A DNA stretch of 64,000 bases from a virus. The position numbers were made by a program, and so were the translations under genes. Where the stretch lies: the IMG/VR virus record IMGVR_UViG_3300019487_000020, positions 1 through 64,000 of that record. One strand, written 5' to 3'. A model generated the notes under the pieces. That model searched no databases. It was not told where the DNA came from and saw only the letters and a list, made by a program, of their open reading frames with translations. Positions 1 through 64,000 of this stretch are shown here, in pieces (positions within the stretch are counted from its first letter, which is position 1; every line of letters starts with the position of its first letter).

Positions 1-216
1 GAGGTCAGCGGCGAGGTCAGCGGCGTGGTCAGCGGCGAGGTCAGCGGAGAGGGCAGCGGCGTGGTCAGCGGCGGAGTCAGCGGAGTCAGCGGCGTGGTCA
101 GCGGCGAGGTCAGCGGAGTCAGCGGCGTGGTCAGCGGCGAAGTCAGCGGAGTCAGCGTCGAGGTCAGCGGCGAGGTCAGCGGCGAGGTCAGCGGCGAGGT
201 CAGCGGCGTGGTCAGC
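1..216. repeat. Tandem array of about 18 copies of a 12-nt unit GnGGTCAGCGGC, with a few 9-nt variants
   Basis: Direct reading gives gaggtcagcggc / gtggtcagcggc / ggagtcagc units head to tail with no spacers. Confidence 0.95.
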
Positions 217-225
217 GGCCTATGA
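1..225 (+). CDS. 3' end of a gene running off the left edge; C-terminus built of (E/V)VSG tetrapeptide repeats
   Basis: The + frame is open from nt 1 to TGA 223-225, with repeating codons GAG/GTG-GTC-AGC-GGC. Two minus-strand frames are also open across the repeat, so the strand call is tentative. Confidence 0.35.
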   Translation, partial: EVSGEVSGVVSGEVSGEGSGVVSGGVSGVSGVVSGEVSGVSGVVSGEVSGVSVEVSGEVSGEVSGEVSGVVSGL

Positions 226-342
226 CTATTTCGCAGACGAGTTGTTGAAGATTTTGGAGAACACGAAATGACCGATCTTCCCAAGCTAAAGCCGTGACGT
301 GGGTGCGATAATGAAGCCGTTAATGTTCAGTCTCATTGGACG

Positions 343-453
343 ATGGGTCGTATATACGGCTACACCGTGAAGTGTAACGGTTGCGGAAACGAGACCGATT
401 GCTATCCATCCAGCAAAGGTGCCATCGAAGCATGGAACAGGAGGGCGGAGTGA
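343..453 (+). CDS. Short Lar-like zinc-ribbon remnant (36 aa)
   Basis: ATG 343 to TGA 451-453 translates to MGRIYGYTVKCNGCGNETDCYPSSKGAIEAWNRRAE. It has a CxxC plus a C-terminal AIEAWNRR, as in Lar-family restriction-alleviation proteins. The first Zn knuckle is missing and the ORF is below the ORF-track size cutoff. Confidence 0.35.
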   Translation: MGRIYGYTVKCNGCGNETDCYPSSKGAIEAWNRRAE

Positions 454-584
454 GTCTAAAGCTAGTTCCGACCACTCTTAGCGCAGCCATGTTATTTGTT
501 CGGGAGCATCACAGGCACCATCCGAGAATAGTTGAAGCACTGTAATAACCCAAATTGTCAAGAAGCAATACCCGCCTTTAGTTT

Positions 585-1055
585 GTGCGCGAGCGCAAAA
601 GACGGCCTCCAGTCAAAGTGCAAGGAATGTCAACGCGCCTACAGAAAAATAATGCAAAGCGCATTAGAGCCTACAACAACAAATGGCATAAGGACAATAG
701 GCAAAAAGCCTTGCAGCGGCGACGCGAACAGGCAAAAGCCAACCCGGAAAGAACTAGAGGCATCCAAATCAAGAAGTTTTGGCCTGGCTCCACTTGGCGA
801 GAAGCAAACAGCCGCTTCAATTCACTGTTAAAAAGCCAGGAAGGGGCGTGCGCAATATACAAGCAAGTCGAGTCTGCACTAGATCACAGGACTGGCAAAC
901 CGCGAGCTTTGTCGGTAGACCACTGCCATGAAACAAGACAGGTACGTGGACTGCTGTGCCACAGATGTAACAAGGCCATTGGAGAATTCCGAGACAGCCC
1001 CGCTCTGTGCTACACTGCTGGAAATTATTTGATGCGCGGGGAGAGCCTAGAGTGA
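585..1055 (+). CDS. HNH / Endonuclease VII-family nuclease, apparently frameshifted
   Basis: The core motif is VDHCHETRQVRGLLCHRCNKAIGEF. The expected N-terminal Cys finger (CNNPNC..CKEC) lies in the 532 frame and joins only by a -1 shift at the A5 run 645-649. The gene is visibly AT-richer than its flanks. Confidence 0.75.
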   Translation: MRERKRRPPVKVQGMSTRLQKNNAKRIRAYNNKWHKDNRQKALQRRREQAKANPERTRGIQIKKFWPGSTWREANSRFNSLLKSQEGACAIYKQVESALDHRTGKPRALSVDHCHETRQVRGLLCHRCNKAIGEFRDSPALCYTAGNYLMRGESLE

Positions 1056-1261
1056 GTGTGGAGGGCATGCCCCCGGGGCATACTGTAGGCATGGACAACG
1101 CGGAGACAGAGGTGTTCTTCAGGGGATTCCTGGAGGGCAACAGGGTGGTGTTCGGCGAGCCGGGCGGCGAGGCGCGCGTGTACCAGATGCCAGGCGAGGC
1201 GTGCTCCATGAGCCCGGCCGAGCGCAGGTTCCTGATGGAGCTTGGACTGGAGCTTGGGTGA
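1052..1261 (+). CDS. hypothetical protein
   Basis: GTG 1052 overlaps the upstream stop (GTGA) and follows GGGGAGAG. The frame has high GC3. Confidence 0.5.
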   Translation: MSVEGMPPGHTVGMDNAETEVFFRGFLEGNRVVFGEPGGEARVYQMPGEACSMSPAERRFLMELGLELG

Positions 1262-1638
1262 CCACCAAGGCTGAGTTCTACCAGGCCGTCAGGGAGTACA
1301 TAGGCTACGACAGCGAGGCGGGCCCGAGCACCGATAGGCTTGCCAGGCTGGCCAGGGAGTTCAACCTGAGCATGCCTAGCGCGTGCCGGTGGGCCATGGG
1401 CAAGTCGGCGCCGGCCACGGACGCGCTGAGGAAGGTAGTCGTGGACTTCATGAAGGGGCTTCCCCGCATGGAGCCGTGCGAGGAGTGCGGGAGCCACCAG
1501 GTAGTCTGCCGGAGCTACGTAGGCCCGAAGTTCTACCAGGTCTCGTGCAAGTCCTGCGGAAACCAGGGCACGACGCAGAGCCGGGAGTCGTACGCCATCA
1601 CGGCGTGGAACGAGAGGACGCCGAAGCATGGGTCCTAG
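1258..1638 (+). CDS. protein with a C-terminal Lar-like zinc ribbon
   Basis: The start is a GTGA overlap. The C-terminus reads EPCEECG..VSCKSCGNQG..SYAITAWNERT (two CxxC pairs plus an AWN(E/R)R tail). Confidence 0.65.
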   Translation: MTTKAEFYQAVREYIGYDSEAGPSTDRLARLAREFNLSMPSACRWAMGKSAPATDALRKVVVDFMKGLPRMEPCEECGSHQVVCRSYVGPKFYQVSCKSCGNQGTTQSRESYAITAWNERTPKHGS

Positions 1639-1849
1639 TAGCAAACTGACAAAGACCGCCAGGCCCAGGCTGCCCAAGCTGCCCAAGCTACACCCGTGCT
1701 GGTTCTGCGGAGAGAAGCTCGTGTACGTGGTCGACAAGTTGGTTGTTTACCACGTAGCATGCTCCAACTCCAGGTGTTACGCGAGCGGTCCCTGGCAGAG
1801 CAGCAAGCGGAAGGCCGCCAAGGCATGGAACAGGAGGGACGTAAGATGA
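1628..1849 (+). CDS. Lar-family restriction-alleviation-like zinc-ribbon protein
   Basis: The sequence HPCWFCGEKL..VACSNSRCYASGP..AAKAWNRR matches the Lar pattern (CxFCG .. C..C .. AWNRR). Confidence 0.7.
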   Translation: MGPSSKLTKTARPRLPKLPKLHPCWFCGEKLVYVVDKLVVYHVACSNSRCYASGPWQSSKRKAAKAWNRRDVR

Positions 1850-2097
1850 GAGGCATATTCAAGAAGCTGTTCGGAGGCACGGAGGACGCGCAGGTGCCGG
1901 TGTCCGCCGGGGAGCTTGCCTTCGAGGCCCAGTTCGACGGCGGGTGGGAGCCCACGCTCAACCTGCAGTGGGCCAGGAAGCAGGTCAACGGCCTGCCACT
2001 GGGCGCAGACACCGTCCTGTGCCAGCAGTGGGTGCGCTTCGCGAGCAGCGGCGCATTGGTCGAGAAGGAGTGGCGCGAAGTGAGGACGGCCACGTGA
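1846..2097 (+). CDS. hypothetical protein
   Basis: ATG 1846 overlaps the upstream stop (ATGA). The frame has high GC3. Confidence 0.55.
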   Translation: MRGIFKKLFGGTEDAQVPVSAGELAFEAQFDGGWEPTLNLQWARKQVNGLPLGADTVLCQQWVRFASSGALVEKEWREVRTAT

Positions 2098-2240
2098 GGT
2101 ACACCTACTGGGTCTGCTACGAGTACTCGTGGTACATGGAGCCGTACGGCCACTACCCGACGGCGGAGGCCGCGCGGGAGGGCATGCTGAAGGCCCGCAT
2201 GCGCCGTCCAAGCGCGAAGATCAAGGTCATCAGAACCTAA
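2094..2240 (+). CDS. hypothetical small protein (48 aa)
   Basis: GTG 2094 overlaps the upstream stop (GTGA). This is the last gene before the terminator. Confidence 0.45.
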   Translation: MRYTYWVCYEYSWYMEPYGHYPTAEAAREGMLKARMRRPSAKIKVIRT

Positions 2241-2250
2241 GGGAAAAATT

Positions 2251-2283
2251 TTAGTAGCCTTTTGCACAAGGCCGTGCTATACT
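2251..2283 (+). promoter_or_regulatory. early-type promoter with extended -10 (TGcTATACT) and a TAGCCT -35-like box
   Basis: TGCTATACT lies at 2275-2283 and TAGCCT at 2255-2260, with a 17-nt spacer. The ttagtagcNttt..TGnNAYAMT layout is shared with the sites at 2378 and 2862. Confidence 0.45.
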
Positions 2284-2311
2284 GGACCCATCATACGTAC
2301 TTCCTTTCGGA

Positions 2312-2357
2312 GGGCGTCGCCGGAGGTCAAAAGCCGGCGGCGCCCTTCTTATTTATT
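2312..2357 (+). terminator. rho-independent terminator
   Basis: The stem is GGGCGTCGCCGG (2312-2323) paired with CCGGCGGCGCCC (2334-2345), followed by TTCTTATTTATT. Confidence 0.7.
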
Positions 2358-2377
2358 CGAATACAATCAAGAAAATT

Positions 2378-2410
2378 CTAGTAGCATTTGAGCCAGAAGC
2401 ATGACATAAT
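2378..2410 (+). promoter_or_regulatory. early-type promoter (TGaCATAAT)
   Basis: TAGCAT lies at 2382-2387 and TGACATAAT at 2402-2410, with a 17-nt spacer. The ATG at 2417 is only 7 nt downstream, so the mRNA may be near-leaderless. Confidence 0.45.
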
Positions 2411-2416
2411 GGAGTC

Positions 2417-2656
2417 ATGGAGCACAAGATCGAGATCACGATGGTAGTCAAGAGCGGGCTGACCGACGCAGTGGGCTACGTGCACATGGAGGTGGACGGC
2501 GAGAGCGCCATGGCCGCCAGGCGCAGGTGCGACGGCAAGTGGGCCGTCACGCCGGCCCGCATGGGCCAGTCCAGGAAGAAGGCGGCCAGGGAGGCCGCGC
2601 AGAGGGTGTACGAGGCCGAGCTGGCGTCGCGGAGGCTGTGTGACAAGGAGGACTGA
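2417..2656 (+). CDS. hypothetical protein
   Basis: ATG start with strong GC3 bias. Arg is encoded mostly by AGG. Confidence 0.65.
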   Translation: MEHKIEITMVVKSGLTDAVGYVHMEVDGESAMAARRRCDGKWAVTPARMGQSRKKAAREAAQRVYEAELASRRLCDKED

Positions 2657-2858
2657 GGAACTCAGGGAGATACACGAGCAGGAGGGCCTGTACGACGAGG
2701 CCATGGCCACCGCGCGCACTGCGATGGCGGCCGACGCAGGCCTGGGCCAGGCGGAGGCCCTCAGGCAGGCCGCGTCCGACCTGGGCGTGGAGGACGGCGA
2801 GGAGATGGACGCCTTCCTGGGCTGGGCGATGGCCAAGATGGCGGAGCCAAGGCAATGA
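2640..2858 (+). CDS. hypothetical acidic protein
   Basis: GTG 2640 lies 4 nt after GGAGG (2631-2635). The frame has high GC3. Confidence 0.55.
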   Translation: MTRRTEELREIHEQEGLYDEAMATARTAMAADAGLGQAEALRQAASDLGVEDGEEMDAFLGWAMAKMAEPRQ

Positions 2859-2861
2859 GTC

Positions 2862-2894
2862 TTATTAGCATTTTAAACAGAACCATGCCACACT
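2862..2894 (+). promoter_or_regulatory. early-type promoter, weaker -10 (TGcCACACT)
   Basis: TAGCAT lies at 2866-2871 and TGCCACACT at 2886-2894, with a 17-nt spacer. An SD (AGGAGG) and the ATG at 2917 follow. Confidence 0.35.
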
Positions 2895-2916
2895 TTCACA
2901 ACAAACAGGAGGCACT

Positions 2917-3174
2917 ATGAAGAAGCTAACCACGGGACAGAAGAAGGCGCTGGTTACGGCGCTGGTGTTCGGGGTCAAGGAGGTCAACTCCACGGCCCTC
3001 AAGTCGCTCAAGGCCATGGGCCTGGTCGTGGAGAGGCGCGACCCGTTCGGCACCGGCAAGTGGGAGCAAGGGCTGACCGGCTACGCGATGGACGTGGCCT
3101 TCGACCTGATCAGCGCCAGCCAGGGCTACTCGTGGGCTCGTACAACGCGTGCAAGCGGGCCATGGAGTTCCTGA
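2917..3174 (+). CDS. hypothetical protein (3' end uncertain, see the frame-switch finding)
   Basis: ATG follows AGGAGG. GC3 bias leaves this frame near 3130. Confidence 0.6.
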   Translation: MKKLTTGQKKALVTALVFGVKEVNSTALKSLKAMGLVVERRDPFGTGKWEQGLTGYAMDVAFDLISASQGYSWARTTRASGPWSS

Positions 3175-3220
3175 TGGAGAAGGGGTACCCGGCGGAGTGG
3201 TACGACGGGGTGATGGACTG

Positions 3221-3607
3221 ATGCACAAGGCCGACGGCAAGACAACGTGCGCGGAGCGGGATTGCCCTGCGCTGTACAGAATGGACGGCGTCGGCATGGT
3301 CGTGTACGTGCTGGCTTTGGACCGACTGGGCCGCAGGGTGTTCGCCTCCGTCAACGGAGCAAGCCGACGCAGGCGCGTGAGCGCGTGGCTTGCGTGCCCG
3401 GAGTACGAGAGGCGCATGGTCCCAATGCGCGACCCGCACCCCCGCCTGGTGTCGAGGGCAAGGGACGTAGCCATTCGGGTCTGCGCCGGCGACGCGGTGG
3501 TGAAGAACCCGTCCGGCATCGCCGTCTCGGGCAAGAGAACTGCGTGCCACGCCGACAACTGGCGCGCGGACAGGCTGGGGTGGCAGCACCACTCGAAGTA
3601 CAGGTAG
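3221..3607 (+). CDS. hypothetical Cys-rich protein
   Basis: ATG 3221 overlaps the TGA of the preceding frame-0 reading (TGATG). The frame has strong GC3 bias. Confidence 0.6.
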   Translation: MHKADGKTTCAERDCPALYRMDGVGMVVYVLALDRLGRRVFASVNGASRRRRVSAWLACPEYERRMVPMRDPHPRLVSRARDVAIRVCAGDAVVKNPSGIAVSGKRTACHADNWRADRLGWQHHSKYR

Positions 3608-3802
3608 GCGCACCGACGCCCGGGCATCCGAGAGGAGCCCAGGCGTCGTGCCGCACGGCCCGAGGGCAGTGCGTGGCGGGCCGCATGCAGCCGCTCATCC
3701 TAGGACAAGGCAGCCTTTCGGTGGTCCGCGTCAAGCTCGGTTGTAATTTGCGATTAAAAGCGCAGGCTTACAGGGCCACGGTCGGACAGACCGTGCCTCC
3801 CG

Positions 3803-4297
3803 TCAGCCTTGAGGGGAGTCAGGGTCCCCGCCGTCCTCGAACTGCTTCTCGTATGCGATCGGTGGAAGGGGCGGTTCCTCACCGGCTATAGATTGCCTGG
3901 CGTCCTCCTGCTCCCTCTTTGTTTCCTTCATCTTCCTGAGCAGCCACTTGTTGCGGGACAGGCCGGACGCCCTGAACTCGGCCTCGTCGTCCACGGCCCG
4001 CTCCACTGCCTCCCTGAGCTGCGCCTCCTTGGCGGCGGAGTACTCGGGGTCCACAAGCTCCCTGCACTCCTCGAGTATGGCCTCCTCGCCCTCGTCGTCG
4101 GCCAGGTCGTTGGCGGCCTCGATCACGTGGAGGAACAGCCTGTACGGGTCCATGGCCTCGGCCTCGGCCAGGGACACGCCCAGGGCCGAGACCGCCCTGC
4201 GCACGGACCTGCGCCACAGGCCCGCCTCGGACGGGTCCAGGAACTCCCTGAGCGCTTCAGCCCTGGCGGCCTCCATGGCCTCCACGATCCTACCCAT
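3803..4297 (-). CDS. hypothetical acidic protein
   Basis: Complete ORF with an ATG start. It is the last gene of the leftward operon. Confidence 0.65.
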   Translation of the reverse strand: MGRIVEAMEAARAEALREFLDPSEAGLWRRSVRRAVSALGVSLAEAEAMDPYRLFLHVIEAANDLADDEGEEAILEECRELVDPEYSAAKEAQLREAVERAVDDEAEFRASGLSRNKWLLRKMKETKREQEDARQSIAGEEPPLPPIAYEKQFEDGGDPDSPQG

Positions 4298-4553
4298 TGG
4301 CCAGCCTGGCGAGGACGTCCGCGTGGCACGGCAGCGGCGCGCACCAGCAGCCCAGCACCTTGCCCTTCAGCGAGGGCAGCTGCGCTGCGAGCGACGGCTG
4401 GCTCGCCAGCCACTTTTCGTACATGCGTATGGCCTCTGCGCGGCCGTGCCTCTCGGCCGGGAAGGGGTTGCCCCACACGGTGGTGCGGTCCACCAGCACG
4501 TCGTACGGCGCCTTCATGCAGTGCACCACCACGCGCTCACGCCACCTACCCAC
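4290..4553 (-). CDS. DUF4326-like protein
   Basis: The sequence VWGNPF..AIRMYEKWL..LKGKVLGCWCAPLPCHADVL matches the DUF4326 pattern (GNPF .. CWC.P..CH). Confidence 0.65.
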   Translation of the reverse strand: MGRWRERVVVHCMKAPYDVLVDRTTVWGNPFPAERHGRAEAIRMYEKWLASQPSLAAQLPSLKGKVLGCWCAPLPCHADVLARLANG

Positions 4554-4818
4554 GGAGCCTCCGCCACCTTGCGGCCTGCAGCTCCTCCAGCCTCTGCTCC
4601 TCGGCGGCGGCCGCGAGCTTCCTGCGCTCCTGGTCCAATGCGAGGTACTCCATCTGCTTGTCGGACACCTCCTGCGGGGACAGCTTGCTCTTGAGCATGG
4701 CGTCGAGGCGGCCGTCGTCGGCCTTGGCCGACAAGGGGTCGAAGCCCAGCTGGTCGCGCAGCCGGCGCATGGCGCATGCCACCTGGCGCACCTTCAGCCT
4801 GTGGAAGTCACTCGCCAT
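4546..4818 (-). CDS. hypothetical protein
   Basis: Complete ORF that overlaps both neighbouring genes by a few nt. Confidence 0.55.
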   Translation of the reverse strand: MASDFHRLKVRQVACAMRRLRDQLGFDPLSAKADDGRLDAMLKSKLSPQEVSDKQMEYLALDQERRKLAAAAEEQRLEELQAARWRRLRG

Positions 4819-5038
4819 GGAACTTCCTCATCACCGACTCGAACCTGTCCGTGCCCGCCTCCAGCATGGTGACGAAGGCGCCGCAGTCCATGCACATCTC
4901 GGACGGGGAGTAGGAGCCGATGCGCCAGGAGTACATGGCGTCGTGCCTGTTGGGGTGGGGGCAGGCCGACCGTATGGCCAGCAGCTCGTTCTGGAGCCTG
5001 TTGATCTCGTCTACGATCTCATCCGACCTTCTTGCCAT
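4808..5038 (-). CDS. hypothetical protein with Cys/His cluster
   Basis: Complete ORF containing the possible metal-site residues CPHPNRH..CMDC. Confidence 0.55.
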   Translation of the reverse strand: MARRSDEIVDEINRLQNELLAIRSACPHPNRHDAMYSWRIGSYSPSEMCMDCGAFVTMLEAGTDRFESVMRKFHGE

Positions 5039-5156
5039 GCTTGGCCCTCCTCCTGGCTATTGCGGCATCTCTCCTGCGCTGGAATCGGTTCTTGTGGGGC
5101 GTGTACGACCTGTTGTCCACGTGGGCGGTCGAGACGCTCCTGGGCGGCGGGCCCAC
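5019..5156 (-). CDS. small basic protein (45 aa)
   Basis: GTG 5156 opens a GC3-rich frame (GTG GGC CCG CCG CCC AGG ..) that fills the gap between flanking genes. Confidence 0.4.
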   Translation of the reverse strand: MGPPPRSVSTAHVDNRSYTPHKNRFQRRRDAAIARRRAKHGKKVG

Positions 5157-5166
5157 GTCCGTCCGG

Positions 5167-5631
5167 TCAGGCGCCGGGCTTGTCGCCGCCACTGGCCTTC
5201 TCACTGTCCCTCTTCTCGAGCTGCCTCTTGATGCGCTCCAAGGCCTCTTCCTTCATCTTGTTCATGCGTCGCCTGTGCGCAAGCTCGGCCTCGATGGCCG
5301 CGTTCAGGGTCTCGATCACGACCTCCTGGTCCGCCACGGCGCCCGGCCTGGCCGAGCCCAGCCCCCAGAAGGGAGGGGCCTTCACGACGCGCTGCTTGAG
5401 CTGCGCGAGCGCGTAGGCGAGGTCGTCCGGCCTCTGGCGGGCGAGGGACGGGTTGGCGCCGAGGAACTCGCGGTACTCCCGGTCCGCGGCGATCTCCTGG
5501 TACGGGTCCAGCCAGAGCCTGAAAGAGAAAGTGCCCAGGTAGGTGCCTCCGTGGTTGCCAGTGTGGTTGATGTCCCAGTGCCCAAGCCCCTCTTCGATTC
5601 TGATTTCGTATTTTTTTTCTTCGGTTTCCAT
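5167..5631 (-). CDS. hypothetical protein
   Basis: ATG start. It is the first gene of the leftward operon. Confidence 0.65.
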   Translation of the reverse strand: METEEKKYEIRIEEGLGHWDINHTGNHGGTYLGTFSFRLWLDPYQEIAADREYREFLGANPSLARQRPDDLAYALAQLKQRVVKAPPFWGLGSARPGAVADQEVVIETLNAAIEAELAHRRRMNKMKEEALERIKRQLEKRDSEKASGGDKPGA

Positions 5632-5674
5632 CGCTTCTCTTTTGCAGCACTGGCCTGCATTTTCTCTATCGTTT

Positions 5675-5703
5675 TATATACCAGCAAGCACACCTAGTGC
5701 TAA
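5675..5703 (-). promoter_or_regulatory. leftward sigma70-like promoter (TTAGCA-17-TATATA with an upstream TG)
   Basis: The minus strand reads TTAGCActaggtgtgcttgcTGgTATATA. The -35 box is at 5698-5703 and the -10 box at 5675-5680. Confidence 0.5.
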
Positions 5704-5849
5704 TTAGTATTAAATACTTCCCAAAACTAAGGTTTCTGAACAGGGACAGAACCGAACAGCGCTTACGCTAAGCGTTATATCGCGTACGCTACCTGCGCAA
5801 CCCACTGAACTCCTTGGCCCAAATTTTGTTGGCGCTTTGGCAGCGGCCG

Positions 5850-5859
5850 TGCTATAATG
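5850..5859 (+). promoter_or_regulatory. rightward extended -10 promoter (TGCTATAAT)
   Basis: The block GGCCGTGCTATAATGG is nearly identical to GGCCGTGCTATACTGG at 2270-2285. An SD (TGGAGGA) and the ATG at 5877 follow. Confidence 0.55.
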
Positions 5860-5876
5860 GCGATATTGGAGGAACC

Positions 5877-6164
5877 ATGTACCTAGTAAAGAAGCCAACG
5901 CAGTGGGAGATACACGAGAGAGGGCGGCAGTCCGTGGCCGGCCCGCAGGATGCCATAATCGCGGAGGTCATGCGCAGGGGGGTCAAGGCCAGCGAGCTTG
6001 AGATGGCCGTGGGCGAGATGTTCAGCCGCGACCACGACTGCGCGCACTTCGGCCAGGGCCTCAGCAGGGACTACGGCCGCTGCTTCCTCTTCACAGATCA
6101 CTGGGCCGATGTAGTCGCAAAGTCTCGCCGCGGAGGCGGGGAAGGCACCCAGGCCGCTGGTTAG
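5877..6164 (+). CDS. hypothetical protein
   Basis: ATG 5877 follows GGAGGA. Its stop overlaps the stop of the convergent gene (TTAG). Confidence 0.6.
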   Translation: MYLVKKPTQWEIHERGRQSVAGPQDAIIAEVMRRGVKASELEMAVGEMFSRDHDCAHFGQGLSRDYGRCFLFTDHWADVVAKSRRGGGEGTQAAG

Positions 6165-6562
6165 CGGCTGGTCTCGATCAGCTTGGTTATGAGCGACACC
6201 AGCTGGCCATGCTGGTTGCGCACCTCGGTCCTCAGGTCCTCGAGCTTCTGGCCTAGGTTCTTGACCTCGCCGTTGTAGGTCTCGCGGATGTGCTGTATGT
6301 CCTTCTCGAACGACGCCCTCAGGTTCTCGATCTCCGCCCTTGCGGCGTCGATCCTGGAGTCCAGCTTGAGCTGCATCGCCTCAAGCTCCTCGTGGGCCCG
6401 GCCCTTTTCGGCCTCCACGGCCTTGTCCACTGCGTCCTGTATCTCCTTGGCCTTCTCCTTCTCGGAGCCCTTTACGGCCCTGGAGGCAGCGAGCCAGGCC
6501 CCGCCTATCACCGACAGGGCTAGGAATACCTGGAGAAAGATGTATGGGTCGTGATCGGGCAT
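6161..6562 (-). CDS. N-terminal TM anchor plus coiled-coil protein (i-spanin-like topology)
   Basis: ATG 6562. The hydrophobic stretch IFLQVFLALSVIGGAWLAA is followed by about 100 aa of heptad-like charged helix. Confidence 0.55.
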   Translation of the reverse strand: MPDHDPYIFLQVFLALSVIGGAWLAASRAVKGSEKEKAKEIQDAVDKAVEAEKGRAHEELEAMQLKLDSRIDAARAEIENLRASFEKDIQHIRETYNGEVKNLGQKLEDLRTEVRNQHGQLVSLITKLIETSR

Positions 6563-6611
6563 AGAGACCTCTACCCGATAGATTGTGGGTAATGCCATGG
6601 GGAGGCTTGTA

Positions 6612-6896
6612 ATGGACAATGAGATTCTAGGGATATTGGGCGGCAACAAGATCATAGTGGGCATCGTGGCCCTGCTGGCCGGAAGCTTCTTTCTGCGCGA
6701 GAAGATAGCCAGCTTCCTGACCAAGGGCGCCGGCAAGGCCCTGAACGAGGCCAAGGACAAGGACGGCAAGCTGCGCGAGGACGCGGCCTCGGCCAATGCC
6801 TCCAGCGACGCCGCGAAGGCGTCCGCCGACGAGGCCAACAAGCAGTCCAACAGCCTGCCCGACGACGAGGACTGGAACAAGCGGAGGGGAAATTGA
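6612..6896 (+). CDS. single-TM small membrane protein (holin candidate)
   Basis: ATG 6612 lies 6 nt after GGGGAGG. The TM segment is IIVGIVALLAGSFFL and the C-terminus is charged. Confidence 0.5.
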   Translation: MDNEILGILGGNKIIVGIVALLAGSFFLREKIASFLTKGAGKALNEAKDKDGKLREDAASANASSDAAKASADEANKQSNSLPDDEDWNKRRGN

Positions 6897-7207
6897 GCCT
6901 GTCCAAGAAGCTGGCGCTGCTGGCGGTGTTCGCCCTGGGCTTCATAATGGTAGGCTCCGAGCTTAGGCGCTACTACGAGGCCTACGTGCCGCCGCTCAAG
7001 GAGGGCGAGTGCGCCCGCCTCAGGGACCAAGGCATGGCCGAGGTCATAATCAAAGTCAAGAAGAACGACTGGGCGACTTCATCGTCGTTCATGGACGTCG
7101 AGGTCAAGTCCCCGTTCGCAAGCGGCTCAGTCTCGATGTCGGACACGTTCACGTCCATCAGGCGCGAGATCGACCACAAGATCGACTGCAAGGAGATTGG
7201 CCAATGA
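6893..7207 (+). CDS. membrane-anchored or secreted protein
   Basis: TTG 6893 forms a TTGA overlap and follows GGAGGGG. The N-terminal hydrophobic segment is LALLAVFALGFIMVG. Confidence 0.5.
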   Translation: MSLSKKLALLAVFALGFIMVGSELRRYYEAYVPPLKEGECARLRDQGMAEVIIKVKKNDWATSSSFMDVEVKSPFASGSVSMSDTFTSIRREIDHKIDCKEIGQ

Positions 7208-7593
7208 AAGCCATAGCGCTCATACTGGCGGTGTCCATGGCCCTGCCCAACGCGGCGTGGGGAGCATGCGACTTCGCAAAGGACATTCAGAAGCAGGAGG
7301 ACGGCTCCTACAGGTACACCAGGGACTGCCACGTAGAGGCCGGCAAGGCGTTCGAGCGCGCTGACCTCCAGACGAAGCGGGCAGACGTACTTGAGAAGGC
7401 ATTGGAGCTTAAGGACCTGGCGCTGGTCAAGCAGAACGAGCGTGTCGAGCTGTGGATGAACGCAGCGACCAAGATGGACGACCGCATCACCGCCGCAGAG
7501 GACCTGCGCAGCAAGAACAACGTGTACTACTTCATCGGCGGAGTCATCCTCACAGGGCTGGCCGTGTGGGGCGCTGGCCAGCTAAGGCACTAG
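7204..7593 (+). CDS. signal peptide + Cys, coiled coil, C-terminal TM protein (unimolecular-spanin-like topology)
   Basis: The start is an ATGA overlap. The N-terminus is MKAIALILAVSMALPNAAWGAC, the middle is helical, and the C-terminal TM segment is YYFIGGVILTGLAVWGAG. Confidence 0.5.
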   Translation: MKAIALILAVSMALPNAAWGACDFAKDIQKQEDGSYRYTRDCHVEAGKAFERADLQTKRADVLEKALELKDLALVKQNERVELWMNAATKMDDRITAAEDLRSKNNVYYFIGGVILTGLAVWGAGQLRH

Positions 7594-8096
7594 GGTAGCT
7601 TCTTGAACTGGGGCAGGGAGGCGACGGCGTCCCTGAGGGCCTTGGGCCCGGCAAGCTCCAGGTCGATCTTCACGCCGGAGAAGCAGCCCATGATCTTGAG
7701 CATGTCTCCGACCAGCTCGCTGCACACGAAAGTCTCTTCCCCGTCTCTCCATGGGTTGCGCAGGCCAGTCAGCCTCTCTATGGCCATGCCCAGCAGCTGC
7801 AGCCTTCCGTACTTGGCCCCGGCCAGCTGCATTGCCTTCTTCCTGAGGGCCCTGTGGGCTATGTGGTCCAGGCTGGTCTCGAAGCTCTCCACGGTCAGGT
7901 TGTCGGCGTCGAATCGTTCGCCGGACACGAAGTGGGCCATTCCGTGGCTTGCCTGGTACACCAGGTCCATGCCCATCCTGTCGCTGTGCCACCGTATGAA
8001 GGTATGAGAGAACGGCGAGTGCTCGTAGGCCCGTATTGCGTAGCTCAGCACTGCCCACTTGCTTTTCGGCCTGCTGAACCCCACTGTTAGCTTCAT
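7590..8096 (-). CDS. papain-like (NlpC/P60 or YiiX/C92-like) cysteine peptidase, candidate cell-wall amidase
   Basis: SPFSHTFIRW plus ETFVCSELVGDML resembles the permuted papain-like amidase pattern. The gene is adjacent to the membrane-protein cluster. Confidence 0.4.
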   Translation of the reverse strand: MKLTVGFSRPKSKWAVLSYAIRAYEHSPFSHTFIRWHSDRMGMDLVYQASHGMAHFVSGERFDADNLTVESFETSLDHIAHRALRKKAMQLAGAKYGRLQLLGMAIERLTGLRNPWRDGEETFVCSELVGDMLKIMGCFSGVKIDLELAGPKALRDAVASLPQFKKLP

Positions 8097-8100
8097 GGCC

Positions 8101-8331
8101 TCACCACTTGACCCTTAGCATCGACCTGTTCGAGTCGAAGCGCGCCTCGTACCCGTTGTCTGCCAGTATGGCGGTTACCTTCGCGGCCAGCACCGCGTCC
8201 TCCAGGCTGTCCTCCAGGAACATCATCCCTGCGGCGGCCGCCTCGTTGATTTTGGTGTCCAGGTCCGCCAGCTTCGCTGCGACGTCTTCGGTGGCCGCCA
8301 CTATTTCTCTGGCTACTTGAGCGTTTATCAT
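8101..8331 (-). CDS. hypothetical protein (76 aa)
   Basis: ATG 8331 forms an ATGA overlap with the upstream stop. Confidence 0.55.
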   Translation of the reverse strand: MINAQVAREIVAATEDVAAKLADLDTKINEAAAAGMMFLEDSLEDAVLAAKVTAILADNGYEARFDSNRSMLRVKW

Positions 8332-9080
8332 TGTTTGTATGTCTCCAAAACTACCGACAGGCTCTCGTTGACGCCCGCGTTGTACCTGAAAATGAAGCGC
8401 AGCTTGCTGGTGTGGTAAGTGGCGTCGTACGTCAGCAGCTTGGTCACACGTCCGTCCACCTCGTAGGCGTTGTTCGGGGCCAGGTAGTTCAGGTTGATGC
8501 CGCCCACCATCTCCTTGGAGCCGGTAGGCGCGGCGATGTCCGGCACGGCCACCACCCAGCACCTGAGGTCCTGGCTTATGTCGTTCAGCGCGCGCAGGGT
8601 GCCTCCGATGACTTCGACGTCGTACGGCAGCTCTATGTCTATGACGGTCCTGACTATGGTCGCGTAGTTGGCGTTCAGCAATCCCGGCACCGTGACTTCC
8701 TGGTCGGAGGCGTTGTACGCCTTCAGCGTGATGCCGGACCTGGACGCGTTCGTGTGGTCCTTGGAGTACAGCGTGTCGCTCAGCCTGGACGTCTGGAACT
8801 CAATGGGGATGGCGTTGTAGGTCCAGCCCTTCTTGGAGGCCTTGAGCCTGAAGAACGGAATTCCGTCGATGTCGGAGAAGGACTGGTTGCCGGCGGCCTT
8901 GAAGTTTGCCTCGAAGTCCGCCTGGTCGTCCCCGGCAGGGTCTGTCAGCGGAACCATGCACCTCAGTGATAGGGCGCCGTCTATGGCGTACAGGAAGTAC
9001 CTGTTGCCGACCTGCACCCACTGCACGGACAACGCCCTTGCGGCGGCGAACGTTTTGAACTCTGCCCACGAAACTTCCAT
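8328..9080 (-). CDS. virion (tail/fibre-region) protein, function unknown
   Basis: Complete ORF in the tail module. Confidence 0.65.
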   Translation of the reverse strand: MEVSWAEFKTFAAARALSVQWVQVGNRYFLYAIDGALSLRCMVPLTDPAGDDQADFEANFKAAGNQSFSDIDGIPFFRLKASKKGWTYNAIPIEFQTSRLSDTLYSKDHTNASRSGITLKAYNASDQEVTVPGLLNANYATIVRTVIDIELPYDVEVIGGTLRALNDISQDLRCWVVAVPDIAAPTGSKEMVGGINLNYLAPNNAYEVDGRVTKLLTYDATYHTSKLRFIFRYNAGVNESLSVVLETYKQ

Positions 9081-9081
9081 C

Positions 9082-9918
9082 CTAGGTCTCCTTCGTCAGG
9101 TAGAATATCCCCTGCGTGAAGCTTCGGCTGAATAGCCCGCCCCCGTTAGCGTCCGCGGAGACCACCACGCTGGACGAGAACTTTATTGGCTTCTTCAGCG
9201 ACCAGTCCAGCGTGGACGAAGTGGTCACTATGCCCGAGCCTGCTCCACGCCTGGCGTTGTCGTTGCTCGTGGCAAGCAGGCCGTTGAGCGTGGCTATGCT
9301 GTTGCCGGAGAAGATCGTCTCGCCGTCCACTTGTAGCCTGACTATGACACTGGCGTTGTTGAACTCCACGTTGAATGCCATCAACAGGCCGCTGCCGGAG
9401 TAGCTGTACACGTTGGTGAACACCCCGGTCGAAAGCAGTATGCTATTAGTGGTGACATCCACTCGGCATTTCGCACTAAACGAGTCTGCGTTGGCGAAGG
9501 ACTGCCCGTCTATGGCCGCTGCCATGTTGAGCTTGTCGCCTATGTTTCCTATCTGCGTTCCATTGGTGGCGCCAATAATGGTCGTCGCAGTCCTTTGAAT
9601 GGCCGTGGCCGCGTTCGCCTGAATTACTACATCTGCAGTGCCGGAGCTATAAGACGTCATCTTGACCTGTATGGCCTTCAGGCCTGCGACGTTCACCAGG
9701 AACTGGCCATTGGAAGTGGTTGTGCTGCTTAGTACATTCGTGCTTATAGACTGCCACAACATGAGGTCAAAGGTCGTGCCGTTAAGAGATCCTTGAATGG
9801 AAAGTGTGCCTGTCCATGTTCCTGTGATTATAATTCCCGCGGTCCCAAAGTTGTCCAGGCCGGATGCCTGAACAGTTCCGTTTAGGGCAGATATGCTGTT
9901 TGTCTCTAAATTTGCCAC
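9082..9918 (-). CDS. tail-region beta-rich structural protein, paralogue of 9918-10820
   Basis: It shares ITGTW(T/I)GTL(S/T)(I/F)QGS..G(T)(T/N)F and (K/R)(M)T(S/A)Y(S/T)SGTA blocks with its neighbour. Confidence 0.65.
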   Translation of the reverse strand: MANLETNSISALNGTVQASGLDNFGTAGIIITGTWTGTLSIQGSLNGTTFDLMLWQSISTNVLSSTTTSNGQFLVNVAGLKAIQVKMTSYSSGTADVVIQANAATAIQRTATTIIGATNGTQIGNIGDKLNMAAAIDGQSFANADSFSAKCRVDVTTNSILLSTGVFTNVYSYSGSGLLMAFNVEFNNASVIVRLQVDGETIFSGNSIATLNGLLATSNDNARRGAGSGIVTTSSTLDWSLKKPIKFSSSVVVSADANGGGLFSRSFTQGIFYLTKET

Positions 9919-10820
9919 TAGGTGTCCTCGGTTAGGAATACCATATAGTTTTTCATGCTATGGTCGCTTCCGTCGCTGCGCTGCATCTCGATGGTCACGC
10001 TGGTGGAGTACGGTATGGCGAACTTCATGCTGAAGTCCACGGTGTTGCCTACGGTGGTCCAGAAGCCGCCTGCCTGCATCCTCGTGGTGGAGGTGTCATT
10101 GAATTGGTAAAGTTTCAAGTCAGACACGGTGATCTCGAAGATCTGGCCGCCGTCGATCGTGACCTTCAGGCGCACGTTGGCGCTGTTGAAGTCCGCCTGG
10201 AACCCAAAGAACAGGCCCGTGCCCGAGCGGGTGTAGATCGTGCTGTACGCAGCCCCTACGGTGGCGGAAGTGGTGGAGTAGCGCACGCGGAACTTGTTTG
10301 TGATCGTAGGGACCAGCTGGCCGCCGAGGACGGTGAAGCTCACGTCGGACTTCCTGGCGTTTAGGTCGTTGGGGTTCAGCGAGTTGGCCACCATGGTGGC
10401 GGTGGCGGTGCCGGAGGTGTAGGCGGTCATTCTCACCCTCAGGTACCTGAACAGCAGCGGCACGTAGAACACGCCGTTTGCGGTCGTGGTGGAGGACGGC
10501 AGAGTGGAGTTGCTGCTCACGTCCGTGGCGTTCACGGGCACGAAGTTGGTGCCGTCGTTCGACCCCTGGAAGGTCAGGGTGCCTATCCAGGTGCCTGTTA
10601 TCTGCACGGACGCAGACCTGTAGCCGTTGCAGTCCGTGGAGGCTATGGCGTCTTCGTCCAGGTCGGCGGCGGCGCCGGAGCCCGTGAGCATCTTGCTGTA
10701 GGGGGTAGTGAACAGGTTGCCGGCGGCGTCCGCGTCCACGGGGTTGGTCTCAACCCCGGACGAGTTCGACCCGGTGAGCTTGGAGAATGCGGCTGCCTGT
10801 TGGTCTGTCAAGTCTGCCAT
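9918..10820 (-). CDS. tail-region beta-rich structural protein, paralogue of 9082-9918
   Basis: Same shared blocks as 9082-9918. The second half also matches (GSGL(L/F)..F(N/Q)..FN(N/S)A(S/N)V). Confidence 0.65.
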   Translation of the reverse strand: MADLTDQQAAAFSKLTGSNSSGVETNPVDADAAGNLFTTPYSKMLTGSGAAADLDEDAIASTDCNGYRSASVQITGTWIGTLTFQGSNDGTNFVPVNATDVSSNSTLPSSTTTANGVFYVPLLFRYLRVRMTAYTSGTATATMVANSLNPNDLNARKSDVSFTVLGGQLVPTITNKFRVRYSTTSATVGAAYSTIYTRSGTGLFFGFQADFNSANVRLKVTIDGGQIFEITVSDLKLYQFNDTSTTRMQAGGFWTTVGNTVDFSMKFAIPYSTSVTIEMQRSDGSDHSMKNYMVFLTEDT

Positions 10821-10851
10821 AAAAAGGGGTAGAGCTTATGGCCCTACCCCC
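10821..10851 (-). terminator. hairpin plus T5 terminator or attenuator directly before the ATG at 10820
   Basis: The minus strand reads GGGGTAG..CTACCCC (7-bp stem) followed by TTTTT and then ATG. Confidence 0.5.
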
Positions 10852-10874
10852 CTTAGATTGCAACCGCTTCAGTA

Positions 10875-11642
10875 CTAGGCGATCTCGTGGCCCGAGATGG
10901 TCGAGTACACGTCCTGGGCCTGGTTGTCGTTGTTCTTTCGAGCCACTCGCACCTTGACACCGGCAGCCACCTCGATGTTCTCGTTGACTGGAATCCTGAT
11001 GTTGGGCTGGGACGTGGAGTTGAACCCTACGAACCTGGAGACGAATACGCCGGAGGCAGGGGCTGTCTCTATGGACACCTCGATTCTCATCTTGCCCGAG
11101 GCAGACGCCCATATCTGGGACAGCTTCAGTGTCGTAGCGGCCGTAACCGTGTAGTCGTGGTTGCTGGTGGCGCCTGCGGCCAGGGCGGCGCCGGTGTTGT
11201 AGTTGTTGACCTCGGTGCCCTCTGAGTCAACGAAGGTGACTGGCAGCGGGTTGGACGCGCTGAAGGCATTGCCGTCCTCGTCGTGCAGCGCTACGTCCAG
11301 GGCGTGCACATCGTTGCTGGTGATGGCGGTCAGCTTCTCGACCTGGTCGGCGTCGCCCGGGGTCACAGCCCTTTGGAACGCAATCAGGCCTACGTTGCCG
11401 GGCTTGGTGTTCAAGGCAGCGTCATAGAAGCCGTCTGGCGTGATCGCGCCCTGCTCGGAAAGCCTGACTACCCGGTCCACTGCTGCTGGGTCGTCGCCGT
11501 GGATCTCTACGTGCGCGTTGAGGTCGGTGTCGACCGTCATGCGCTGCGCAGGCGTTGCTCCGTCCACTACCTTGACGTGTACCCGTTCGTCTGTGCCGTC
11601 TGCTTCCGACCTGATTGGTAAGCCGCTGTTAATGTCTGCCAT
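10875..11642 (-). CDS. tail-region structural protein with NPLPV motif
   Basis: Complete ORF. It shares an NP(L/M)PV block and a C-terminal beta-sandwich-like region with 11872-12789. Confidence 0.65.
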   Translation of the reverse strand: MADINSGLPIRSEADGTDERVHVKVVDGATPAQRMTVDTDLNAHVEIHGDDPAAVDRVVRLSEQGAITPDGFYDAALNTKPGNVGLIAFQRAVTPGDADQVEKLTAITSNDVHALDVALHDEDGNAFSASNPLPVTFVDSEGTEVNNYNTGAALAAGATSNHDYTVTAATTLKLSQIWASASGKMRIEVSIETAPASGVFVSRFVGFNSTSQPNIRIPVNENIEVAAGVKVRVARKNNDNQAQDVYSTISGHEIA

Positions 11643-11653
11643 TTATTTCTCCC

Positions 11654-11848
11654 CTAGGACCTCTTCGCTTCCATCTCCGCTATCTTAACTGCAAGTTCAG
11701 CCTTCCGGGCCTCTTGGTTCTTGATGTTTTCCCTGAGCCTCTCGATGTTGTCGAGTGCCTCTTCTATTTTAAACTCCTGCTCGGCCTGAGCAGCGTCAAC
11801 CCTTCGGACTTCCAGTTTAAGACGTTTTAGCTCGAGTGAGTCAGCCAT
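11654..11848 (-). CDS. small coiled-coil protein
   Basis: A 64-aa charged helix with heptad character (LKRLKLEVRR..IERLRENIKNQ). Confidence 0.55.
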   Translation of the reverse strand: MADSLELKRLKLEVRRVDAAQAEQEFKIEEALDNIERLRENIKNQEARKAELAVKIAEMEAKRS

Positions 11849-11871
11849 GTGCCACCTTCCGATAGATTAAT

Positions 11872-12789
11872 TTAATTTGACTTGCCAATCAAGTTGGCCT
11901 CAAAATCCCCTGAGAATGGCCTGTCGTGTAATACTTTGACTTCTATTGTGTCTCCGGCGTCAGCCTTCAATCCGCCCATGATAAACGACTCGTTCATACC
12001 GTCGCCCCAATAGGTCCTGCGGGTAGCTATCTTGACTGCGTTTATGTACACTTCCCACTTGGCTATGTTCTCGCCGCCCACGTCTATCCTGTCGATGGTC
12101 AGGTAGGTGGCCGGAGGTACTGTGTGGCTCAGCACGGTGGTCTGGACCGCTGCGGCCACCGCCAGGGCCTCGCCCGTGTATAGCACGGCCGTGCCGCCCG
12201 AGCCCTGCAGGACCACGTTGATGGAGCCGTCGGGGTTGACCTGTAGCACGTCCACCCCGTCGCCCACTTGCACTGAGTCCGCGACGTCGCCCACGTCCGG
12301 CGTGTTGTCCTGGTGGGACAGCTGCACCTCAAGCTCTGCGTTGACGGTGCCGATGTTGATGGAGCCGTCCGACAGCTGGACCGGCATGGGGTTGGCCACG
12401 TCGTAGTAGTCGCCGTACTGGTCGACCAGGACGTTCCTGCGGGCCACAGTGGGCTCCTGGTCGTAGGTGGCCATGTCCCTGTCCTCGAAGGACAGGTTGG
12501 CCTTGGGCTGCTCCTCCGCGGTCACGAACGCCCCGTCGGCCAGGGTGTAGGCCGTCAGGTCCAGCGGCGGCGCGTACGCGTTTGGCTGCTGGCTCGGCAG
12601 CGTGACGCGCAGCACGGTCCTGGTGGCCTTCTGTATCTTTAGCTGTAGGGTGGGCTGGGTGGAAGACTGCAGGGCTATGGTCTGCTTGACCTTGAACCCG
12701 CTGGTGTTGGCCAGCTGTATGGTGCCCAGGCCGCCGTCAGCAGCGAGTAGCCGCGGAGCGACAGCGGGCCATTTCTTCTCAATGGCCAT
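11872..12789 (-). CDS. tail-region structural protein with NPMPV motif
   Basis: Complete ORF and the first gene after the tube terminator. Confidence 0.65.
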   Translation of the reverse strand: MAIEKKWPAVAPRLLAADGGLGTIQLANTSGFKVKQTIALQSSTQPTLQLKIQKATRTVLRVTLPSQQPNAYAPPLDLTAYTLADGAFVTAEEQPKANLSFEDRDMATYDQEPTVARRNVLVDQYGDYYDVANPMPVQLSDGSINIGTVNAELEVQLSHQDNTPDVGDVADSVQVGDGVDVLQVNPDGSINVVLQGSGGTAVLYTGEALAVAAAVQTTVLSHTVPPATYLTIDRIDVGGENIAKWEVYINAVKIATRRTYWGDGMNESFIMGGLKADAGDTIEVKVLHDRPFSGDFEANLIGKSN

Positions 12790-12844
12790 TGTAACTTCCT
12801 AATCCCCTTGACCTAGACCGTTCTAGGCTGCACTACATAGATTA

Positions 12845-12885
12845 GAAAAGCTAAGGGGCCTGGCGGTGTTTAGCCGCCAAGCCCC
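12845..12885 (-). terminator. rho-independent terminator after the tube gene
   Basis: The minus strand reads GGGGCTTGGCGG-ctaaaca-CCGCCAGGCCCC (12-bp stem with one G-U pair) followed by TTAGCTTTTCT. Confidence 0.7.
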
Positions 12886-12913
12886 CTGTGATGATCTGGC
12901 TCAGTTGAATTCC

Positions 12914-13363
12914 TTACGGAAGGTTGGTCGCTCCGGCCTCGTCTTGGTCGCCAGACTCGTCGGACAGCCTCAGGCCGAGATAGGTGACTTGGACCTTGGA
13001 GGTGGCGCGGGAGTTTGCCCCAGTGTTGTACCTGGTGGGGATGCAGCCCAGCGCCGTCATTACGATCTTGCCCGTCTGCCTGTCCTCGACGGCGACGGTC
13101 ACGCCCTCGATGTTGATCAGGTCCTGCAGCTTTGGCACCTTGGGCAGCACGTGCGGACCTTGGTCTACCACGCGGAAGCCAGAGCAGTCGATGGTGACCG
13201 CCTCGTAGCTCGTCTGGGTGATCTCCGTCGGGCTGTACCGGCCGAGGATGTGGATGGCCTCGGTGCCAATGTTGATCCCGTAGGAGACGCTGTCGAAGAT
13301 GCCGACGAGCTGCTGGTCAACAAAGACCCTTGCCCGCCCGCCTGTGAATACCTTACTAGCCAT
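12914..13363 (-). CDS. tail tube protein
   Basis: A 149-aa ORF immediately downstream of the sheath gene, followed by a strong terminator. This is the canonical sheath-tube order and size. Confidence 0.6.
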   Translation of the reverse strand: MASKVFTGGRARVFVDQQLVGIFDSVSYGINIGTEAIHILGRYSPTEITQTSYEAVTIDCSGFRVVDQGPHVLPKVPKLQDLINIEGVTVAVEDRQTGKIVMTALGCIPTRYNTGANSRATSKVQVTYLGLRLSDESGDQDEAGATNLP

Positions 13364-13389
13364 GTTCTTTCTCCTCTACCCTTTCCCGC

Positions 13390-15927
13390 TTACCCAGCCG
13401 ACTGCTGGACCTGGGTGATTTCAATCGTGATCGGCACGAAGTAGATGCTGGTGCTCAGCTTAACTTCGACACTGACCGCCATCGTAGGCCCGTTGATCGT
13501 TACCTTGGCGTTCTTGAAGCCCAGCGGCGCGTCGTCGCTGGAGGTGATGACCTTCTGCTTCTTGTACTGGTCCATCTTGGACGCCAGGAAGCTCAGAGCC
13601 GTGTTGGCGCTGACGTCTGCCAGGCTTTGTCCCACGAACGCCCTCTGCATGGAGGCGCTGAGGTCGATAGCCAACAGGTCCGCCAGGTACACTGCCTGCA
13701 AGCTGTTGTACACGAAGTTCGTGTCGAAGCCGTAGGTGGTCTGGTCGCTGACCCACTTGGCTGCGCCGCTGTCCTTTTGCAGGATTAGCAAGCCTGCGTC
13801 AAGCGCGTCCTCGACGTCACCCGGGTTGCCAGAGTCAAATCCGGCTGGGTCCTCGAAGTCAACCACGTTGGCAAACTTGTTTGTGATGCCCTTGTAGAAG
13901 CCCGCGGCCTGCATGCCCGCTGCGATGGCTGCCGAGTGCCAAGGGAGGAAGCTGCGGACCACTCCGCCCGAGTCAACCTGGCTGGACTTCTGAGGACAGA
14001 AGTCGACGCGGAAGTTACCCAGTGCCTGAGCCTTGCTCTTGGCATCTGAGTAGGCGCCCCAGAAGGACAACATGGCGATGCGGTTCTTCTTGAGCTTCGG
14101 CGTAGACATCTTCAGACAGTGGCTCTTGGTGGCTGCGTGCACGGCGTCGATCGAGTAGGCGCTCGCGCTCTCCGTCAGGCCGTCGGCGATGTCGTCGGCT
14201 GCGTCTCGGGAGAACAGAGGAACCACGAAGTTGACGTCGATGCCCTCAAGCTGGGCAATGGCGTCCACGATGTCCGCTGCGCTGGTGGAACCCTTGGCTC
14301 CGCCGGCCAAGAAGGCTGGCGACGCCATAGGCGTTGGAAGGCCGTCTACGTCAGCGGCATCGAATTCGACTGCGCGAGACTGTGACACGGCCTTTTTCCA
14401 GTTGGCAAGAGACTTCTTGACTCGTCCGGGCTCGAGGCTTGCTGCCGTAGAGCAGATGCCGATTGCAGTTACCTTGTCCAGGTTCGTAGCCGGAGCCTGC
14501 TGGCCTGCGGCTGTGGCTTCTGCGCTGTATCCTGTCTTGGAAGCTAGGAACTCGGCAAGGTCCTTGACCGTGGCAAAGTCGCTGAGCTTGACGCCAGACA
14601 GCGACGCGCCGGTGCCACCTGCAACGGTGGTCGACAGGATGCCAGCCGCGCTTATGGACAACGTGGCGGACGTTCCTTGGTAGCCCACTTGAAGCGCTAC
14701 CTCGCCAGCCGCGTTGAGGGCCTCGTTAAGGCCGGTGTCGCTTCGGTTGACGTCAAGCTCTACTTCGCTCTCAGCATTGGAAACATAGAGGTCGGCGGCA
14801 AGCTCGATAGCAGCCAGGTCGCCGGGGGTTGAGTCGATAAGCTCGAAGGCTTTGCCCCATCCTTTTCGGTAGTTAGCTGCGTCCTCGTCGGCGAAGATGC
14901 GGATGGTGTCCGCAGCGGTGCCGGCTTCGCAGCTCAGTCCAGATGGAAGCTGGGCGTCGATCTCGGCTGCAAGCTCGGCCGCGGTGTCATGTTCGCTTTC
15001 GTCGGAGCTTAGGGTGATGACCGTGGCGGCTCCGCCGTTGTTTCGCACTGAGAACGACAGCCCGTTCAACGCCGTAGCGTCGAACAGCCCGCCCTGCGCG
15101 GTGATTGCGATGGAGAAGCCTGCTCCCACGTCGAAGTTGGCTGCGTCCTCCGCTTCGCCGTCTTGAGATGCGGTAACGCTGACAACGTTCAGCAGCACAG
15201 TGGCGGCGAACGTGGACAGTGCGTCAATGGCTAGCTGGGTTGCCAGCGCCACGTCGTCGGCGGTGTCGCCGGTGGTGATGTTGATCTGGACGCCTGTACG
15301 GCCGGCAGGGGCCGGGTCGGTTCCCACGCCGTCCTTCTTGTACCAGCCGTAGTACTTGATGCCGTTGTTGCCGGCCTGGAACGTGAAGTACTGCCCAGAG
15401 GTGATGGCAGCCGCTGCCGGAGTAGTGATGTCGAATTCCTCGGCGGTGGCTCCTGCGTTGGACAATGCTGCAATGGCGTCGGAGGTGATGGAAGGCCCGT
15501 CCTCGAGCTGCGAGGCCTTGATCTGGTACTTGATCTTGTTGCCGTCCGCCCCCCAGTTCTGGTCTTCCAAGGTGCCGTAGTCGGTGTCGATCAGCGCGCT
15601 GGCCTTGGTTCCCTGGTTGGTCTTGAGGATGTAGATCCTGTTGGCCGAGCCCTGGATGTTGGCGTCTGCGCTAGGGGCCGAAAGTGCGCGCATTGCGTCG
15701 ACGATTGGGCCGCGAATATAGGCTCGCGCCACTCGGTCCAGCTGGTCGGGCGTGAAGAAGTTGTCCTTCAGCACTTTCGTGTCGAAGCTTTCTCCGCCGT
15801 CGGCCTCGCCGACGATGACGATGTTGCCGCTAGACGCTACTCCGACCGGGGTGCTTTGCACCTTTACGTCGGGATACGCACCCGGGGTGTTTGTATTGAT
15901 GAAGCTTTCAGTTAGCCGCTGAGCCAT
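13390..15927 (-). CDS. contractile tail sheath protein
   Basis: 845 aa. The N-terminus TPGAYPDVKVQSTPVGVASSGNIVIVGEADGG resembles the sheath PGVY..GV.TS..A.VG signature. A large Ala/Thr-rich insertion lies in the middle. Confidence 0.75.
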   Translation of the reverse strand: MAQRLTESFINTNTPGAYPDVKVQSTPVGVASSGNIVIVGEADGGESFDTKVLKDNFFTPDQLDRVARAYIRGPIVDAMRALSAPSADANIQGSANRIYILKTNQGTKASALIDTDYGTLEDQNWGADGNKIKYQIKASQLEDGPSITSDAIAALSNAGATAEEFDITTPAAAAITSGQYFTFQAGNNGIKYYGWYKKDGVGTDPAPAGRTGVQINITTGDTADDVALATQLAIDALSTFAATVLLNVVSVTASQDGEAEDAANFDVGAGFSIAITAQGGLFDATALNGLSFSVRNNGGAATVITLSSDESEHDTAAELAAEIDAQLPSGLSCEAGTAADTIRIFADEDAANYRKGWGKAFELIDSTPGDLAAIELAADLYVSNAESEVELDVNRSDTGLNEALNAAGEVALQVGYQGTSATLSISAAGILSTTVAGGTGASLSGVKLSDFATVKDLAEFLASKTGYSAEATAAGQQAPATNLDKVTAIGICSTAASLEPGRVKKSLANWKKAVSQSRAVEFDAADVDGLPTPMASPAFLAGGAKGSTSAADIVDAIAQLEGIDVNFVVPLFSRDAADDIADGLTESASAYSIDAVHAATKSHCLKMSTPKLKKNRIAMLSFWGAYSDAKSKAQALGNFRVDFCPQKSSQVDSGGVVRSFLPWHSAAIAAGMQAAGFYKGITNKFANVVDFEDPAGFDSGNPGDVEDALDAGLLILQKDSGAAKWVSDQTTYGFDTNFVYNSLQAVYLADLLAIDLSASMQRAFVGQSLADVSANTALSFLASKMDQYKKQKVITSSDDAPLGFKNAKVTINGPTMAVSVEVKLSTSIYFVPITIEITQVQQSAG

Positions 15928-15930
15928 CGC

Positions 15931-16230
15931 TTATTCTCCCTTTTCCTCAAGCCCGAAGTGCCTCAGGCCATCTTCGAATCTGTCCTCGCTGGTGGCGCCA
16001 ATGGAAGCCAAGTGGGCCCACAACGTTTCTTCTAACTCTCTGGGCCTGCCGTACTTGCGCCTGTTCAGCGCCCAATAGGACCTGAACTTCTCGCGCGCGT
16101 CTCCGCTGGCCTTCTCAGCCCTTGGCCTCTTGGAGGCGGCCATAGCAAGCCTCATCTGCCTGGCCAGCTCCAGTTTTTCCTGGACCGTCCGCTCCCTGCT
16201 TTTGCTTTCCTCAGACTTCCTTCTGGCCAT
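15931..16230 (-). CDS. hypothetical basic protein
   Basis: Complete ORF, tightly packed with its neighbours. Confidence 0.6.
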   Translation of the reverse strand: MARRKSEESKSRERTVQEKLELARQMRLAMAASKRPRAEKASGDAREKFRSYWALNRRKYGRPRELEETLWAHLASIGATSEDRFEDGLRHFGLEEKGE

Positions 16231-16661
16231 TACTTCCTCGATGCCTTCTTGGAGATCACTGCGCTCATGAACTTCTTGAGCGGCCTCTGGGCCTTATTTG
16301 ACTTACCTGCTGTTTCCATGGCACATGCCGGGCAGTCCTGGTGGCATCCGCTCGGCGAAGACCAATGGTCGGGCTTGTCTTCCTCGCCTTCCTTTTTGAT
16401 CACCTTGGTGTTGTCTCCAGAGGCCTTCCCGGTCTCCTTGTCGCTTGCATCGCTGACCTTGTACTCGCGCCGTTCTTCCTTGCTTTGCGGAGCGACAGAA
16501 TCCTCAATGCGGTCTTGGCCTTTGGCATCCTGCGCTTTGGGCTCTAGTCCCTTGTCGCTTGACAGCATGTCTTTGCTCTGGGCTTGTGCCTTGCGTATCA
16601 TTTCCTCGGCTTTTTTCAAAACCGTCGAGGCAACTTCTCTGGCGCTATAAGTTTTCGACAT
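16230..16661 (-). CDS. hypothetical Lys/Glu-rich protein
   Basis: Complete ORF with an ATG start. Confidence 0.6.
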   Translation of the reverse strand: MSKTYSAREVASTVLKKAEEMIRKAQAQSKDMLSSDKGLEPKAQDAKGQDRIEDSVAPQSKEERREYKVSDASDKETGKASGDNTKVIKKEGEEDKPDHWSSPSGCHQDCPACAMETAGKSNKAQRPLKKFMSAVISKKASRK

Positions 16662-16693
16662 TTGCTCCCGATACCTCCGGTCCTGCTGTAAGA

Positions 16694-17206
16694 TTAGCGT
16701 TTGCCTCTTACCCTCTGCAGGAAATCCCTTAGTTTGTAAGACTTTAACTTGGAAGGGGTGTCAATGGACACCTCTTTGTCTTGAGACTTGGGCATAGAGC
16801 CCAGCTTCGGCGGCTTGGCTGCCATTGACATGTTGCCCACTCCTGGCGCTTTCGAGGGAGACGCAGGTGCCTTGGGTGCTGCAGCGCCCTGGCCTTCCAG
16901 CCTTTGCTTGCCCATCTGGAAGCGCTGCTTGGCGCCTGCGTAGCTGGCCATCTGGTCCCCGAGCATGTCCTTGTATAGAACACCTTCGGGCGTGGCGGGC
17001 AGGCTCTCCTGCGGAACCTGGGGCTTGTAATTCGGGTCCCTAATGTCCGCTAGGGCTTCCTTGGCGGAGGCCATGCGTTTGCGCATCTTGTGAAACAAGT
17101 AGTTGGCGAGCGCATACTTCGGCTTTCCACCGGGCCCCTTACCAGCAATCGACTTGGCCTTGGCCCACTTCTTCTCGTCTTTTTTGTCTTTCACAAAGCC
17201 TGGCAT
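16694..17206 (-). CDS. hypothetical Lys/Pro-rich protein
   Basis: Complete ORF with an ATG start. Confidence 0.6.
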   Translation of the reverse strand: MPGFVKDKKDEKKWAKAKSIAGKGPGGKPKYALANYLFHKMRKRMASAKEALADIRDPNYKPQVPQESLPATPEGVLYKDMLGDQMASYAGAKQRFQMGKQRLEGQGAAAPKAPASPSKAPGVGNMSMAAKPPKLGSMPKSQDKEVSIDTPSKLKSYKLRDFLQRVRGKR

Positions 17207-17228
17207 GCAGCACCTTAGATTTCAGCGG

Positions 17229-18251
17229 TTATTCGCTTTCGTCCCCTTCTACAGTAGTCCACAGCTGCTCACCTGGGTCGTCCAGCTCGTCAGGCGGGTC
17301 CTGGCTTATGATCTTGATGCCCGGAAGCTCGCTCTCGCCTTCTCCGTCCTTGATCTGTAGCGACTCAATGATTCTCCTAGGGGTCTTCAGCCATGTGTTC
17401 TCCACCATGCCCGTCAGAGTCACGTAGCGGCTCCATGCGTTCTCGGCGCCTGGCTCCGAGATCGAGTCGTTGGGGGTGATCGGGCCGGAGCTAATGGAGG
17501 ACTGGGTGAAGTCGTTGGCCTCGAGCAGCCCCTCCCTGTAGCGCAGCAGAGCGTACACCACTATGGCGTGAAGCCACATCAGCTGCGCTGTGTCGCCCAC
17601 CACGTGGCACCCTATGGTGTAGGACTCCTGGAAGAATGAGTGCTCCCTGCGGGCCCTGTAGAACTGGTACTTGGGCACCACGGCGAACTTGCTCACGGCC
17701 GGCAAGTTGGTGCCGGCGTCTATAAGCAGGCCGTTGTCGCCGCCTAGTTCCTTGATGACCCACCCTTCCCCGTTGGCTGGATTCACTAGGACCATGCCTG
17801 GGGCCACTGCCCTGAGGTCCACCTCGGAGGGCGCCTCTAGCAGCCCCGACGCCTGGTCGTAGGACGAAGGGGTGAACGCCTTGACCACGAAGGGTATGGT
17901 CTTTACCCCATCGCCGGGCATTATGGTCTCGACCACCGAGGAGGCATCGGCCATATGGCGCATATCCTCGCGCTCGGAGGAGGAGCCTAGCTCTATGGTG
18001 ATGCAGGGGTACTGGTCGCGGTCTATCCTGTGGCGCATGTAGACGTCGATCTTGTTGCCGCCCCCGGGGCCGTCGGAGCCCAGCCACTCCTTGCACCTGT
18101 CTATTTCCTTCTGGCCATACTTGTCCCTGAGGTACTGGTTGTCCACGAACTGGCCCATCATGTCCTGAATGAGCCAGGGGTTGCCCCGTACGTCGTCTAG
18201 GGCTAGTTCGATTGCGGTTTTTATTACGGCGTCGCCGTTGAATAGAGCCAT
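17229..18251 (-). CDS. virion-module protein, function unknown
   Basis: 340-aa ORF whose ATG follows AAGGGAG. Confidence 0.65.
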   Translation of the reverse strand: MALFNGDAVIKTAIELALDDVRGNPWLIQDMMGQFVDNQYLRDKYGQKEIDRCKEWLGSDGPGGGNKIDVYMRHRIDRDQYPCITIELGSSSEREDMRHMADASSVVETIMPGDGVKTIPFVVKAFTPSSYDQASGLLEAPSEVDLRAVAPGMVLVNPANGEGWVIKELGGDNGLLIDAGTNLPAVSKFAVVPKYQFYRARREHSFFQESYTIGCHVVGDTAQLMWLHAIVVYALLRYREGLLEANDFTQSSISSGPITPNDSISEPGAENAWSRYVTLTGMVENTWLKTPRRIIESLQIKDGEGESELPGIKIISQDPPDELDDPGEQLWTTVEGDESE

Positions 18252-18258
18252 GGCTCCC

Positions 18259-19023
18259 TTAAGATTGGTCCAAGTACTTGTCTAGGATTGAGGGCATGAT
18301 GTCCTTCTCCCAGACGTCCTCGGCCCACATGAGCGCTAGGTCCATGAGCTTGTCGCCCTGCCGGCCCGGGTGCATCCACCGGCCGTCCTGAATGTGCTTC
18401 TCGCTCACCATCCTGAAGGTCATTATGTCCCTGCGGATAATGCCCCTGGAGGTCATGCGCTGGGTTATGGTCAGGCCGCTCAGCGCCGGCGTGGTGGCCT
18501 TCTTGGTGGGTTTGGCGCTGTCCAGGTTCAGCCTGTGCAGCACGCCAAGCCTGGGATTGCCAGAAGCGTCCCGCTCTATGCCCTTGAACGGTATGCCTTC
18601 CTTTTTAAGCTCTCGCTTGAGCTGGGCAACGATCTCCTGGGCCTTGGCGGGCATCTGCGTGGGTGCCTTGCCGTGGTCGAACGGTATGGCCTTGTACTTG
18701 GTGCCGTCCTTCGCCATCTTGGCGTTCTTGCGCAGCAAGTCTTGGACCATACTTCCGCTCTTGCGGCCTTCCTCTATCCATAGCGCAGGCTCCCCCAGGG
18801 AGACCACCCACACTCCGGGCATCACCTCCTCGAAGGTCAGGTTGTCCGTGTACTGCTTGCGGGAACTCTTCAGCCTCTGCTGGGCCAGCTCGAGGGTCTT
18901 GGCGTGCGTCATCGAGGCAAGGCTTTTGACTCCCTCTTCCAGGGCTGCTTGGACCTGCTGCTTGACCTCGCCGAACTGCGCGGCAATGGCCTCTGCGTCG
19001 ATTTTGAGCTTTAGTGCGCTCAA
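18259..19023 (-). CDS. virion-module protein, function unknown
   Basis: TTG 19023 follows GGAGGT. Confidence 0.6.
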   Translation of the reverse strand: MSALKLKIDAEAIAAQFGEVKQQVQAALEEGVKSLASMTHAKTLELAQQRLKSSRKQYTDNLTFEEVMPGVWVVSLGEPALWIEEGRKSGSMVQDLLRKNAKMAKDGTKYKAIPFDHGKAPTQMPAKAQEIVAQLKRELKKEGIPFKGIERDASGNPRLGVLHRLNLDSAKPTKKATTPALSGLTITQRMTSRGIIRRDIMTFRMVSEKHIQDGRWMHPGRQGDKLMDLALMWAEDVWEKDIMPSILDKYLDQS

Positions 19024-19244
19024 GTGTTCCTACCTCCGAAAGCTACAGGGTCGCCGCCGCTGTCGAGGGCTGCGCCACGCTTCCTGTTTACCCACCTAGT
19101 GAGGCCAGTCTGGTTGTCGATCACCTTCTGCTCGCCGTAGTTGTTTATGGCGCCTTCCGGCTGCCTGGGCTTGGGCACGTGCTTAGTGGTCTCTTTGGCG
19201 GGTAGGCGCCCGATAGGTTCGCCGACCCGCCCTAGGCTTTTTTT
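19020..19244 (-). other. candidate -1 frameshift site and 72-codon extension of the 19232-20734 gene
   Basis: The slippery run is A7 (19238-19244, read as CCA AAA AAA). A 6-nt spacer and a 7-bp GC stem (19225-19231 / 19197-19203) follow. The -1 frame is open and GC3-rich down to TGA 19020-19022. Confidence 0.35.
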
Positions 19245-20734
19245 GGCGGGGCACCCTCCGCGTCATTGTATTGGGCTCCTGCCTGCGGCCCGTCCTGGTC
19301 TGCGACCTCGTCCCCGCTGGCCTGGCCAGCTGCAACGTCCTCGTCAGACACATCGCCTTCTGGAGGAGCCTCGGCCCCGCCACTTATGCCCATGGCCCTG
19401 GCCATAGCGACCATGGTCCTAAGCATCTTGATGCAGGAGGCATACAGCCCAGGGTTCTCCTGGCGGGTCTTCTCCACGAAGTCCCGGTTGGCCTTGAAGC
19501 CCTCGAGAGCCTCTCCGAGCATCTGCTTGATTTCATCGTGCCCGCCGTCGGCCGGAACGCCTGCCTGGTCTGCTGGGGGAGCCTCCTCGCCCTGCCCTGG
19601 AGCCGCTGCTTCGTCGTTCGAAGACTCCAGCGAATCCCTAAGCAACGAACCCATGGATGCCACGTTTTTGTCTTCAGGCTGCTCCTGGTCATCTTCGCCA
19701 TCTTCCTCCAGGCCCGTGCCTGCAGCCAAGTCTCTGTCGGTTAGGTTGTCCAGTATTGCGTCTGAGCCTTCGCCTTCTTCAGGCGGAAGATCATCAGAAT
19801 TTTCCTCAGGCGGAAGCTCGTACCCTTCTTCCCCTGGGGGAAGCTCGTCTGAGCCTTCTTCTGGGGAAAGCTCCTCACCGCCCTCATCCGGCAACATTTC
19901 ATCGGAGCCTTCTTCCGGTGGAGCTTCTTCTTGATCAGGCATTTCGGCATCGACGGCCGGCATTTCAGCATCTTGCTCTGGCAGTGCTTCACTGTCGTCG
20001 GACAGAGCTTCCTCGCCATCTTGTTCCGTCGGCATCTCCTCTTCAGCAGACTGAGCTTCTAGCGCCTCTTCTTCGCCGCCTTCTTCGCCGCCTTCTTCCG
20101 GGGAAGTAGCCTCTTCGCCTTCTGGCGCAGCCATTTCCTCAGGTTGCTCATCGCTGCCTTCATTCGGCTCATCGCCGCCCTCAGGCAGCTCAGTATTTTC
20201 TTCATCATTTGGTTCTCCCTCCTCGTCGGGCGGCAGTTCCCCGCTTTCCGATGCGGGAGCCTGCTCCTCGGCCGCTGGGGCCAAGTATGCTTCGTCTTGC
20301 TTACGTTCCTCGTATGTGGCGCCCTCGCCCATTGCGCGCGTATGTGCGTCCATCAGGAACTGGTCTGTTTCTGGGCTGTACTGTACAATTTGGTTCTTGC
20401 CGCTGAGCTTGCCTTGAATTAGGGCCTTGCCCGCTTCGCTGAGGGTGTTGCCGCAGCCGATGGTCATGTTGAAGCCGCTTTTGTTCTTGATGATCTGGCG
20501 AATCTTCTCCAGGTCCTGGTACTTGTCGGCCGGTATGCTGAAAGTTCCCTCGTCTCCGCCGGAGCTAATCCTGCGTCCGCCGACTGACATCACCCAGCTA
20601 AGCAGGTCTTGTATTCCGCCATCGATCTTAGCACTAACTTGGCTCAGAAGCTCTGGGTTGTCCCCTAAAACCGCGCGCCCTACCTGCTTGCCTGCGTCGT
20701 CCATGTCCGCCGCTATGAATAGTTTCTCGTTCAC
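19232..20734 (-). CDS. mCpol/GGDEF-like nucleotide cyclase (palm) domain protein with a roughly 300-aa acidic Pro/Glu/Asp repeat region
   Basis: The N-terminus reads FIAADMDDAGKQVG..RISSGGDEGTFSI..NMTIGCGNTLSEAGKALIQGKLSGKNQIV. This gives a metal-binding DxD, a GGDE motif and a ..AK..GKN-like tail, as in Cas10 palm, mCpol and GGDEF domains. Confidence 0.55.
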   Translation of the reverse strand: MNEKLFIAADMDDAGKQVGRAVLGDNPELLSQVSAKIDGGIQDLLSWVMSVGGRRISSGGDEGTFSIPADKYQDLEKIRQIIKNKSGFNMTIGCGNTLSEAGKALIQGKLSGKNQIVQYSPETDQFLMDAHTRAMGEGATYEERKQDEAYLAPAAEEQAPASESGELPPDEEGEPNDEENTELPEGGDEPNEGSDEQPEEMAAPEGEEATSPEEGGEEGGEEEALEAQSAEEEMPTEQDGEEALSDDSEALPEQDAEMPAVDAEMPDQEEAPPEEGSDEMLPDEGGEELSPEEGSDELPPGEEGYELPPEENSDDLPPEEGEGSDAILDNLTDRDLAAGTGLEEDGEDDQEQPEDKNVASMGSLLRDSLESSNDEAAAPGQGEEAPPADQAGVPADGGHDEIKQMLGEALEGFKANRDFVEKTRQENPGLYASCIKMLRTMVAMARAMGISGGAEAPPEGDVSDEDVAAGQASGDEVADQDGPQAGAQYNDAEGAPPKKA

Positions 20735-21618
20735 GATGAGTTCCTCCGTCTAAGCGCCTCTAACAGCATCTCTATGTTTTCAGGGTCCCATCCCTTGGAG
20801 AATCGAACCTGTACGCCCTTCTCGTGCTTCCTGACGAACACCTTGCGTTGCATGTCGTCCCCGTAGCATACGCACGCGCTGAAGGCGCCCTTTGCAAATA
20901 TGACCTTGCCGCAGTCCGGGCAGTCGGCGCTCTCGCCTTTGGCCATCTCGATCACAAACTCTCGCGGCTTGCTCTTTTTAAGCGCCCTGGTCCTAAGGAA
21001 CTGGCTAAGCGCCCTAGGCTTCCTGGCCTCGGCCGGCCTATCCTCCGGCTTGCCCTGGGCCTGCGCCGCCTCGCCCAGCCTGCGCAGCAGCATCATGCCC
21101 ACTGCCTCGCGCTGCTCCAGCTTTTTGGACACTACTTGGTCCACTAGTGCGTGCAGCGCCACTCGGTCGTCCACGAGCTTCTGCACCTTGGTTTCTAGAT
21201 CCTCGCCGGGTCCCCCGGGTGTGGTCTGCTCGAAAGAACGCTCTCCGTACATCTCGAACGCAGTCATTATGACCAGGCCCACGCTTGGCAGCGTGCGGTT
21301 TTTGAACTCAGCGACCTTCTTGCCCTCTTGATCGATCGTGCCCGAGTAGACGTCGGGGCCGAGCTTGTCTATGTGCATCATTGCTGGCCTGCCGTCCACC
21401 GGCAGCTCGGTGTCGAGGTGCTCGCCCTGCTTCATGGGCTCGAGCTTGTGGTACAGGAAGGACAGCACCGCCCTGGGCACTATCTGGAGCGCTGTTTTAA
21501 GCTCCTCGTGGTCCACCACCGTGTTGGTGCCTGGCTTGTAAAGCTCAAACTTGGCTAGCTCGGCCATGCCGCCTTCTCCGAGGGTCTTTCTGAGGAAGGT
21601 GTCAGCGTGACGGCTCAA
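20731..21618 (-). CDS. hypothetical protein with C-terminal Cys cluster
   Basis: TTG 21618 follows GGAG. The Cys cluster is CPDCGKV..ACVCYGDD. Confidence 0.6.
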   Translation of the reverse strand: MSRHADTFLRKTLGEGGMAELAKFELYKPGTNTVVDHEELKTALQIVPRAVLSFLYHKLEPMKQGEHLDTELPVDGRPAMMHIDKLGPDVYSGTIDQEGKKVAEFKNRTLPSVGLVIMTAFEMYGERSFEQTTPGGPGEDLETKVQKLVDDRVALHALVDQVVSKKLEQREAVGMMLLRRLGEAAQAQGKPEDRPAEARKPRALSQFLRTRALKKSKPREFVIEMAKGESADCPDCGKVIFAKGAFSACVCYGDDMQRKVFVRKHEKGVQVRFSKGWDPENIEMLLEALRRRNSS

Positions 21619-21630
21619 GCGCTGTACTCC

Positions 21631-22080
21631 TTAGCTCGGCTCGTTGGGTAGCTCTGTGCGTATGGAGCTTTCGTCGTTTACGATGAAGCACAGCAGGGTT
21701 GCAGCGCTCGCAATGGCGTGGGTCTTCAAGTACAGGGAGATGTAGGTCCACGACGCAGGCGCACACGGTATGCCGACTGCGCCGCCCGCGTCCGCTACCC
21801 CCGGGGCCAAGCTGGCCTGGCCGGCTACGCCCAGGGTGATCGAGCCCACTGCCGCGTTGTTGTTATAGACTGCAAGGGTCTTGCCCGCTCCGATCGAGCG
21901 CAGGGTGGTGGCGTCAGTGCTGTACCCGACTCCAACCCCGGGAGTTGGGATGGGCAGCAGGTTGTGGCCCATGTCCATGTTCTTCTGGGCACCCGCCGAC
22001 TCATTGTAGGTGAGGAATGGGATGCTGCCTAGGTCCTGGACCGAGTGTCCGGGCATGTTTCTTATGTTCTTTCTTGACAT
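21631..22080 (-). CDS. hypothetical Gly/Ala-rich structural protein
   Basis: Complete ORF with an ATG start. Confidence 0.6.
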   Translation of the reverse strand: MSRKNIRNMPGHSVQDLGSIPFLTYNESAGAQKNMDMGHNLLPIPTPGVGVGYSTDATTLRSIGAGKTLAVYNNNAAVGSITLGVAGQASLAPGVADAGGAVGIPCAPASWTYISLYLKTHAIASAATLLCFIVNDESSIRTELPNEPS

Positions 22081-22115
22081 GGAGTTACACCTCTTTACCG
22101 TTCGTTTTCACAGGC

Positions 22116-23051
22116 CTAAGATTCACTCGGCTCGTCGTCCATAGCCGTCATGTCCACTTTGATCTGGCCCTTCAACTTGGCCGGGGTTGCCTCGAACTTG
22201 GGGGCCTCCCTGGTCCTGCTTGTCTCGTTTTCCCTCTGGCTGTCCTTGCCGCCGCGTTGCTGGTTGTGGTACACGTATTCCCTAACAACTACCGCGTGAT
22301 AGGGCATGCGCTCAGGCGCCCTGACTCCGCTGGTGGTCACGTTGGTCACCCTGATCTCCTTGGGCAGCGTCAGCACGTACCAGTACGCCTTGTACAGGTA
22401 GCGTATTGAAAACACCCTGCCCTCCCCGGTGTCCGGGTCGATGCCTGGGGAGTTGCCGCCTTCCTTCCAGCTTATGTCGCCGGCGCTGGTTAGCTCGAAG
22501 TCCCTGCCGCACTTGTACTCTACGCCTCGGCTGTCCTCCAGGTGCTCGACCTTGGTGGCCGGGAAGGCAAGCACGTCGTGGCGGTCCGGCTGGTGCTGGA
22601 CTTCCTGGTAGGTGGACACGTTCACGTCCGCGTCCTTGTCCGCTATGTACAGCCTGTCGCCCGGAGCCAGGTATATGCGCTCGCCGTTGGCGGAGCCGCT
22701 GCCGTCCTTGTTGTAGAACCTGGGCATGACCAAGCGGCTCTGCGACGGGTCTGCCATGCCGCTGTCTCCCCTGGACTTCTTGGTGGAGTTGTCCGTCATG
22801 GTGGCGGTGAAGCATCCGGCCCGCTTGTAGAGCATGCCGTTGCTGCTTATGGTGTCCAGGGTCTCGGACCTACGGTAGTCCCCGCGGTCCTTCTTGCCTA
22901 TTGGGCTTGGCATGGCCCGGAAGTGTATGAAGTCTGTGCCCAGGCCTGTGCTGAGCTGGTCTTGCTGCCTTAGGTTGAACGAGGCCTGGAACAGGTCCCC
23001 CATCCTCGGCAGCGTGTCTAGCTGTGGCCCTACGGCCGGACGCTTCGCCAA
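22116..23051 (-). CDS. virion-module protein, function unknown
   Basis: TTG 23051. 311 aa. Confidence 0.6.
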   Translation of the reverse strand: MAKRPAVGPQLDTLPRMGDLFQASFNLRQQDQLSTGLGTDFIHFRAMPSPIGKKDRGDYRRSETLDTISSNGMLYKRAGCFTATMTDNSTKKSRGDSGMADPSQSRLVMPRFYNKDGSGSANGERIYLAPGDRLYIADKDADVNVSTYQEVQHQPDRHDVLAFPATKVEHLEDSRGVEYKCGRDFELTSAGDISWKEGGNSPGIDPDTGEGRVFSIRYLYKAYWYVLTLPKEIRVTNVTTSGVRAPERMPYHAVVVREYVYHNQQRGGKDSQRENETSRTREAPKFEATPAKLKGQIKVDMTAMDDEPSES

Positions 23052-23399
23052 TTACTTCCTCCTGCACAGAGCAGCGGTCTCCAGCATCATCTGGTCAACT
23101 TTCTTATGTCCCTCGGCGAGCATGCCCGCTATCTGGTTGACTATGGATTGCTTGGCTGCGCACATAGAGCGCTTGCGCGCGGACGCCGCCTCTAGCGCGC
23201 CGTTCATTTTGAAAACCCTGAACGAGAAGCTGAGCACCTTGCCCTGGCCCACTAGCCGCTCTATGTCGTTCATGAACTTGTCCACGGGGTCGCACTCCGC
23301 GTAGTCCACCATCACTTCCATGCACCCCTCCAGCTGCTCCTCGGCCGGCTTCTCTGGGTCGTACGGCCTGCTCCAGTCCTTGCCCTTGAGTAGAATCAT
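23052..23399 (-). CDS. hypothetical protein
   Basis: Complete ORF that abuts its neighbours. Confidence 0.6.
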   Translation of the reverse strand: MILLKGKDWSRPYDPEKPAEEQLEGCMEVMVDYAECDPVDKFMNDIERLVGQGKVLSFSFRVFKMNGALEAASARKRSMCAAKQSIVNQIAGMLAEGHKKVDQMMLETAALCRRK

Positions 23400-23400
23400 G

Positions 23401-23919
23401 CTACTTCACCTCGAACTTGACGCGCTTGGCGCCCACGGAGGCGGCTTTCCCCAGCGCCGTCCTTGCGATGGCCTGCTTGACGTTGGGAAGCTCTGCCCTT
23501 GCCTTGGCGCCCCTGACCACCAGGTTCTCGCCCTCGACTTCCCCTACGACCCTCAGCTGCTCCACGCCGTGCCTGGTGAGGCAAATGTCCACTCGGCTGC
23601 TTTTCTGCAGTACGAAAATGTCGTAGCCCTTGGCTATCTCCTTTTCGCCCAGGAAGTGGGAGGTGCACTCGACCACATGGGGCTCGTCGGACAACGCGCT
23701 TTTCGCCATCACCGGACGGAAGTCAGGGTGCTTCTTCTCGACCGTGTAGCGCACTATGGCCGGGTGGCTTCCTGCGGCCAGGGGCTCGTCCGCGCCTCCC
23801 CTCTTGGAGCGTCCCAGCGAGATCCAAAATCCGCCCTTGGTGCGTATGAGCTTAACTGAGCTTCCGTTTAGCTCGCCCATCTCCTCGATCGTGTCGACGT
23901 CTACTGGCCTGATTTCCAT
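23401..23919 (-). CDS. hypothetical protein
   Basis: Complete ORF with an ATG start. Confidence 0.6.
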   Translation of the reverse strand: MEIRPVDVDTIEEMGELNGSSVKLIRTKGGFWISLGRSKRGGADEPLAAGSHPAIVRYTVEKKHPDFRPVMAKSALSDEPHVVECTSHFLGEKEIAKGYDIFVLQKSSRVDICLTRHGVEQLRVVGEVEGENLVVRGAKARAELPNVKQAIARTALGKAASVGAKRVKFEVK

Positions 23920-23931
23920 TCTTCTCTCCTG

Positions 23932-25170
23932 TTAGGCGTTTCCGCCTTTGTGTCTAGGCGCCGGCAACGGCTCCCCAAGCAGTCTGTCGGACGCATGCCC
24001 GGCGCCTGGGTGGTAGCGCGGGTCGTCACCCTCTCCGGTCATGGCGGTGGCGGAGCCCTCCATCATCGCGTTGGCCGCGTCCGCGACCTCCTGCGGCGTG
24101 GCCTTGCGGGGCTCCCCTACGTTTTGCAAAGTGTGCTTCCAGGGCTTCCCTTCCTCGGCGCCCGGGTGCTGGGTCCATGCGAAGTCCTGAAGCTCCCTGA
24201 AGTGGTCTCCGGGACGCTCCACTTGTGAGCTTCCCTTGGGCTCGAATGTGTGCTGAAAGGCATGCGGGTGCAGCGCTGCGGCCGCTGCAGCGGCCATGGG
24301 CTTGTCCTCGTAGCTTACACGGCCCAGGTGCTCCCACACGTCGGGGTGCTTGGCGGCTATGTGCCTTGCCCGGTTGAGGTGGTCCTGCGCCAGGCCGTGG
24401 TGCGCTTCCTTCAGCTTCGCCCAGTCCGCCATGGGGTAGGAGCCGTGCTGGGGGTGCGTGTATATGCGGTCCTCCTCGGGGTACTGGCTCTCCTCGTGGA
24501 GGTCGTGCGAGACCTGGCCCATGACTGCGTGGTGGCCTGCGCCGGCTAGGTGCTGCAGGAAATTCTGCGCGTGCTCGGGGGCTGCGTGTATTCCACCGGC
24601 GGGCATGGAGGCCATGTGCTGCCTGTACGACCGCTCCCCGACGTCGGCCAATGCGCCCTTGATCTTGTTAACGAAGTCGTCGGAGTCGTCCTCGGCCTTG
24701 CGCACAGGCTCCTCGCGCTTGACGGGCGAGGCCTGGTAAAGGGCGACCACGTTTGCCAGGTGGGGATGGGCGGAGTTGAAGAACCCATGGTAGCCGGCTT
24801 CCTTGATGGCCCCATGCACCTGGTCCATGTCCACCATACCAGGATTGACATTGCCTTTGTTCCTCAGGGAGCCTATGATGCCGGCCGGGTCGGAGGCCAG
24901 GTCGTACAGCTTGGAGTCCTCGGGCATGTCCACCACGTACTTGCTGTTCGAGCCGGACGTAACGACGTGCTCGGGCTCCGAGCCTGCCCTGTAGAAGAAC
25001 GAGTACTGGTGGCCCTGGGCACGGTTCGCGGCCCTGCCGCCGGAGTCCACCCCGGTGCCTTTGTACTTTGGGTCTATGTGCTTCAGGCCCTGCCTGGGCG
25101 AGTAGTGGTCCAGCTCGCTGGGCCTGCCAGCGGCCTTATCCATCAGTGCCTTGTATAGGTGCTTGAACAT
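23932..25170 (-). CDS. His-rich protein, function unknown (possible internal virion protein)
   Basis: 412 aa with unusually many His residues. It lies directly downstream of the polyvalent gene. Confidence 0.6.
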   Translation of the reverse strand: MFKHLYKALMDKAAGRPSELDHYSPRQGLKHIDPKYKGTGVDSGGRAANRAQGHQYSFFYRAGSEPEHVVTSGSNSKYVVDMPEDSKLYDLASDPAGIIGSLRNKGNVNPGMVDMDQVHGAIKEAGYHGFFNSAHPHLANVVALYQASPVKREEPVRKAEDDSDDFVNKIKGALADVGERSYRQHMASMPAGGIHAAPEHAQNFLQHLAGAGHHAVMGQVSHDLHEESQYPEEDRIYTHPQHGSYPMADWAKLKEAHHGLAQDHLNRARHIAAKHPDVWEHLGRVSYEDKPMAAAAAAALHPHAFQHTFEPKGSSQVERPGDHFRELQDFAWTQHPGAEEGKPWKHTLQNVGEPRKATPQEVADAANAMMEGSATAMTGEGDDPRYHPGAGHASDRLLGEPLPAPRHKGGNA

Positions 25171-25231
25171 TAAAGTACTCCACCCATGAAGATTACATGA
25201 AACGTATTGGGTTTCTTTGAATCCCGGAAGT

Positions 25232-34230: not shown

Positions 34231-34908
34231 ATGAAAAAAATTAGAATGATCACTGTGGATGCCCAGGACGGGCTCGGAAAAACAACTTTAATTAACAACC
34301 TAAAGAAACTGTTCGCAAATCGCCCTATCCATTCTACCAGGCTTCTTGGTGGATCGGGGGAAGACGACTTCCAGCTTGCTTTGCGCAAAGTATTGCTGCA
34401 TCCTAAGTTTCCTATCAATTCTGTAGAGTTAGAGGAGCAGCTTTTTGCTCTAACGGACGTAGAGGGTATCAGAGAAGCAGGCAGGTTTTTGGCATCTACG
34501 CCTGGAGGAATAGTATTAAAAGATAGAGCCTTGGCCAGCCATGTCTGCTATGCGCTTGCCAAGTTTATGACCGTGCACCAGATCGAGCGTTGCCATGAGC
34601 AGGTTATCTACGAAGAGAAGAAGCTCAGCAAGGAGTATGGTTCTTTAAATATCATATTGGCCGCCACTGAGACTGATTTTGTTATAGACCGTATACGCAA
34701 GCGTGCGGCCTTGACTGGCGAGCCAATCGTGGAGCGTTTGGAAAATGAGCAAGTTCAGTGGTCAGTTATGAATGCAATGAGATCGTTTCCAGACCACGTG
34801 CTTGCGCAAGGGCTGGAGTACAGACTCTTGGAGGTCGCGCCCCAGGACTCCATACAAGACGTGTTTGCGAAGGCGAAGGCCATCCTAGACAACTACGAAA
34901 TCGGCTAG
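34231..34908 (+). CDS. thymidylate-kinase-family (d)NMP kinase
   Basis: ATG follows AGGAG. The P-loop is DAQDGLGKTT, KDRALASHVCYA matches the Tmk DR(Y/H) motif, and DRIRKRAAL is a LID-like segment. Confidence 0.6.
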   Translation: MKKIRMITVDAQDGLGKTTLINNLKKLFANRPIHSTRLLGGSGEDDFQLALRKVLLHPKFPINSVELEEQLFALTDVEGIREAGRFLASTPGGIVLKDRALASHVCYALAKFMTVHQIERCHEQVIYEEKKLSKEYGSLNIILAATETDFVIDRIRKRAALTGEPIVERLENEQVQWSVMNAMRSFPDHVLAQGLEYRLLEVAPQDSIQDVFAKAKAILDNYEIG

Positions 34909-34920
34909 AAAGGGCACCCA

Positions 34921-35805
34921 ATGAACTTCGACGTCAACAAAGCGATCGAGGAGATCGCCGAGCGCGGATACACGCTCCAGCAGACCGGAATGTCCCCCGA
35001 GGACCTGGTGAGGCTGGAGGCCGAGCTTAAGGCCACTACCGCCTCGCACTACACGGAGGAGAACCTGGCCAAGCACTCGGTCTACCTCTCGGACAAGACG
35101 CCTACCCGCGTGAGCAACGCGATGATGATCGCCCAGGACCACTTGATCGGCTCCTCTCTGCGCTCCGAGGGCTCGCTGCCGGCGGTGCAGATCATTCCCT
35201 CGGGCATAGTGCTGGAGCTTTTGAAGTTCCACGACCGCGTGCTGGGCAGCATGACGGGCGGCCCCGCGGTGGGAGTTCACTCGCGCAGCATGCTCAACTT
35301 CCAGGAGTACTTCGCCGGCTCCAAGCCCGTGGCGCGCCACTACGACGGGGAGTACCTGTGCTACGTGAAGAAGTCTCCGACCGAGTTCCAGCTGCTGGAG
35401 GGCCTGTTGCCCCGCTACGTCATGGTGTTCACCATACGCAACGAGAACGTAGGCGAGGAGAACGAGGGCACGGTCCTGTACGAGGTGGCCACCGGGAAGA
35501 CCGTGAGCCCCCAGAGCCGCCCGGGCATGGTGCTCATGTTCGACAACATACGCTTCAGGCACGAGGTGCCGGAGCTTAAGAAGCCACGGCTGATGTGCGG
35601 CCTGAGGAACTTCGACCACATGCCCATGTACTTCACCTCCGACTCGTGCAGTGCGCCGGGCGAGTTCGAGCTGCCTGACGCCCAGAGCCCCGGATACGCG
35701 TCCCCCATGAACAGCATCGAGGCCGAGGCGCTCATGCTGATGTACAACGAGAACGACTGGCCGGAGCAGTGGTCGAAGATGAAGTCTGAAGGGGCTGTCT
35801 TTTGA
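34921..35805 (+). CDS. 2OG-Fe(II) oxygenase-like protein
   Basis: An HxD (ARHYDGE), a distal His (RFRHEV) and an Arg about 10 residues later fit the facial-triad and 2OG-binding layout. Confidence 0.45.
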   Translation: MNFDVNKAIEEIAERGYTLQQTGMSPEDLVRLEAELKATTASHYTEENLAKHSVYLSDKTPTRVSNAMMIAQDHLIGSSLRSEGSLPAVQIIPSGIVLELLKFHDRVLGSMTGGPAVGVHSRSMLNFQEYFAGSKPVARHYDGEYLCYVKKSPTEFQLLEGLLPRYVMVFTIRNENVGEENEGTVLYEVATGKTVSPQSRPGMVLMFDNIRFRHEVPELKKPRLMCGLRNFDHMPMYFTSDSCSAPGEFELPDAQSPGYASPMNSIEAEALMLMYNENDWPEQWSKMKSEGAVF

Positions 35806-36404
35806 AGGCGCTGCACGCCGCGGACCCAGCGCAGGCGTACAAGATGATCGAGCACGAGCTGCTCATGCGCGAGGACCAAGAGCCGCTGCGCAACGTCTTG
35901 ATTACGATCTACGACATGCAGCGGGACAAGCTGGTGGTCGAGAACGAGATGTTCAGCCGCAACGTGCTGGAGTCCTACACCGACATGAACCTGGGCAAGA
36001 CCATGTTCTACAGGGACGGCACGCACTCCCTCGACAGGGGCGGGGACCTGGGCTACTACGCCGACGGCATGAAGGAAAAGATCGAGACCCTGCTCAAGAG
36101 CCTCAGGGACCGGCCCTTCAGCAAGCGGTCGCTGCTGACCATACCGCCCTTCCACAAGGGGAGCGTGAACCAGCGGCCGGAACGCGACGACGACGCCAAG
36201 TGCCTGCGCGAGCTTCACTTCTACGTCAACGGCGACAGAGAGCTGATGTGCACGGGCATAATGCGCGCCCAGGTTTCTATGTTGTTTCCAAAGAACGTGC
36301 ACATGATCGGCACCCTGCTGAACGACCTGGCCGAGAGCCTTGGCTACAAGGTCGGCGCCTACACGCACTTCATCACCACGCTGACGGACAGCCGCTCCGC
36401 TTAA
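35802..36404 (+). CDS. thymidylate-synthase-fold protein (ThyA / dNMP hydroxymethylase-like), short form
   Basis: LRDRPFSKRSLL, AKCLRELHFYVNGDRELMC, MRAQV and FPKNVH align by eye to the ThyA segments DPDSRRIIV, PCHAFFQFYV, QRSCD and PFNIA. Confidence 0.5.
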   Translation: MKALHAADPAQAYKMIEHELLMREDQEPLRNVLITIYDMQRDKLVVENEMFSRNVLESYTDMNLGKTMFYRDGTHSLDRGGDLGYYADGMKEKIETLLKSLRDRPFSKRSLLTIPPFHKGSVNQRPERDDDAKCLRELHFYVNGDRELMCTGIMRAQVSMLFPKNVHMIGTLLNDLAESLGYKVGAYTHFITTLTDSRSA

Positions 36405-36411
36405 ACTAAAA

Positions 36412-36448
36412 GGGCCCGCGACTTTCGCCGCAGGCCCTTAGGTTTCTT
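36412..36448. terminator. bidirectional hairpin terminator between convergent genes
   Basis: AAAA-GGGCCCGCG-actttcgc-CGCAGGCCC-TTAGGTTTCTT, with one mismatch in a 9-bp stem. Confidence 0.55.
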
Positions 36449-36465
36449 ATAACCGCCTTGGGTTC

Positions 36466-37311
36466 CTAGATCGACTGGATCTCGTCGACCATGTCGTTGA
36501 ACGCGTCCCGGAAGTCCTCTGCGGCGGCTTTGTCCGTCAGCGCGTGCCGCAGGCTGTTGAACGCAGCGTCGCTCATGTGGTCGCTCCCCATGGCGGCCTG
36601 GGTGGCTGCAATGTTGGCGTCGGAGTCGTCCGTGCCGTCGGCGAACGTGGCGACTTCCCCATCTCCCTCGCCGCCGTCGGCCAGTGCGGTTGCGTCGCCG
36701 CCCTCGGCGGTCTGGTCGTCCAGCAGGCTGCCTGCGTCCGTCAGGTTGATGTTCTTAGCGGCCACATCGCCGGTGTTGATAAGCTCGACCAGCTCCTCGG
36801 TCGTTAAGTCAACCGGCACCAGGCCGTTGTTCGTGCCGTCATTGGGGGTCACCGTGATGGTGATGTCGTCGGCGGTGCCCGTGACGTCGACCACGATCTC
36901 GTCGTCGGTGTTGGCGTCGGCCGCCAGCACCTGGAGGGTCAGCGTATCTCCGTTCCTGGCCGACCCGGTCGCTGCGCTGGTCAGGGTAATCGGCGCGCTG
37001 GTGGCCAGGGTGGCGGTGGCCGCCTCAGCGGGGACCTCGTCGCCGTCGGCCTGGGCCTTGAGAACGTCGATCATGCCGTTCAGCTTGCCGGCAAGCTCTC
37101 GCCCGGCCGCGCCGCGGCCGTCTCCGGCGAGGGCCGTGACCATGCGCTCCAGCAGCGAAGCGTTCTTGGCCTCGCTCAGCAGGTCCAGCGCCTCCTGGGC
37201 CTCGGACGCGTCGGCCGGAGCCCCTGTGCCCAGACGCGCCGATATCTCCTGCGCCAGCGCCTTGTCGGTCACTGCGTGCTCGAGTCTGAATAGTGTGTTG
37301 TCGCTAATCAT
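36466..37311 (-). CDS. acidic Thr/Asp/Ala-rich protein (possible decoration or fibre protein)
   Basis: Complete ORF. The N- and C-terminal ends carry a similar H-A-(V/L)-TDKA-(L/A)-A motif. Confidence 0.6.
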   Translation of the reverse strand: MISDNTLFRLEHAVTDKALAQEISARLGTGAPADASEAQEALDLLSEAKNASLLERMVTALAGDGRGAAGRELAGKLNGMIDVLKAQADGDEVPAEAATATLATSAPITLTSAATGSARNGDTLTLQVLAADANTDDEIVVDVTGTADDITITVTPNDGTNNGLVPVDLTTEELVELINTGDVAAKNINLTDAGSLLDDQTAEGGDATALADGGEGDGEVATFADGTDDSDANIAATQAAMGSDHMSDAAFNSLRHALTDKAAAEDFRDAFNDMVDEIQSI

Positions 37312-37381
37312 GGTATAGTACCTCGGATTTTCAATGTGCAGTGCCGCCTACGTCGCGGCACGAAAGTCAACTACGCTAAGA

Positions 37382-38137
37382 TTAGGGGAACCTGGGCTTG
37401 GGGAACCCCTGGCGGCACCCCTTGACCCTGGCCACCGTTCGGGTGGAGGGGTCGTACTCGACGGTTATGGCGCCTCCCTGCGGGGAGTATGTCTCGTCCA
37501 GTATGGCCGTGTTGAGCACCAGGGTCCTGTGGCCTCCCCCGGCCGGCTCGTGCCAGTCCCACCCCCTGCCCTCGTGGATGTGCCCGCATCCGTATATGGC
37601 GGCGCCTATCTCCGGCAGCTGGCGGTTAAGGTCGTAGCAGCCGGTCTGCTCCTCGAACACGGTGTTGGCCCGCACCAGGTCCCCCATGCCCTTGGGCGGC
37701 CCATGGCCCAGCAGCACGTCCAATGCCTTGCGCGGCACATCGTCCCAGGTAAGGTTGCCCTCGGCGCGGTCGCGCATGAAGGCCCATTCGCCGAAGGTAG
37801 GGGTCCACGGGGTGCCGTACACCCTCAGCTTTTGCCCCCTGACGTCCAGGGTGACCTCCGAGTCCCTTAGGTAGTGTATGCCCTTCTGCCGCAGCAGGTC
37901 CTCTATTTCCCTTCGGGTGCCGTCCAGGTAGAGGCCCCAGTCGTGGTTGCCGGCCACGAACACCTTGTGCAGGTAGTCCTGCGAGGAGAACCACTCTATG
38001 AAGGGCTTGAACTCCTCGACCCGGCCCCGCCCGGTGGCGTCCCCGGTGTGCATGAGCACGTCGCCGCCGCTGAGTCGCATCTTTCCATGCCTGTTGTGCG
38101 AGTCCGACATGAAGTCTAGCAGTATAGAGGGCATCAA
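37382..38137 (-). CDS. calcineurin-like metallophosphoesterase
   Basis: The motifs SDSH, GDATGRG, GNHD, GHGPP and GHIHEG occur in canonical order. Confidence 0.8.
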   Translation of the reverse strand: MMPSILLDFMSDSHNRHGKMRLSGGDVLMHTGDATGRGRVEEFKPFIEWFSSQDYLHKVFVAGNHDWGLYLDGTRREIEDLLRQKGIHYLRDSEVTLDVRGQKLRVYGTPWTPTFGEWAFMRDRAEGNLTWDDVPRKALDVLLGHGPPKGMGDLVRANTVFEEQTGCYDLNRQLPEIGAAIYGCGHIHEGRGWDWHEPAGGGHRTLVLNTAILDETYSPQGGAITVEYDPSTRTVARVKGCRQGFPKPRFP

Positions 38138-38148
38138 TCTTTATTATC

Positions 38149-38502
38149 ATGCTGGCAAGGATACACGCGTGGTGGGACAAACTGAAGGAAGGCTGGAACG
38201 TGAAGGGCATACGCGTTCCGTTCGCCAGGCAGCAGCCCGAGGGCACCCCGTCCTTCACCCTGTTCTGCGTGTACATTGCCTTCCTGATCGCCGCCGGCAG
38301 CGTGATCTGGCTCCACTTCAGGCCCACCGCCTGGGTGCCGACCAGCGCGGCAATCATGTTTTGGTTTCTGACCATGGTCATGTACAAGATCAAGAACATC
38401 AGCAAGTTCAAGGCCGACTTGGACGACAAGTCTATCGAGCTTGATGATGACTCCGCCGACAGGTTGTCTGCGCCAACCGAGAATGGGAATTCCGAAAAGT
38501 AA
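38149..38502 (+). CDS. two-TM membrane protein
   Basis: The TM segments are FTLFCVYIAFLIAAGSVIWL and AAIMFWFLTMVMY, and the tail is acidic. Confidence 0.55.
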   Translation: MLARIHAWWDKLKEGWNVKGIRVPFARQQPEGTPSFTLFCVYIAFLIAAGSVIWLHFRPTAWVPTSAAIMFWFLTMVMYKIKNISKFKADLDDKSIELDDDSADRLSAPTENGNSEK

Positions 38503-38628
38503 GCGCCCTGCCGAGAGCCGCTGAACATTCTCGGCTTCCGTCCGGTAAAACCCCAGACGGCTCGCCCGGGCCAGGCGAGGGTTATCCACAGCGGTGTGGA
38601 TGAGTCTACAGCATCACATATCAGAAAA

Positions 38629-38976
38629 TGGTGGACCCGCACGGAGTTGAACCGTGGTCCGAACAGCCATCGAAAAGAACGTCTACGCGCGTATCCCAAT
38701 TAAAGCCAGGGAAGGCTAGATCATTCGGTTTTGCAGTGACCGACAACACTCTGCCCAGCTGTAACTCTCGCCCGGGCACTTGCGAGTTTTGAAGGGGTTC
38801 TGTTGCCAGGCCCTCCTTCAGCCCCGCTGCTATCCTAGTGGCGTTGCCTCTAGTTTAGGCAGCATCTTGCATTGGAACTTCGTCCGTTGCTTTTGGTCAG
38901 ATTGTATAGGTGGCCTTCTGACCAACCACCGCGCGCAGTCCTCATCTACTTCTGCCCGTCGAAACCTGTCGGGCCC
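38629..38976 (-). ncRNA. ssrA: tmRNA (SsrA), tag ORF at 38855-38890
   Basis: The 5' end GGGCCCGACAGGUUUCGACGGGC and the 3' end UCGGACCACGGUUCAACUCCGUGCGGGUCCACCA closely parallel E. coli SsrA. The acceptor stem has a G3:U70 pair. The internal frame GCA ACG GAC GAA GUU CCA AUG CAA GAU GCU GCC UAA encodes ATDEVPMQDAA. Confidence 0.85.
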
Positions 38977-38982
38977 AAACTT

Positions 38983-38988
38983 AGATTA
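38983..38988 (-). promoter_or_regulatory. TAATCT -10-like hexamer, 6 nt upstream of the tmRNA 5' G
   Basis: The minus strand reads TAATCT-AAGTTT-GGGCCCG. It is a member of the YAATCTWA family found upstream of many minus-strand genes. Confidence 0.45.
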
Positions 38989-39017
38989 TCTTGATCTGGG
39001 CAAGTCTACACATGAAA

Positions 39018-39092
39018 TGGCAGCTTCGCCAGGAGTCGAACCTGGATACCCCGCTTAGGAGGCGGGTGCCTTGTCCATTAGACGACGAAGCC
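39018..39092 (-). tRNA. tRNA-Arg (anticodon CCU), CCA encoded
   Basis: A 75-nt cloverleaf folds by hand. The acceptor stem is GGCUUCG/CGAAGCU, the D stem GUCU/AGGC, the anticodon stem CCCGC/GCGGG with loop CUCCUAA, and the T arm CCAGG-UUCGACU-CCUGG. Confidence 0.9.
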
Positions 39093-39129
39093 ATTAACTA
39101 TTATGGGTGCACTCTTGGACGCACCACAA

Positions 39130-39160
39130 ATGAAAAGGGCCCAGGTTTTACCCTGAGCCC
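39130..39160 (-). terminator. rho-independent terminator after the capsid gene
   Basis: The minus strand reads GGGCUCAGG-guaaaa-CCUGGGCCC followed by UUUUCAUUU. Confidence 0.65.
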
Positions 39161-39193
39161 TCTCATTTTAGCTTGTCACGTCAGTGGGTAAGC

Positions 39194-40582
39194 TTAGCTA
39201 AGCTGCCCGCTGATGTTGTCCAGGAGGACGTTCTTGCGTGGCTGATAAACGGCCAGGCAGCAGAACCGGAAGTGTGCTTCCGGCAAGCTGAGGTCGTTGA
39301 TTGCTAGCTTCAGCTTGCTGTACGGAGCGAGCTGAGGCAGGGCCATCGTCGAGCTGTCGACGAGGAACCCAGTGACCGAGCCAGGTTGGCGGTTGCCCAA
39401 GTCACTGAAGACTGGGTTTCCGGCGCCTTGCGCGATCTTGCCGATGAACTTAGCCGAGGCAGCCGAGCCGTTGGCGCTAGAGCGGTATACGTTGTAGTAC
39501 TTGGCTCCAGAGACAGCGGTGATCGTCGCCGTGACCTTGTTGCCAGCGGCAGCGACGGCCTGCGAAGCCGTTGCCGACTTCTCTGACTCACCGCGCTCGT
39601 TGACTGCCGTCACGTAGTAAATGTACGTGGCAGCTTCAAGGAGGGAGTTCGCAGCGCCTGCGTCAGCCAAGGCTGGAGCAGCAGGAGCGGCCGGAGAACC
39701 AGCGCGGCTGCGGGCCGGGCGGGTCTTGCCGGAAAGGAACCGGCTAGGCTCCATTGCGACGATGCTGGACGAGGTCCACTGCGTACGGAGGTTCGCCCCG
39801 CTTGCTTCTTGGGCCGCGCCCGCCAACACGATACGCTCTTTTGCATGAGCGATCTTGTTGTACGCGCTCAGGGAGATCGGATCGAGGAACAGCTTGTCAG
39901 CCGAGCCATGGTTCATGGCAGAGCGGACAGCCGAGTCTTCGATGATCGACTGAGTGAGGGCTCCGTTAGCCGAGAGGACGACCGTCTGGTCGGAGCCGTA
40001 CTCGGCGAACATGAGGTCCTGGGTGTTGGACTGTGCGTCCGACTGGCGAACTTGCTGGCCTAGGCCAACCATGTTCGGAACCTTTGCCACTGCGAGGGGG
40101 TTCCCGTCGAACACGCCTGCGTTCGAAAAGTCGTCCTGTCCACGGAACGAGTCGAACTCGATGTCGGCGCTGAGCTTGAGCGCAGCGTCCGAGCTGGAGC
40201 GGTCTTCGGCTTTGATGCCGTCGAACGCGCCGATCATGTTGGCGGCCACCGTCACACGGCGAACCGTGCTGTAGTAGGCCATAGGAACCACCGCGCGGAC
40301 GTAGGAAGAAGTGTCTTCCTCGCCAATGCCGCCTTCATACTGGGCAGAGCCCCCGAAGACGCCGTAGTCCAACTGGCGGTTGAACTGGTGGAGCTGCGAT
40401 TTTGCATCCTTTGTGGGGATCATCTTCTGCAGTTTGATGTGTTTATCTTCGAACGTGACGTTTTGCATCACGGGCGAAAGATCTTCTACTTGCAGAGCAG
40501 CGCCCTGTTGTAGAGCACTCGGAGCGGCGTTTTGACTGCCGGCTTCGAGGGCTTTCATAAGTTGCTGGAGTTGTTCGATCAT
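39194..40582 (-). CDS. major capsid protein with an inserted FN3/Ig-like domain
   Basis: 462 aa, directly downstream of the scaffold-like gene and followed by a strong terminator. The N-terminal ALEAGS..AL.QGAAL.VEDL is propeptide-like. The insertion is at aa 288-385 (YIYYVTAVNERGESEKS..YYNVYRS). Confidence 0.7.
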   Translation of the reverse strand: MIEQLQQLMKALEAGSQNAAPSALQQGAALQVEDLSPVMQNVTFEDKHIKLQKMIPTKDAKSQLHQFNRQLDYGVFGGSAQYEGGIGEEDTSSYVRAVVPMAYYSTVRRVTVAANMIGAFDGIKAEDRSSSDAALKLSADIEFDSFRGQDDFSNAGVFDGNPLAVAKVPNMVGLGQQVRQSDAQSNTQDLMFAEYGSDQTVVLSANGALTQSIIEDSAVRSAMNHGSADKLFLDPISLSAYNKIAHAKERIVLAGAAQEASGANLRTQWTSSSIVAMEPSRFLSGKTRPARSRAGSPAAPAAPALADAGAANSLLEAATYIYYVTAVNERGESEKSATASQAVAAAGNKVTATITAVSGAKYYNVYRSSANGSAASAKFIGKIAQGAGNPVFSDLGNRQPGSVTGFLVDSSTMALPQLAPYSKLKLAINDLSLPEAHFRFCCLAVYQPRKNVLLDNISGQLS

Positions 40583-40595
40583 TTTTCCTCTCTCC

Positions 40596-41375
40596 TTAAT
40601 TTCTGCTGCCCGCGTCGAGCAGGTGCTTCACGCTCTCCACGGGCGCGCCCGCGAGACAGAACTGGTTGATTTTTTCCCGATCAGCCTTTGACAGTGATGG
40701 GTCCTGAGCCTTCCTGTTGAGGGCCGCAGTGACTTCCGCCTTGCTGAAGGCAGGCTTCTCTTCGGTCCCGTCCTCGGACTTCTTGATGAAGCCGATCTCC
40801 GTGATGGCCTTAGCCTGAGGCGCTCTTTTTCCGAGCTTGCTCAGCACTTGGGTCACCAGGTCAACCGTCTTCTTTAGGTCGTCGTTGGATTTCTTGAGGT
40901 CCGCGATTTCCGCCGCCTTCTTCTCGATCTCGGCCTTGAGCAAAGGCTCCTCGGAGGCTTTCTCCTCGGCCTTGGCTTCCGGCTTCTTATCTTCGGCAGC
41001 TGCCTCCGACTTGCCCATGCTCATCTCGCCGCACTTGGAAACGTGAGCCTTCTCACATGCTTCCCTGTGCAGGCCAAGCTCGGCCTTGGACATGGAGAGG
41101 TACATTTTGTGCATCTCTTCCTTGTCCTCGTCGTCGTAGTCGCAGTCATCGTCTTTCTTGGCGTCGGCGGCCTTAGGCTCTTCCTTCTTGTCTTCCGCCT
41201 TAGGCTCTTCCTTTTTCTCCTCGGCCGGCTTGTCCTCTGCTTTCGCAATCGGAGCAGGCTCGGACTTAGAGAGGGACGAGGTGTGCTCGTCCTGTGCTTT
41301 GGCGAGCACGGGCGCCAATTCGCGCTCAAGCTCCCCTAGCATCTTCTCAATGTCGTTGTCTGTGTATTTTGACAT
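40596..41375 (-). CDS. scaffolding-like protein (Lys/Glu/Asp-rich, helical)
   Basis: A 259-aa highly charged low-complexity helix immediately upstream of the capsid gene. Confidence 0.55.
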   Translation of the reverse strand: MSKYTDNDIEKMLGELERELAPVLAKAQDEHTSSLSKSEPAPIAKAEDKPAEEKKEEPKAEDKKEEPKAADAKKDDDCDYDDEDKEEMHKMYLSMSKAELGLHREACEKAHVSKCGEMSMGKSEAAAEDKKPEAKAEEKASEEPLLKAEIEKKAAEIADLKKSNDDLKKTVDLVTQVLSKLGKRAPQAKAITEIGFIKKSEDGTEEKPAFSKAEVTAALNRKAQDPSLSKADREKINQFCLAGAPVESVKHLLDAGSRN

Positions 41376-41402
41376 CTGGTCGTCTCCCTCAATCCCTAAG
41401 GA

Positions 41403-41864
41403 TTAGACTCCCTTAGTTGGCCAATACAGGTCGTCGATTTCGTCGTCAGCGGACGCGGCGTCCATGCTGGCAGCCGAAACAGCTGTTCCGTCAGTGATTT
41501 CCTTGATCAAGGCTTTTACGCCCAACTTGAAGGCTTCCCACTCGACCTTCTGGAGGTCTCTGCGGGAAGGCTCGGCTTCTGTGCCGTCTTTTTCGTACGC
41601 GATTTCCATCGCATGCGGGGCGTACGCATCGAGTGCGTTTCCAAAAACATCTTTTGAAACTGCGTCAATCGCCTTGATTCGGATGGCGATCACTGGGCTG
41701 CCGGCAGTTTCAACTCCGCCGTCGCTGAGGAACAACATGGGCCAGCCTGCGCTGTCTTTTGTTCTACGTACGGTGTCGATCGAGGCGCTGCCTGCGAGAC
41801 GAATTCCAAGCTTGTCGGCGAGGTCCCTAATGAGAGCATCTGCCTTGGCTGTACTTTTTGCCAT
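41403..41864 (-). CDS. hypothetical head-module protein
   Basis: Complete ORF with an ATG start. Confidence 0.6.
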   Translation of the reverse strand: MAKSTAKADALIRDLADKLGIRLAGSASIDTVRRTKDSAGWPMLFLSDGGVETAGSPVIAIRIKAIDAVSKDVFGNALDAYAPHAMEIAYEKDGTEAEPSRRDLQKVEWEAFKLGVKALIKEITDGTAVSAASMDAASADDEIDDLYWPTKGV

Positions 41865-42035
41865 TTTCCAAACTCCTTATGCTTGCTATAGCTGTTGGCT
41901 GTTCCACCGTTGTGCTAGGTCCGGCCCTACAGGCCGAAATGGAACACGCTGTTAACCCCATTTATATTAAGGCTCTAGCCCTTTCTTGTTGCATTGCGAC
42001 TATTTACCAAGCTAACTGAATTGTTGACTAAAACA

Positions 42036-42044
42036 TGTTATAAT
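42036..42044 (+). promoter_or_regulatory. extended -10 promoter (TGTTATAAT)
   Basis: TGTTATAAT lies about 70 nt upstream of the TTG/SD of the 42116 gene in a 250-nt divergent gap. Confidence 0.5.
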
Positions 42045-42115
42045 CGGTGATTTTCCAAAACATCAATGCCCTACGTCGATGTAAATCTTCCAGTGCGATC
42101 GGGAGGACCTCCGTT

Positions 42116-44890
42116 TTGGCGACAAAAATCCAAGGCATAGCAGCCAGCGAGAACGTGGACAGCAGCGGCGAGAGGCTGCTGATCGCCGGCATGGACATCT
42201 CCAGCCTGGATAAGGATGGCGTGTTCACCTGGGAGCACGAGCTTAACGGCAAGAACCCAGCCCAGATAGTGGGCAAGATTTTAAAGGCCAAGAAGATATT
42301 CACCGAGCAGGACTGCGAGGACGATGCCCAGAGGAAGTTCTGGGACATGGCGCAGGTGCCGTACGTGTTCGTCATGGGCGAGCTTATGGACGACTACAAG
42401 GAGTCCGCCAAGGAAGTGGCCGGCATGCTGCACTACGACGCCGACCGGCCGTCGCAGAAGCCGGTGGTCAACTTCTCGATCGAGGGCTCCAAGCAGGAGA
42501 AGAAGGGCATGGAAGTGACCCGCTCGATCGCCCGCAAGGTGACCATCACCGTCACGCCGTGCAACAAAGCGGCCGTGGCCGAGCTTGTCTCGCCCGCGTC
42601 CCAGGACGGAGCCGCCTTCAACCCCGCCAAGGCCGACCCCAAGGAGCTTTTCATGAGCGATGTATTCAAGACAGAGACCCCGGCTGCCGAAGTGCTGCAG
42701 AAGGAAGAACGCTTCCAGGCCCCTGCCCGGCTCAAGGACTACAGGCCCAAGGCCGCCCAGGCTCCCGCCGGCTCCCCGGCCCCCAAGCTGAGAAACCCCA
42801 TGGCGTCGCCGTCGTCGCTACCGGGCAAGAAGATCGGCCAGACCAAGTCCGGGATGGACGTCATGAGCCACCAGCGCGCCAGGGAGTACAAGGGCTTCAG
42901 CGCGCAGGACCACGCCGAGGCCGCCAACTTGCACCACGGGGCAGCGCAGGCGTCCAAGGACCCTAGGATGGGCAGGCACCACCTGGACCAGATGAACTTC
43001 CACCTGGCCCATGCGCGCCAAGGCGAGAGGAAGCAGAGCAGGCTCAGCCAGGGCCGTGCCGCCAACAAGGCCCGCGGAATGACGCCGTTCGCCTCGGCCA
43101 GGCAGATCAACATGGACAAAGGCAGCAGGGCCATGCTGGGCAACACCATTGGCGGCAAGACGTTGGTCATGCAGAAAGACAGTCCGAAGCAAGCGCCCGG
43201 CAAAGTCAATGCACCCGCTGTCCGCGGCCACGGCCGTTTGGGGGTAGAGTTCGACCCGTCGGCGAAGCCCAGGGCCGGCTACCCGTCTAGCGCCAAGGAG
43301 CAACGGGAAAGGCTTGCAGCCGAGCATGCCCGGGTAAGCGAGCACTACAGACGCAAGCCAGAGGACCAGAAGCTAAAGAAGGCCATAGAGGCCGGCTCGG
43401 CCAATGCCGCGCCTGGTGCGCTAAGCCAAGGCGCTGCGCTTGGAAAGCAAAGGATGGAGAAAGACATGAAGAAGTCAGGCGGCTGGAGGGAAGACAAGGA
43501 GCTTAACCCGGACAGCGAGGTCAACCCGGCCTACAGCGCAAGCAACGGCGACCGCTTCCACGTGGCGCATGTCGCCAACAAGCACCCAAAGACCGGCCTC
43601 TACCATGTAGAGCACCACTCCACTGGCGGCGGCGGAATGGGCGACGACACCAAGTACCACTACAAGAGCAAGGGATTTAAGACCGCCCATGCGGCGCACG
43701 CCCACCTAAAGAGCTACGTGCACAACAGCGAGCCGGGCGAGGGCGGCGCGGAGCCGGCCAGCAGCAAGCACAAGCTTGAGCTAAAGCCGGAAGTCAAGAA
43801 GTCCGAGTTGGCCAAGGCCAGGGTGGATGAAGGCAGCAGCCTAGAGCACAAAGTAAGGGCTAGGCAGGCTCGCAATGACCGAGAAGTTGAAAGAACCAAA
43901 ACTCCTACTGGACAACCAACTCGCACTGCGCACTCTGGTCATAGACGTGCCTACGACCTGGAAGAGGGCAGGGTTCGAGGCGAAGGCTACAAGTCCTCCA
44001 TCAAACCAGCCGAGCGCAGGCACGGCGAGAGAATTGTTGGTCGGCCAAAAGAGCAAGATGAAAAATCTGGCGTGCACGTTCACTCCTCTACGTTCTCCCG
44101 TCAGGGCCGTAACAAGGCGGGCGAGGGCGCCACTGGAGCACTAAGCGAAAAAGGCGGCTCAAAATCATGGCGTCATGGCGGAAAGTACCACTCCTACGGC
44201 GGAGAGAAGGCTGCACACGAGGACGTAATGTCCGGCATAAAAAATACTAAGCCCAAGTTGGCCAAGGGTGAACGTCTGGCGTCTCACAACATTCCAAAGG
44301 ACCATCCGGTCCAGCCCCTCAAGCCCGGGCAAAAGGCAAAGGACCCTGCCACATGCGGGTCATGCGGCTTGAGCTGGGACGACGGAGTCTCCACCTCCAT
44401 GACGCCAACGCCGTCTGCCAGGTGCCCATTCGAGTCATTCCACAAGCCCGAAAAGGCGCGCAAAATGGACAAATCCGAGGCCCTGGAGCGCGCCGAGCAG
44501 GCGTGGTCGTCCTGGCCGAAGCGACAAGCGGTGGAGAAGTTTTTGGAAAGCCGGCTGCCCTCCATGGGCAAGTCCGAGCGCGACGCCCTAGGCAAGGTAA
44601 TCGCCTACCGGCACGAAATGCGCCAGGAAGCAGCGCTAGAGGAGCTTGCCAAGGCCTACAAAGGGCCGGAGACCCACTACGGCGCCGGGCAGCACCCTGA
44701 GCACGGAGACGTGGAGTACTCGTACAGCGTCTCCCGCGGCACCGAGAAGGGCCGTGCAATGCCAGACCACGTCAAGCTGCACTCCGCAGGCGTCAAGCAC
44801 GGCGTGCACGTACACCCCGACGACCTCAGCGACAAGGACAAGGACCACTTCAGGAAGCTGGCGGCCGACCACTGGAACTCCAGAAAGTAG
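42116..44890 (+). CDS. prohead-protease-like N-terminal domain fused to a long basic/His-rich region
   Basis: TTG 42116 lies 8 nt after GGGAGGA, and the track start at 42047 precedes the predicted transcription start. The N-terminus GIAASENVDSSGERLLIAGMDISSL..GVFTWEHE..IVGK resembles HK97-type prohead proteases. An internal segment mimics the capsid N-terminus. Confidence 0.4.
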   Translation: MATKIQGIAASENVDSSGERLLIAGMDISSLDKDGVFTWEHELNGKNPAQIVGKILKAKKIFTEQDCEDDAQRKFWDMAQVPYVFVMGELMDDYKESAKEVAGMLHYDADRPSQKPVVNFSIEGSKQEKKGMEVTRSIARKVTITVTPCNKAAVAELVSPASQDGAAFNPAKADPKELFMSDVFKTETPAAEVLQKEERFQAPARLKDYRPKAAQAPAGSPAPKLRNPMASPSSLPGKKIGQTKSGMDVMSHQRAREYKGFSAQDHAEAANLHHGAAQASKDPRMGRHHLDQMNFHLAHARQGERKQSRLSQGRAANKARGMTPFASARQINMDKGSRAMLGNTIGGKTLVMQKDSPKQAPGKVNAPAVRGHGRLGVEFDPSAKPRAGYPSSAKEQRERLAAEHARVSEHYRRKPEDQKLKKAIEAGSANAAPGALSQGAALGKQRMEKDMKKSGGWREDKELNPDSEVNPAYSASNGDRFHVAHVANKHPKTGLYHVEHHSTGGGGMGDDTKYHYKSKGFKTAHAAHAHLKSYVHNSEPGEGGAEPASSKHKLELKPEVKKSELAKARVDEGSSLEHKVRARQARNDREVERTKTPTGQPTRTAHSGHRRAYDLEEGRVRGEGYKSSIKPAERRHGERIVGRPKEQDEKSGVHVHSSTFSRQGRNKAGEGATGALSEKGGSKSWRHGGKYHSYGGEKAAHEDVMSGIKNTKPKLAKGERLASHNIPKDHPVQPLKPGQKAKDPATCGSCGLSWDDGVSTSMTPTPSARCPFESFHKPEKARKMDKSEALERAEQAWSSWPKRQAVEKFLESRLPSMGKSERDALGKVIAYRHEMRQEAALEELAKAYKGPETHYGAGQHPEHGDVEYSYSVSRGTEKGRAMPDHVKLHSAGVKHGVHVHPDDLSDKDKDHFRKLAADHWNSRK

Positions 44891-44896
44891 GTCATC

Positions 44897-45262
44897 TTGC
44901 TCAAGAACAGGGCAGTGGCAATCAAGATTCCAGGGGACAAGCCCGGGACCATGCTCATGGGCAAGCGCCGCGACAGCGGCAAGTGGACCCTGCCCGCCGG
45001 CCACCTGGAACACGGCGAGGACCCGAGGGACGGAGTGCTGAGGGAGCTGCACGAGGAAACCGGCATGCGAGCCCTCAAGCTGAAGATCAGAAAGATAACA
45101 GAGACGCCCGGCGGGTACTGCCTGTACGTGTTCGACGGCAAGGGGTTCGGGGTTCCCCGGCTAGGTTTGGACCCGGACGACGAGTTCTCGGAGCTTGACT
45201 ACGTGAACCCCGACGAGGTGGAGCTTCACCACCCTCGCGGCTCTAACGCCGCCCTGGACTAG
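44897..45262 (+). CDS. Nudix hydrolase
   Basis: The Nudix box GHLEHGEDPRDGVLRELHEETG matches GX5EX7REUXEEXGU. Confidence 0.85.
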   Translation: MLKNRAVAIKIPGDKPGTMLMGKRRDSGKWTLPAGHLEHGEDPRDGVLRELHEETGMRALKLKIRKITETPGGYCLYVFDGKGFGVPRLGLDPDDEFSELDYVNPDEVELHHPRGSNAALD

Positions 45263-45864
45263 GGCTTGAAGAACGCTCCTCCCGGGCCCCTTCCGCGACT
45301 GTCCACGTGGACCCAGGTAGAGCCTATTCCGTTGTCCTCCATCCTGGCCTTCAAGCTGTTCAGTTTAGGAAGCAGCAACGCCCTGGTCCTGTCGCAGTTC
45401 TTGCCCGCGGACCCTAGGCCGAAGTCAACGCTGAAATCCACCGCTGCCATGAGGCCCCACTTGGCATCTTTGCGCGCGGTGTGAGCGCTGAGCGTGGCCC
45501 CGCCAATGAGCTTGTTGTACTCGACGCTGCGGAAAGCTACGTGCACGTTCTTGGACTTGGCGCCTGCGTCCCTCAGCGCCTCCCACGTTGGGTCCATGAT
45601 GTCGTTGAACAGCCTGGCCAGGGCCTCCTTGGCGTCGTCGTCCAGGCCGTCCTCCAGCGTGGCCAGCCGCTTCCACCTGGGCAGCCAGCATGCGTCCTTG
45701 ACCGTGAAGTGCTTGGAAATCTTACACAAGGGGTCGGACCAGTCCACGGCGGTGCCTTCCGGCTCCTTGCGTGATTCCGGGGCGGGCGCCGTTGGGGCGG
45801 CCGCCGCAGCCGGTGCCTGGGGCTTCTTGCCGAAGATCAGTTCTAGTATAAGCTTCAGGAACAT
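45259..45864 (-). CDS. peptidase M15 (YcbK/VanY-type) peptidoglycan hydrolase, endolysin candidate
   Basis: ATG 45864 follows AAGGAG. The motifs are FRSVEYNKLIGGATLSAH..AAVDF..WVHVDSR (zinc ligands H, D, H). A Pro/Ala linker follows a short N-terminal hydrophobic helix. Confidence 0.7.
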   Translation of the reverse strand: MFLKLILELIFGKKPQAPAAAAAPTAPAPESRKEPEGTAVDWSDPLCKISKHFTVKDACWLPRWKRLATLEDGLDDDAKEALARLFNDIMDPTWEALRDAGAKSKNVHVAFRSVEYNKLIGGATLSAHTARKDAKWGLMAAVDFSVDFGLGSAGKNCDRTRALLLPKLNSLKARMEDNGIGSTWVHVDSRGRGPGGAFFKP

Positions 45865-45914
45865 ACTCACTCCTTGATTGGGCCCATTTCGGGTCCCAGT
45901 GGGAAGATTGTAAG

Positions 45915-46286
45915 ATGGCCAGGCTTAGGCTTCAGATAGGAGAGTTCCACGAGTCCAAGGGCATCTTGGCTACGTGGGACCGCGCCGTGCACGACTTCCC
46001 CAAGGCCTTCCGGTACAAGGGCAGCCCGTGGGAGTGGGACGCATACGACCAGGACGAGACGGGCAAGGCCGACATTGTTCTGTACTTCTCCCCCGTGCCG
46101 CACTACCAGATGGGCGTGTACGCGGGCAGCCTGCCCGACTTGGAGAGGCTTCCGGGCCTAACGCTGTTCGGGGGCAGCGTGAGGGGGGAGTGCCAGTGCG
46201 GGGCTGCGTTCAGCCCGTTCGGGTTCGACCACATGAGGTTCTGCCCCATGCACGACCCTGGGTTCTGGAACAGGGGGAAGAGCTAG
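45915..46286 (+). CDS. hypothetical protein
   Basis: ATG start. Its stop overlaps the stop of the convergent gene (CTAG). Confidence 0.55.
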   Translation: MARLRLQIGEFHESKGILATWDRAVHDFPKAFRYKGSPWEWDAYDQDETGKADIVLYFSPVPHYQMGVYAGSLPDLERLPGLTLFGGSVRGECQCGAAFSPFGFDHMRFCPMHDPGFWNRGKS

Positions 46287-47047
46287 TCTCGCTGGTGCCT
46301 GTGCTCGTCGTGCTCGTCGCCGATGTAGGAGACGCGGCCGTCCTTGAAGCCGAAGCCCTTGGCGAGGTAGGTTAGCGTGCACCTGCAGTGCGGGTGCAGC
46401 CCGCAGACCGACGGCGAGGCGTCCCCCTTCTTGTGGTAGCCGTGGGCCAGCTCCGAGAACCTCCAGACCCTTGGGGTCACCTTGTCGTCCATGAGATGCA
46501 GGCGCTTGCACTCAGCGCACAAGGCGCCGTCCCTGACCACCACGAAGAAGACCAGCGGGTCCGCATCTCCCACGGCCGTGCCTACCTTCAGTATGTCCAG
46601 CGCGCTGCCCATGTTGCGCGTCTTGGTGGCTTCGGCCTCGGCGATCATGTTCAGGTGGCTCTTGGCCTTCTCCATCTCCTCGCCCACGATCTTCCTCACG
46701 CCCTCCTCCGTGGCCGGCTCGCTGGCTGCGTGCTGCTCGCGCACGTACCCGTCCAGGCGCTCCGCCAGGCTGGACTGCGTCTTGGCCTTGAGGGACTCGA
46801 TGTAGCCCGCTGCGCTGTCCAGCATGCCCTTTAGGGCGTCTGATTCAACTGGGTTGGGCGACTTGTTCTTCAGGGCCTGTATGAACAGGGACGGAAGGCT
46901 GTAGTGGGGCTGGTGCGTGATGATTAGGTGCTTCCCCTTCTTTCTGAACTTGGGAATTTCACCCAGCAGGTGCATGGCGATGTTGTCAAACATCTCGTCG
47001 ATGAGGTCGCGTATGCGGCCCTTGCCGCTACTGCTCATCCCGGCCAT
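46283..47047 (-). CDS. head morphogenesis protein, MuF / SPP1 gp7 family
   Basis: LCAECKRLH..GLHPHCRCTLTY matches the MuF C-terminal Cys motif. The gene lies downstream of the portal gene. Confidence 0.7.
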   Translation of the reverse strand: MAGMSSSGKGRIRDLIDEMFDNIAMHLLGEIPKFRKKGKHLIITHQPHYSLPSLFIQALKNKSPNPVESDALKGMLDSAAGYIESLKAKTQSSLAERLDGYVREQHAASEPATEEGVRKIVGEEMEKAKSHLNMIAEAEATKTRNMGSALDILKVGTAVGDADPLVFFVVVRDGALCAECKRLHLMDDKVTPRVWRFSELAHGYHKKGDASPSVCGLHPHCRCTLTYLAKGFGFKDGRVSYIGDEHDEHRHQRD

Positions 47048-47051
47048 GGGG

Positions 47052-47669
47052 TCAGTCCTTCTTGGTCAGCTTGTCCAGCAGTCCTTCGACGCCGAGCGTG
47101 TTGGCAATTTCCTTGGTGGTCTTGGACTCTTGCTCTTCCCACTTCTTCATGACGTCGGTTACGATCTTGTTCTGCATTGAGACTGCGATCTTCGAGTGAT
47201 GGTCCAGGTTCCTCTGGGCCGACAGGCCGAGTTGCCTGCTGCGTGTAAGCGCGCCCAGCTGGCGGATTGACTTCAGGCTCTTGGCGAGCGAGGCGTGCTC
47301 TTTGTAGGCCTTGATTCCCCCGAGGGCCTTCTTGATGGACGCCAAGTCGAACTCCGACTTCGACAAGTCCCCCCCGGCTCGCTCGGCTTTTTGCACGGCC
47401 TGCTCAAGCTCCGCGATGTGCTGGTCCATTTCCTCCGGCATAGGCTCGGGACCCTGCTGTCCAGGCTGTCCAGGCTGTCCCGGCGCGCCTTGGATTGGCT
47501 GGCCTGTTTCCGGGTCGATCTGTGGCTGCATGGCTGCCATGGCCTGGTCGATCTGGGCGTCTTTGCCGCCTTCCTCGTAGCCCATTCTGAACGCCATGTC
47601 TAGCGAGCTTAGGAACTTTGCTCTAAGCTCCATGTATTTGCGTCTGTAGTCAACAGCTTGGTTTTTCAT
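47052..47669 (-). CDS. hypothetical head-module protein
   Basis: Complete ORF with a central Gly/Pro/Gln-rich stretch. Confidence 0.6.
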   Translation of the reverse strand: MKNQAVDYRRKYMELRAKFLSSLDMAFRMGYEEGGKDAQIDQAMAAMQPQIDPETGQPIQGAPGQPGQPGQQGPEPMPEEMDQHIAELEQAVQKAERAGGDLSKSEFDLASIKKALGGIKAYKEHASLAKSLKSIRQLGALTRSRQLGLSAQRNLDHHSKIAVSMQNKIVTDVMKKWEEQESKTTKEIANTLGVEGLLDKLTKKD

Positions 47670-47706
47670 GCTGCACCCTTGTCTGCGTTGCAGTTGTTGT
47701 ACTGTT

Positions 47707-49554
47707 TCATTCGCCTTCTTCCTCTAAATCGTCTTGAACAAACATCTTCAGTATATCCATGGCATACGGCCTTTGTGACATATATGCCCTGACTGCCGCA
47801 GGATTTATCTGCGCCATTAGCTGAAACCATTGCAAGAAAAATGGATCTCTGGGATAGCGCAGCATCGGGTCTACGGCCGCCGAGGAGTTGCCCATAAACT
47901 CGGACATTAGCGTTCCAGTTTGAAGATATTTGTCTGCAATTACTTGAAATCGCTCATTGAACGGAAAATTACCCGCTAGATACTGCCCGACCGGGTCCTT
48001 GTCCACTTCGCTGAGCACTTCGTCGTAGTGCATGTGGATCGGCATGTCCTGCGCCAGGCGCAGCGACTCCTGCTCGCGGCTCATCGCGTCGAGCCCGCTC
48101 AGCTGCACCACGACCAGCTGGGCAAGCTCCGGGTCGATCAGCGGCATCAGCCTCTCGTTGATGAACGACTGGAACTTTAGAATCAGCGGCCGAAGGCCGG
48201 TGTCGCGGGCCGCAGTGAGCTTGAACTCGTTGTTGCTCTCCGAGAGGGTCTGCTGGTTGGTGCCCTTGGACAGATGGCCGTAGCCGGGAAGCTCGTCCGG
48301 GCTGATGTTGAAGGCCGAGAGGATGTTCCTGGCGACCTGGTCGTACATGAACTGGAAGTCCGTGTCCCTGGCGCCCTCGCCAACCATGGGCAGCCACTCG
48401 ACGTCGTCCTCCTTGCCGACCCCGAATATAGGGGTGCGGAAGGAGTTGGACACGTTGTTGATTGACGCGTTGAACTGCTGCTTGATGTCGTCAAGCGTGG
48501 GCTGGTCGATCTCGTCCGACTTGATGAGCAGCATGCCCTTCGCTGCGCGGCCGTTCTGGAAGAACAGCTTTTTGTAGATGTCGATCGAGATGTGGGTGGT
48601 GATCGAGCTTGCCACCGTGTCCATGGGGCTCACGGGGTAGCCGTTGTGCTCTACGTCCGTCGACGGGTACAGGTTGAATACGATGAGTTCTTTGTGGGTG
48701 AACGCCTGGCGGGGCATGCCGTCGATGACCTGAATCCACTCGTAGCCGTCCTCGGTGAACACGTCCTTGTCGATCTTGACGCCCGTGAGCCCCTCCAGCG
48801 CCTTGATGGAGCCCTCGCGCACGCCGGACAGGCCCTCGCCCTTCTTGAGGGTCTTGAATATGGTCGCGATGTCAACAGGCCTGAATCGGTGGAACTTCTC
48901 CGAGGAGTCGTACACGATTTCGGTTCCGAACCTGCCGAAGGTAAGGCCGTTGCGGCACTGCAGGTCCAAGAACTCTGCCAGCCCCATGCGCTCGTTGTCC
49001 TTGAGGCCCTCTACGTGTCCGCAGTTGATCAGGATTTTCTGGGCGCGCGCTATGCGGTCGCGCACCTTCGCAGTCTGCTCGGGGGTCATTTCCTCTTCAA
49101 ACTCGGGCCGGATGTCTATGTCCACGCCGACGTCAAACCTATTGGCCTTGACGTGGCCGTGCAGGGCCATGGTGTTGCCGCGTGCGCGCAGGATGGCGGC
49201 CACCAGGTGGTCCTGGATGCGGATCATCTTCAAGACGTCGTCTGGCAGCAGCCTTCGCTTGGTCTTGTACATGCCGGCGTAGCTTGCCGCCGGCGTAGGG
49301 TCTTCCGTGAAGGCTATTCGCGGCGCCTTGCGTGACGAGGCGCTGCCGGAGGCCTGCTTGATGGCGTACATCAGCGGGCCCTCGGCCTCTTCGGGGTCAG
49401 GGTTGAAGCCGGCCTTCTCTAGGGCGTCTTCCATTCCCGGGGACAGTGCGAAGGCGTACTGCTGCTTCTTGGGTGCCGCCGTGCTCACGATCGGACGGTC
49501 CTGCGCTGCGGCCATGGACTCTTGCGTGGGCTTTTTGGTGTTGTCTTCTGCCAC
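47707..49554 (-). CDS. portal protein
   Basis: 615 aa with a GTG start, positioned between the terminase and MuF genes. The assignment rests on size and synteny only. Confidence 0.6.
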   Translation of the reverse strand: MAEDNTKKPTQESMAAAQDRPIVSTAAPKKQQYAFALSPGMEDALEKAGFNPDPEEAEGPLMYAIKQASGSASSRKAPRIAFTEDPTPAASYAGMYKTKRRLLPDDVLKMIRIQDHLVAAILRARGNTMALHGHVKANRFDVGVDIDIRPEFEEEMTPEQTAKVRDRIARAQKILINCGHVEGLKDNERMGLAEFLDLQCRNGLTFGRFGTEIVYDSSEKFHRFRPVDIATIFKTLKKGEGLSGVREGSIKALEGLTGVKIDKDVFTEDGYEWIQVIDGMPRQAFTHKELIVFNLYPSTDVEHNGYPVSPMDTVASSITTHISIDIYKKLFFQNGRAAKGMLLIKSDEIDQPTLDDIKQQFNASINNVSNSFRTPIFGVGKEDDVEWLPMVGEGARDTDFQFMYDQVARNILSAFNISPDELPGYGHLSKGTNQQTLSESNNEFKLTAARDTGLRPLILKFQSFINERLMPLIDPELAQLVVVQLSGLDAMSREQESLRLAQDMPIHMHYDEVLSEVDKDPVGQYLAGNFPFNERFQVIADKYLQTGTLMSEFMGNSSAAVDPMLRYPRDPFFLQWFQLMAQINPAAVRAYMSQRPYAMDILKMFVQDDLEEEGE

Positions 49555-49562
49555 CGCTTACC

Positions 49563-50513
49563 TCACTCCACCGTCGCCAGGTAAAGCTTGGCGGCGGACG
49601 AGCCGTTGTTTGTTACCGCCAGGGACCACACCGCGCTGGTCCTGACCAGGAATCCCACGGACGGCTTTGCGCCGGCCGTAAGGGGCTCGATCTCGTCGCC
49701 CGCTGCTCCGTTGATCGTAAGCTGAACCGGCTGGTCGCTTTCCAGGTAGAGGAACTTCTTGGCGTTGGTGTAGATCGACAGGGCGTTGGTCGTGATTGGG
49801 TTTTCCTCGGGCAGCACGTCTGCGCTGTAGAACTCAATGTACGAGGCAGTGACCGCGGTGATCTCGAACACCTTGCGGGACACAGGGGAGAACCCGCCGG
49901 AGATCTTGAGCTTGTCGCCCTTCTGCACGCCGGCAGCGCTGTAGATGTTGATCTGTGCTGCGAAGCCTCCGCCTAGCGTGATCGGGCCCTCGGCCGCGCC
50001 CAGCTCGTTCTCTACCTGGAACGACGTGGCTGTGAGGGCCAGTACCTTGAACTCGCCCTGGTTGGCCGATGCGAACAGGCTGCCAATCCTGGCGTAGTCG
50101 CCCACGACCACCCCGCCGGCCAGCAGGCTAAGGGCTGTTCCGCCCGTGGAGGCGAACGTGAGCACGTTGCCGTTCTTGGTGACAGTCACCTCTGTGGTGT
50201 TGTCCGCGCCGGTAGTTCTCTGCTCCCTAAACAGCGGGGCGGTGCCGCCCACGTGCGCCAGTATGTAGGTGTTGGCCGAGCTTGGCTTGAGGGTTAGGCT
50301 ATACTGGGTGGTGCCGTCGTGCGCAAGTGTGCGAGAGCCATCGAAAATGATGCGAGTTTCCCCGGAAGCCACCTCGGTCTCGTCCGACAGCGGCCTGGCC
50401 GAGTCTATTCCCTGGATTTCCCTAGACCACTTGAGGTTGTTGAGGTTGGGCGCGTTGGACGCGTTCTGGTCACGGTAAGCATTTAGATGAAAGAGCACAT
50501 TTAATTTACTCAT
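49563..50513 (-). CDS. hypothetical beta-rich protein
   Basis: Complete ORF between the terminase and portal genes. Confidence 0.6.
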   Translation of the reverse strand: MSKLNVLFHLNAYRDQNASNAPNLNNLKWSREIQGIDSARPLSDETEVASGETRIIFDGSRTLAHDGTTQYSLTLKPSSANTYILAHVGGTAPLFREQRTTGADNTTEVTVTKNGNVLTFASTGGTALSLLAGGVVVGDYARIGSLFASANQGEFKVLALTATSFQVENELGAAEGPITLGGGFAAQINIYSAAGVQKGDKLKISGGFSPVSRKVFEITAVTASYIEFYSADVLPEENPITTNALSIYTNAKKFLYLESDQPVQLTINGAAGDEIEPLTAGAKPSVGFLVRTSAVWSLAVTNNGSSAAKLYLATVE

Positions 50514-50551
50514 AATTTATTTCGGCTTAGCCTCTTGCCCCTGTCCCAAGA

Positions 50552-53500
50552 TTAGACGTCAAAGAAGAAACCACCCCTCTTGCCACCCTTCTTGACCGCT
50601 CCCGAGTTGGGCCCCAGTCTCTTCTGTATCTCCTGCTTCATCTGCTTGGAGTGCTCTGTGGCCTGCTCCTTCCTCTCTTCTTTGGGGGCGCTGGGCTCGG
50701 AGCCGTCGGCCGTGGTCATGGTCACCCCCCTGCCCTTGCCCTCGATGGGGAACTCGTTTTGGCCCACGTACCGAACGGTGTCCATGACGTCCGCGTACTC
50801 CTCGTCATCCGGGGTCTTGGTTACGTTGCCGGCGTTATCAAGCACGAAGTGGTGGACCCTGAACCCAGTTATGACCTTTTGGTTCTCCGGCGTGTCCAAC
50901 ACCTTGAGCCACCTGCGGCCCAGGCCGTCGACTATCTTGGACCTTACGGCGTTGATGCCGCCCATGACGTCCTTAGTGAAGTCGGGGCACGGCATGCCGT
51001 TCTTTTTGAACGTCTTGATGTTGCCGGGCATGGCCGTGTCTGGGTACCACTTGTTGACCTTGAACCTGTCCCTAAGCTCGATGCCGGTCTTTAGCTGGTC
51101 TGGAAACTCCTGGCCGGGCTCTCCGTATGTGTGCAAGATCCACACCTGCCCGTTGGGTATGATGGCCCACACGGTGATGGCGTACTCGTGCCTGAACCCC
51201 CAGTCCAGCCCGGCCACTATCTTGACGCCCATGCTGTGCAGGTACGCCACGAGCTGGTCCAGGGTGATGCCGGGCATCTTCTCGCCGCTGACCACGGTGA
51301 AGGCGTCCTCGAGCTTGAGTATGTTGCCTTCGGTGAAGGCGTTCTCGAACCTAGGGTAAATGAGTCCCTTGCTGGAGGGCTTCCAGCACATGAGCTGCGC
51401 CTCGCCCATGTCGGGCGGCACTTTGCGGAACGAGTTTATGATCGTAGGTATGCGCTTGTACAGCCCGCCGCTGTCCTCGTCCGGCCGGCTGGCCAGCCTG
51501 GTGCGGCACACAGTGAACAGCGGACAGGTGGCGCAGCCGGCGTGGGCCTTTTTAACCAGGTCGTACTTCTCCTTGTCCGCCTCGGGGAGCAGCTTCCACT
51601 TTTCCCTGGTAAGGTGCTTGTTGAGGGGCAGCTGCTTGGGGGCGTACAGGTCCACCTTAGGCAGGTGCGGCATGTGGCGTTCCTTCGGGCACTTCCCGGT
51701 AACGTCCATGATGTTCCACCGCAGGACCTCTTCGCCGGCCTCCTTGGCTTCGTCAAGCTCTTTCTGCATGAGCCCGAAGGCGAACTTCCTGGTGGACAGC
51801 TTGACGGTGACCGGGAACTGGCCCTCGAACTCGCCCGCAATCAGCTTGGCCTCGTTGTACGCCATGGGGTCGCGCACGACGTCGATCTCGTCAATGAACA
51901 TCAAGTTCGTGTGCTCGGAGTTGTGCACAAGAACACCGTTGGCGTAGAAGTTTTTAAGGTGGGGATTTTCTGTGTCCAGAACCACATCCACCAAGTCCTG
52001 CATGCCCACCGGCTCTATATGCACAACCTCTAAGCTTGCGGCTTTCCTTACCCGTCGCAACCACCGCCTGCCCGTCTTGGTGTTGGGCACCTTCTTGTCA
52101 GTGTACGCAAACCCGCTAGGTCTCCTGCTCAGGAAGACCCTGTCCATCGAGTCAATAGTGAAAGTGGCGCCCACCTCGGCGGTTGGCGCTAGAAGTTTGT
52201 ACCTCATAGACGGCACAAAGTACGGCGAGACCAACTCAGACAGCTTGCGCGACGTAGCCATGTCCATCGCCAGGCCGGTGTAAACTTTTTTAGTTTGATT
52301 GGTAGACTTAACCACTTTTGCGGGGTAGCCTATCTTTCCCAGCCATGATGCAAGCATCTCATTGCCTTCCAGAGTGAACCCAAAACTAGCAATGCGAAAC
52401 GCATGATCTTTGTAGAGCCCTACCTCTTGCATATTGGCCGACCCATCGTCTTGGAGGAAATAGGCCAGGCCCTCGGGCTTGATTCTGTCTAGCCATTCTG
52501 CGCTGATGGTTTTAACGCCATTGCGCTTGATTAACCTGTTTATCTCCTCAAAATAGGGGTGAACTTGCGTGGTGAGTTTCACTATGCCCCTGTTGTCGAC
52601 ATACGTATGGCAACAGATGCCGCTTCTCTCTAAGACTGAGCGGGTGGCCCGTATGTAGTCCATATTCTTGACGGACCTGGACACCTGGTATCTAACCGAA
52701 CCTGAAGGCAGTATGTTAAGCGAAGCATCGCCCATCAGCGTGCCAAGGACCATTTGCTCAAGAGTGCGCTTGTTCTGGTGGTCCATAACAGGAACCCAGC
52801 TCTTGTGCGTCGGCTCCCCGATTAGTGGCTGCATCTTGTCGCCAAGCCTAACCTGGCTGGCACTTACCCACCCCCTATGGGTAAAAACCGGGTGATCGTC
52901 CGACACAATTAAGTCTCTGCCGTCAGCCAAACATATTTTTCTAGCATGCTTTTTGGCAATAGCTATGCCGGCCACCCGCACATTCTTGTGACAAAGGTCT
53001 TTGGCATCCCAGGATAAAACCATGGCTCCTGGGGAAATTTCAGCTGCCCTGACCGAGCTTCCGTCGGACAGCCTTACCATGGAGTCGGGTGATACGCAGT
53101 TGGCGCCGGTCATGGTGCAGATGATCACGGTTATGTACGGGGTCTTGCCCTCGGGGGTGTTGAACTCTATCCTGGTCTTGGTGGACGATGTGTTGATCCA
53201 CCCTGCGGTCTGTGTCAGCGGCTCTAGCTTCTTGAAGAACGCGTTGATGTAGCTGACTGCCTTGTTCGACTGGGTCTGAATGGCCGCCATGTGCGAGATG
53301 GTGGTCTGGAAGTGCAGCAGCAGCAGCACCTCTAGCGCGGCTGCGGACAGGGTTTTGTAGCCCTCCCGGGCAGACAGCATGATGAAGCCAGGCCGCACAT
53401 CGCCCTTGTTGTCCCTAACCGTGGAGTAGATCTCCCACATGGCCTCGATCGGGCTGCTGTTGGAGTCGGGGTCTATGTGCCCCATGGGGAAGTCCAGACC

Positions 53501-53734
53501 TAGGAAAAGCTGGCACCAGTCCTTGATTTCCTCGGCCGACGAAAGCATGGTAAGCATCATGACGGACAGGGACTTAAGCTCCAAGGCCCTGACCTGGAAC
53601 TCCTCGACGGTTAGGCCGGACTCCCGCGCAAGCGACTGCACGTCCGCGCCTGCAGCCCTTATAGACTCCTCGGTCAGGCTATGCAACCTGTTGGTCACTG
53701 TAGCCGGAAGTTTTCTGAAGGTGGACTTCTTCAA
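50552..53734 (-). CDS. terL: terminase large subunit interrupted by an intein
   Basis: The exteins total 667 aa. A Walker A-like LSAREGYKT is present, and the Walker B LMFIDEID lies immediately after the intein. A C-terminal nuclease-like region follows. The gene sits next to the portal region. Confidence 0.7.
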   Translation of the reverse strand: MKKSTFRKLPATVTNRLHSLTEESIRAAGADVQSLARESGLTVEEFQVRALELKSLSVMMLTMLSSAEEIKDWCQLFLGLDFPMGHIDPDSNSSPIEAMWEIYSTVRDNKGDVRPGFIMLSAREGYKTLSAAALEVLLLLHFQTTISHMAAIQTQSNKAVSYINAFFKKLEPLTQTAGWINTSSTKTRIEFNTPEGKTPYITVIICTMTGANCVSPDSMVRLSDGSSVRAAEISPGAMVLSWDAKDLCHKNVRVAGIAIAKKHARKICLADGRDLIVSDDHPVFTHRGWVSASQVRLGDKMQPLIGEPTHKSWVPVMDHQNKRTLEQMVLGTLMGDASLNILPSGSVRYQVSRSVKNMDYIRATRSVLERSGICCHTYVDNRGIVKLTTQVHPYFEEINRLIKRNGVKTISAEWLDRIKPEGLAYFLQDDGSANMQEVGLYKDHAFRIASFGFTLEGNEMLASWLGKIGYPAKVVKSTNQTKKVYTGLAMDMATSRKLSELVSPYFVPSMRYKLLAPTAEVGATFTIDSMDRVFLSRRPSGFAYTDKKVPNTKTGRRWLRRVRKAASLEVVHIEPVGMQDLVDVVLDTENPHLKNFYANGVLVHNSEHTNLMFIDEIDVVRDPMAYNEAKLIAGEFEGQFPVTVKLSTRKFAFGLMQKELDEAKEAGEEVLRWNIMDVTGKCPKERHMPHLPKVDLYAPKQLPLNKHLTREKWKLLPEADKEKYDLVKKAHAGCATCPLFTVCRTRLASRPDEDSGGLYKRIPTIINSFRKVPPDMGEAQLMCWKPSSKGLIYPRFENAFTEGNILKLEDAFTVVSGEKMPGITLDQLVAYLHSMGVKIVAGLDWGFRHEYAITVWAIIPNGQVWILHTYGEPGQEFPDQLKTGIELRDRFKVNKWYPDTAMPGNIKTFKKNGMPCPDFTKDVMGGINAVRSKIVDGLGRRWLKVLDTPENQKVITGFRVHHFVLDNAGNVTKTPDDEEYADVMDTVRYVGQNEFPIEGKGRGVTMTTADGSEPSAPKEERKEQATEHSKQMKQEIQKRLGPNSGAVKKGGKRGGFFFDV
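51920..53098 (-). mobile_element. 393-aa intein with a LAGLIDADG homing endonuclease
   Basis: The N-terminal splice junction is GAN|CVSPDSMV, block B is IVSDDHPVF, the LAGLIDADG motifs are LGTLMGDASL and AYFLQDDGSA, and the C-terminal junction is NGVLVHN|SEH. Confidence 0.85.
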
Positions 53735-53741
53735 CTAGCCC

Positions 53742-55514
53742 TCACGAACGCTCATTGGCCTCGTTCACGTACTCGTCGGAGCGCGTTGTGGCCCGCACGA
53801 ACTCGCTTTCGGCAGCGGCCTCCTCGCGCTCAAGCTGTACGTCCCGGTACTGGGCCACTATGCCGCCCATGGTGCCCATGACGCCGGCTATGCTGATCGC
53901 GTTCTCGATGGCCTGCTCCACTGCGCGCGCAGCGTCGTACACCCCGGTCTCCTCCGCCGTGCCGTACTTCTGCGACTCTGCGTCGTACACTTGCGACGGC
54001 TGGGACATCAGCCTGGTGATCACTTCCTGAGTCTCTTGGTCTGTGTGGCCTGAGTTCCTAAGCAGCCTGGTCGGCAGGCTGATCAGCGAAGGGGCCAGGA
54101 TGTTGCGGGCCGAGCTTTCCTCGGGCTCGTTCTGCAGCAGGTCAAGGGCCAGGTCTATGGCCACCCGGCACCCGCCGGGCAGTGCGCCGTGTACGATGGC
54201 CGACCTGACGGCACACACCGCGTCCTCGCATCGGTCGTGGGCCTCCTTAAGCTCCCCGTTGCTGCCGGCAAAGATGGTGAGCTTGGCTATGCCGCTGGTC
54301 AGCTTGCCCAGGCGTTCGGTGAGCAGCACCTTGTCTATGGCGCTTTCCGGGTTCTTGATCTGCTCCTCAAGCTCGGAAGCGCGGAACTCGATGTTGGTCT
54401 GGTCGGACTCGCCGACCACGGTGCTCCTGAAGCGGTAAGCCTCAAAGCTCTCCATGCCCGAGCCAAGGTTGGACAGCTCGAACGTGTTCAGCTGGTCCTT
54501 GAGTCCGAACACGCGGGCGCCCGTGAACGCGGCTAGGTCATGCAGGAAGTGGGTTTGGCTGTTGGCCTGCTGGGTTCGCGGCGTGGCCATGGTCACGATG
54601 TTCAGCGTGTTGGGCTGGGCGAAGTTGAAGGCCAGGTGGGTGAGCACGGAGTCCGAGAAGCCATGGGCGAAGAAGACAATGTTCTTCCACTTGTCGTCCT
54701 TCTCCTCCTCGTAGCGCTGGCCCACTTTCTCCAGCAGGTCAACGAAGTTGGTGATGTCGTGCACGATGCCGTCGTACAACAGAAACAACGGCTTCTCCAT
54801 GTAGCACCGCTGGTTGGCCTGGTCGTTGATGAAGGCGGGGTGGAACTTGCCAATGGAGTCCTCCAGCCCGATGGCCATGGGGAAGCCGTCGATCTGGCTG
54901 ACCTCGTAGCCGTGCGGGCCTGAAAGCTCGCGTATGGTCACGTGCGAGCCCTCTCCGTAGCCCACCAGGTCGAAGGCCTTAATTACTGCGTCGGCCATCT
55001 CGTCGTCGCCGTTGGCTGATATGCGGGCAACCTTCCACAGCAGGTCCTTGTTTTCTTCGCTGATCTTAATGGCCTGGGCCTTGACGTAGGGCAGCAGCCT
55101 GGCGCGGGACACCTTTCCGATCTCGCGCACGATGCGCTGAGGGCTAAGCTTGGGGTTGTTCTTGCAGTACTCGAACAAGTTCTCTATGATCGAGGCCGCC
55201 AGTATGGTGGCCGTGGTTGTGCCGTCTCCGGCCTCCTGGGCGGTGCGCTTGGCCGCATCCCGGGCCTGCTCGATGACCAGGTGCTCAAACGGGTCGATGG
55301 CGCCCAGGCTGTCGAACACAGTGACGCCGTCCTTGGTGTTCTTGTTGGGTATGCCGGGGTAGTCGCTCTCGATGAGCGTGGGCGAGCCGCCTGGTCCGAA
55401 CGTGGAACCGACGATCTCAGACACCCTGCCCATGGCCTTGAGCACTATTTTCCTGATCTTGTCCGGGTTGGACTCAAAGCTCTTTGCGGCAGATTTCACT
55501 TTGCGTACTGACAT
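53742..55514 (-). CDS. groEL: GroEL-like (Cpn60) chaperonin
   Basis: AGDGTTTATILA is the Cpn60 ATP-binding signature. The length is 590 aa, and GPGGSP and GG motifs are present. Confidence 0.85.
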   Translation of the reverse strand: MSVRKVKSAAKSFESNPDKIRKIVLKAMGRVSEIVGSTFGPGGSPTLIESDYPGIPNKNTKDGVTVFDSLGAIDPFEHLVIEQARDAAKRTAQEAGDGTTTATILAASIIENLFEYCKNNPKLSPQRIVREIGKVSRARLLPYVKAQAIKISEENKDLLWKVARISANGDDEMADAVIKAFDLVGYGEGSHVTIRELSGPHGYEVSQIDGFPMAIGLEDSIGKFHPAFINDQANQRCYMEKPLFLLYDGIVHDITNFVDLLEKVGQRYEEEKDDKWKNIVFFAHGFSDSVLTHLAFNFAQPNTLNIVTMATPRTQQANSQTHFLHDLAAFTGARVFGLKDQLNTFELSNLGSGMESFEAYRFRSTVVGESDQTNIEFRASELEEQIKNPESAIDKVLLTERLGKLTSGIAKLTIFAGSNGELKEAHDRCEDAVCAVRSAIVHGALPGGCRVAIDLALDLLQNEPEESSARNILAPSLISLPTRLLRNSGHTDQETQEVITRLMSQPSQVYDAESQKYGTAEETGVYDAARAVEQAIENAISIAGVMGTMGGIVAQYRDVQLEREEAAAESEFVRATTRSDEYVNEANERS

Positions 55515-55579
55515 TTATAGGTCCCCCGTGCGATTCTATCATGCAAGGATATCGAACAAAAGACGATAGGACGGCATAG

Positions 55580-56332
55580 ATGGCTAAGACTAAAATTCTG
55601 TGGTTAGACTGCGACGAGGTTCTGCTGGACTTCATCCGAGAGTTCAACAAATTCCTGGGCACAAAAGGCCACTACGTCGCCTACGAGTACATGCCGGAAA
55701 AGTGGGGCGCATGGGCGGGCATCGAGCAGGGCGACTTTGGCAACCTGATGCAGGAGTTCATAAACCATTACTCGGGCAACCTGCCGCGTCTGGCCAAGGC
55801 GGAGCAGCTGTGCCGGAAGGCCCGCGAGCTTGGCTGGCACGTCAACGTGATCACCGCGCACCCTTCCCACCTAACCAAGGAAAGGCTAGACAACCTCTCC
55901 AGTGAAGGGCTCGTGTTCGACGGCTTCTACTCGACGGTGTCGTTCGGCCCTGACGGAAAGAAGTTCTCGATCTACAAGCACGACGTTGCCGGCCACATGC
56001 CTGGCGACATCAACGTGCTGGTCGACGACAGGTTCCAGACCGCCAAGGCGTGGGCGGAGTCAAAGTCGCTGCCCGGCGCGTACGCTGTTACGGTCAGCAG
56101 GTCGTACAACAGCGACGACATTTTGGAGTACCTGTCCTACTTGGGCAGGGTCTTCCCGGACAACCTGCTAGTCTCAAGTCCGGGCTCCAATGCGGACGAG
56201 GGCGCATCCAACATGCAGGAGGACGCATGGAGGCTGATTCAGAAGCTGGACCACGAGGACTCGGTCTCCACTCTCAAGGAGATAGCCGAGATACGGTCTA
56301 GGTCAGGACACTACACTCTGCTCGGAGAATAA
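55580..56332 (+). CDS. HAD-superfamily 5'(3')-deoxyribonucleotidase-like phosphatase
   Basis: HAD motif I is WLDCDEVLLDF (DxDxV) and a distal VLVDDR is present. The layout is NT5C-like. Confidence 0.6.
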   Translation: MAKTKILWLDCDEVLLDFIREFNKFLGTKGHYVAYEYMPEKWGAWAGIEQGDFGNLMQEFINHYSGNLPRLAKAEQLCRKARELGWHVNVITAHPSHLTKERLDNLSSEGLVFDGFYSTVSFGPDGKKFSIYKHDVAGHMPGDINVLVDDRFQTAKAWAESKSLPGAYAVTVSRSYNSDDILEYLSYLGRVFPDNLLVSSPGSNADEGASNMQEDAWRLIQKLDHEDSVSTLKEIAEIRSRSGHYTLLGE

Positions 56333-56333
56333 A

Positions 56334-56897
56334 ATGAAAATAGGCTTCATAGGCTCTCCCTATTCAGGAAAGACAACCACCGCCGCCATGCTCTTTGCGC
56401 GGCTCAAGCGCGAGGGCGTATCGGCCGAGTACATGCCCGAGTACGCGCGCAGCGTAATCAGGACGATCAAGAACGCCACCGGCCTGGACCCAGACGAGCA
56501 CGACCAGATGGCCATCATGTGGGGCCAGCGCGAGGGGGAGGACAGCCACGTGAGGGGCACTGACTACGACCACATAGTGATCACCGACGGCAGCACCGTG
56601 AACAGCCTGTTCTACATGCCCCCTGACTTCGTGAAGATGAAGGGCGAGTCGTCAAGCCCAATGGTCCAGGCCAACAGGTACGACCTGCTGTTCTACTGCG
56701 AGCCTGTGTTTTCCGACAGGTCGTCTGACCAGGGCAGGATACACGACAAGGGATTCTCGGAGGCCATGGACGGCAGCATCAAACGCTCGGGCGTTCTGGA
56801 GCACAGCAACGTGGTCTCCCTGGACGGCACCCCCGAGGGCAGGCTCGAGCAGGCCCACAGGGCCCTGTGGGCGCGTCGGAAAGCGCAAGGAGTTTGA
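56334..56897 (+). CDS. P-loop NTPase/kinase (AAA_28 / NadR-kinase-like)
   Basis: The P-loop GSPYSGKTTTAAML is followed by EYAR. Confidence 0.55.
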   Translation: MKIGFIGSPYSGKTTTAAMLFARLKREGVSAEYMPEYARSVIRTIKNATGLDPDEHDQMAIMWGQREGEDSHVRGTDYDHIVITDGSTVNSLFYMPPDFVKMKGESSSPMVQANRYDLLFYCEPVFSDRSSDQGRIHDKGFSEAMDGSIKRSGVLEHSNVVSLDGTPEGRLEQAHRALWARRKAQGV

Positions 56898-56905
56898 CAA
56901 AGCTA

Positions 56906-58387
56906 GTGGCCCAGTCCCCCACGAGGGCCTTGGTGCATGCCTCGCGCGAGGAGCTTGCATCGCTGGCGCGCCAGCTGGTGTACACCGACAAAGACGCGGT
57001 GCACGCGCTCCAGAGGCACAAGCTGAACAAGAGATGGAGGCAGTCTGACGAGGACTCCTGGCTCGCCAGGGCGGAGGAGATCAAGTCGCAAATCACCGTT
57101 AGCCTAATACATCCTTCCGAGGAAGGCCCGTGGACCCGGCCCGGAGTGGTGCCGTGGATAAAAGGGGTTGAACTGGACAAGTCAGCCATAGTCTACCCCA
57201 AGCCCAGGCCGTTCCCGTGGCGCAAGAAGCTGCCGTTCGAGCTTCACCCCTACCAAAGCTCGTCGATAGCCAAGCTTCTGGCCGAGAAGCATGGCAATGT
57301 AGAGCTTACCACGGGCGCAGGCAAGACCGCCATCCTCATCGTGATAGCAAGGGAGCTTGGGCTGCCGACCGTGGCAGTGGCACCGTCAATACCGATCTTT
57401 GAAGAGCTGCACAGAAAGTTTGTAGAGCATTTTGGCCAGCAAAACGTAGGCGCGTTCGGAGACGGCAAGAAGCAGATCGGCCGGACGTTCACCGTCTGCG
57501 TGGCCAAGAGCCTGAGCAACCTGAAGCCAGGCACCAAGGAGTGGGAGTTCTTCCAGAAGACCAGCGTCATGCTGGTGGACGAGAGCCACACGTGGGGTGC
57601 CAACCTGCTAGAGAGCACGTGCCACGGAGTGCTGTCGGAGGTGCCGTACAGGTTCTTCTTCAGCGGCACCCAGACCAGGGCTGACGGCTCGGAGCTTCTG
57701 CTTAGGAGCATCATCGGACGCACAGTTGAGAAACTGGAGACGTGGGAGGCGGTCGAGGGCGGCTACATCTCGAAGCACTCGTTCAGGATAGCGAAGGTGT
57801 ACAGCCACGACCCCACCTACGCCGTCAAGGACCCTATCTTGATGAAGCGCGAGCACTTCCTGCGCAACCCAAACATAGCCCAGTTCATTGCCAGATTCGG
57901 CAATGCCGTGGCGCAGACCAGGAACGAGAACACGCTGGTGCTGGTCGAGGAAGTCAACCAGATAGCCATGCTGGCAAAGATGCTGAAGGTGCCGTACGCC
58001 ATAGCCCACTCCACCAAGGACAAGAAGGAGCTGCTTGAGCACGGCCTTCCGGCCGTGGACCCAACCGAGTCCCTTGAGAAATTCAACCGAGGCGAGGTCA
58101 AGATGCTTATAGGCACCAGGTGCATCTCGACCGGGTCCAACATATACCCCATGCACCATACGTTCAACTGGCAGGGCGGGTCGTCCGAGGTGGCCACCAA
58201 GCAGGGGGCCGTAGGCCGATCGGTGCGGCTGCAGTCCCAGTGCCCGTACCCATGGGTAGGTCCTTCAAAAGAATCGGTAACTATATGGGACTTCGACGTG
58301 GCCGATATCCCAGCAACAGAGAAGCAGTTGAAAAAAAGGCTTGCTTTCTACGCAGACAGCAGAGCAGAGATCAAGAGGGTTGGTTGA
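56906..58387 (+). CDS. SF2 DExH-box helicase
   Basis: The motifs are Walker A TTGAGKTA, motif II MLVDESH, motif III FFSGT and motif VI QGAVGRSVR. The start is uncertain (GTG 56906 or TTG 56894). Confidence 0.8.
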   Translation: MAQSPTRALVHASREELASLARQLVYTDKDAVHALQRHKLNKRWRQSDEDSWLARAEEIKSQITVSLIHPSEEGPWTRPGVVPWIKGVELDKSAIVYPKPRPFPWRKKLPFELHPYQSSSIAKLLAEKHGNVELTTGAGKTAILIVIARELGLPTVAVAPSIPIFEELHRKFVEHFGQQNVGAFGDGKKQIGRTFTVCVAKSLSNLKPGTKEWEFFQKTSVMLVDESHTWGANLLESTCHGVLSEVPYRFFFSGTQTRADGSELLLRSIIGRTVEKLETWEAVEGGYISKHSFRIAKVYSHDPTYAVKDPILMKREHFLRNPNIAQFIARFGNAVAQTRNENTLVLVEEVNQIAMLAKMLKVPYAIAHSTKDKKELLEHGLPAVDPTESLEKFNRGEVKMLIGTRCISTGSNIYPMHHTFNWQGGSSEVATKQGAVGRSVRLQSQCPYPWVGPSKESVTIWDFDVADIPATEKQLKKRLAFYADSRAEIKRVG

Positions 58388-59424
58388 GTTACGAGAGAGA
58401 ATCCCCAAAGCCAGAGGACTTCGACGATGCGTTCCACAAGCTGGCGCAGGACGTAGCCCGCGTACTTGACGAGAACAAGGACGGCACCTCCCAGCGCGAG
58501 CAGGTCGAAGGCCTGATGCTCATCGAGCGCAAGTTTAGGGACTCCATCTGCCGCTATGCGCAGAGCAGGGAGCTTTACCGACGGTTCATACTCATGGTCG
58601 CCGTGGAGAACAAGAACATACTGAGCGCTCGCCCGTACTTCCGCGAGAAGGCAGAGACCTTCAGTTCGAAGATCACGCCGGCCATCAAGGCGGGCGACGT
58701 AGAGGCCCTCAAGAAATTCGACGTGAACTACCACTTCCTGACGTTCGCCAAGAAGTCATGGCGCGGTCCGTTCCCCAAGATGGCCCTCAAGTACTACAAC
58801 CTGGCCATAGAGGCTAGGCGGAAGCTGATCGAGAACAACATTCCGCTCGCCATCAACCGGGCCAAGCTGTTCTTCCGACGAACCCCCAGGTCCCACCTGG
58901 AGCTTTCCGACCTGATCAACATTTGCGTCATGGGGCTGTGCGCCGGCGTGGACAAGTGGGTGGGCGACTACCGCACTGTGTTCCGCTCTGTCTGCATCGG
59001 CCGCATGAGCGGCAACATGGTGGACAGCTACTCAGAGACCCTGCTGCACTTCTACCCGTCGGACAAGCGGGTCCTGTACAAGGCCAACACCATAAGCGGC
59101 CGGCAGGACATCTCGGACGTGCGGGACCTGGCCGACGCGGTCAAGCAGTCCTTCGCCAACGACGCAGCCGAGGGCAAGAGCGTGCCCAAGGAGGACGTAA
59201 GCTACCACGAGCTTCACGCCCTCATGAGCGGCGCCTCCACGGTCAGCGCCGATGCGCCACTGGGCGAGGAGGGACTTACAGTACACGACAAGGCAGCGTG
59301 TCAGCGCCCCAGCCCCGAGGCCAATGCAGAGCACGCGGACGCCATGGGCAAGATGTTCGAGGCTGCCGAGGGCCTTCCGCTGATACTCAGAAAAGTGCTA
59401 ACCTTGAAAGGGGTAAGAACCTAA
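58384..59424 (+). CDS. sigma-70-family-like transcription factor (region 2-like)
   Basis: The start is a TTGA overlap. LIENNIPLAINRAKLFF..LSDLINICVMGLCAGVDKW..FRSVCIGRM parallels sigma regions 2.1-2.4. Confidence 0.45.
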   Translation: MSYERESPKPEDFDDAFHKLAQDVARVLDENKDGTSQREQVEGLMLIERKFRDSICRYAQSRELYRRFILMVAVENKNILSARPYFREKAETFSSKITPAIKAGDVEALKKFDVNYHFLTFAKKSWRGPFPKMALKYYNLAIEARRKLIENNIPLAINRAKLFFRRTPRSHLELSDLINICVMGLCAGVDKWVGDYRTVFRSVCIGRMSGNMVDSYSETLLHFYPSDKRVLYKANTISGRQDISDVRDLADAVKQSFANDAAEGKSVPKEDVSYHELHALMSGASTVSADAPLGEEGLTVHDKAACQRPSPEANAEHADAMGKMFEAAEGLPLILRKVLTLKGVRT

Positions 59425-59792
59425 TGGCCGACTTTGAAGAAGTCCAGAGAGTCAAAATCGTACCGGAGGACGAGCTTTCGCCCTTCTCCGTGAGCAACAA
59501 GGTGATCCTGGAGTACTCCAAGTTCGACCGCAGTCTCCAGGCCGAGAACCGCTCCGGGCTGTCCTTCATCAAGCAGAAGATCGACCTAGTTCCGTTCAAA
59601 GTGATGGCAAGGTCCTACCTCCCCAACAACGTCGTGGTCCAGGCCGGCTCCACTGCCTACATCTCCGGCGAAGTGCTCCACAACGCCCCATGGGCCAAGC
59701 AGCCTAAGGAGTCCCCTGCGTTCCCCGGCAAGCAGGTGCTCATCGTGGACGTAGGGGCGATCGAGTTCTTCGACCCGAGGGCCTCCAAGTGA
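59424..59792 (+). CDS. hypothetical protein
   Basis: The start is a TAATG overlap. 122 aa. Confidence 0.55.
   Translation: MADFEEVQRVKIVPEDELSPFSVSNKVILEYSKFDRSLQAENRSGLSFIKQKIDLVPFKVMARSYLPNNVVVQAGSTAYISGEVLHNAPWAKQPKESPAFPGKQVLIVDVGAIEFFDPRASK

Positions 59793-64000: not shown

Follow-up and report, generated by a model that had tools for sequence, protein, structure and literature searches.

The question raised by this locus is what occupies the 208 nt between the stop codon of a gene for an mCpol-like protein and the start of the next gene, a gap that the first-pass annotation had measured correctly and found unexplained. The 64,000-nt stretch of DNA that was analyzed (the window) belongs to an uncultivated relative of Myxococcus phage Mx1, and the gene lies within its virion-gene block. 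Our analysis indicates that isoforms of 500 and 571 aa are very probably made from one message by programmed ribosomal -1 frameshifting, two proteins arising because some ribosomes slip back one base. Such a shift at A_AAA_AAA had been proposed from the window, and it is supported by a conserved heptamer, a covarying hairpin, a coding -1 frame, missing start codons and in-frame fusions in related phages. The features of the locus are collected in Table 1.

Table 1. Coordinates in the window of the mCpol-like gene, its putative frameshift signals and the gene that follows
Feature	Position	Strand	Remarks
mCpol-like ORF, zero frame	19232..20734	minus	500 aa; GTG start, TAG stop 19234..19232; short isoform (ORF list)
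mCpol (minimal CRISPR polymerase) palm domain	20378..20719	minus	residues 6-119; D-x-D and GGDE motifs
GGAGG, Shine-Dalgarno-like motif	19255..19259	minus	10 nt upstream of heptamer; absent from first-pass annotation
Slippery heptamer A_AAA_AAA	19238..19244	minus	zero frame; Lys codons in P and A sites
Spacer GCCTAG, 6 nt	19232..19237	minus	holds zero-frame stop TAG
3′ hairpin, putative stimulator	19197..19231	minus	outer stem 19231..19225/19203..19197; inner stem 19223..19220/19208..19205
-1-frame extension	19020..19238	minus	72 codons (SLGR...GRNT) plus TGA; joins residues 1-499 to give predicted 571-aa long isoform
Downstream gene, 254 aa, phrog_16819	18259..19023	minus	TTG start overlaps TGA of extension as TTGA

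The 3′ end of the mCpol-like ORF reads CCA AAA AAA GCC TAG, and its A7 run is a zero-frame X_XXY_YYZ heptamer, as originally described. Homopolymers of at least seven A or T occurred only seven times in total in the 64 kb. Relatives were gathered by using the downstream 254-aa gene as an anchor, which yielded 100 related loci; counts on the -1 layout refer to 41 non-identical loci (the window and 40 others), and counts on the folding of the cassette and on Shine-Dalgarno-like motifs refer to 39. An in-frame X_XXA_AAR heptamer within a short overlap of the zero and -1 frames was present in all 41 loci of this layout, compared to a background of 71 in 17889 codon positions for in-frame XXXYYYZ heptamers of any kind in the related upstream ORFs. 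The heptamers were CCCAAAG (21 loci), CCCAAAA (8), AAAAAAG (8), AAAAAAA (2), and GGGAAAG (2); the slippery character predicted from these motifs is kept at the same position while the heptamer sequence varies. The A7 of the window is atypical for its own clade, whose members carry C_CCA_AAR at this position. Conservation of the A-run, the stem and the -1 ORF had been named as a check on the shift. The stem and the -1 ORF were indeed kept in relatives, but in most of them the A-run was replaced by other canonical heptamers.

The A7 run is a homopolymer and the exact sequence of the window is on record from one contig, so a base may have been miscounted in this one assembly. The run could then be an error or a recent mutation, and the true gene a continuous in-frame fusion with A8; homopolymers are error-prone and fused versions exist in the family. 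However, 41 independent, non-identical assemblies share the -1 layout, including ones with non-homopolymer heptamers such as CCCAAAG, and the window can therefore be explained without any error. A miscount is also disfavored by the zero-frame stop one codon past the heptamer, which recurs in four relatives (L001, L002, L011, and L066). Even with A8, the gene would have a slippery run followed by a -1-frame stop within two codons, which is the reversed, dnaX-like arrangement of four other relatives (described below), and two isoforms would still be expected. We regard a miscounted or recently mutated run as very improbable.

The -1 frame translates as SLGRVGEPIGRLPAKETTKHVPKPRQPEGAINNYGEQKVIDNQTGLTRWVNRKRGAALDSGGDPVAFGGRNT, 72 codons that remain open from the slip site to a TGA at 19022..19020, within the TTGA overlap with the gene starting at 19023, just as first reported. 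The claim that the mCpol-like protein is lengthened by 72 aa holds for the added segment, and the exact trans-frame product has 499 + 72 = 571 aa. The TGA that precedes this frame had been placed eight codons upstream; it is actually located at 19265..19263, six codons before the first shifted AAA. The reported G/C content of about 74% at third positions of the -1 frame was reproduced (0.74, with the two remaining frames at 0.63 and 0.51). The accompanying argument, that this bias already holds upstream of GTG 19178, did not survive: over those 20 codons it fails to discriminate between frames (0.70 vs. 0.74), and it was therefore dropped and homology used instead. An HMM of the extension peptide detected it in 78 loci, with E-values down to 1e-40 on stop-to-stop segments, as a conserved domain of roughly 65 aa. 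Differences between relatives concentrate at the third codon position of the extension frame, a pattern indicating that the extension is under protein-coding selection in the -1 frame, and the -1 ORF of all 41 loci runs without interruption to the exact boundary with the next gene. A profile was needed to reach these relatives, as the 72-aa peptide alone returned solely the window's own 52-aa call. In an exhaustive search, the domain turned up either as very small ORFs that had been mis-called or in long proteins, almost all of which carry it at their very C-terminal end. The extension matched no Pfam or PHROG family, and its AF2 model, a small beta domain (pLDDT 72), had no structural neighbor in the PDB (best E = 1.3).

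The 52-aa call represents another explanation, namely that the extension constitutes a small gene of its own, with translation starting independently at GTG 19178, which is the first ATG, GTG, or TTG in the -1 frame, as had been noted. The public protein collection contains this exact call for the window's contig (P0001), and relatives contribute dozens of "hypothetical protein" calls of 41-137 aa. However, the called starts lie at non-homologous positions, and the conserved residues G.PIG.LP.K.TT.H precede GTG 19178 and most of the called starts. The conserved LP motif lies 10-11 codons past the slip site, and 29 of the 41 loci have no ATG, GTG, or TTG before it; none of the starts in the remaining 12 is accompanied by a Shine-Dalgarno motif. 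Fused homologues place the domain in the upstream protein, and a separate gene would leave the conserved heptamer, hairpin and Shine-Dalgarno-like motif unexplained. The first-pass annotation had reasoned that relatives without the A-run but with a small gene having its own start would speak against a shift. The A-run is absent from most relatives, but no separately initiated small gene takes its place, and independent translation of the extension is very unlikely.

A 7-bp stem (GGCGGGU/ACCCGCC) had been recognized 6 nt past the heptamer and was confirmed, and the hairpin contains an additional inner GGCG/CGCC helix. The 53 nt from the spacer through the hairpin (19237..19185) had a minimum free energy (MFE) of -26.4 kcal/mol (z = -3.49), and none of 200 dinucleotide shuffles was as stable. 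This stability, the rarity of A/T homopolymers and the heptamer in 41 of 41 overlaps place the features of the window beyond chance. The gap from the heptamer to the first helix of at least 4 bp was 6 nt in 25 of the 39 cassettes and 5 nt in another four. The native cassettes had a mean MFE of -16.0, whereas shuffles averaged -8.9, chimeras between loci -11.1 and other segments taken from the same loci -7.6. The homologous helix was 77% paired in relatives, compared to at most 52% when the helix was slid. RNAalifold returned no consensus pairs on a MAFFT alignment of 26 cassettes, which we think reflects 1-nt register shifts in some rows and variable loops, and pair counting on a stated helix and per-sequence folding with shuffle, other-window and chimera controls were used in its place. 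The covariation score, which consequently rests on a structure that we specified, was 0.299 compared to 0.175 for shuffles (0 of 500 reached 0.299) and was above all slid controls. Examples of covarying arm pairs were CG 15/UA 7, UA 9/CG 7, and CG 10/UA 4/UG 4. The 3′ arm of the hairpin also codes for LP(A/T)K, a conserved motif in the extension, so the conservation of the hairpin is partly protein-driven. Rfam had no match in 18900..19400, and the hairpin is thus not a catalogued frameshift element.

The GGAGG motif upstream of the heptamer is a putative 5′ stimulator of the shift. GGAG or GAGG was present between -18 and -6 of the heptamer in 19 of the 39 cassettes, compared to a background of 6.1% (p = 1.8e-13), with a sharp positional peak at which the motif ends 10-11 nt before the heptamer. 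The motif is missing in about half of the family and is therefore not universal.

The placement of these signals bears on whether the ribosome or RNA polymerase changes the frame. Transcriptional slippage on the A7/T7 run could add one A to the message; A-runs can support such slippage, and the window has A7 and eight relatives have A6G. Three or four A, however, are too short for polymerase slippage, and 31 of the 41 loci have no more than that in their CCCAAAG, CCCAAAA, or GGGAAAG heptamers. The conserved 6-nt spacing of the hairpin and the Shine-Dalgarno-like motif at -10 are stimulators that act at the level of the ribosome, which also argues against the polymerase. As the explanation of the locus, transcriptional slippage has a very small probability, and it may make a minor contribution in the window. 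A precedent was described for Thermus dnaX (Atkins 2016 review, PMC5009743).

It is extremely improbable that the extension is a decaying, unexpressed remnant, a once-fused domain that a frameshift mutation cut off. The family does contain fused versions, which in some branches may be the ancestral state, but a dead remnant would gather stops, whereas the -1 ORF is open to the next gene in all 41 loci, stops or indels in the extension frame of close relatives were not seen, the protein sequence of the extension is conserved, with third codon positions showing an excess of change, and the slip signals are conserved.

In the programmed -1 shift that we favor, the hairpin at the mRNA entrance and the pairing of the anti-Shine-Dalgarno sequence with GGAGG behind the ribosome would make ribosomes on the mCpol-like gene pause while tRNA-Lys occupies both AAA codons. 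In a fraction of these ribosomes, both tRNAs would move from AAA to the AAA one base upstream, and translation would go on in the -1 frame, adding a basic, beta-rich domain of 72 aa; the resulting 571-aa protein would end where the next gene starts. The ribosomes that stay in the zero frame would decode GCC and terminate at TAG, which would yield the 500-aa protein. The two isoforms would be made in a set ratio. Both isoforms would share the mCpol palm domain, a long acidic linker and a C-terminal helical segment, and one would carry the extra C-terminal domain. The occurrence of slippage, its efficiency and the role of the extension are what we infer from these signals. We speculate, from the location of the gene upstream of the tail sheath and within the virion-gene block, that the extension might have a tethering or targeting function for the protein in assembly.

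The junction takes several forms within the family. Distant relatives have the extension domain joined in frame to this protein, precisely at the PK|S junction that a shift predicts; such fusions were seen in 13 loci (L004/5, L033, L038, L040-44, L059, L060, L085, and L093). Mx1 has a single long ORF with a C-terminal region that resembles the extension by eye only. The heptamer is retained in four of the fused loci (L004, L033, L059, and L093), with a stop one or two codons into the -1 frame, and in these the roles are predicted to be reversed, a shift producing the short form. Six loci (L032, L045, L078, L102, L104, and L105) have CC_CCA_CAG, then a stop and a hairpin, and this clade appears to use a tandem -2 (or +1) shift. 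The states of the layout are interspersed on a tree of the neighboring gene, with identity of the neighboring protein down to 37-58%, which indicates that the site was kept over deep divergence. A blastn search with 3.5 kb around the site and a tblastn search with the trans-frame C-terminus returned no match in 50,697 phage records. Among the phage records, the neighboring gene matched only Mx1 and, weakly, Bacillus phage SP-10, the mCpol domain matched only Mx1, and no annotated precedent of "ribosomal slippage" was found.

The palm domain assigns the protein to the mCpol class. Pfam PF18182 matched with E = 3.4e-10 and 40.8 bits (cutoff 26.4) over model positions 1-114 of 114, and profile matches were obtained to the solved mCpol structures 9nwn_B (4.9e-18) and 9mnr_A (Panoptes OptS; 1.5e-17); NCBIfam NF033576 scored 35.4, below its cutoff of 40. 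D10, D12, and G59-G60-D61 were invariant across alignment A4, and by analogy with GGDEF and Cas10 palm domains we take the D-x-D and GGDE motifs to be catalytic. Of the 33 family proteins with a detected N-terminal region, 23 had the D-x-D context and 29 had GGD(E/Q) in an approximate pattern scan, in which some misses (e.g., L001) are gaps in the pattern and not in the motif. The catalytic motifs are lost in the Mx1 homologue. An acidic linker of about 250 aa separates the palm domain from the C-terminal helical segment, and L001-L003 each have a homologous ORF at the corresponding place; a profile search with the N-terminal region returned fragments only.

The mCpol-like gene lies upstream of the tail sheath, which has 43% identity to the Mx1 sheath, and a virion structural PHROG matched among the neighboring genes. 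Annotation of the neighbors with Pfam, PHROGs, NCBIfam, and PADLOC otherwise gave almost no matches, and the same databases recognized no 2TM-beta/CARF-TM effector or defense family among them, although it is doubtful whether the PADLOC version (2023) includes Panoptes, and its negative outcome carries little weight. Solved mCpol structures, Panoptes OptS among them, can be aligned over the full length of the N-terminal 120 aa at E of about 1e-17 to 1e-18, and the D-x-D and GGD(E/Q) motifs are kept in most members of the phage family. In contrast to Panoptes, the mCpol of the window is phage-encoded and fused to an acidic linker and a helical C-terminal segment. A Panoptes anti-phage locus was considered and rejected, as the neighbors are virion-module genes of an Mx1-like phage with no recognized effector. 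No recoding of Panoptes genes is known, and the Panoptes papers searched made no mention of a frameshift or of a phage-borne mCpol. We found no literature on phage mCpol or on this frameshift, and no report of a phage-encoded mCpol with intact catalytic motifs among virion genes.

The signals have the layout of E. coli dnaX (tau/gamma), in which a Shine-Dalgarno-like motif about 10 nt upstream, an X_XXA_AAR heptamer read by tRNA-Lys, a 6-nt spacer and a stem-loop likewise give two isoforms that differ by a C-terminal domain. The proteins are unrelated, dnaX is bacterial rather than phage-borne, and its shift shortens the product while that of the window lengthens it. The E. coli heptamer is A_AAA_AAG and that of the window A_AAA_AAA, which is less shift-prone in E. 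coli, although this may not apply to the host of the phage. Both polarities of shift were reported for dnaX of different bacteria (PMC5009743), and a similar spread is predicted in this family, with the long form produced by the shift in the window and the short form in the four role-reversed loci.

Tail assembly chaperone genes provide a second comparison. The G_GGA_AAG heptamer of L076 and L082 is also that of lambda G/GT. The gene of the window differs from lambda G/GT in lying upstream of the tail sheath and not between tail tube and tape measure, and its product begins with an mCpol palm domain and has no sequence similarity to G/GT. A chaperone pair of the G/GT type was rejected on this location, on the mCpol N-terminus and on the absence of a tail-chaperone family match in Pfam and PHROGs. 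A few codons ahead of its stop, the T7 capsid gene 10A/10B, which belongs to a virion module, has a -1 shift whose minor product is longer by a short C-terminal extension; the window is alike in having its predicted -1 shift near the gene end, and the protein and the signal differ. The chaperone shifts of different phages are -1, -2 or +1 (PMC5009743), a spread similar to the -1 and the apparent -2 or +1 types in this family.

The mechanism of the frameshift is ordinary, and the gene family and its variants are new. Work from 2025 showed that, in the bacterial Panoptes defense, enzymes of the mCpol class produce cyclic nucleotides as decoys (PMC12657218, PMC12657230). A broader reading, which we offer tentatively and consider rather unlikely, is that the family is a recoding switchboard for two isoforms of a phage-borne, probably active mCpol synthase, the enzyme perhaps being a counter-measure or signaling device. 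The phage mCpol might supply a cyclic nucleotide that keeps a Panoptes-type effector silent, and the choice between a free enzyme and one that is tethered or packaged in the virion could then depend on the basic extension. The switchboard would comprise three solutions: a -1 shift to lengthen, a -1 shift to truncate and a probable tandem -2 shift.

Gene finders split this gene into a 500-aa protein and a spurious "hypothetical protein" of 41-137 aa across a clade of large uncultivated Mx1-like phages, and recognizing the shift corrects the proteome of that clade. The approximately 40 diverged natural variants of one cassette, including the role-reversed and the apparent -2 versions, constitute a comparative data set on the evolution and tuning of frameshift signals. 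The phage mCpol with intact catalytic motifs would lend itself to direct expression and assay. The predicted junction of the long isoform is ...GAPPKK-SLGRVGE..., and the predicted trans-frame Glu-C peptide is GAPPKKSLGRVGE.

The mCpol-like gene of the window ends in GGT GCC CCG CCA AAA AAA GCC TAG. The first-pass annotation had described an A7 run, a spacer, a GC stem and an open -1 frame at this gene end, and its description was accurate; a TGA was also present upstream in the -1 frame, with its position corrected to 19265..19263. Ribosomal -1 frameshifting that yields isoforms of 500 and 571 aa is predicted and very probably takes place here: ribosomes shifting -1 at the heptamer would make the 571-aa isoform and those that do not shift the 500-aa isoform. 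The 72-aa extension proposed earlier was retained, and its trans-frame product is corrected to 499 + 72 = 571 aa. The earlier frameshift reading is supported by a conserved heptamer, a co-varying hairpin, a Shine-Dalgarno (SD)-like motif, a coding -1 frame and fused homologues.

Coordinates of the recoding features in the window and in related loci (L numbers); slippery run, spacer and stem were read from the sequence
Feature	Location	Strand	Detail
mCpol-like zero-frame ORF	19232..20734	minus	500 aa, GTG start
Slippery A7 run	19244..19238	minus	zero frame A_AAA_AAA
Spacer	19237..19232	minus	6 nt, GCCTAG, includes zero-frame stop
Outer stem	19231..19225 / 19203..19197	minus	GGCGGGU / ACCCGCC
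SD-like motif	19259..19255	minus	GGAGG, exactly 10 nt 5' of heptamer
-1-frame extension	AGC 19238..19236 to TGA 19022..19020	minus	72 open codons
Putative reversed-polarity heptamer site	L004:3752-3810		C_CCA_AAG GTC TAA
Putative reversed-polarity heptamer site	L033:3776-3830		A_AAA_AAG GGA TGA
Putative reversed-polarity heptamer site	L059:3747-3800		A_AAA_AAG GTC TGA
Putative reversed-polarity heptamer site	L093:1806-1860		C_CCA_AAA AGG TGA
Heptamer site in fused locus	L041:3765-3820		
+1/-2 site	L032:3760-3860		
+1/-2 site	L045:3750-3850		
+1/-2 site	L078:720-830		
+1/-2 site	L102:2520-2620		
+1/-2 site	L104:2400-2500		
+1/-2 site	L105:1490-1590		
Homologue in Myxococcus phage Mx1	L101:4583-5989, OR576727.2		single long ORF, annotated hypothetical

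The window hairpin is further closed by an inner helix (GGCG/CGCC), and the 53 nt of spacer and hairpin (19237..19185) had a minimum free energy (MFE) of -26.4 kcal/mol (z = -3.49) that was matched by 0 of 200 dinucleotide shuffles. The GGAGG 5' of the heptamer had been overlooked. The E. coli dnaX cassette consists of an SD-like element, a heptamer, a 6-nt spacer and a stem-loop; the window likewise has GGAGG, a 10-nt gap, the heptamer, a 6-nt spacer and a hairpin. The dnaX stem-loop, SD-like stimulator and A_AAA_AAG site are covered in the Atkins 2016 review (PMC5009743). The window hairpin was the most stable among 39 cassettes (mean -16 kcal/mol), and its A_AAA_AAA heptamer recurred at one other locus only (L048, not in the window's clade); speculatively, a heptamer less prone to shifting may be offset by the stronger hairpin.

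Relatives were gathered with the 254-aa downstream gene as anchor, which gave 100 loci on viral and metagenome contigs, and an HMM of the extension peptide run on their stop-to-stop segments detected the domain in 78. Relative to the upstream long ORF, the extension was in the -1 frame in 51 loci (41 non-identical), fused in frame in 13 and in the +1 frame in three; 11 contigs ended too early for the layout to be determined. In a neighbour-joining tree built from the anchor protein, loci with different layouts were intermingled. Each of the 41 non-identical -1 loci carried an in-zero-frame X_XXA_AAR heptamer within a short 0/-1 overlap (CCCAAAG, 21; CCCAAAA, 8; AAAAAAG, 8; AAAAAAA, 2, the window and L048; GGGAAAG, 2), against a background of 71 in-frame XXXYYYZ occurrences of any kind in 17889 codon positions elsewhere in the same ORFs. 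The zero-frame stop followed the heptamer by 0 to 27 nt, with a single exception of 42 nt. The slip site is kept as a function rather than as a sequence: slippery heptamer, hairpin and -1 ORF, whose conservation was a check proposed earlier, recur in relatives, but the A7 sequence itself occurs in only 2 of the 41 loci, the window included. A homopolymer error in the A7 run of this single assembly is conceivable but improbable, and unnecessary as an explanation given 41 independent loci; even then, the gene would retain a slippery run with a -1 stop behind it.

The first helix of at least 4 bp started exactly 6 nt past the heptamer in 25 of 39 distinct cassettes and at 5 nt in four more. Mean MFE of the 50 nt 3' of the heptamer was -16.0 kcal/mol, compared with -8.9 for shuffles, -7.6 for 50-nt windows taken elsewhere in these loci and -11.1 for chimeras whose 5' and 3' parts came from different loci. 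In a 26-sequence alignment, a helix at columns 14-23/48-57 was 77% paired vs. at most 52% with the partner slid, and it contained two-sided pair changes (CG 15/UA 7; UA 9/CG 7; CG 10/UA 4/UG 4). Its covariation score of 0.299 (shuffles, 0.175) was reached by none of 500 shuffles. RNAalifold predicted no structure on this alignment, a result we attribute to register shifts between rows but count as a caveat. The 3' arm of the hairpin usually overlaps the codons of a conserved LP(T/A)K motif, so that RNA and protein constraints are superimposed. The distance from the end of GGAG or GAGG to the heptamer peaked sharply at 10 nt (15 loci) and 11 nt (8 loci). Of 39 cassettes, 19 had such a motif between -18 and -6, vs. 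a background of 6.1% of positions over the 600 nt of ORF sequence further 5' (binomial p = 1.8e-13). A frame change by transcriptional slippage cannot explain the relatives with CCCAAAG, nor why the distances to the hairpin and SD-like motif are conserved.

The extension aligned as a domain of about 65 aa (G.PIG.LP.K.TT.HV....P.GA.N..G..KVID..TG..R.ID.K). Differences between relatives were concentrated at codon position 3 of its frame (e.g., 1208/1056/2368), and GC3 of the extension in the window was 0.74 in the -1 frame vs. 0.63 and 0.51 for the remaining frames. In the window, the extension's TGA overlaps the TTG start of the next gene (19023). The -1 frame is coding and very probably entered from the upstream ORF. 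Translation of the extension as an independent small gene is contradicted by several observations. In nearly all loci the LP motif followed the slip site by 10-11 codons, and 29 of 41 had no ATG, GTG or TTG ahead of it in the extension frame; no SD motif was found for the 12 with a possible start. The earliest possible start codon in the window is GTG 19178, and conserved residues (GEPIGRLPAKETTKH) sit 5' of it. In relatives, moreover, the domain is fused in frame to the mCpol-like protein. The free-standing calls of 41-137-aa "hypothetical proteins" (window 19020-19178, minus strand; database entries P0001-P0081) have non-homologous starts, at internal codons or in out-of-frame overlap, and are a systematic mis-annotation throughout this phage clade. 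The conservation of the extension also contradicts a dead remnant.

In L004/5, L033, L038, L040-44, L059, L060, L085 and L093, an mCpol-like protein of 440-700 aa ended in frame with the extension domain, and the fused junction (...APK/SKAPVGQPIGKLP...) aligned with the predicted trans-frame junction (...PPKK/SLGRVGEPIGRLP...). An exhaustive search of 1.84 billion representative proteins with the extension profile gave 91 matches, about two-thirds of them tiny ORFs and the rest long proteins, nearly all of which carried the domain at the extreme C-terminus. Weak matches (E ~1e-4) in 3-4 repeated stretches were seen in two large proteins, P0168 (872 aa) and P0170 (889 aa), whose lengths bear no relation to those of the mCpol-like family; repeats of the small beta domain may occur in other proteins. 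An AF2 model of the extension was a small four-strand beta domain (pLDDT 72) with no structural neighbour in the PDB; no Pfam or PHROG family matched. The extension is basic and the upstream linker very acidic.

Five distinct fused loci (L004, L033, L041, L059, L093) retained an in-frame heptamer at the homologous position, and in all of them except L041 a -1-frame stop comes after a single codon. As read from these sites, a shift in those four would make the short isoform, a reversal of polarity like that of E. coli dnaX. Folds were well below shuffles in L004 (-19.7 vs. -8.7), L041 (-17.3 vs. -5.8), L059 (-19.8 vs. -8.7) and L093 (-18.5 vs. -9.0) but not in L033 (-16.8 vs. -13.8); the first helix started 0 to 8 nt past the heptamer, and L004 and L093 had GGAGG 12 nt 5' of it. 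Polarity reversals are expected where shift efficiency is near 50% (PMC5009743), so their presence in this family hints at substantial efficiency.

Six distinct loci (L032, L045, L078, L102/103, L104, L105) had the extension in the +1/-2 frame and no X_XXY_YYZ heptamer. Five read NCC CCA CAG NNN TAA with a hairpin (-13 to -23 kcal/mol) directly after the stop, 6 nt past CAG; in L102/103 the stop was five codons past CAG with no comparable hairpin after it (-5.5 kcal/mol). A tandem -2 slip (CCA CAG to CCC CAC) would preserve 5 of 6 base pairs and put the KL(S/P) motif as far from the slip as it is in -1 loci, whereas a +1 shift would bring it one residue closer. The motif spacing is suggestive of the -2 slip, and these loci probably represent a -2-shifting clade, to which many database ORFs with N-terminal PHS.KP belong. 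Shifting by -2 is listed for phage Mu (PMC5009743).

The N-terminal 120 residues of the mCpol-like protein matched the full length of the Pfam mCpol model (PF18182; E = 3.4e-10, exceeding the gathering score), and a ten-member family profile matched mCpol structures 9nwn_B and 9mnr_A (Panoptes OptS) end to end (E ~1e-17 to 1e-18). D-x-D and GGDE were invariant in the ten-member alignment and widespread across the family. The remainder is an acidic low-complexity linker of ~250 aa and a conserved helical segment. An 845-aa gene (13390..15927) had 43% identity to the annotated tail sheath of Mx1, and Mx1 was the sole isolate to show a good-coverage homologue of the mCpol-like gene or its neighbour in a set of 50,697 phage records; by these matches the source is an uncultivated Mx1-like contractile-tailed phage (contig of ~155 kb), with the mCpol-like gene, judged by its neighbours, in the virion-gene block. 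No frameshift site was evident in the Mx1 homologue when its protein sequence was inspected, and its C-terminus appeared related to the extension by eye. The Mx1 homologue has lost D-x-D and GGDE, which suggests a non-enzymatic role there, and from this loss the conserved role of the family may be in structure or assembly, instead of or besides an enzymatic one.

The frameshift mechanism itself is textbook knowledge; interest attaches to the gene family with its many natural variants, to the polarity reversals and probable -2 clade seen in it, and to the occurrence of an mCpol domain within a phage virion module. The conserved upstream neighbour (20731-21618, minus strand, 295 aa; homologues in L001-L005) has a stop overlapping the mCpol-like gene's start and a C-terminal zinc-ribbon-like CPDCGK...C.C motif, and matched no known family. 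Upstream of the virion-gene block, a 2081-aa ORF (25232-31477, minus strand) had several GNAT acetyltransferase matches over three stretches (Pfam Acetyltransf_1, E = 1.5e-24); for a phage, so large a protein with multiple GNAT domains is unusual. Two paralogous GIY-YIG/homing-endonuclease-like genes (31339-32142 and 33390-34418, minus strand; phrog_314, E ~1e-42) lie on either side of a tail-fibre-like gene (32158-33129; phrog_772).

Follow-up and report, generated by a model that had tools for sequence, protein, structure and literature searches.

The stretch of viral DNA analyzed here, 64,000 nt in length (IMG/VR record IMGVR_UViG_3300019487_000020, positions 1 to 64,000; hereafter the window), raises the question of what a gene for a nucleotide-cyclase-like protein is doing among the structural genes of a phage. 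An earlier note, made from the sequence alone, had read this gene as a palm domain of the mCpol/Cas10/GGDEF type fused to a long acidic tail. Our analysis assigns the gene to the mCpol family of nucleotide cyclases (minimal CRISPR polymerase, Cas10-like), within which it belongs to a phage-specific branch, and our preferred reading, to which we assign a probability of roughly 0.4, is that the product is a nucleotide synthase associated with the virion or its assembly, by means of which the phage may interfere with the cyclic-nucleotide immunity of its host. The components of this reading differ in strength: the enzyme is predicted from its active-site residues to be active in this phage, which we consider likely; from the setting of its gene, the protein is somewhat more probably associated with the virion or its assembly than not; and action of the product on host immune signaling is, taken by itself, doubtful.

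The open reading frame and its GGDE motif were found exactly where the earlier note had placed them, and the coordinates of all features are collected in Table 1. The 500-aa protein has a net charge of -103 and a pI of 4.05, its N-terminal sequence reads LFIAADMDDAGKQVG .. RRISSGGDEGTFSIP .. SEAGKALIQGKLSGKNQIVQY, and an identical copy is present on metagenome contigs of ~155 kb. The GTG start codon is preceded by GGAGGA, a good ribosome-binding site, and overlaps the stop codon of the upstream gene as GTGA (4 nt), which is consistent with translational coupling of the two genes. Promoter and terminator scans around the gene returned sites no more often than in shuffled sequence.

Table 1. Positions in the window of the mCpol-fusion gene, its parts and its neighbors
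Feature	Position	Strand	Basis or remark
mCpol-fusion gene, stop codon included	19232..20734	minus	ORF list; 500-aa protein, GTG start
mCpol palm domain, residues 4-119	20378..20725	minus	Pfam PF18182, OptS profile match, AF2/Foldseek
Strand-1 acidic motif D10-M-D12-D13	20696..20707	minus	Alignment to OptS
GGDE hairpin, residues 59-62	20549..20560	minus	Translation; D61 is the counterpart of KpOptS Asp57
SEAGKALIQGKLSGKN helix motif, residues 99-114 (K103, K109, K113)	20393..20440	minus	Conservation
Two helices on the palm, residues 121-158, with EExKxDEAYL junction motif	20261..20374	minus	AF2
Polyacidic, Pro-rich disordered linker, residues 151-395 (245 aa)	19550..20284	minus	Composition, AF2
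Loose ~9-11-aa repeats (P)EEGSDE(L/M)(L)PP, residues 270-325	19760..19927	minus	Translation
Conserved three-helix module, residues 397-447	19394..19546	minus	AF2; about neutral, 8 Lys/Arg
Acidic C-terminal end, residues 448-500, finishing PPKKA	19235..19393	minus	Composition
295-aa gene, upstream	20731..21618	minus	4-nt overlap with mCpol start; conserved adjoining the mCpol gene
52-aa ORF, conserved	19020..19178	minus	Between mCpol and 254-aa genes; stop/start overlap TTGA
Downstream syntenic structural genes	13390..19023	minus	Same order in 58/58 loci
254-aa gene, phrog_16819	18259-19023	minus	Downstream of mCpol
340-aa gene	17229-18251	minus	Downstream of mCpol
170-aa gene	16694-17206	minus	Downstream of mCpol
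Tail sheath	13390-15927	minus	Homology to the sheaths annotated in Mx1, Dolphis and PHB04
Upstream syntenic genes	21631..23051	minus	149-aa and 311-aa genes
149-aa gene	21631-22080	minus	Upstream syntenic
311-aa gene, phrog_1004 "virion structural protein"	22116-23051	minus	Upstream syntenic

That the palm is homologous to mCpol is almost certain. The Pfam search that the earlier note had proposed gave a match to PF18182 (mCpol) that covers the whole profile (1-114 of 114) and, at 40.8 bits (E = 3.4e-10), lies above the cutoff of 26.4 bits, and the same profile was matched by all 50 relatives searched (best E = 9.4e-19), with 31 of these 50 also matching Cas10-Cmr2_palm2 weakly. In the PDB, the Panoptes protein OptS was matched by phmmer at E ~3e-6, and a profile built from the family found the OptS structures at E = 1.4e-17. 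The AF2 model has a pLDDT above 90 for residues 1-160, and its best Foldseek matches are the three OptS structures 9PD0, 9MNR and 9NWN (TM 0.82-0.85; rmsd 2.0-2.8 A, with ~2.1 A over ~117 residues; 27-29% identity). These matches bear out the earlier claim of a palm of this type with a full catalytic set. The NCBIfam mCpol model (NF033576) scores 35.4 bits (E = 1.4e-8), under its cutoff of 40, by which NCBI annotation assigns names, and this accounts for the deposition of relatives as "hypothetical protein."

Alignment to OptS shows the catalytic set to be complete in the 500-aa protein (D10, D12, GGDE at 59-62, K103, K109 and K113), with D10 and D61 aligning with the catalytic residues Asp6 and Asp57 of KpOptS, both of which are experimentally critical for catalysis (PMC12657218). 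Among the best 150 of 757 relatives, 149 conserve D12, while at position 10 there are 124 with D and 25 with N; in the hairpin, G60, D61 and E62 are kept in 147, 149 and 134; K109 is present in all 150, K113 in 142 and K103 in 133, and G93 is likewise present in all 150. All complete main-clade copies in IMG/VR also carry the catalytic set. The lysine-bearing SEAGKALIQGKLSGKN helix we take to correspond to the "A..AK..GRN" helix with which GGDEF enzymes bind phosphate. In addition, S34, conserved in 141 of the same 150 relatives, is the counterpart of OptS S30, an ATP-selectivity residue (PMC12657230), and since this specificity serine is conserved, ATP is probably the substrate.

Panoptes, which mCpol was shown in 2025 to run, is a guard system that signals "all is well" by means of a constitutive cyclic nucleotide; its OptS enzymes (PDB 9MNR, 9PD0 and 9NWN) are constitutive synthases of 2',3'-c-di-AMP or cA3 in bacteria, OptS is tetrameric, and mCpol systems have been described as relatively rare and as bacterial and archaeal (PMC12657218). 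The phage protein has in common with OptS the palm fold, the catalytic Asp pair, the specificity Ser and a C-terminal GK(N/D) helix. However, OptS is a free-standing protein of ~120 aa, whereas the phage protein is 500 aa long, with two extra helices, a linker and a three-helix module; its hairpin motif is a canonical GGDE, as against AADG in KpOptS. With Cas10 and GGDEF proteins the phage protein shares a palm/RRM-like (beta-alpha-beta-beta-alpha-beta) fold, a GGD(E/D) hairpin, a strand-1 Asp and a Lys/Arg helix, the likeness to GGDEF being at the level of the fold only, and Foldseek matches to GGDEF and Cas10 structures have E values of 1e-4 to 1e-3. Cas10 has two palms, an HD domain and a crRNP, whereas the phage protein has a single palm of ~115 aa and no CRISPR context; in comparison with GGDEF cyclases, its motif reads GGDEG, it is without an I-site or sensory domains, and Pfam GGDEF gave no match to the 500-aa protein at E <= 1.

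The folded N-terminal unit is longer than the ~135 aa first proposed: the palm itself stands at residues 4-119, and the unit of palm plus two helices (121-135 and 141-158, pLDDT ~90-97) reaches about residue 158, with K145 and Y150 invariant in alignment A2. The K-x-D-E-A-Y-L junction was considered as a candidate site for cleavage by a prohead protease of the T4 type ([L/I]-x-E); the L/I needed for such a site occurs in part of the family only, no T4-type prohead protease was identified in the window, and the sole protease match there, to a ClpP-like gene, falls in the replication block. Beyond this junction, the extreme acidity described in the earlier note is real, with residues 151-395 containing 37% D+E, 12% Pro and 1.2% K+R for a net charge of -88, and with pLDDT mostly below 50, but the tail has three parts (linker, helical module and acidic end) rather than one. 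The PEEGSDE(L/M)LP repeats are also genuine in the protein, although loose (the stretch from 270 to 325 reads EAPPEEGSDEMLPDEGGEELSPEEGSDELPPGEEGYELPPEENSDDLPPEEGEGSD); at the DNA level Tandem Repeats Finder did not report them and found only short arrays at 20063-20192. What had been described as a short helical C-terminus is indeed helical, being a module of three helices (397-415, 417-426 and 428-447; pLDDT 86-92), but 53 further acidic residues come after it. An HMM of this module matches 140 of 150 main-family proteins and 24 of 24 Mx1-like proteins. The module had no match in Pfam and no significant match among PDB sequences (the best was Rop, E = 0.018), and it is not reused in the other ORFs of the window, which gave no sign of a shared "capsid-targeting" tag. 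At the C-terminal end, P496 is near-invariant in alignment A1, the consensus of which ends in "PK."

This protein is not a one-off but a core gene of a clade of myoviruses with genomes of ~150-180 kb. With a threshold of E <= 1e-3, an exhaustive HMMER search gave 757 cluster representatives, of which 519 reach E <= 1e-10; hundreds of relatives with <50% identity keep the catalytic set, and overall identity in the main clade is 30-50%. The palm is N-terminal in 126 of the best 150, and in nearly all relatives it is joined to the three-helix module via a disordered linker, the length of which varies between about 150 and 650 aa (family-wide tails: median 306 aa, 27% D+E). Three relatives have tandem palms, with one copy intact and the other degenerate in two of them, which hints at a functional dimer. 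N-terminal extensions are present in 16 of the 150, and fusion with the upstream 295-aa protein was ruled out as their origin. The family is in effect phage-only and essentially absent from bacterial genomes, since among 185,579 species genomes of bacteria and archaea a scan found a single locus, on a 14-kb MAG contig. Among cultured phages, Myxococcus phage Mx1 (WNM70340.1) is the only homologue in the phage database that we searched, and was the only match by tblastn with the 500-aa protein; megablast of a 6-kb region against 50,697 phage records, and a word-indexed protein search for which the first 151 aa served as query, gave no match. Neither the 500-aa protein nor 50 relatives matched PHROGs or PADLOC, and every source terms the relatives "hypothetical." The earlier statement that its author knew of no characterized phage protein with this architecture agrees with our literature searches, which turned up no described phage protein of mCpol-linker-helical design.

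Examination of the surrounding genes confirmed the virion-module location that had been claimed. Portal, major head protein and tail sheath were identified around the mCpol gene, the gene order is common to Mx1 and Bacillus phage SP-10, with homology to SP-10 gp145 within the downstream structural genes, and the locus is a connector/neck cassette upstream of the tail sheath. The position of the mCpol gene is fixed in 58 of 58 loci, i.e., in 57 related viral loci and in Mx1, and the 52-aa ORF was found by tblastn at the same position in >40 related loci. A distance of ~19 kb separates the mCpol gene from the major head gene, directly upstream of which is a separate scaffold candidate (40596-41375, a charged helical protein of 259 aa).

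The relatives that resemble the Mx1 protein show what is retained when the active site is lost. Compared with the protein studied here, the Mx1 homologue has the same neighbors, fold and three-helix module, but differs in a degenerate catalytic set and in a short, less acidic linker. In this subclade all catalytic residues except D12 have been lost (position 10 is S/T, LGxx replaces GGDE, and K103, K109 and K113 are gone) and the Pfam match of the palm is weak, while the fold, the helical module and the gene position are kept; the linker is ~90 aa with ~15% acidic residues, and there are extra C-terminal extensions, some with DUF5661. Retention of the gene in this dead subclade means that catalysis is dispensable for at least one conserved function, and retention of fold and module points to a conserved non-catalytic role, probably structural or in assembly, alongside any role in signaling. 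A second variant has N at position 10, and in 22 of its 25 carriers this change goes together with S59. Relatives with D10 intact (n = 115) have a median tail D+E content of 25%; for the N10/S59 sublineage (n = 23) the figure is 36%, and for the degenerate subclade of Mx1-like proteins (n = 20) it is 15%, values that are uncorrected for shared ancestry; with the same lack of correction, polyacidic tether and catalysis travel together in the main clade.

One alternative is a purely structural or morphogenetic explanation, in which the palm would be an oligomerization or nucleotide-binding module of a scaffold-like or neck assembly factor, the acidic chain a scaffold-like body and the three-helix end a coat- or connector-binding helix-turn-helix, and in which no signaling nucleotide would matter. 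The scaffolds P22 gp8 and T4 gp22 have an acidic body, a C-terminal helical hairpin with basic residues and an oligomerizing N-terminal part, and by analogy the acidic body and about neutral, Lys/Arg-bearing C-terminal helices of the phage mCpol protein could be likened to this layout. Fixed position among connector genes in 58 of 58 loci, conservation of fold and helical module with dead active sites in the Mx1-like proteins, and the existence of the N10/S59 sublineage all favor this explanation, and the OptS tetramers show that the fold can oligomerize (PMC12657218). However, the catalytic and phosphate-binding residues are near-invariant in the main clade at 30-50% identity, which an oligomerization module alone would not need, and the co-variation of N10 with S59 resembles a maintained active-site variant rather than decay. 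Scaffolds are helical, whereas the mCpol linker is predicted to be disordered; the gene is not beside the major head gene, where a conventional scaffold candidate is already present; the range of linker lengths shows that the linker is not a ruler; and no homology to scaffolding proteins was detected. We regard a purely structural role as possible but unlikely.

In the preferred reading of a virion- or assembly-associated nucleotide synthase, the palm would condense NTPs into a cyclic di- or oligonucleotide, probably as a dimer or tetramer like OptS, and the three-helix module would dock the protein on a virion or assembly structure. Such a docking role would account for the persistence of fold, module and gene position in the dead subclade. 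The polyanionic linker, found only with an intact active site, would let the enzyme be carried and released; the protein might leave the particle as an acidic scaffold does, by expulsion, or be threaded out together with the DNA, as happens with other virion-borne enzymes. The T4 Alt ADP-ribosyltransferase and the N4 virion RNA polymerase are virion-packaged enzymes that are injected with the DNA, and the phage mCpol protein may be compared with them as a putative enzyme that is likewise encoded among late or structural genes and whose activity would be of use as soon as the next infection begins; these proteins have no sequence or fold kinship to phage mCpol. The likeliest use of the product would be interference with host cyclic-nucleotide immunity, for example if the phage supplied an inhibitory "all is well" nucleotide so that Panoptes-type effectors stay off. 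The suggestions of the earlier note, that the protein could make or mimic immune second messengers and that its acidic tail could be a DNA mimic or a packaging signal, are conjectural.

Several points count against this synthase reading. The Mx1-like subclade keeps the gene without its catalytic set; searches among the neighbors and in the scanned parts of the window gave no nucleotide receptor, effector, sponge or phosphodiesterase; and the coupled 295-aa protein has no recognizable fold. Asn occupies the first metal-binding position in the 25 relatives noted above; a chain with a charge of -88 would be electrostatically awkward in a DNA-filled capsid, where the internal head proteins that remain with the DNA are as a rule basic; and late expression would be the wrong time for an anti-defense enzyme unless it is carried into the next cell. 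A more specific version, which we consider improbable, is that phages of this clade bring into the cell a virion-tethered Cas10-like cyclase making the "decoy" nucleotide with which guard systems such as Panoptes restrain their killers. Here the helical anchor would tether the cyclase in the particle and the polyanionic linker would release it. If true, the phage could turn sponges or nucleases on CBASS or type III CRISPR and leave the guard untripped; inhibitory-signal immunity would then have its first known counter-measure, and a second-messenger synthase would for the first time be seen as virion-borne.

The family is a large phage-only clade of mCpol proteins (757 cluster representatives) fixed in the structural block of large uncultured myoviruses, and its tethered palm-linker-module design is unusual. 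If the enzyme is active, phages write cyclic-nucleotide signals and do not only erase them, and the family offers a directly testable route to phage escape from guard-type immunity; if it is inactive, it is a plain example of virion assembly taking over a polymerase fold of the immune type. The dead subclade, which includes the culturable Mx1, is a ready-made natural comparison.

A nucleotide signal could also be internal to the phage, timing assembly, packaging, lysis or superinfection exclusion, with host immunity not the target and with the coupled 295-aa zinc-ribbon protein, or another product of the ~155 kb genome, as the reader. The intact active site, the placement in a late operon and the conserved overlapping gene pair would fit this proposal. 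The 295-aa protein has an invariant CPDC...C.C zinc-ribbon-like motif and 265 homologues, all "hypothetical," but it is without a known nucleotide-sensor fold: it had no Pfam, NCBIfam or PADLOC match, and its AF2 model (mean pLDDT 76) had no Foldseek PDB match better than E = 0.13, so that without a recognizable fold it gives no clue to a receptor role. Moreover, the gene also adjoins the dead Mx1 copy, and the pairing is thus independent of catalysis. We know of no precedent for a phage-internal nucleotide signal. We consider this proposal quite improbable.

As an alternative to the virion- or assembly-associated synthase, the gene might be defense cargo, i.e., a Panoptes-like or other mCpol system with which the phage or a prophage excludes competing phages, as every characterized mCpol enzyme belongs to Panoptes defense. 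Panoptes is found in bacterial and archaeal genomes, often beside CBASS, and OptS is encoded in bacterial defense operons beside an effector, whereas the phage family is found on viral contigs of 150-181 kb and its gene lies among virion genes without an effector partner. Searches of the neighboring genes for such a partner, which in Panoptes senses the nucleotide and kills the cell (S-2TM-beta, CARF-TM, SAVED-TM or HEPN), gave no Pfam, NCBIfam or PADLOC match, the gene is embedded among structural genes and not in a variable island, and the near-absence of the family from bacterial genomes shows that it is not prophage cargo. On these grounds we rejected a Panoptes-cargo reading, and any form of defense cargo is very improbable.

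The last alternative, a chance likeness or non-coding artefact of a GA-rich repeat region, could appeal to the low complexity and opposite-strand overlapping ORFs of this region, but is refuted by the significant Pfam, PDB and Foldseek matches, the hundreds of homologues and the conserved synteny, and has a negligible probability. The homologues validate the minus-strand frame, and the plus-strand ORFs that overlap the mCpol gene, e.g., 19266-19934, are by-products of its repetitive GA-rich coding sequence.

The mCpol gene begins with a GTG start codon just after GGAGGA, its start and the stop codon of the gene upstream overlapping in the sequence GTGA, and its product has the N-terminal sequence MNEKLFIAADMDDAGKQVG and a net charge of -103. 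Every element described in the earlier note (the reading frame, the GGDE motif, the acidic tail and its repeats) was found at the coordinates given there, and its reading of the N-terminus as a palm domain is borne out by Pfam: residues 6-119 match the model of mCpol, the Cas10-like "minimal CRISPR polymerase" (PF18182), over the full profile (E=3.4e-10, 40.8 bits, cutoff 26.4). The NCBIfam mCpol model gives E=1.4e-8, but its 35.4 bits fall below the naming cutoff of 40, which is probably why all the relatives are deposited as "hypothetical protein". Significant sequence matches in PDB are solely to OptS, the mCpol synthase of the bacterial guard system Panoptes (9MNR, 9PD0 and 9NWN), at E~3e-6 with a single-sequence query and at E=1.4e-17 with a profile from 18 relatives. 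An AlphaFold2 model (input alignment of 50 sequences) has pLDDT >90 at residues 1-160 and predicts an N-terminal unit of beta-alpha-alpha-beta-beta-alpha-beta-alpha-beta topology followed by two helices. Foldseek with this model ranked OptS first (target-normalised TM 0.82-0.85, rmsd ~2.1 A, 27-29% identity), and then GTP cyclohydrolase III, GGDEF cyclases and Cas10. D10 and D61 align with Asp6 and Asp57 of one OptS, KpOptS, which hold metal and are required for full activity (PMC12657218), and S34 aligns with OptS S30, one of two ATP-selectivity residues (PMC12657230). By Pfam threshold, fold and catalytic residues, the phage protein carries an mCpol domain.

A word-indexed search for relatives gave no match, and HMMER, run exhaustively over 1.84 billion cluster representatives, identified 757 proteins at E<=1e-3, 519 of them at E<=1e-10. 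In the best 150 of these 757, which all counts of conservation and layout cover, the palm is N-terminal in 126, and the acidic residues D12 and D61 are each kept in 149. In the hairpin, G60 is present in 147/150 and E62 in 134/150 (Gln in 14); also conserved are G93 (150/150), G95 (147/150), K103 (133/150), K109 (150/150), K113 (142/150) and S34 (141/150). Judged from the alignment, these near-invariant columns are just those at which catalytic and phosphate-binding residues are expected. Residue 10 is Asp in 124/150 and Asn in 25/150, and 22 of the 25 Asn10 proteins pair it with Ser59, which looks like a maintained variant, not decay. All 50 relatives run against Pfam matched mCpol (best E=9.4e-19), with Cas10-Cmr2_palm2 also matched in 31; none of the same 50 had a PHROG match. 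One apparent member of the family is present in BFVD, under the label "uncharacterized protein". Three family variants (P0005, P0049 and P0108) have tandem palms. P0005 and P0108 have an intact first palm and a degenerate second one, much as Cas10 pairs an active with an inactive palm; P0049, which lacks a tail, has the motifs GGAD and GGDD and a start resembling a signal peptide.

The window is part of a large tailed phage, and an identical mCpol protein is found on ~155 kb metagenome contigs. The earlier note's placement of the gene in a virion module agrees with our scan of IMG/VR, where the order [311 aa]-[149]-[295]-[mCpol protein]-[254]-[340]-...-[sheath], on one strand, is kept in 57/57 loci (contigs up to 177 kb); Myxococcus phage Mx1 shares it. 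In Bacillus phage SP-10 (Herelleviridae) the connector cassette is the same (gp143-gp146, sheath next) except that it lacks the 149/295/mCpol trio, so the trio is an insertion confined to this clade of connector cassettes. In most loci the end of the 295-aa gene abuts or overlaps the mCpol start. Its protein (265 homologues) carries a zinc-ribbon-like motif, CPDC...C.C, that is invariant; with no Pfam family, PDB structural relative or recognisable fold, it seems to represent a new fold family restricted to this clade of phages. Between the mCpol gene and the next lies a 208-nt gap with a 52-aa ORF whose stop overlaps the TTG start of that next gene. More than 40 related loci have this ORF in the same place (42-64% identity), which makes it very probably a genuine small gene. 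Receptors, effectors, sponges and nucleases were looked for near the mCpol gene, and none was found. Our scan of bacteria and archaea covered 185,579 species at one genome per species and identified one locus only, on a MAG contig of 14 kb; the family is therefore one of non-integrated phages.

Features of the window discussed in the text
Feature	Position	Strand	Details
Tail sheath	13390-15927		
52-aa ORF	19020-19178	-	
mCpol gene	19232-20734	-	500 aa
GGDE codons of mCpol gene	20549-20560		
295-aa gene	20731-21618	-	
"Virion structural protein"	22116-23051		phrog_1004
Multi-GNAT protein	25232-31477	-	2081 aa
GIY-YIG-type homing endonuclease	31339-32142	-	phrog_314, E~1e-42
Connector or "tail fiber" gene	32158-33129		phrog_772
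GIY-YIG-type homing endonuclease	33390-34418	-	phrog_314, E~1e-42
Major head protein	39194-40582		
Scaffold candidate	40596-41375	-	259 aa, Lys/Glu-rich, 23% D+E, 18% K+R
947-aa ORF	42047-44890	+	no Pfam match
Portal	47707-49554		
Large terminase	50552-53734	-	1060 aa, LAGLIDADG insertion at residues ~326-514
GroEL-like chaperonin	53742-55514	-	phrog_5725, E=3e-78
ClpP-family protease	61918-62919	+	

Downstream of the palm, residues 151-395 form a linker of 37% Asp+Glu, 1.2% Lys+Arg and 12% Pro (net charge -88), with loose EEGSDE(L/M)LPP-type repeats at residues 270-325 that are too degenerate to be scored as DNA tandem repeats. In the best 150 of 757 relatives the region after the palm has a median of 306 aa, with 27% Asp+Glu and 6% Lys+Arg. 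The second conserved element is a C-terminal stretch of ~50 residues (consensus ..AxALxxFKxxKxxxExxKxxxPELYxxxIxMLxxMIEMAxxLG), predicted at residues 397-447 as three helices (pLDDT 86-92). This module is roughly neutral, the remainder of the protein being polyanionic; it has no relative in Pfam or PDB, and its HMM matches 140 of the same 150 proteins. Some tails carry further motifs: repeated CxxC (DCPYC / DCQYC...YDAK) in the acidic linkers of 14-18/150 relatives such as P0003, PGDMGL in 21/150, and DUF5661 (PF18905) in a few, mostly of the Mx1-like subclade; these may be docking or metal-binding sites.

We infer that the main-clade proteins, including that of the window, are active NTP-condensing enzymes. 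The main rival, a purely structural role of an exapted palm fold, draws on the scaffold-like layout of the protein and on the existence of a subclade with a dead active site. The sole cultured relative, Mx1 WNM70340 (25% identity), lacks the catalytic set, and a search seeded with it identified about 20 close relatives (contigs up to 181 kb) that all share the degeneration: residue 10 is Ser, Thr or Gln, LG/LN/LS-xx stands in place of GGDE, K103 is Thr/Val, K109 is Gln/Ala/Met and K113 is Gly, leaving D12 alone of the catalytic residues. Pfam still detects the mCpol fold weakly in this subclade, and the helical module is present in 24/24 Mx1-like proteins (E 1e-9 to 1e-17), so that what is conserved universally is a core of palm fold and helical module, at a fixed gene position. 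Retention of this core despite a dead active site argues for a non-catalytic role, most simply in structure or assembly. Against a purely structural role, however, stand the near-invariant catalytic residues of the main clade and a separate scaffold candidate directly upstream of the head gene, likely a conventional scaffolding protein and, from weak coiled-coil matches, probably helical. The dead subclade also has a linker of only ~90 aa, and acidity after the palm is ~15%, as against 25% in the main clade with D10 and 36% in the N10/S59 sublineage (Mann-Whitney p=7e-10, uncorrected for shared ancestry). This co-occurrence of an intact active site with a polyacidic linker suggests that the linker serves the enzymatic function.

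The OptS active site sits between protomers (PMC12657218), and the phage enzyme therefore probably acts as a dimer or tetramer in the same way. As an active enzyme, the mCpol protein would be docked onto the virion or an assembly structure by its helical module, with the polyanionic linker permitting release. Acidic scaffolds are expelled as DNA enters the head, and some virion-borne enzymes pass out together with the DNA; the mCpol protein could follow either route. A cyclic nucleotide made by the phage would be most attractive as a means of interfering with nucleotide-based host immunity, the clearest case being supply of the inhibitory nucleotide by which Panoptes effectors are restrained (PMC12657218, PMC12657230, PMC13577387). 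The phage protein is itself no member of Panoptes, having no effector partner and belonging to a family virtually absent from bacterial genomes, and with its long tail it is not a "minimal" mCpol. Our searches of the mCpol/Panoptes literature gave bacterial defence papers only, with no mCpol of a phage structural module described in what was found, consistent with the earlier note, whose author knew of no characterised phage protein of this architecture. The enzyme fold is a known one; its phage host, its architecture and its genomic role are new, and the natural contrast of active and dead forms makes the question experimentally tractable.

Other genes of the window also drew our attention. 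The 2081-aa protein of the structural block contains at least three GNAT acetyltransferase domains, and its residues 60-185 match Mx1 WNM70344, whose gene lies immediately before that of the Mx1 tail sheath; in Mx1 the corresponding place, upstream of the mCpol-like gene, is taken by genes for a giant NUDIX protein and a kinase. These have the look of large multi-enzyme proteins, perhaps delivered with the virion. The LAGLIDADG homing-endonuclease region interrupting the large terminase suggests an intein, and the two GIY-YIG-type genes, which are paralogous, lie on either side of the phrog_772 gene. The head block is broken, with the portal region on one side and the scaffold and head genes on the other, by the 947-aa ORF, which runs on the opposite strand. 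The ClpP-family gene lies in a replication/repair block, not in the head module, with a helicase, an AAA protein and an Mre11-like phosphoesterase as neighbours.
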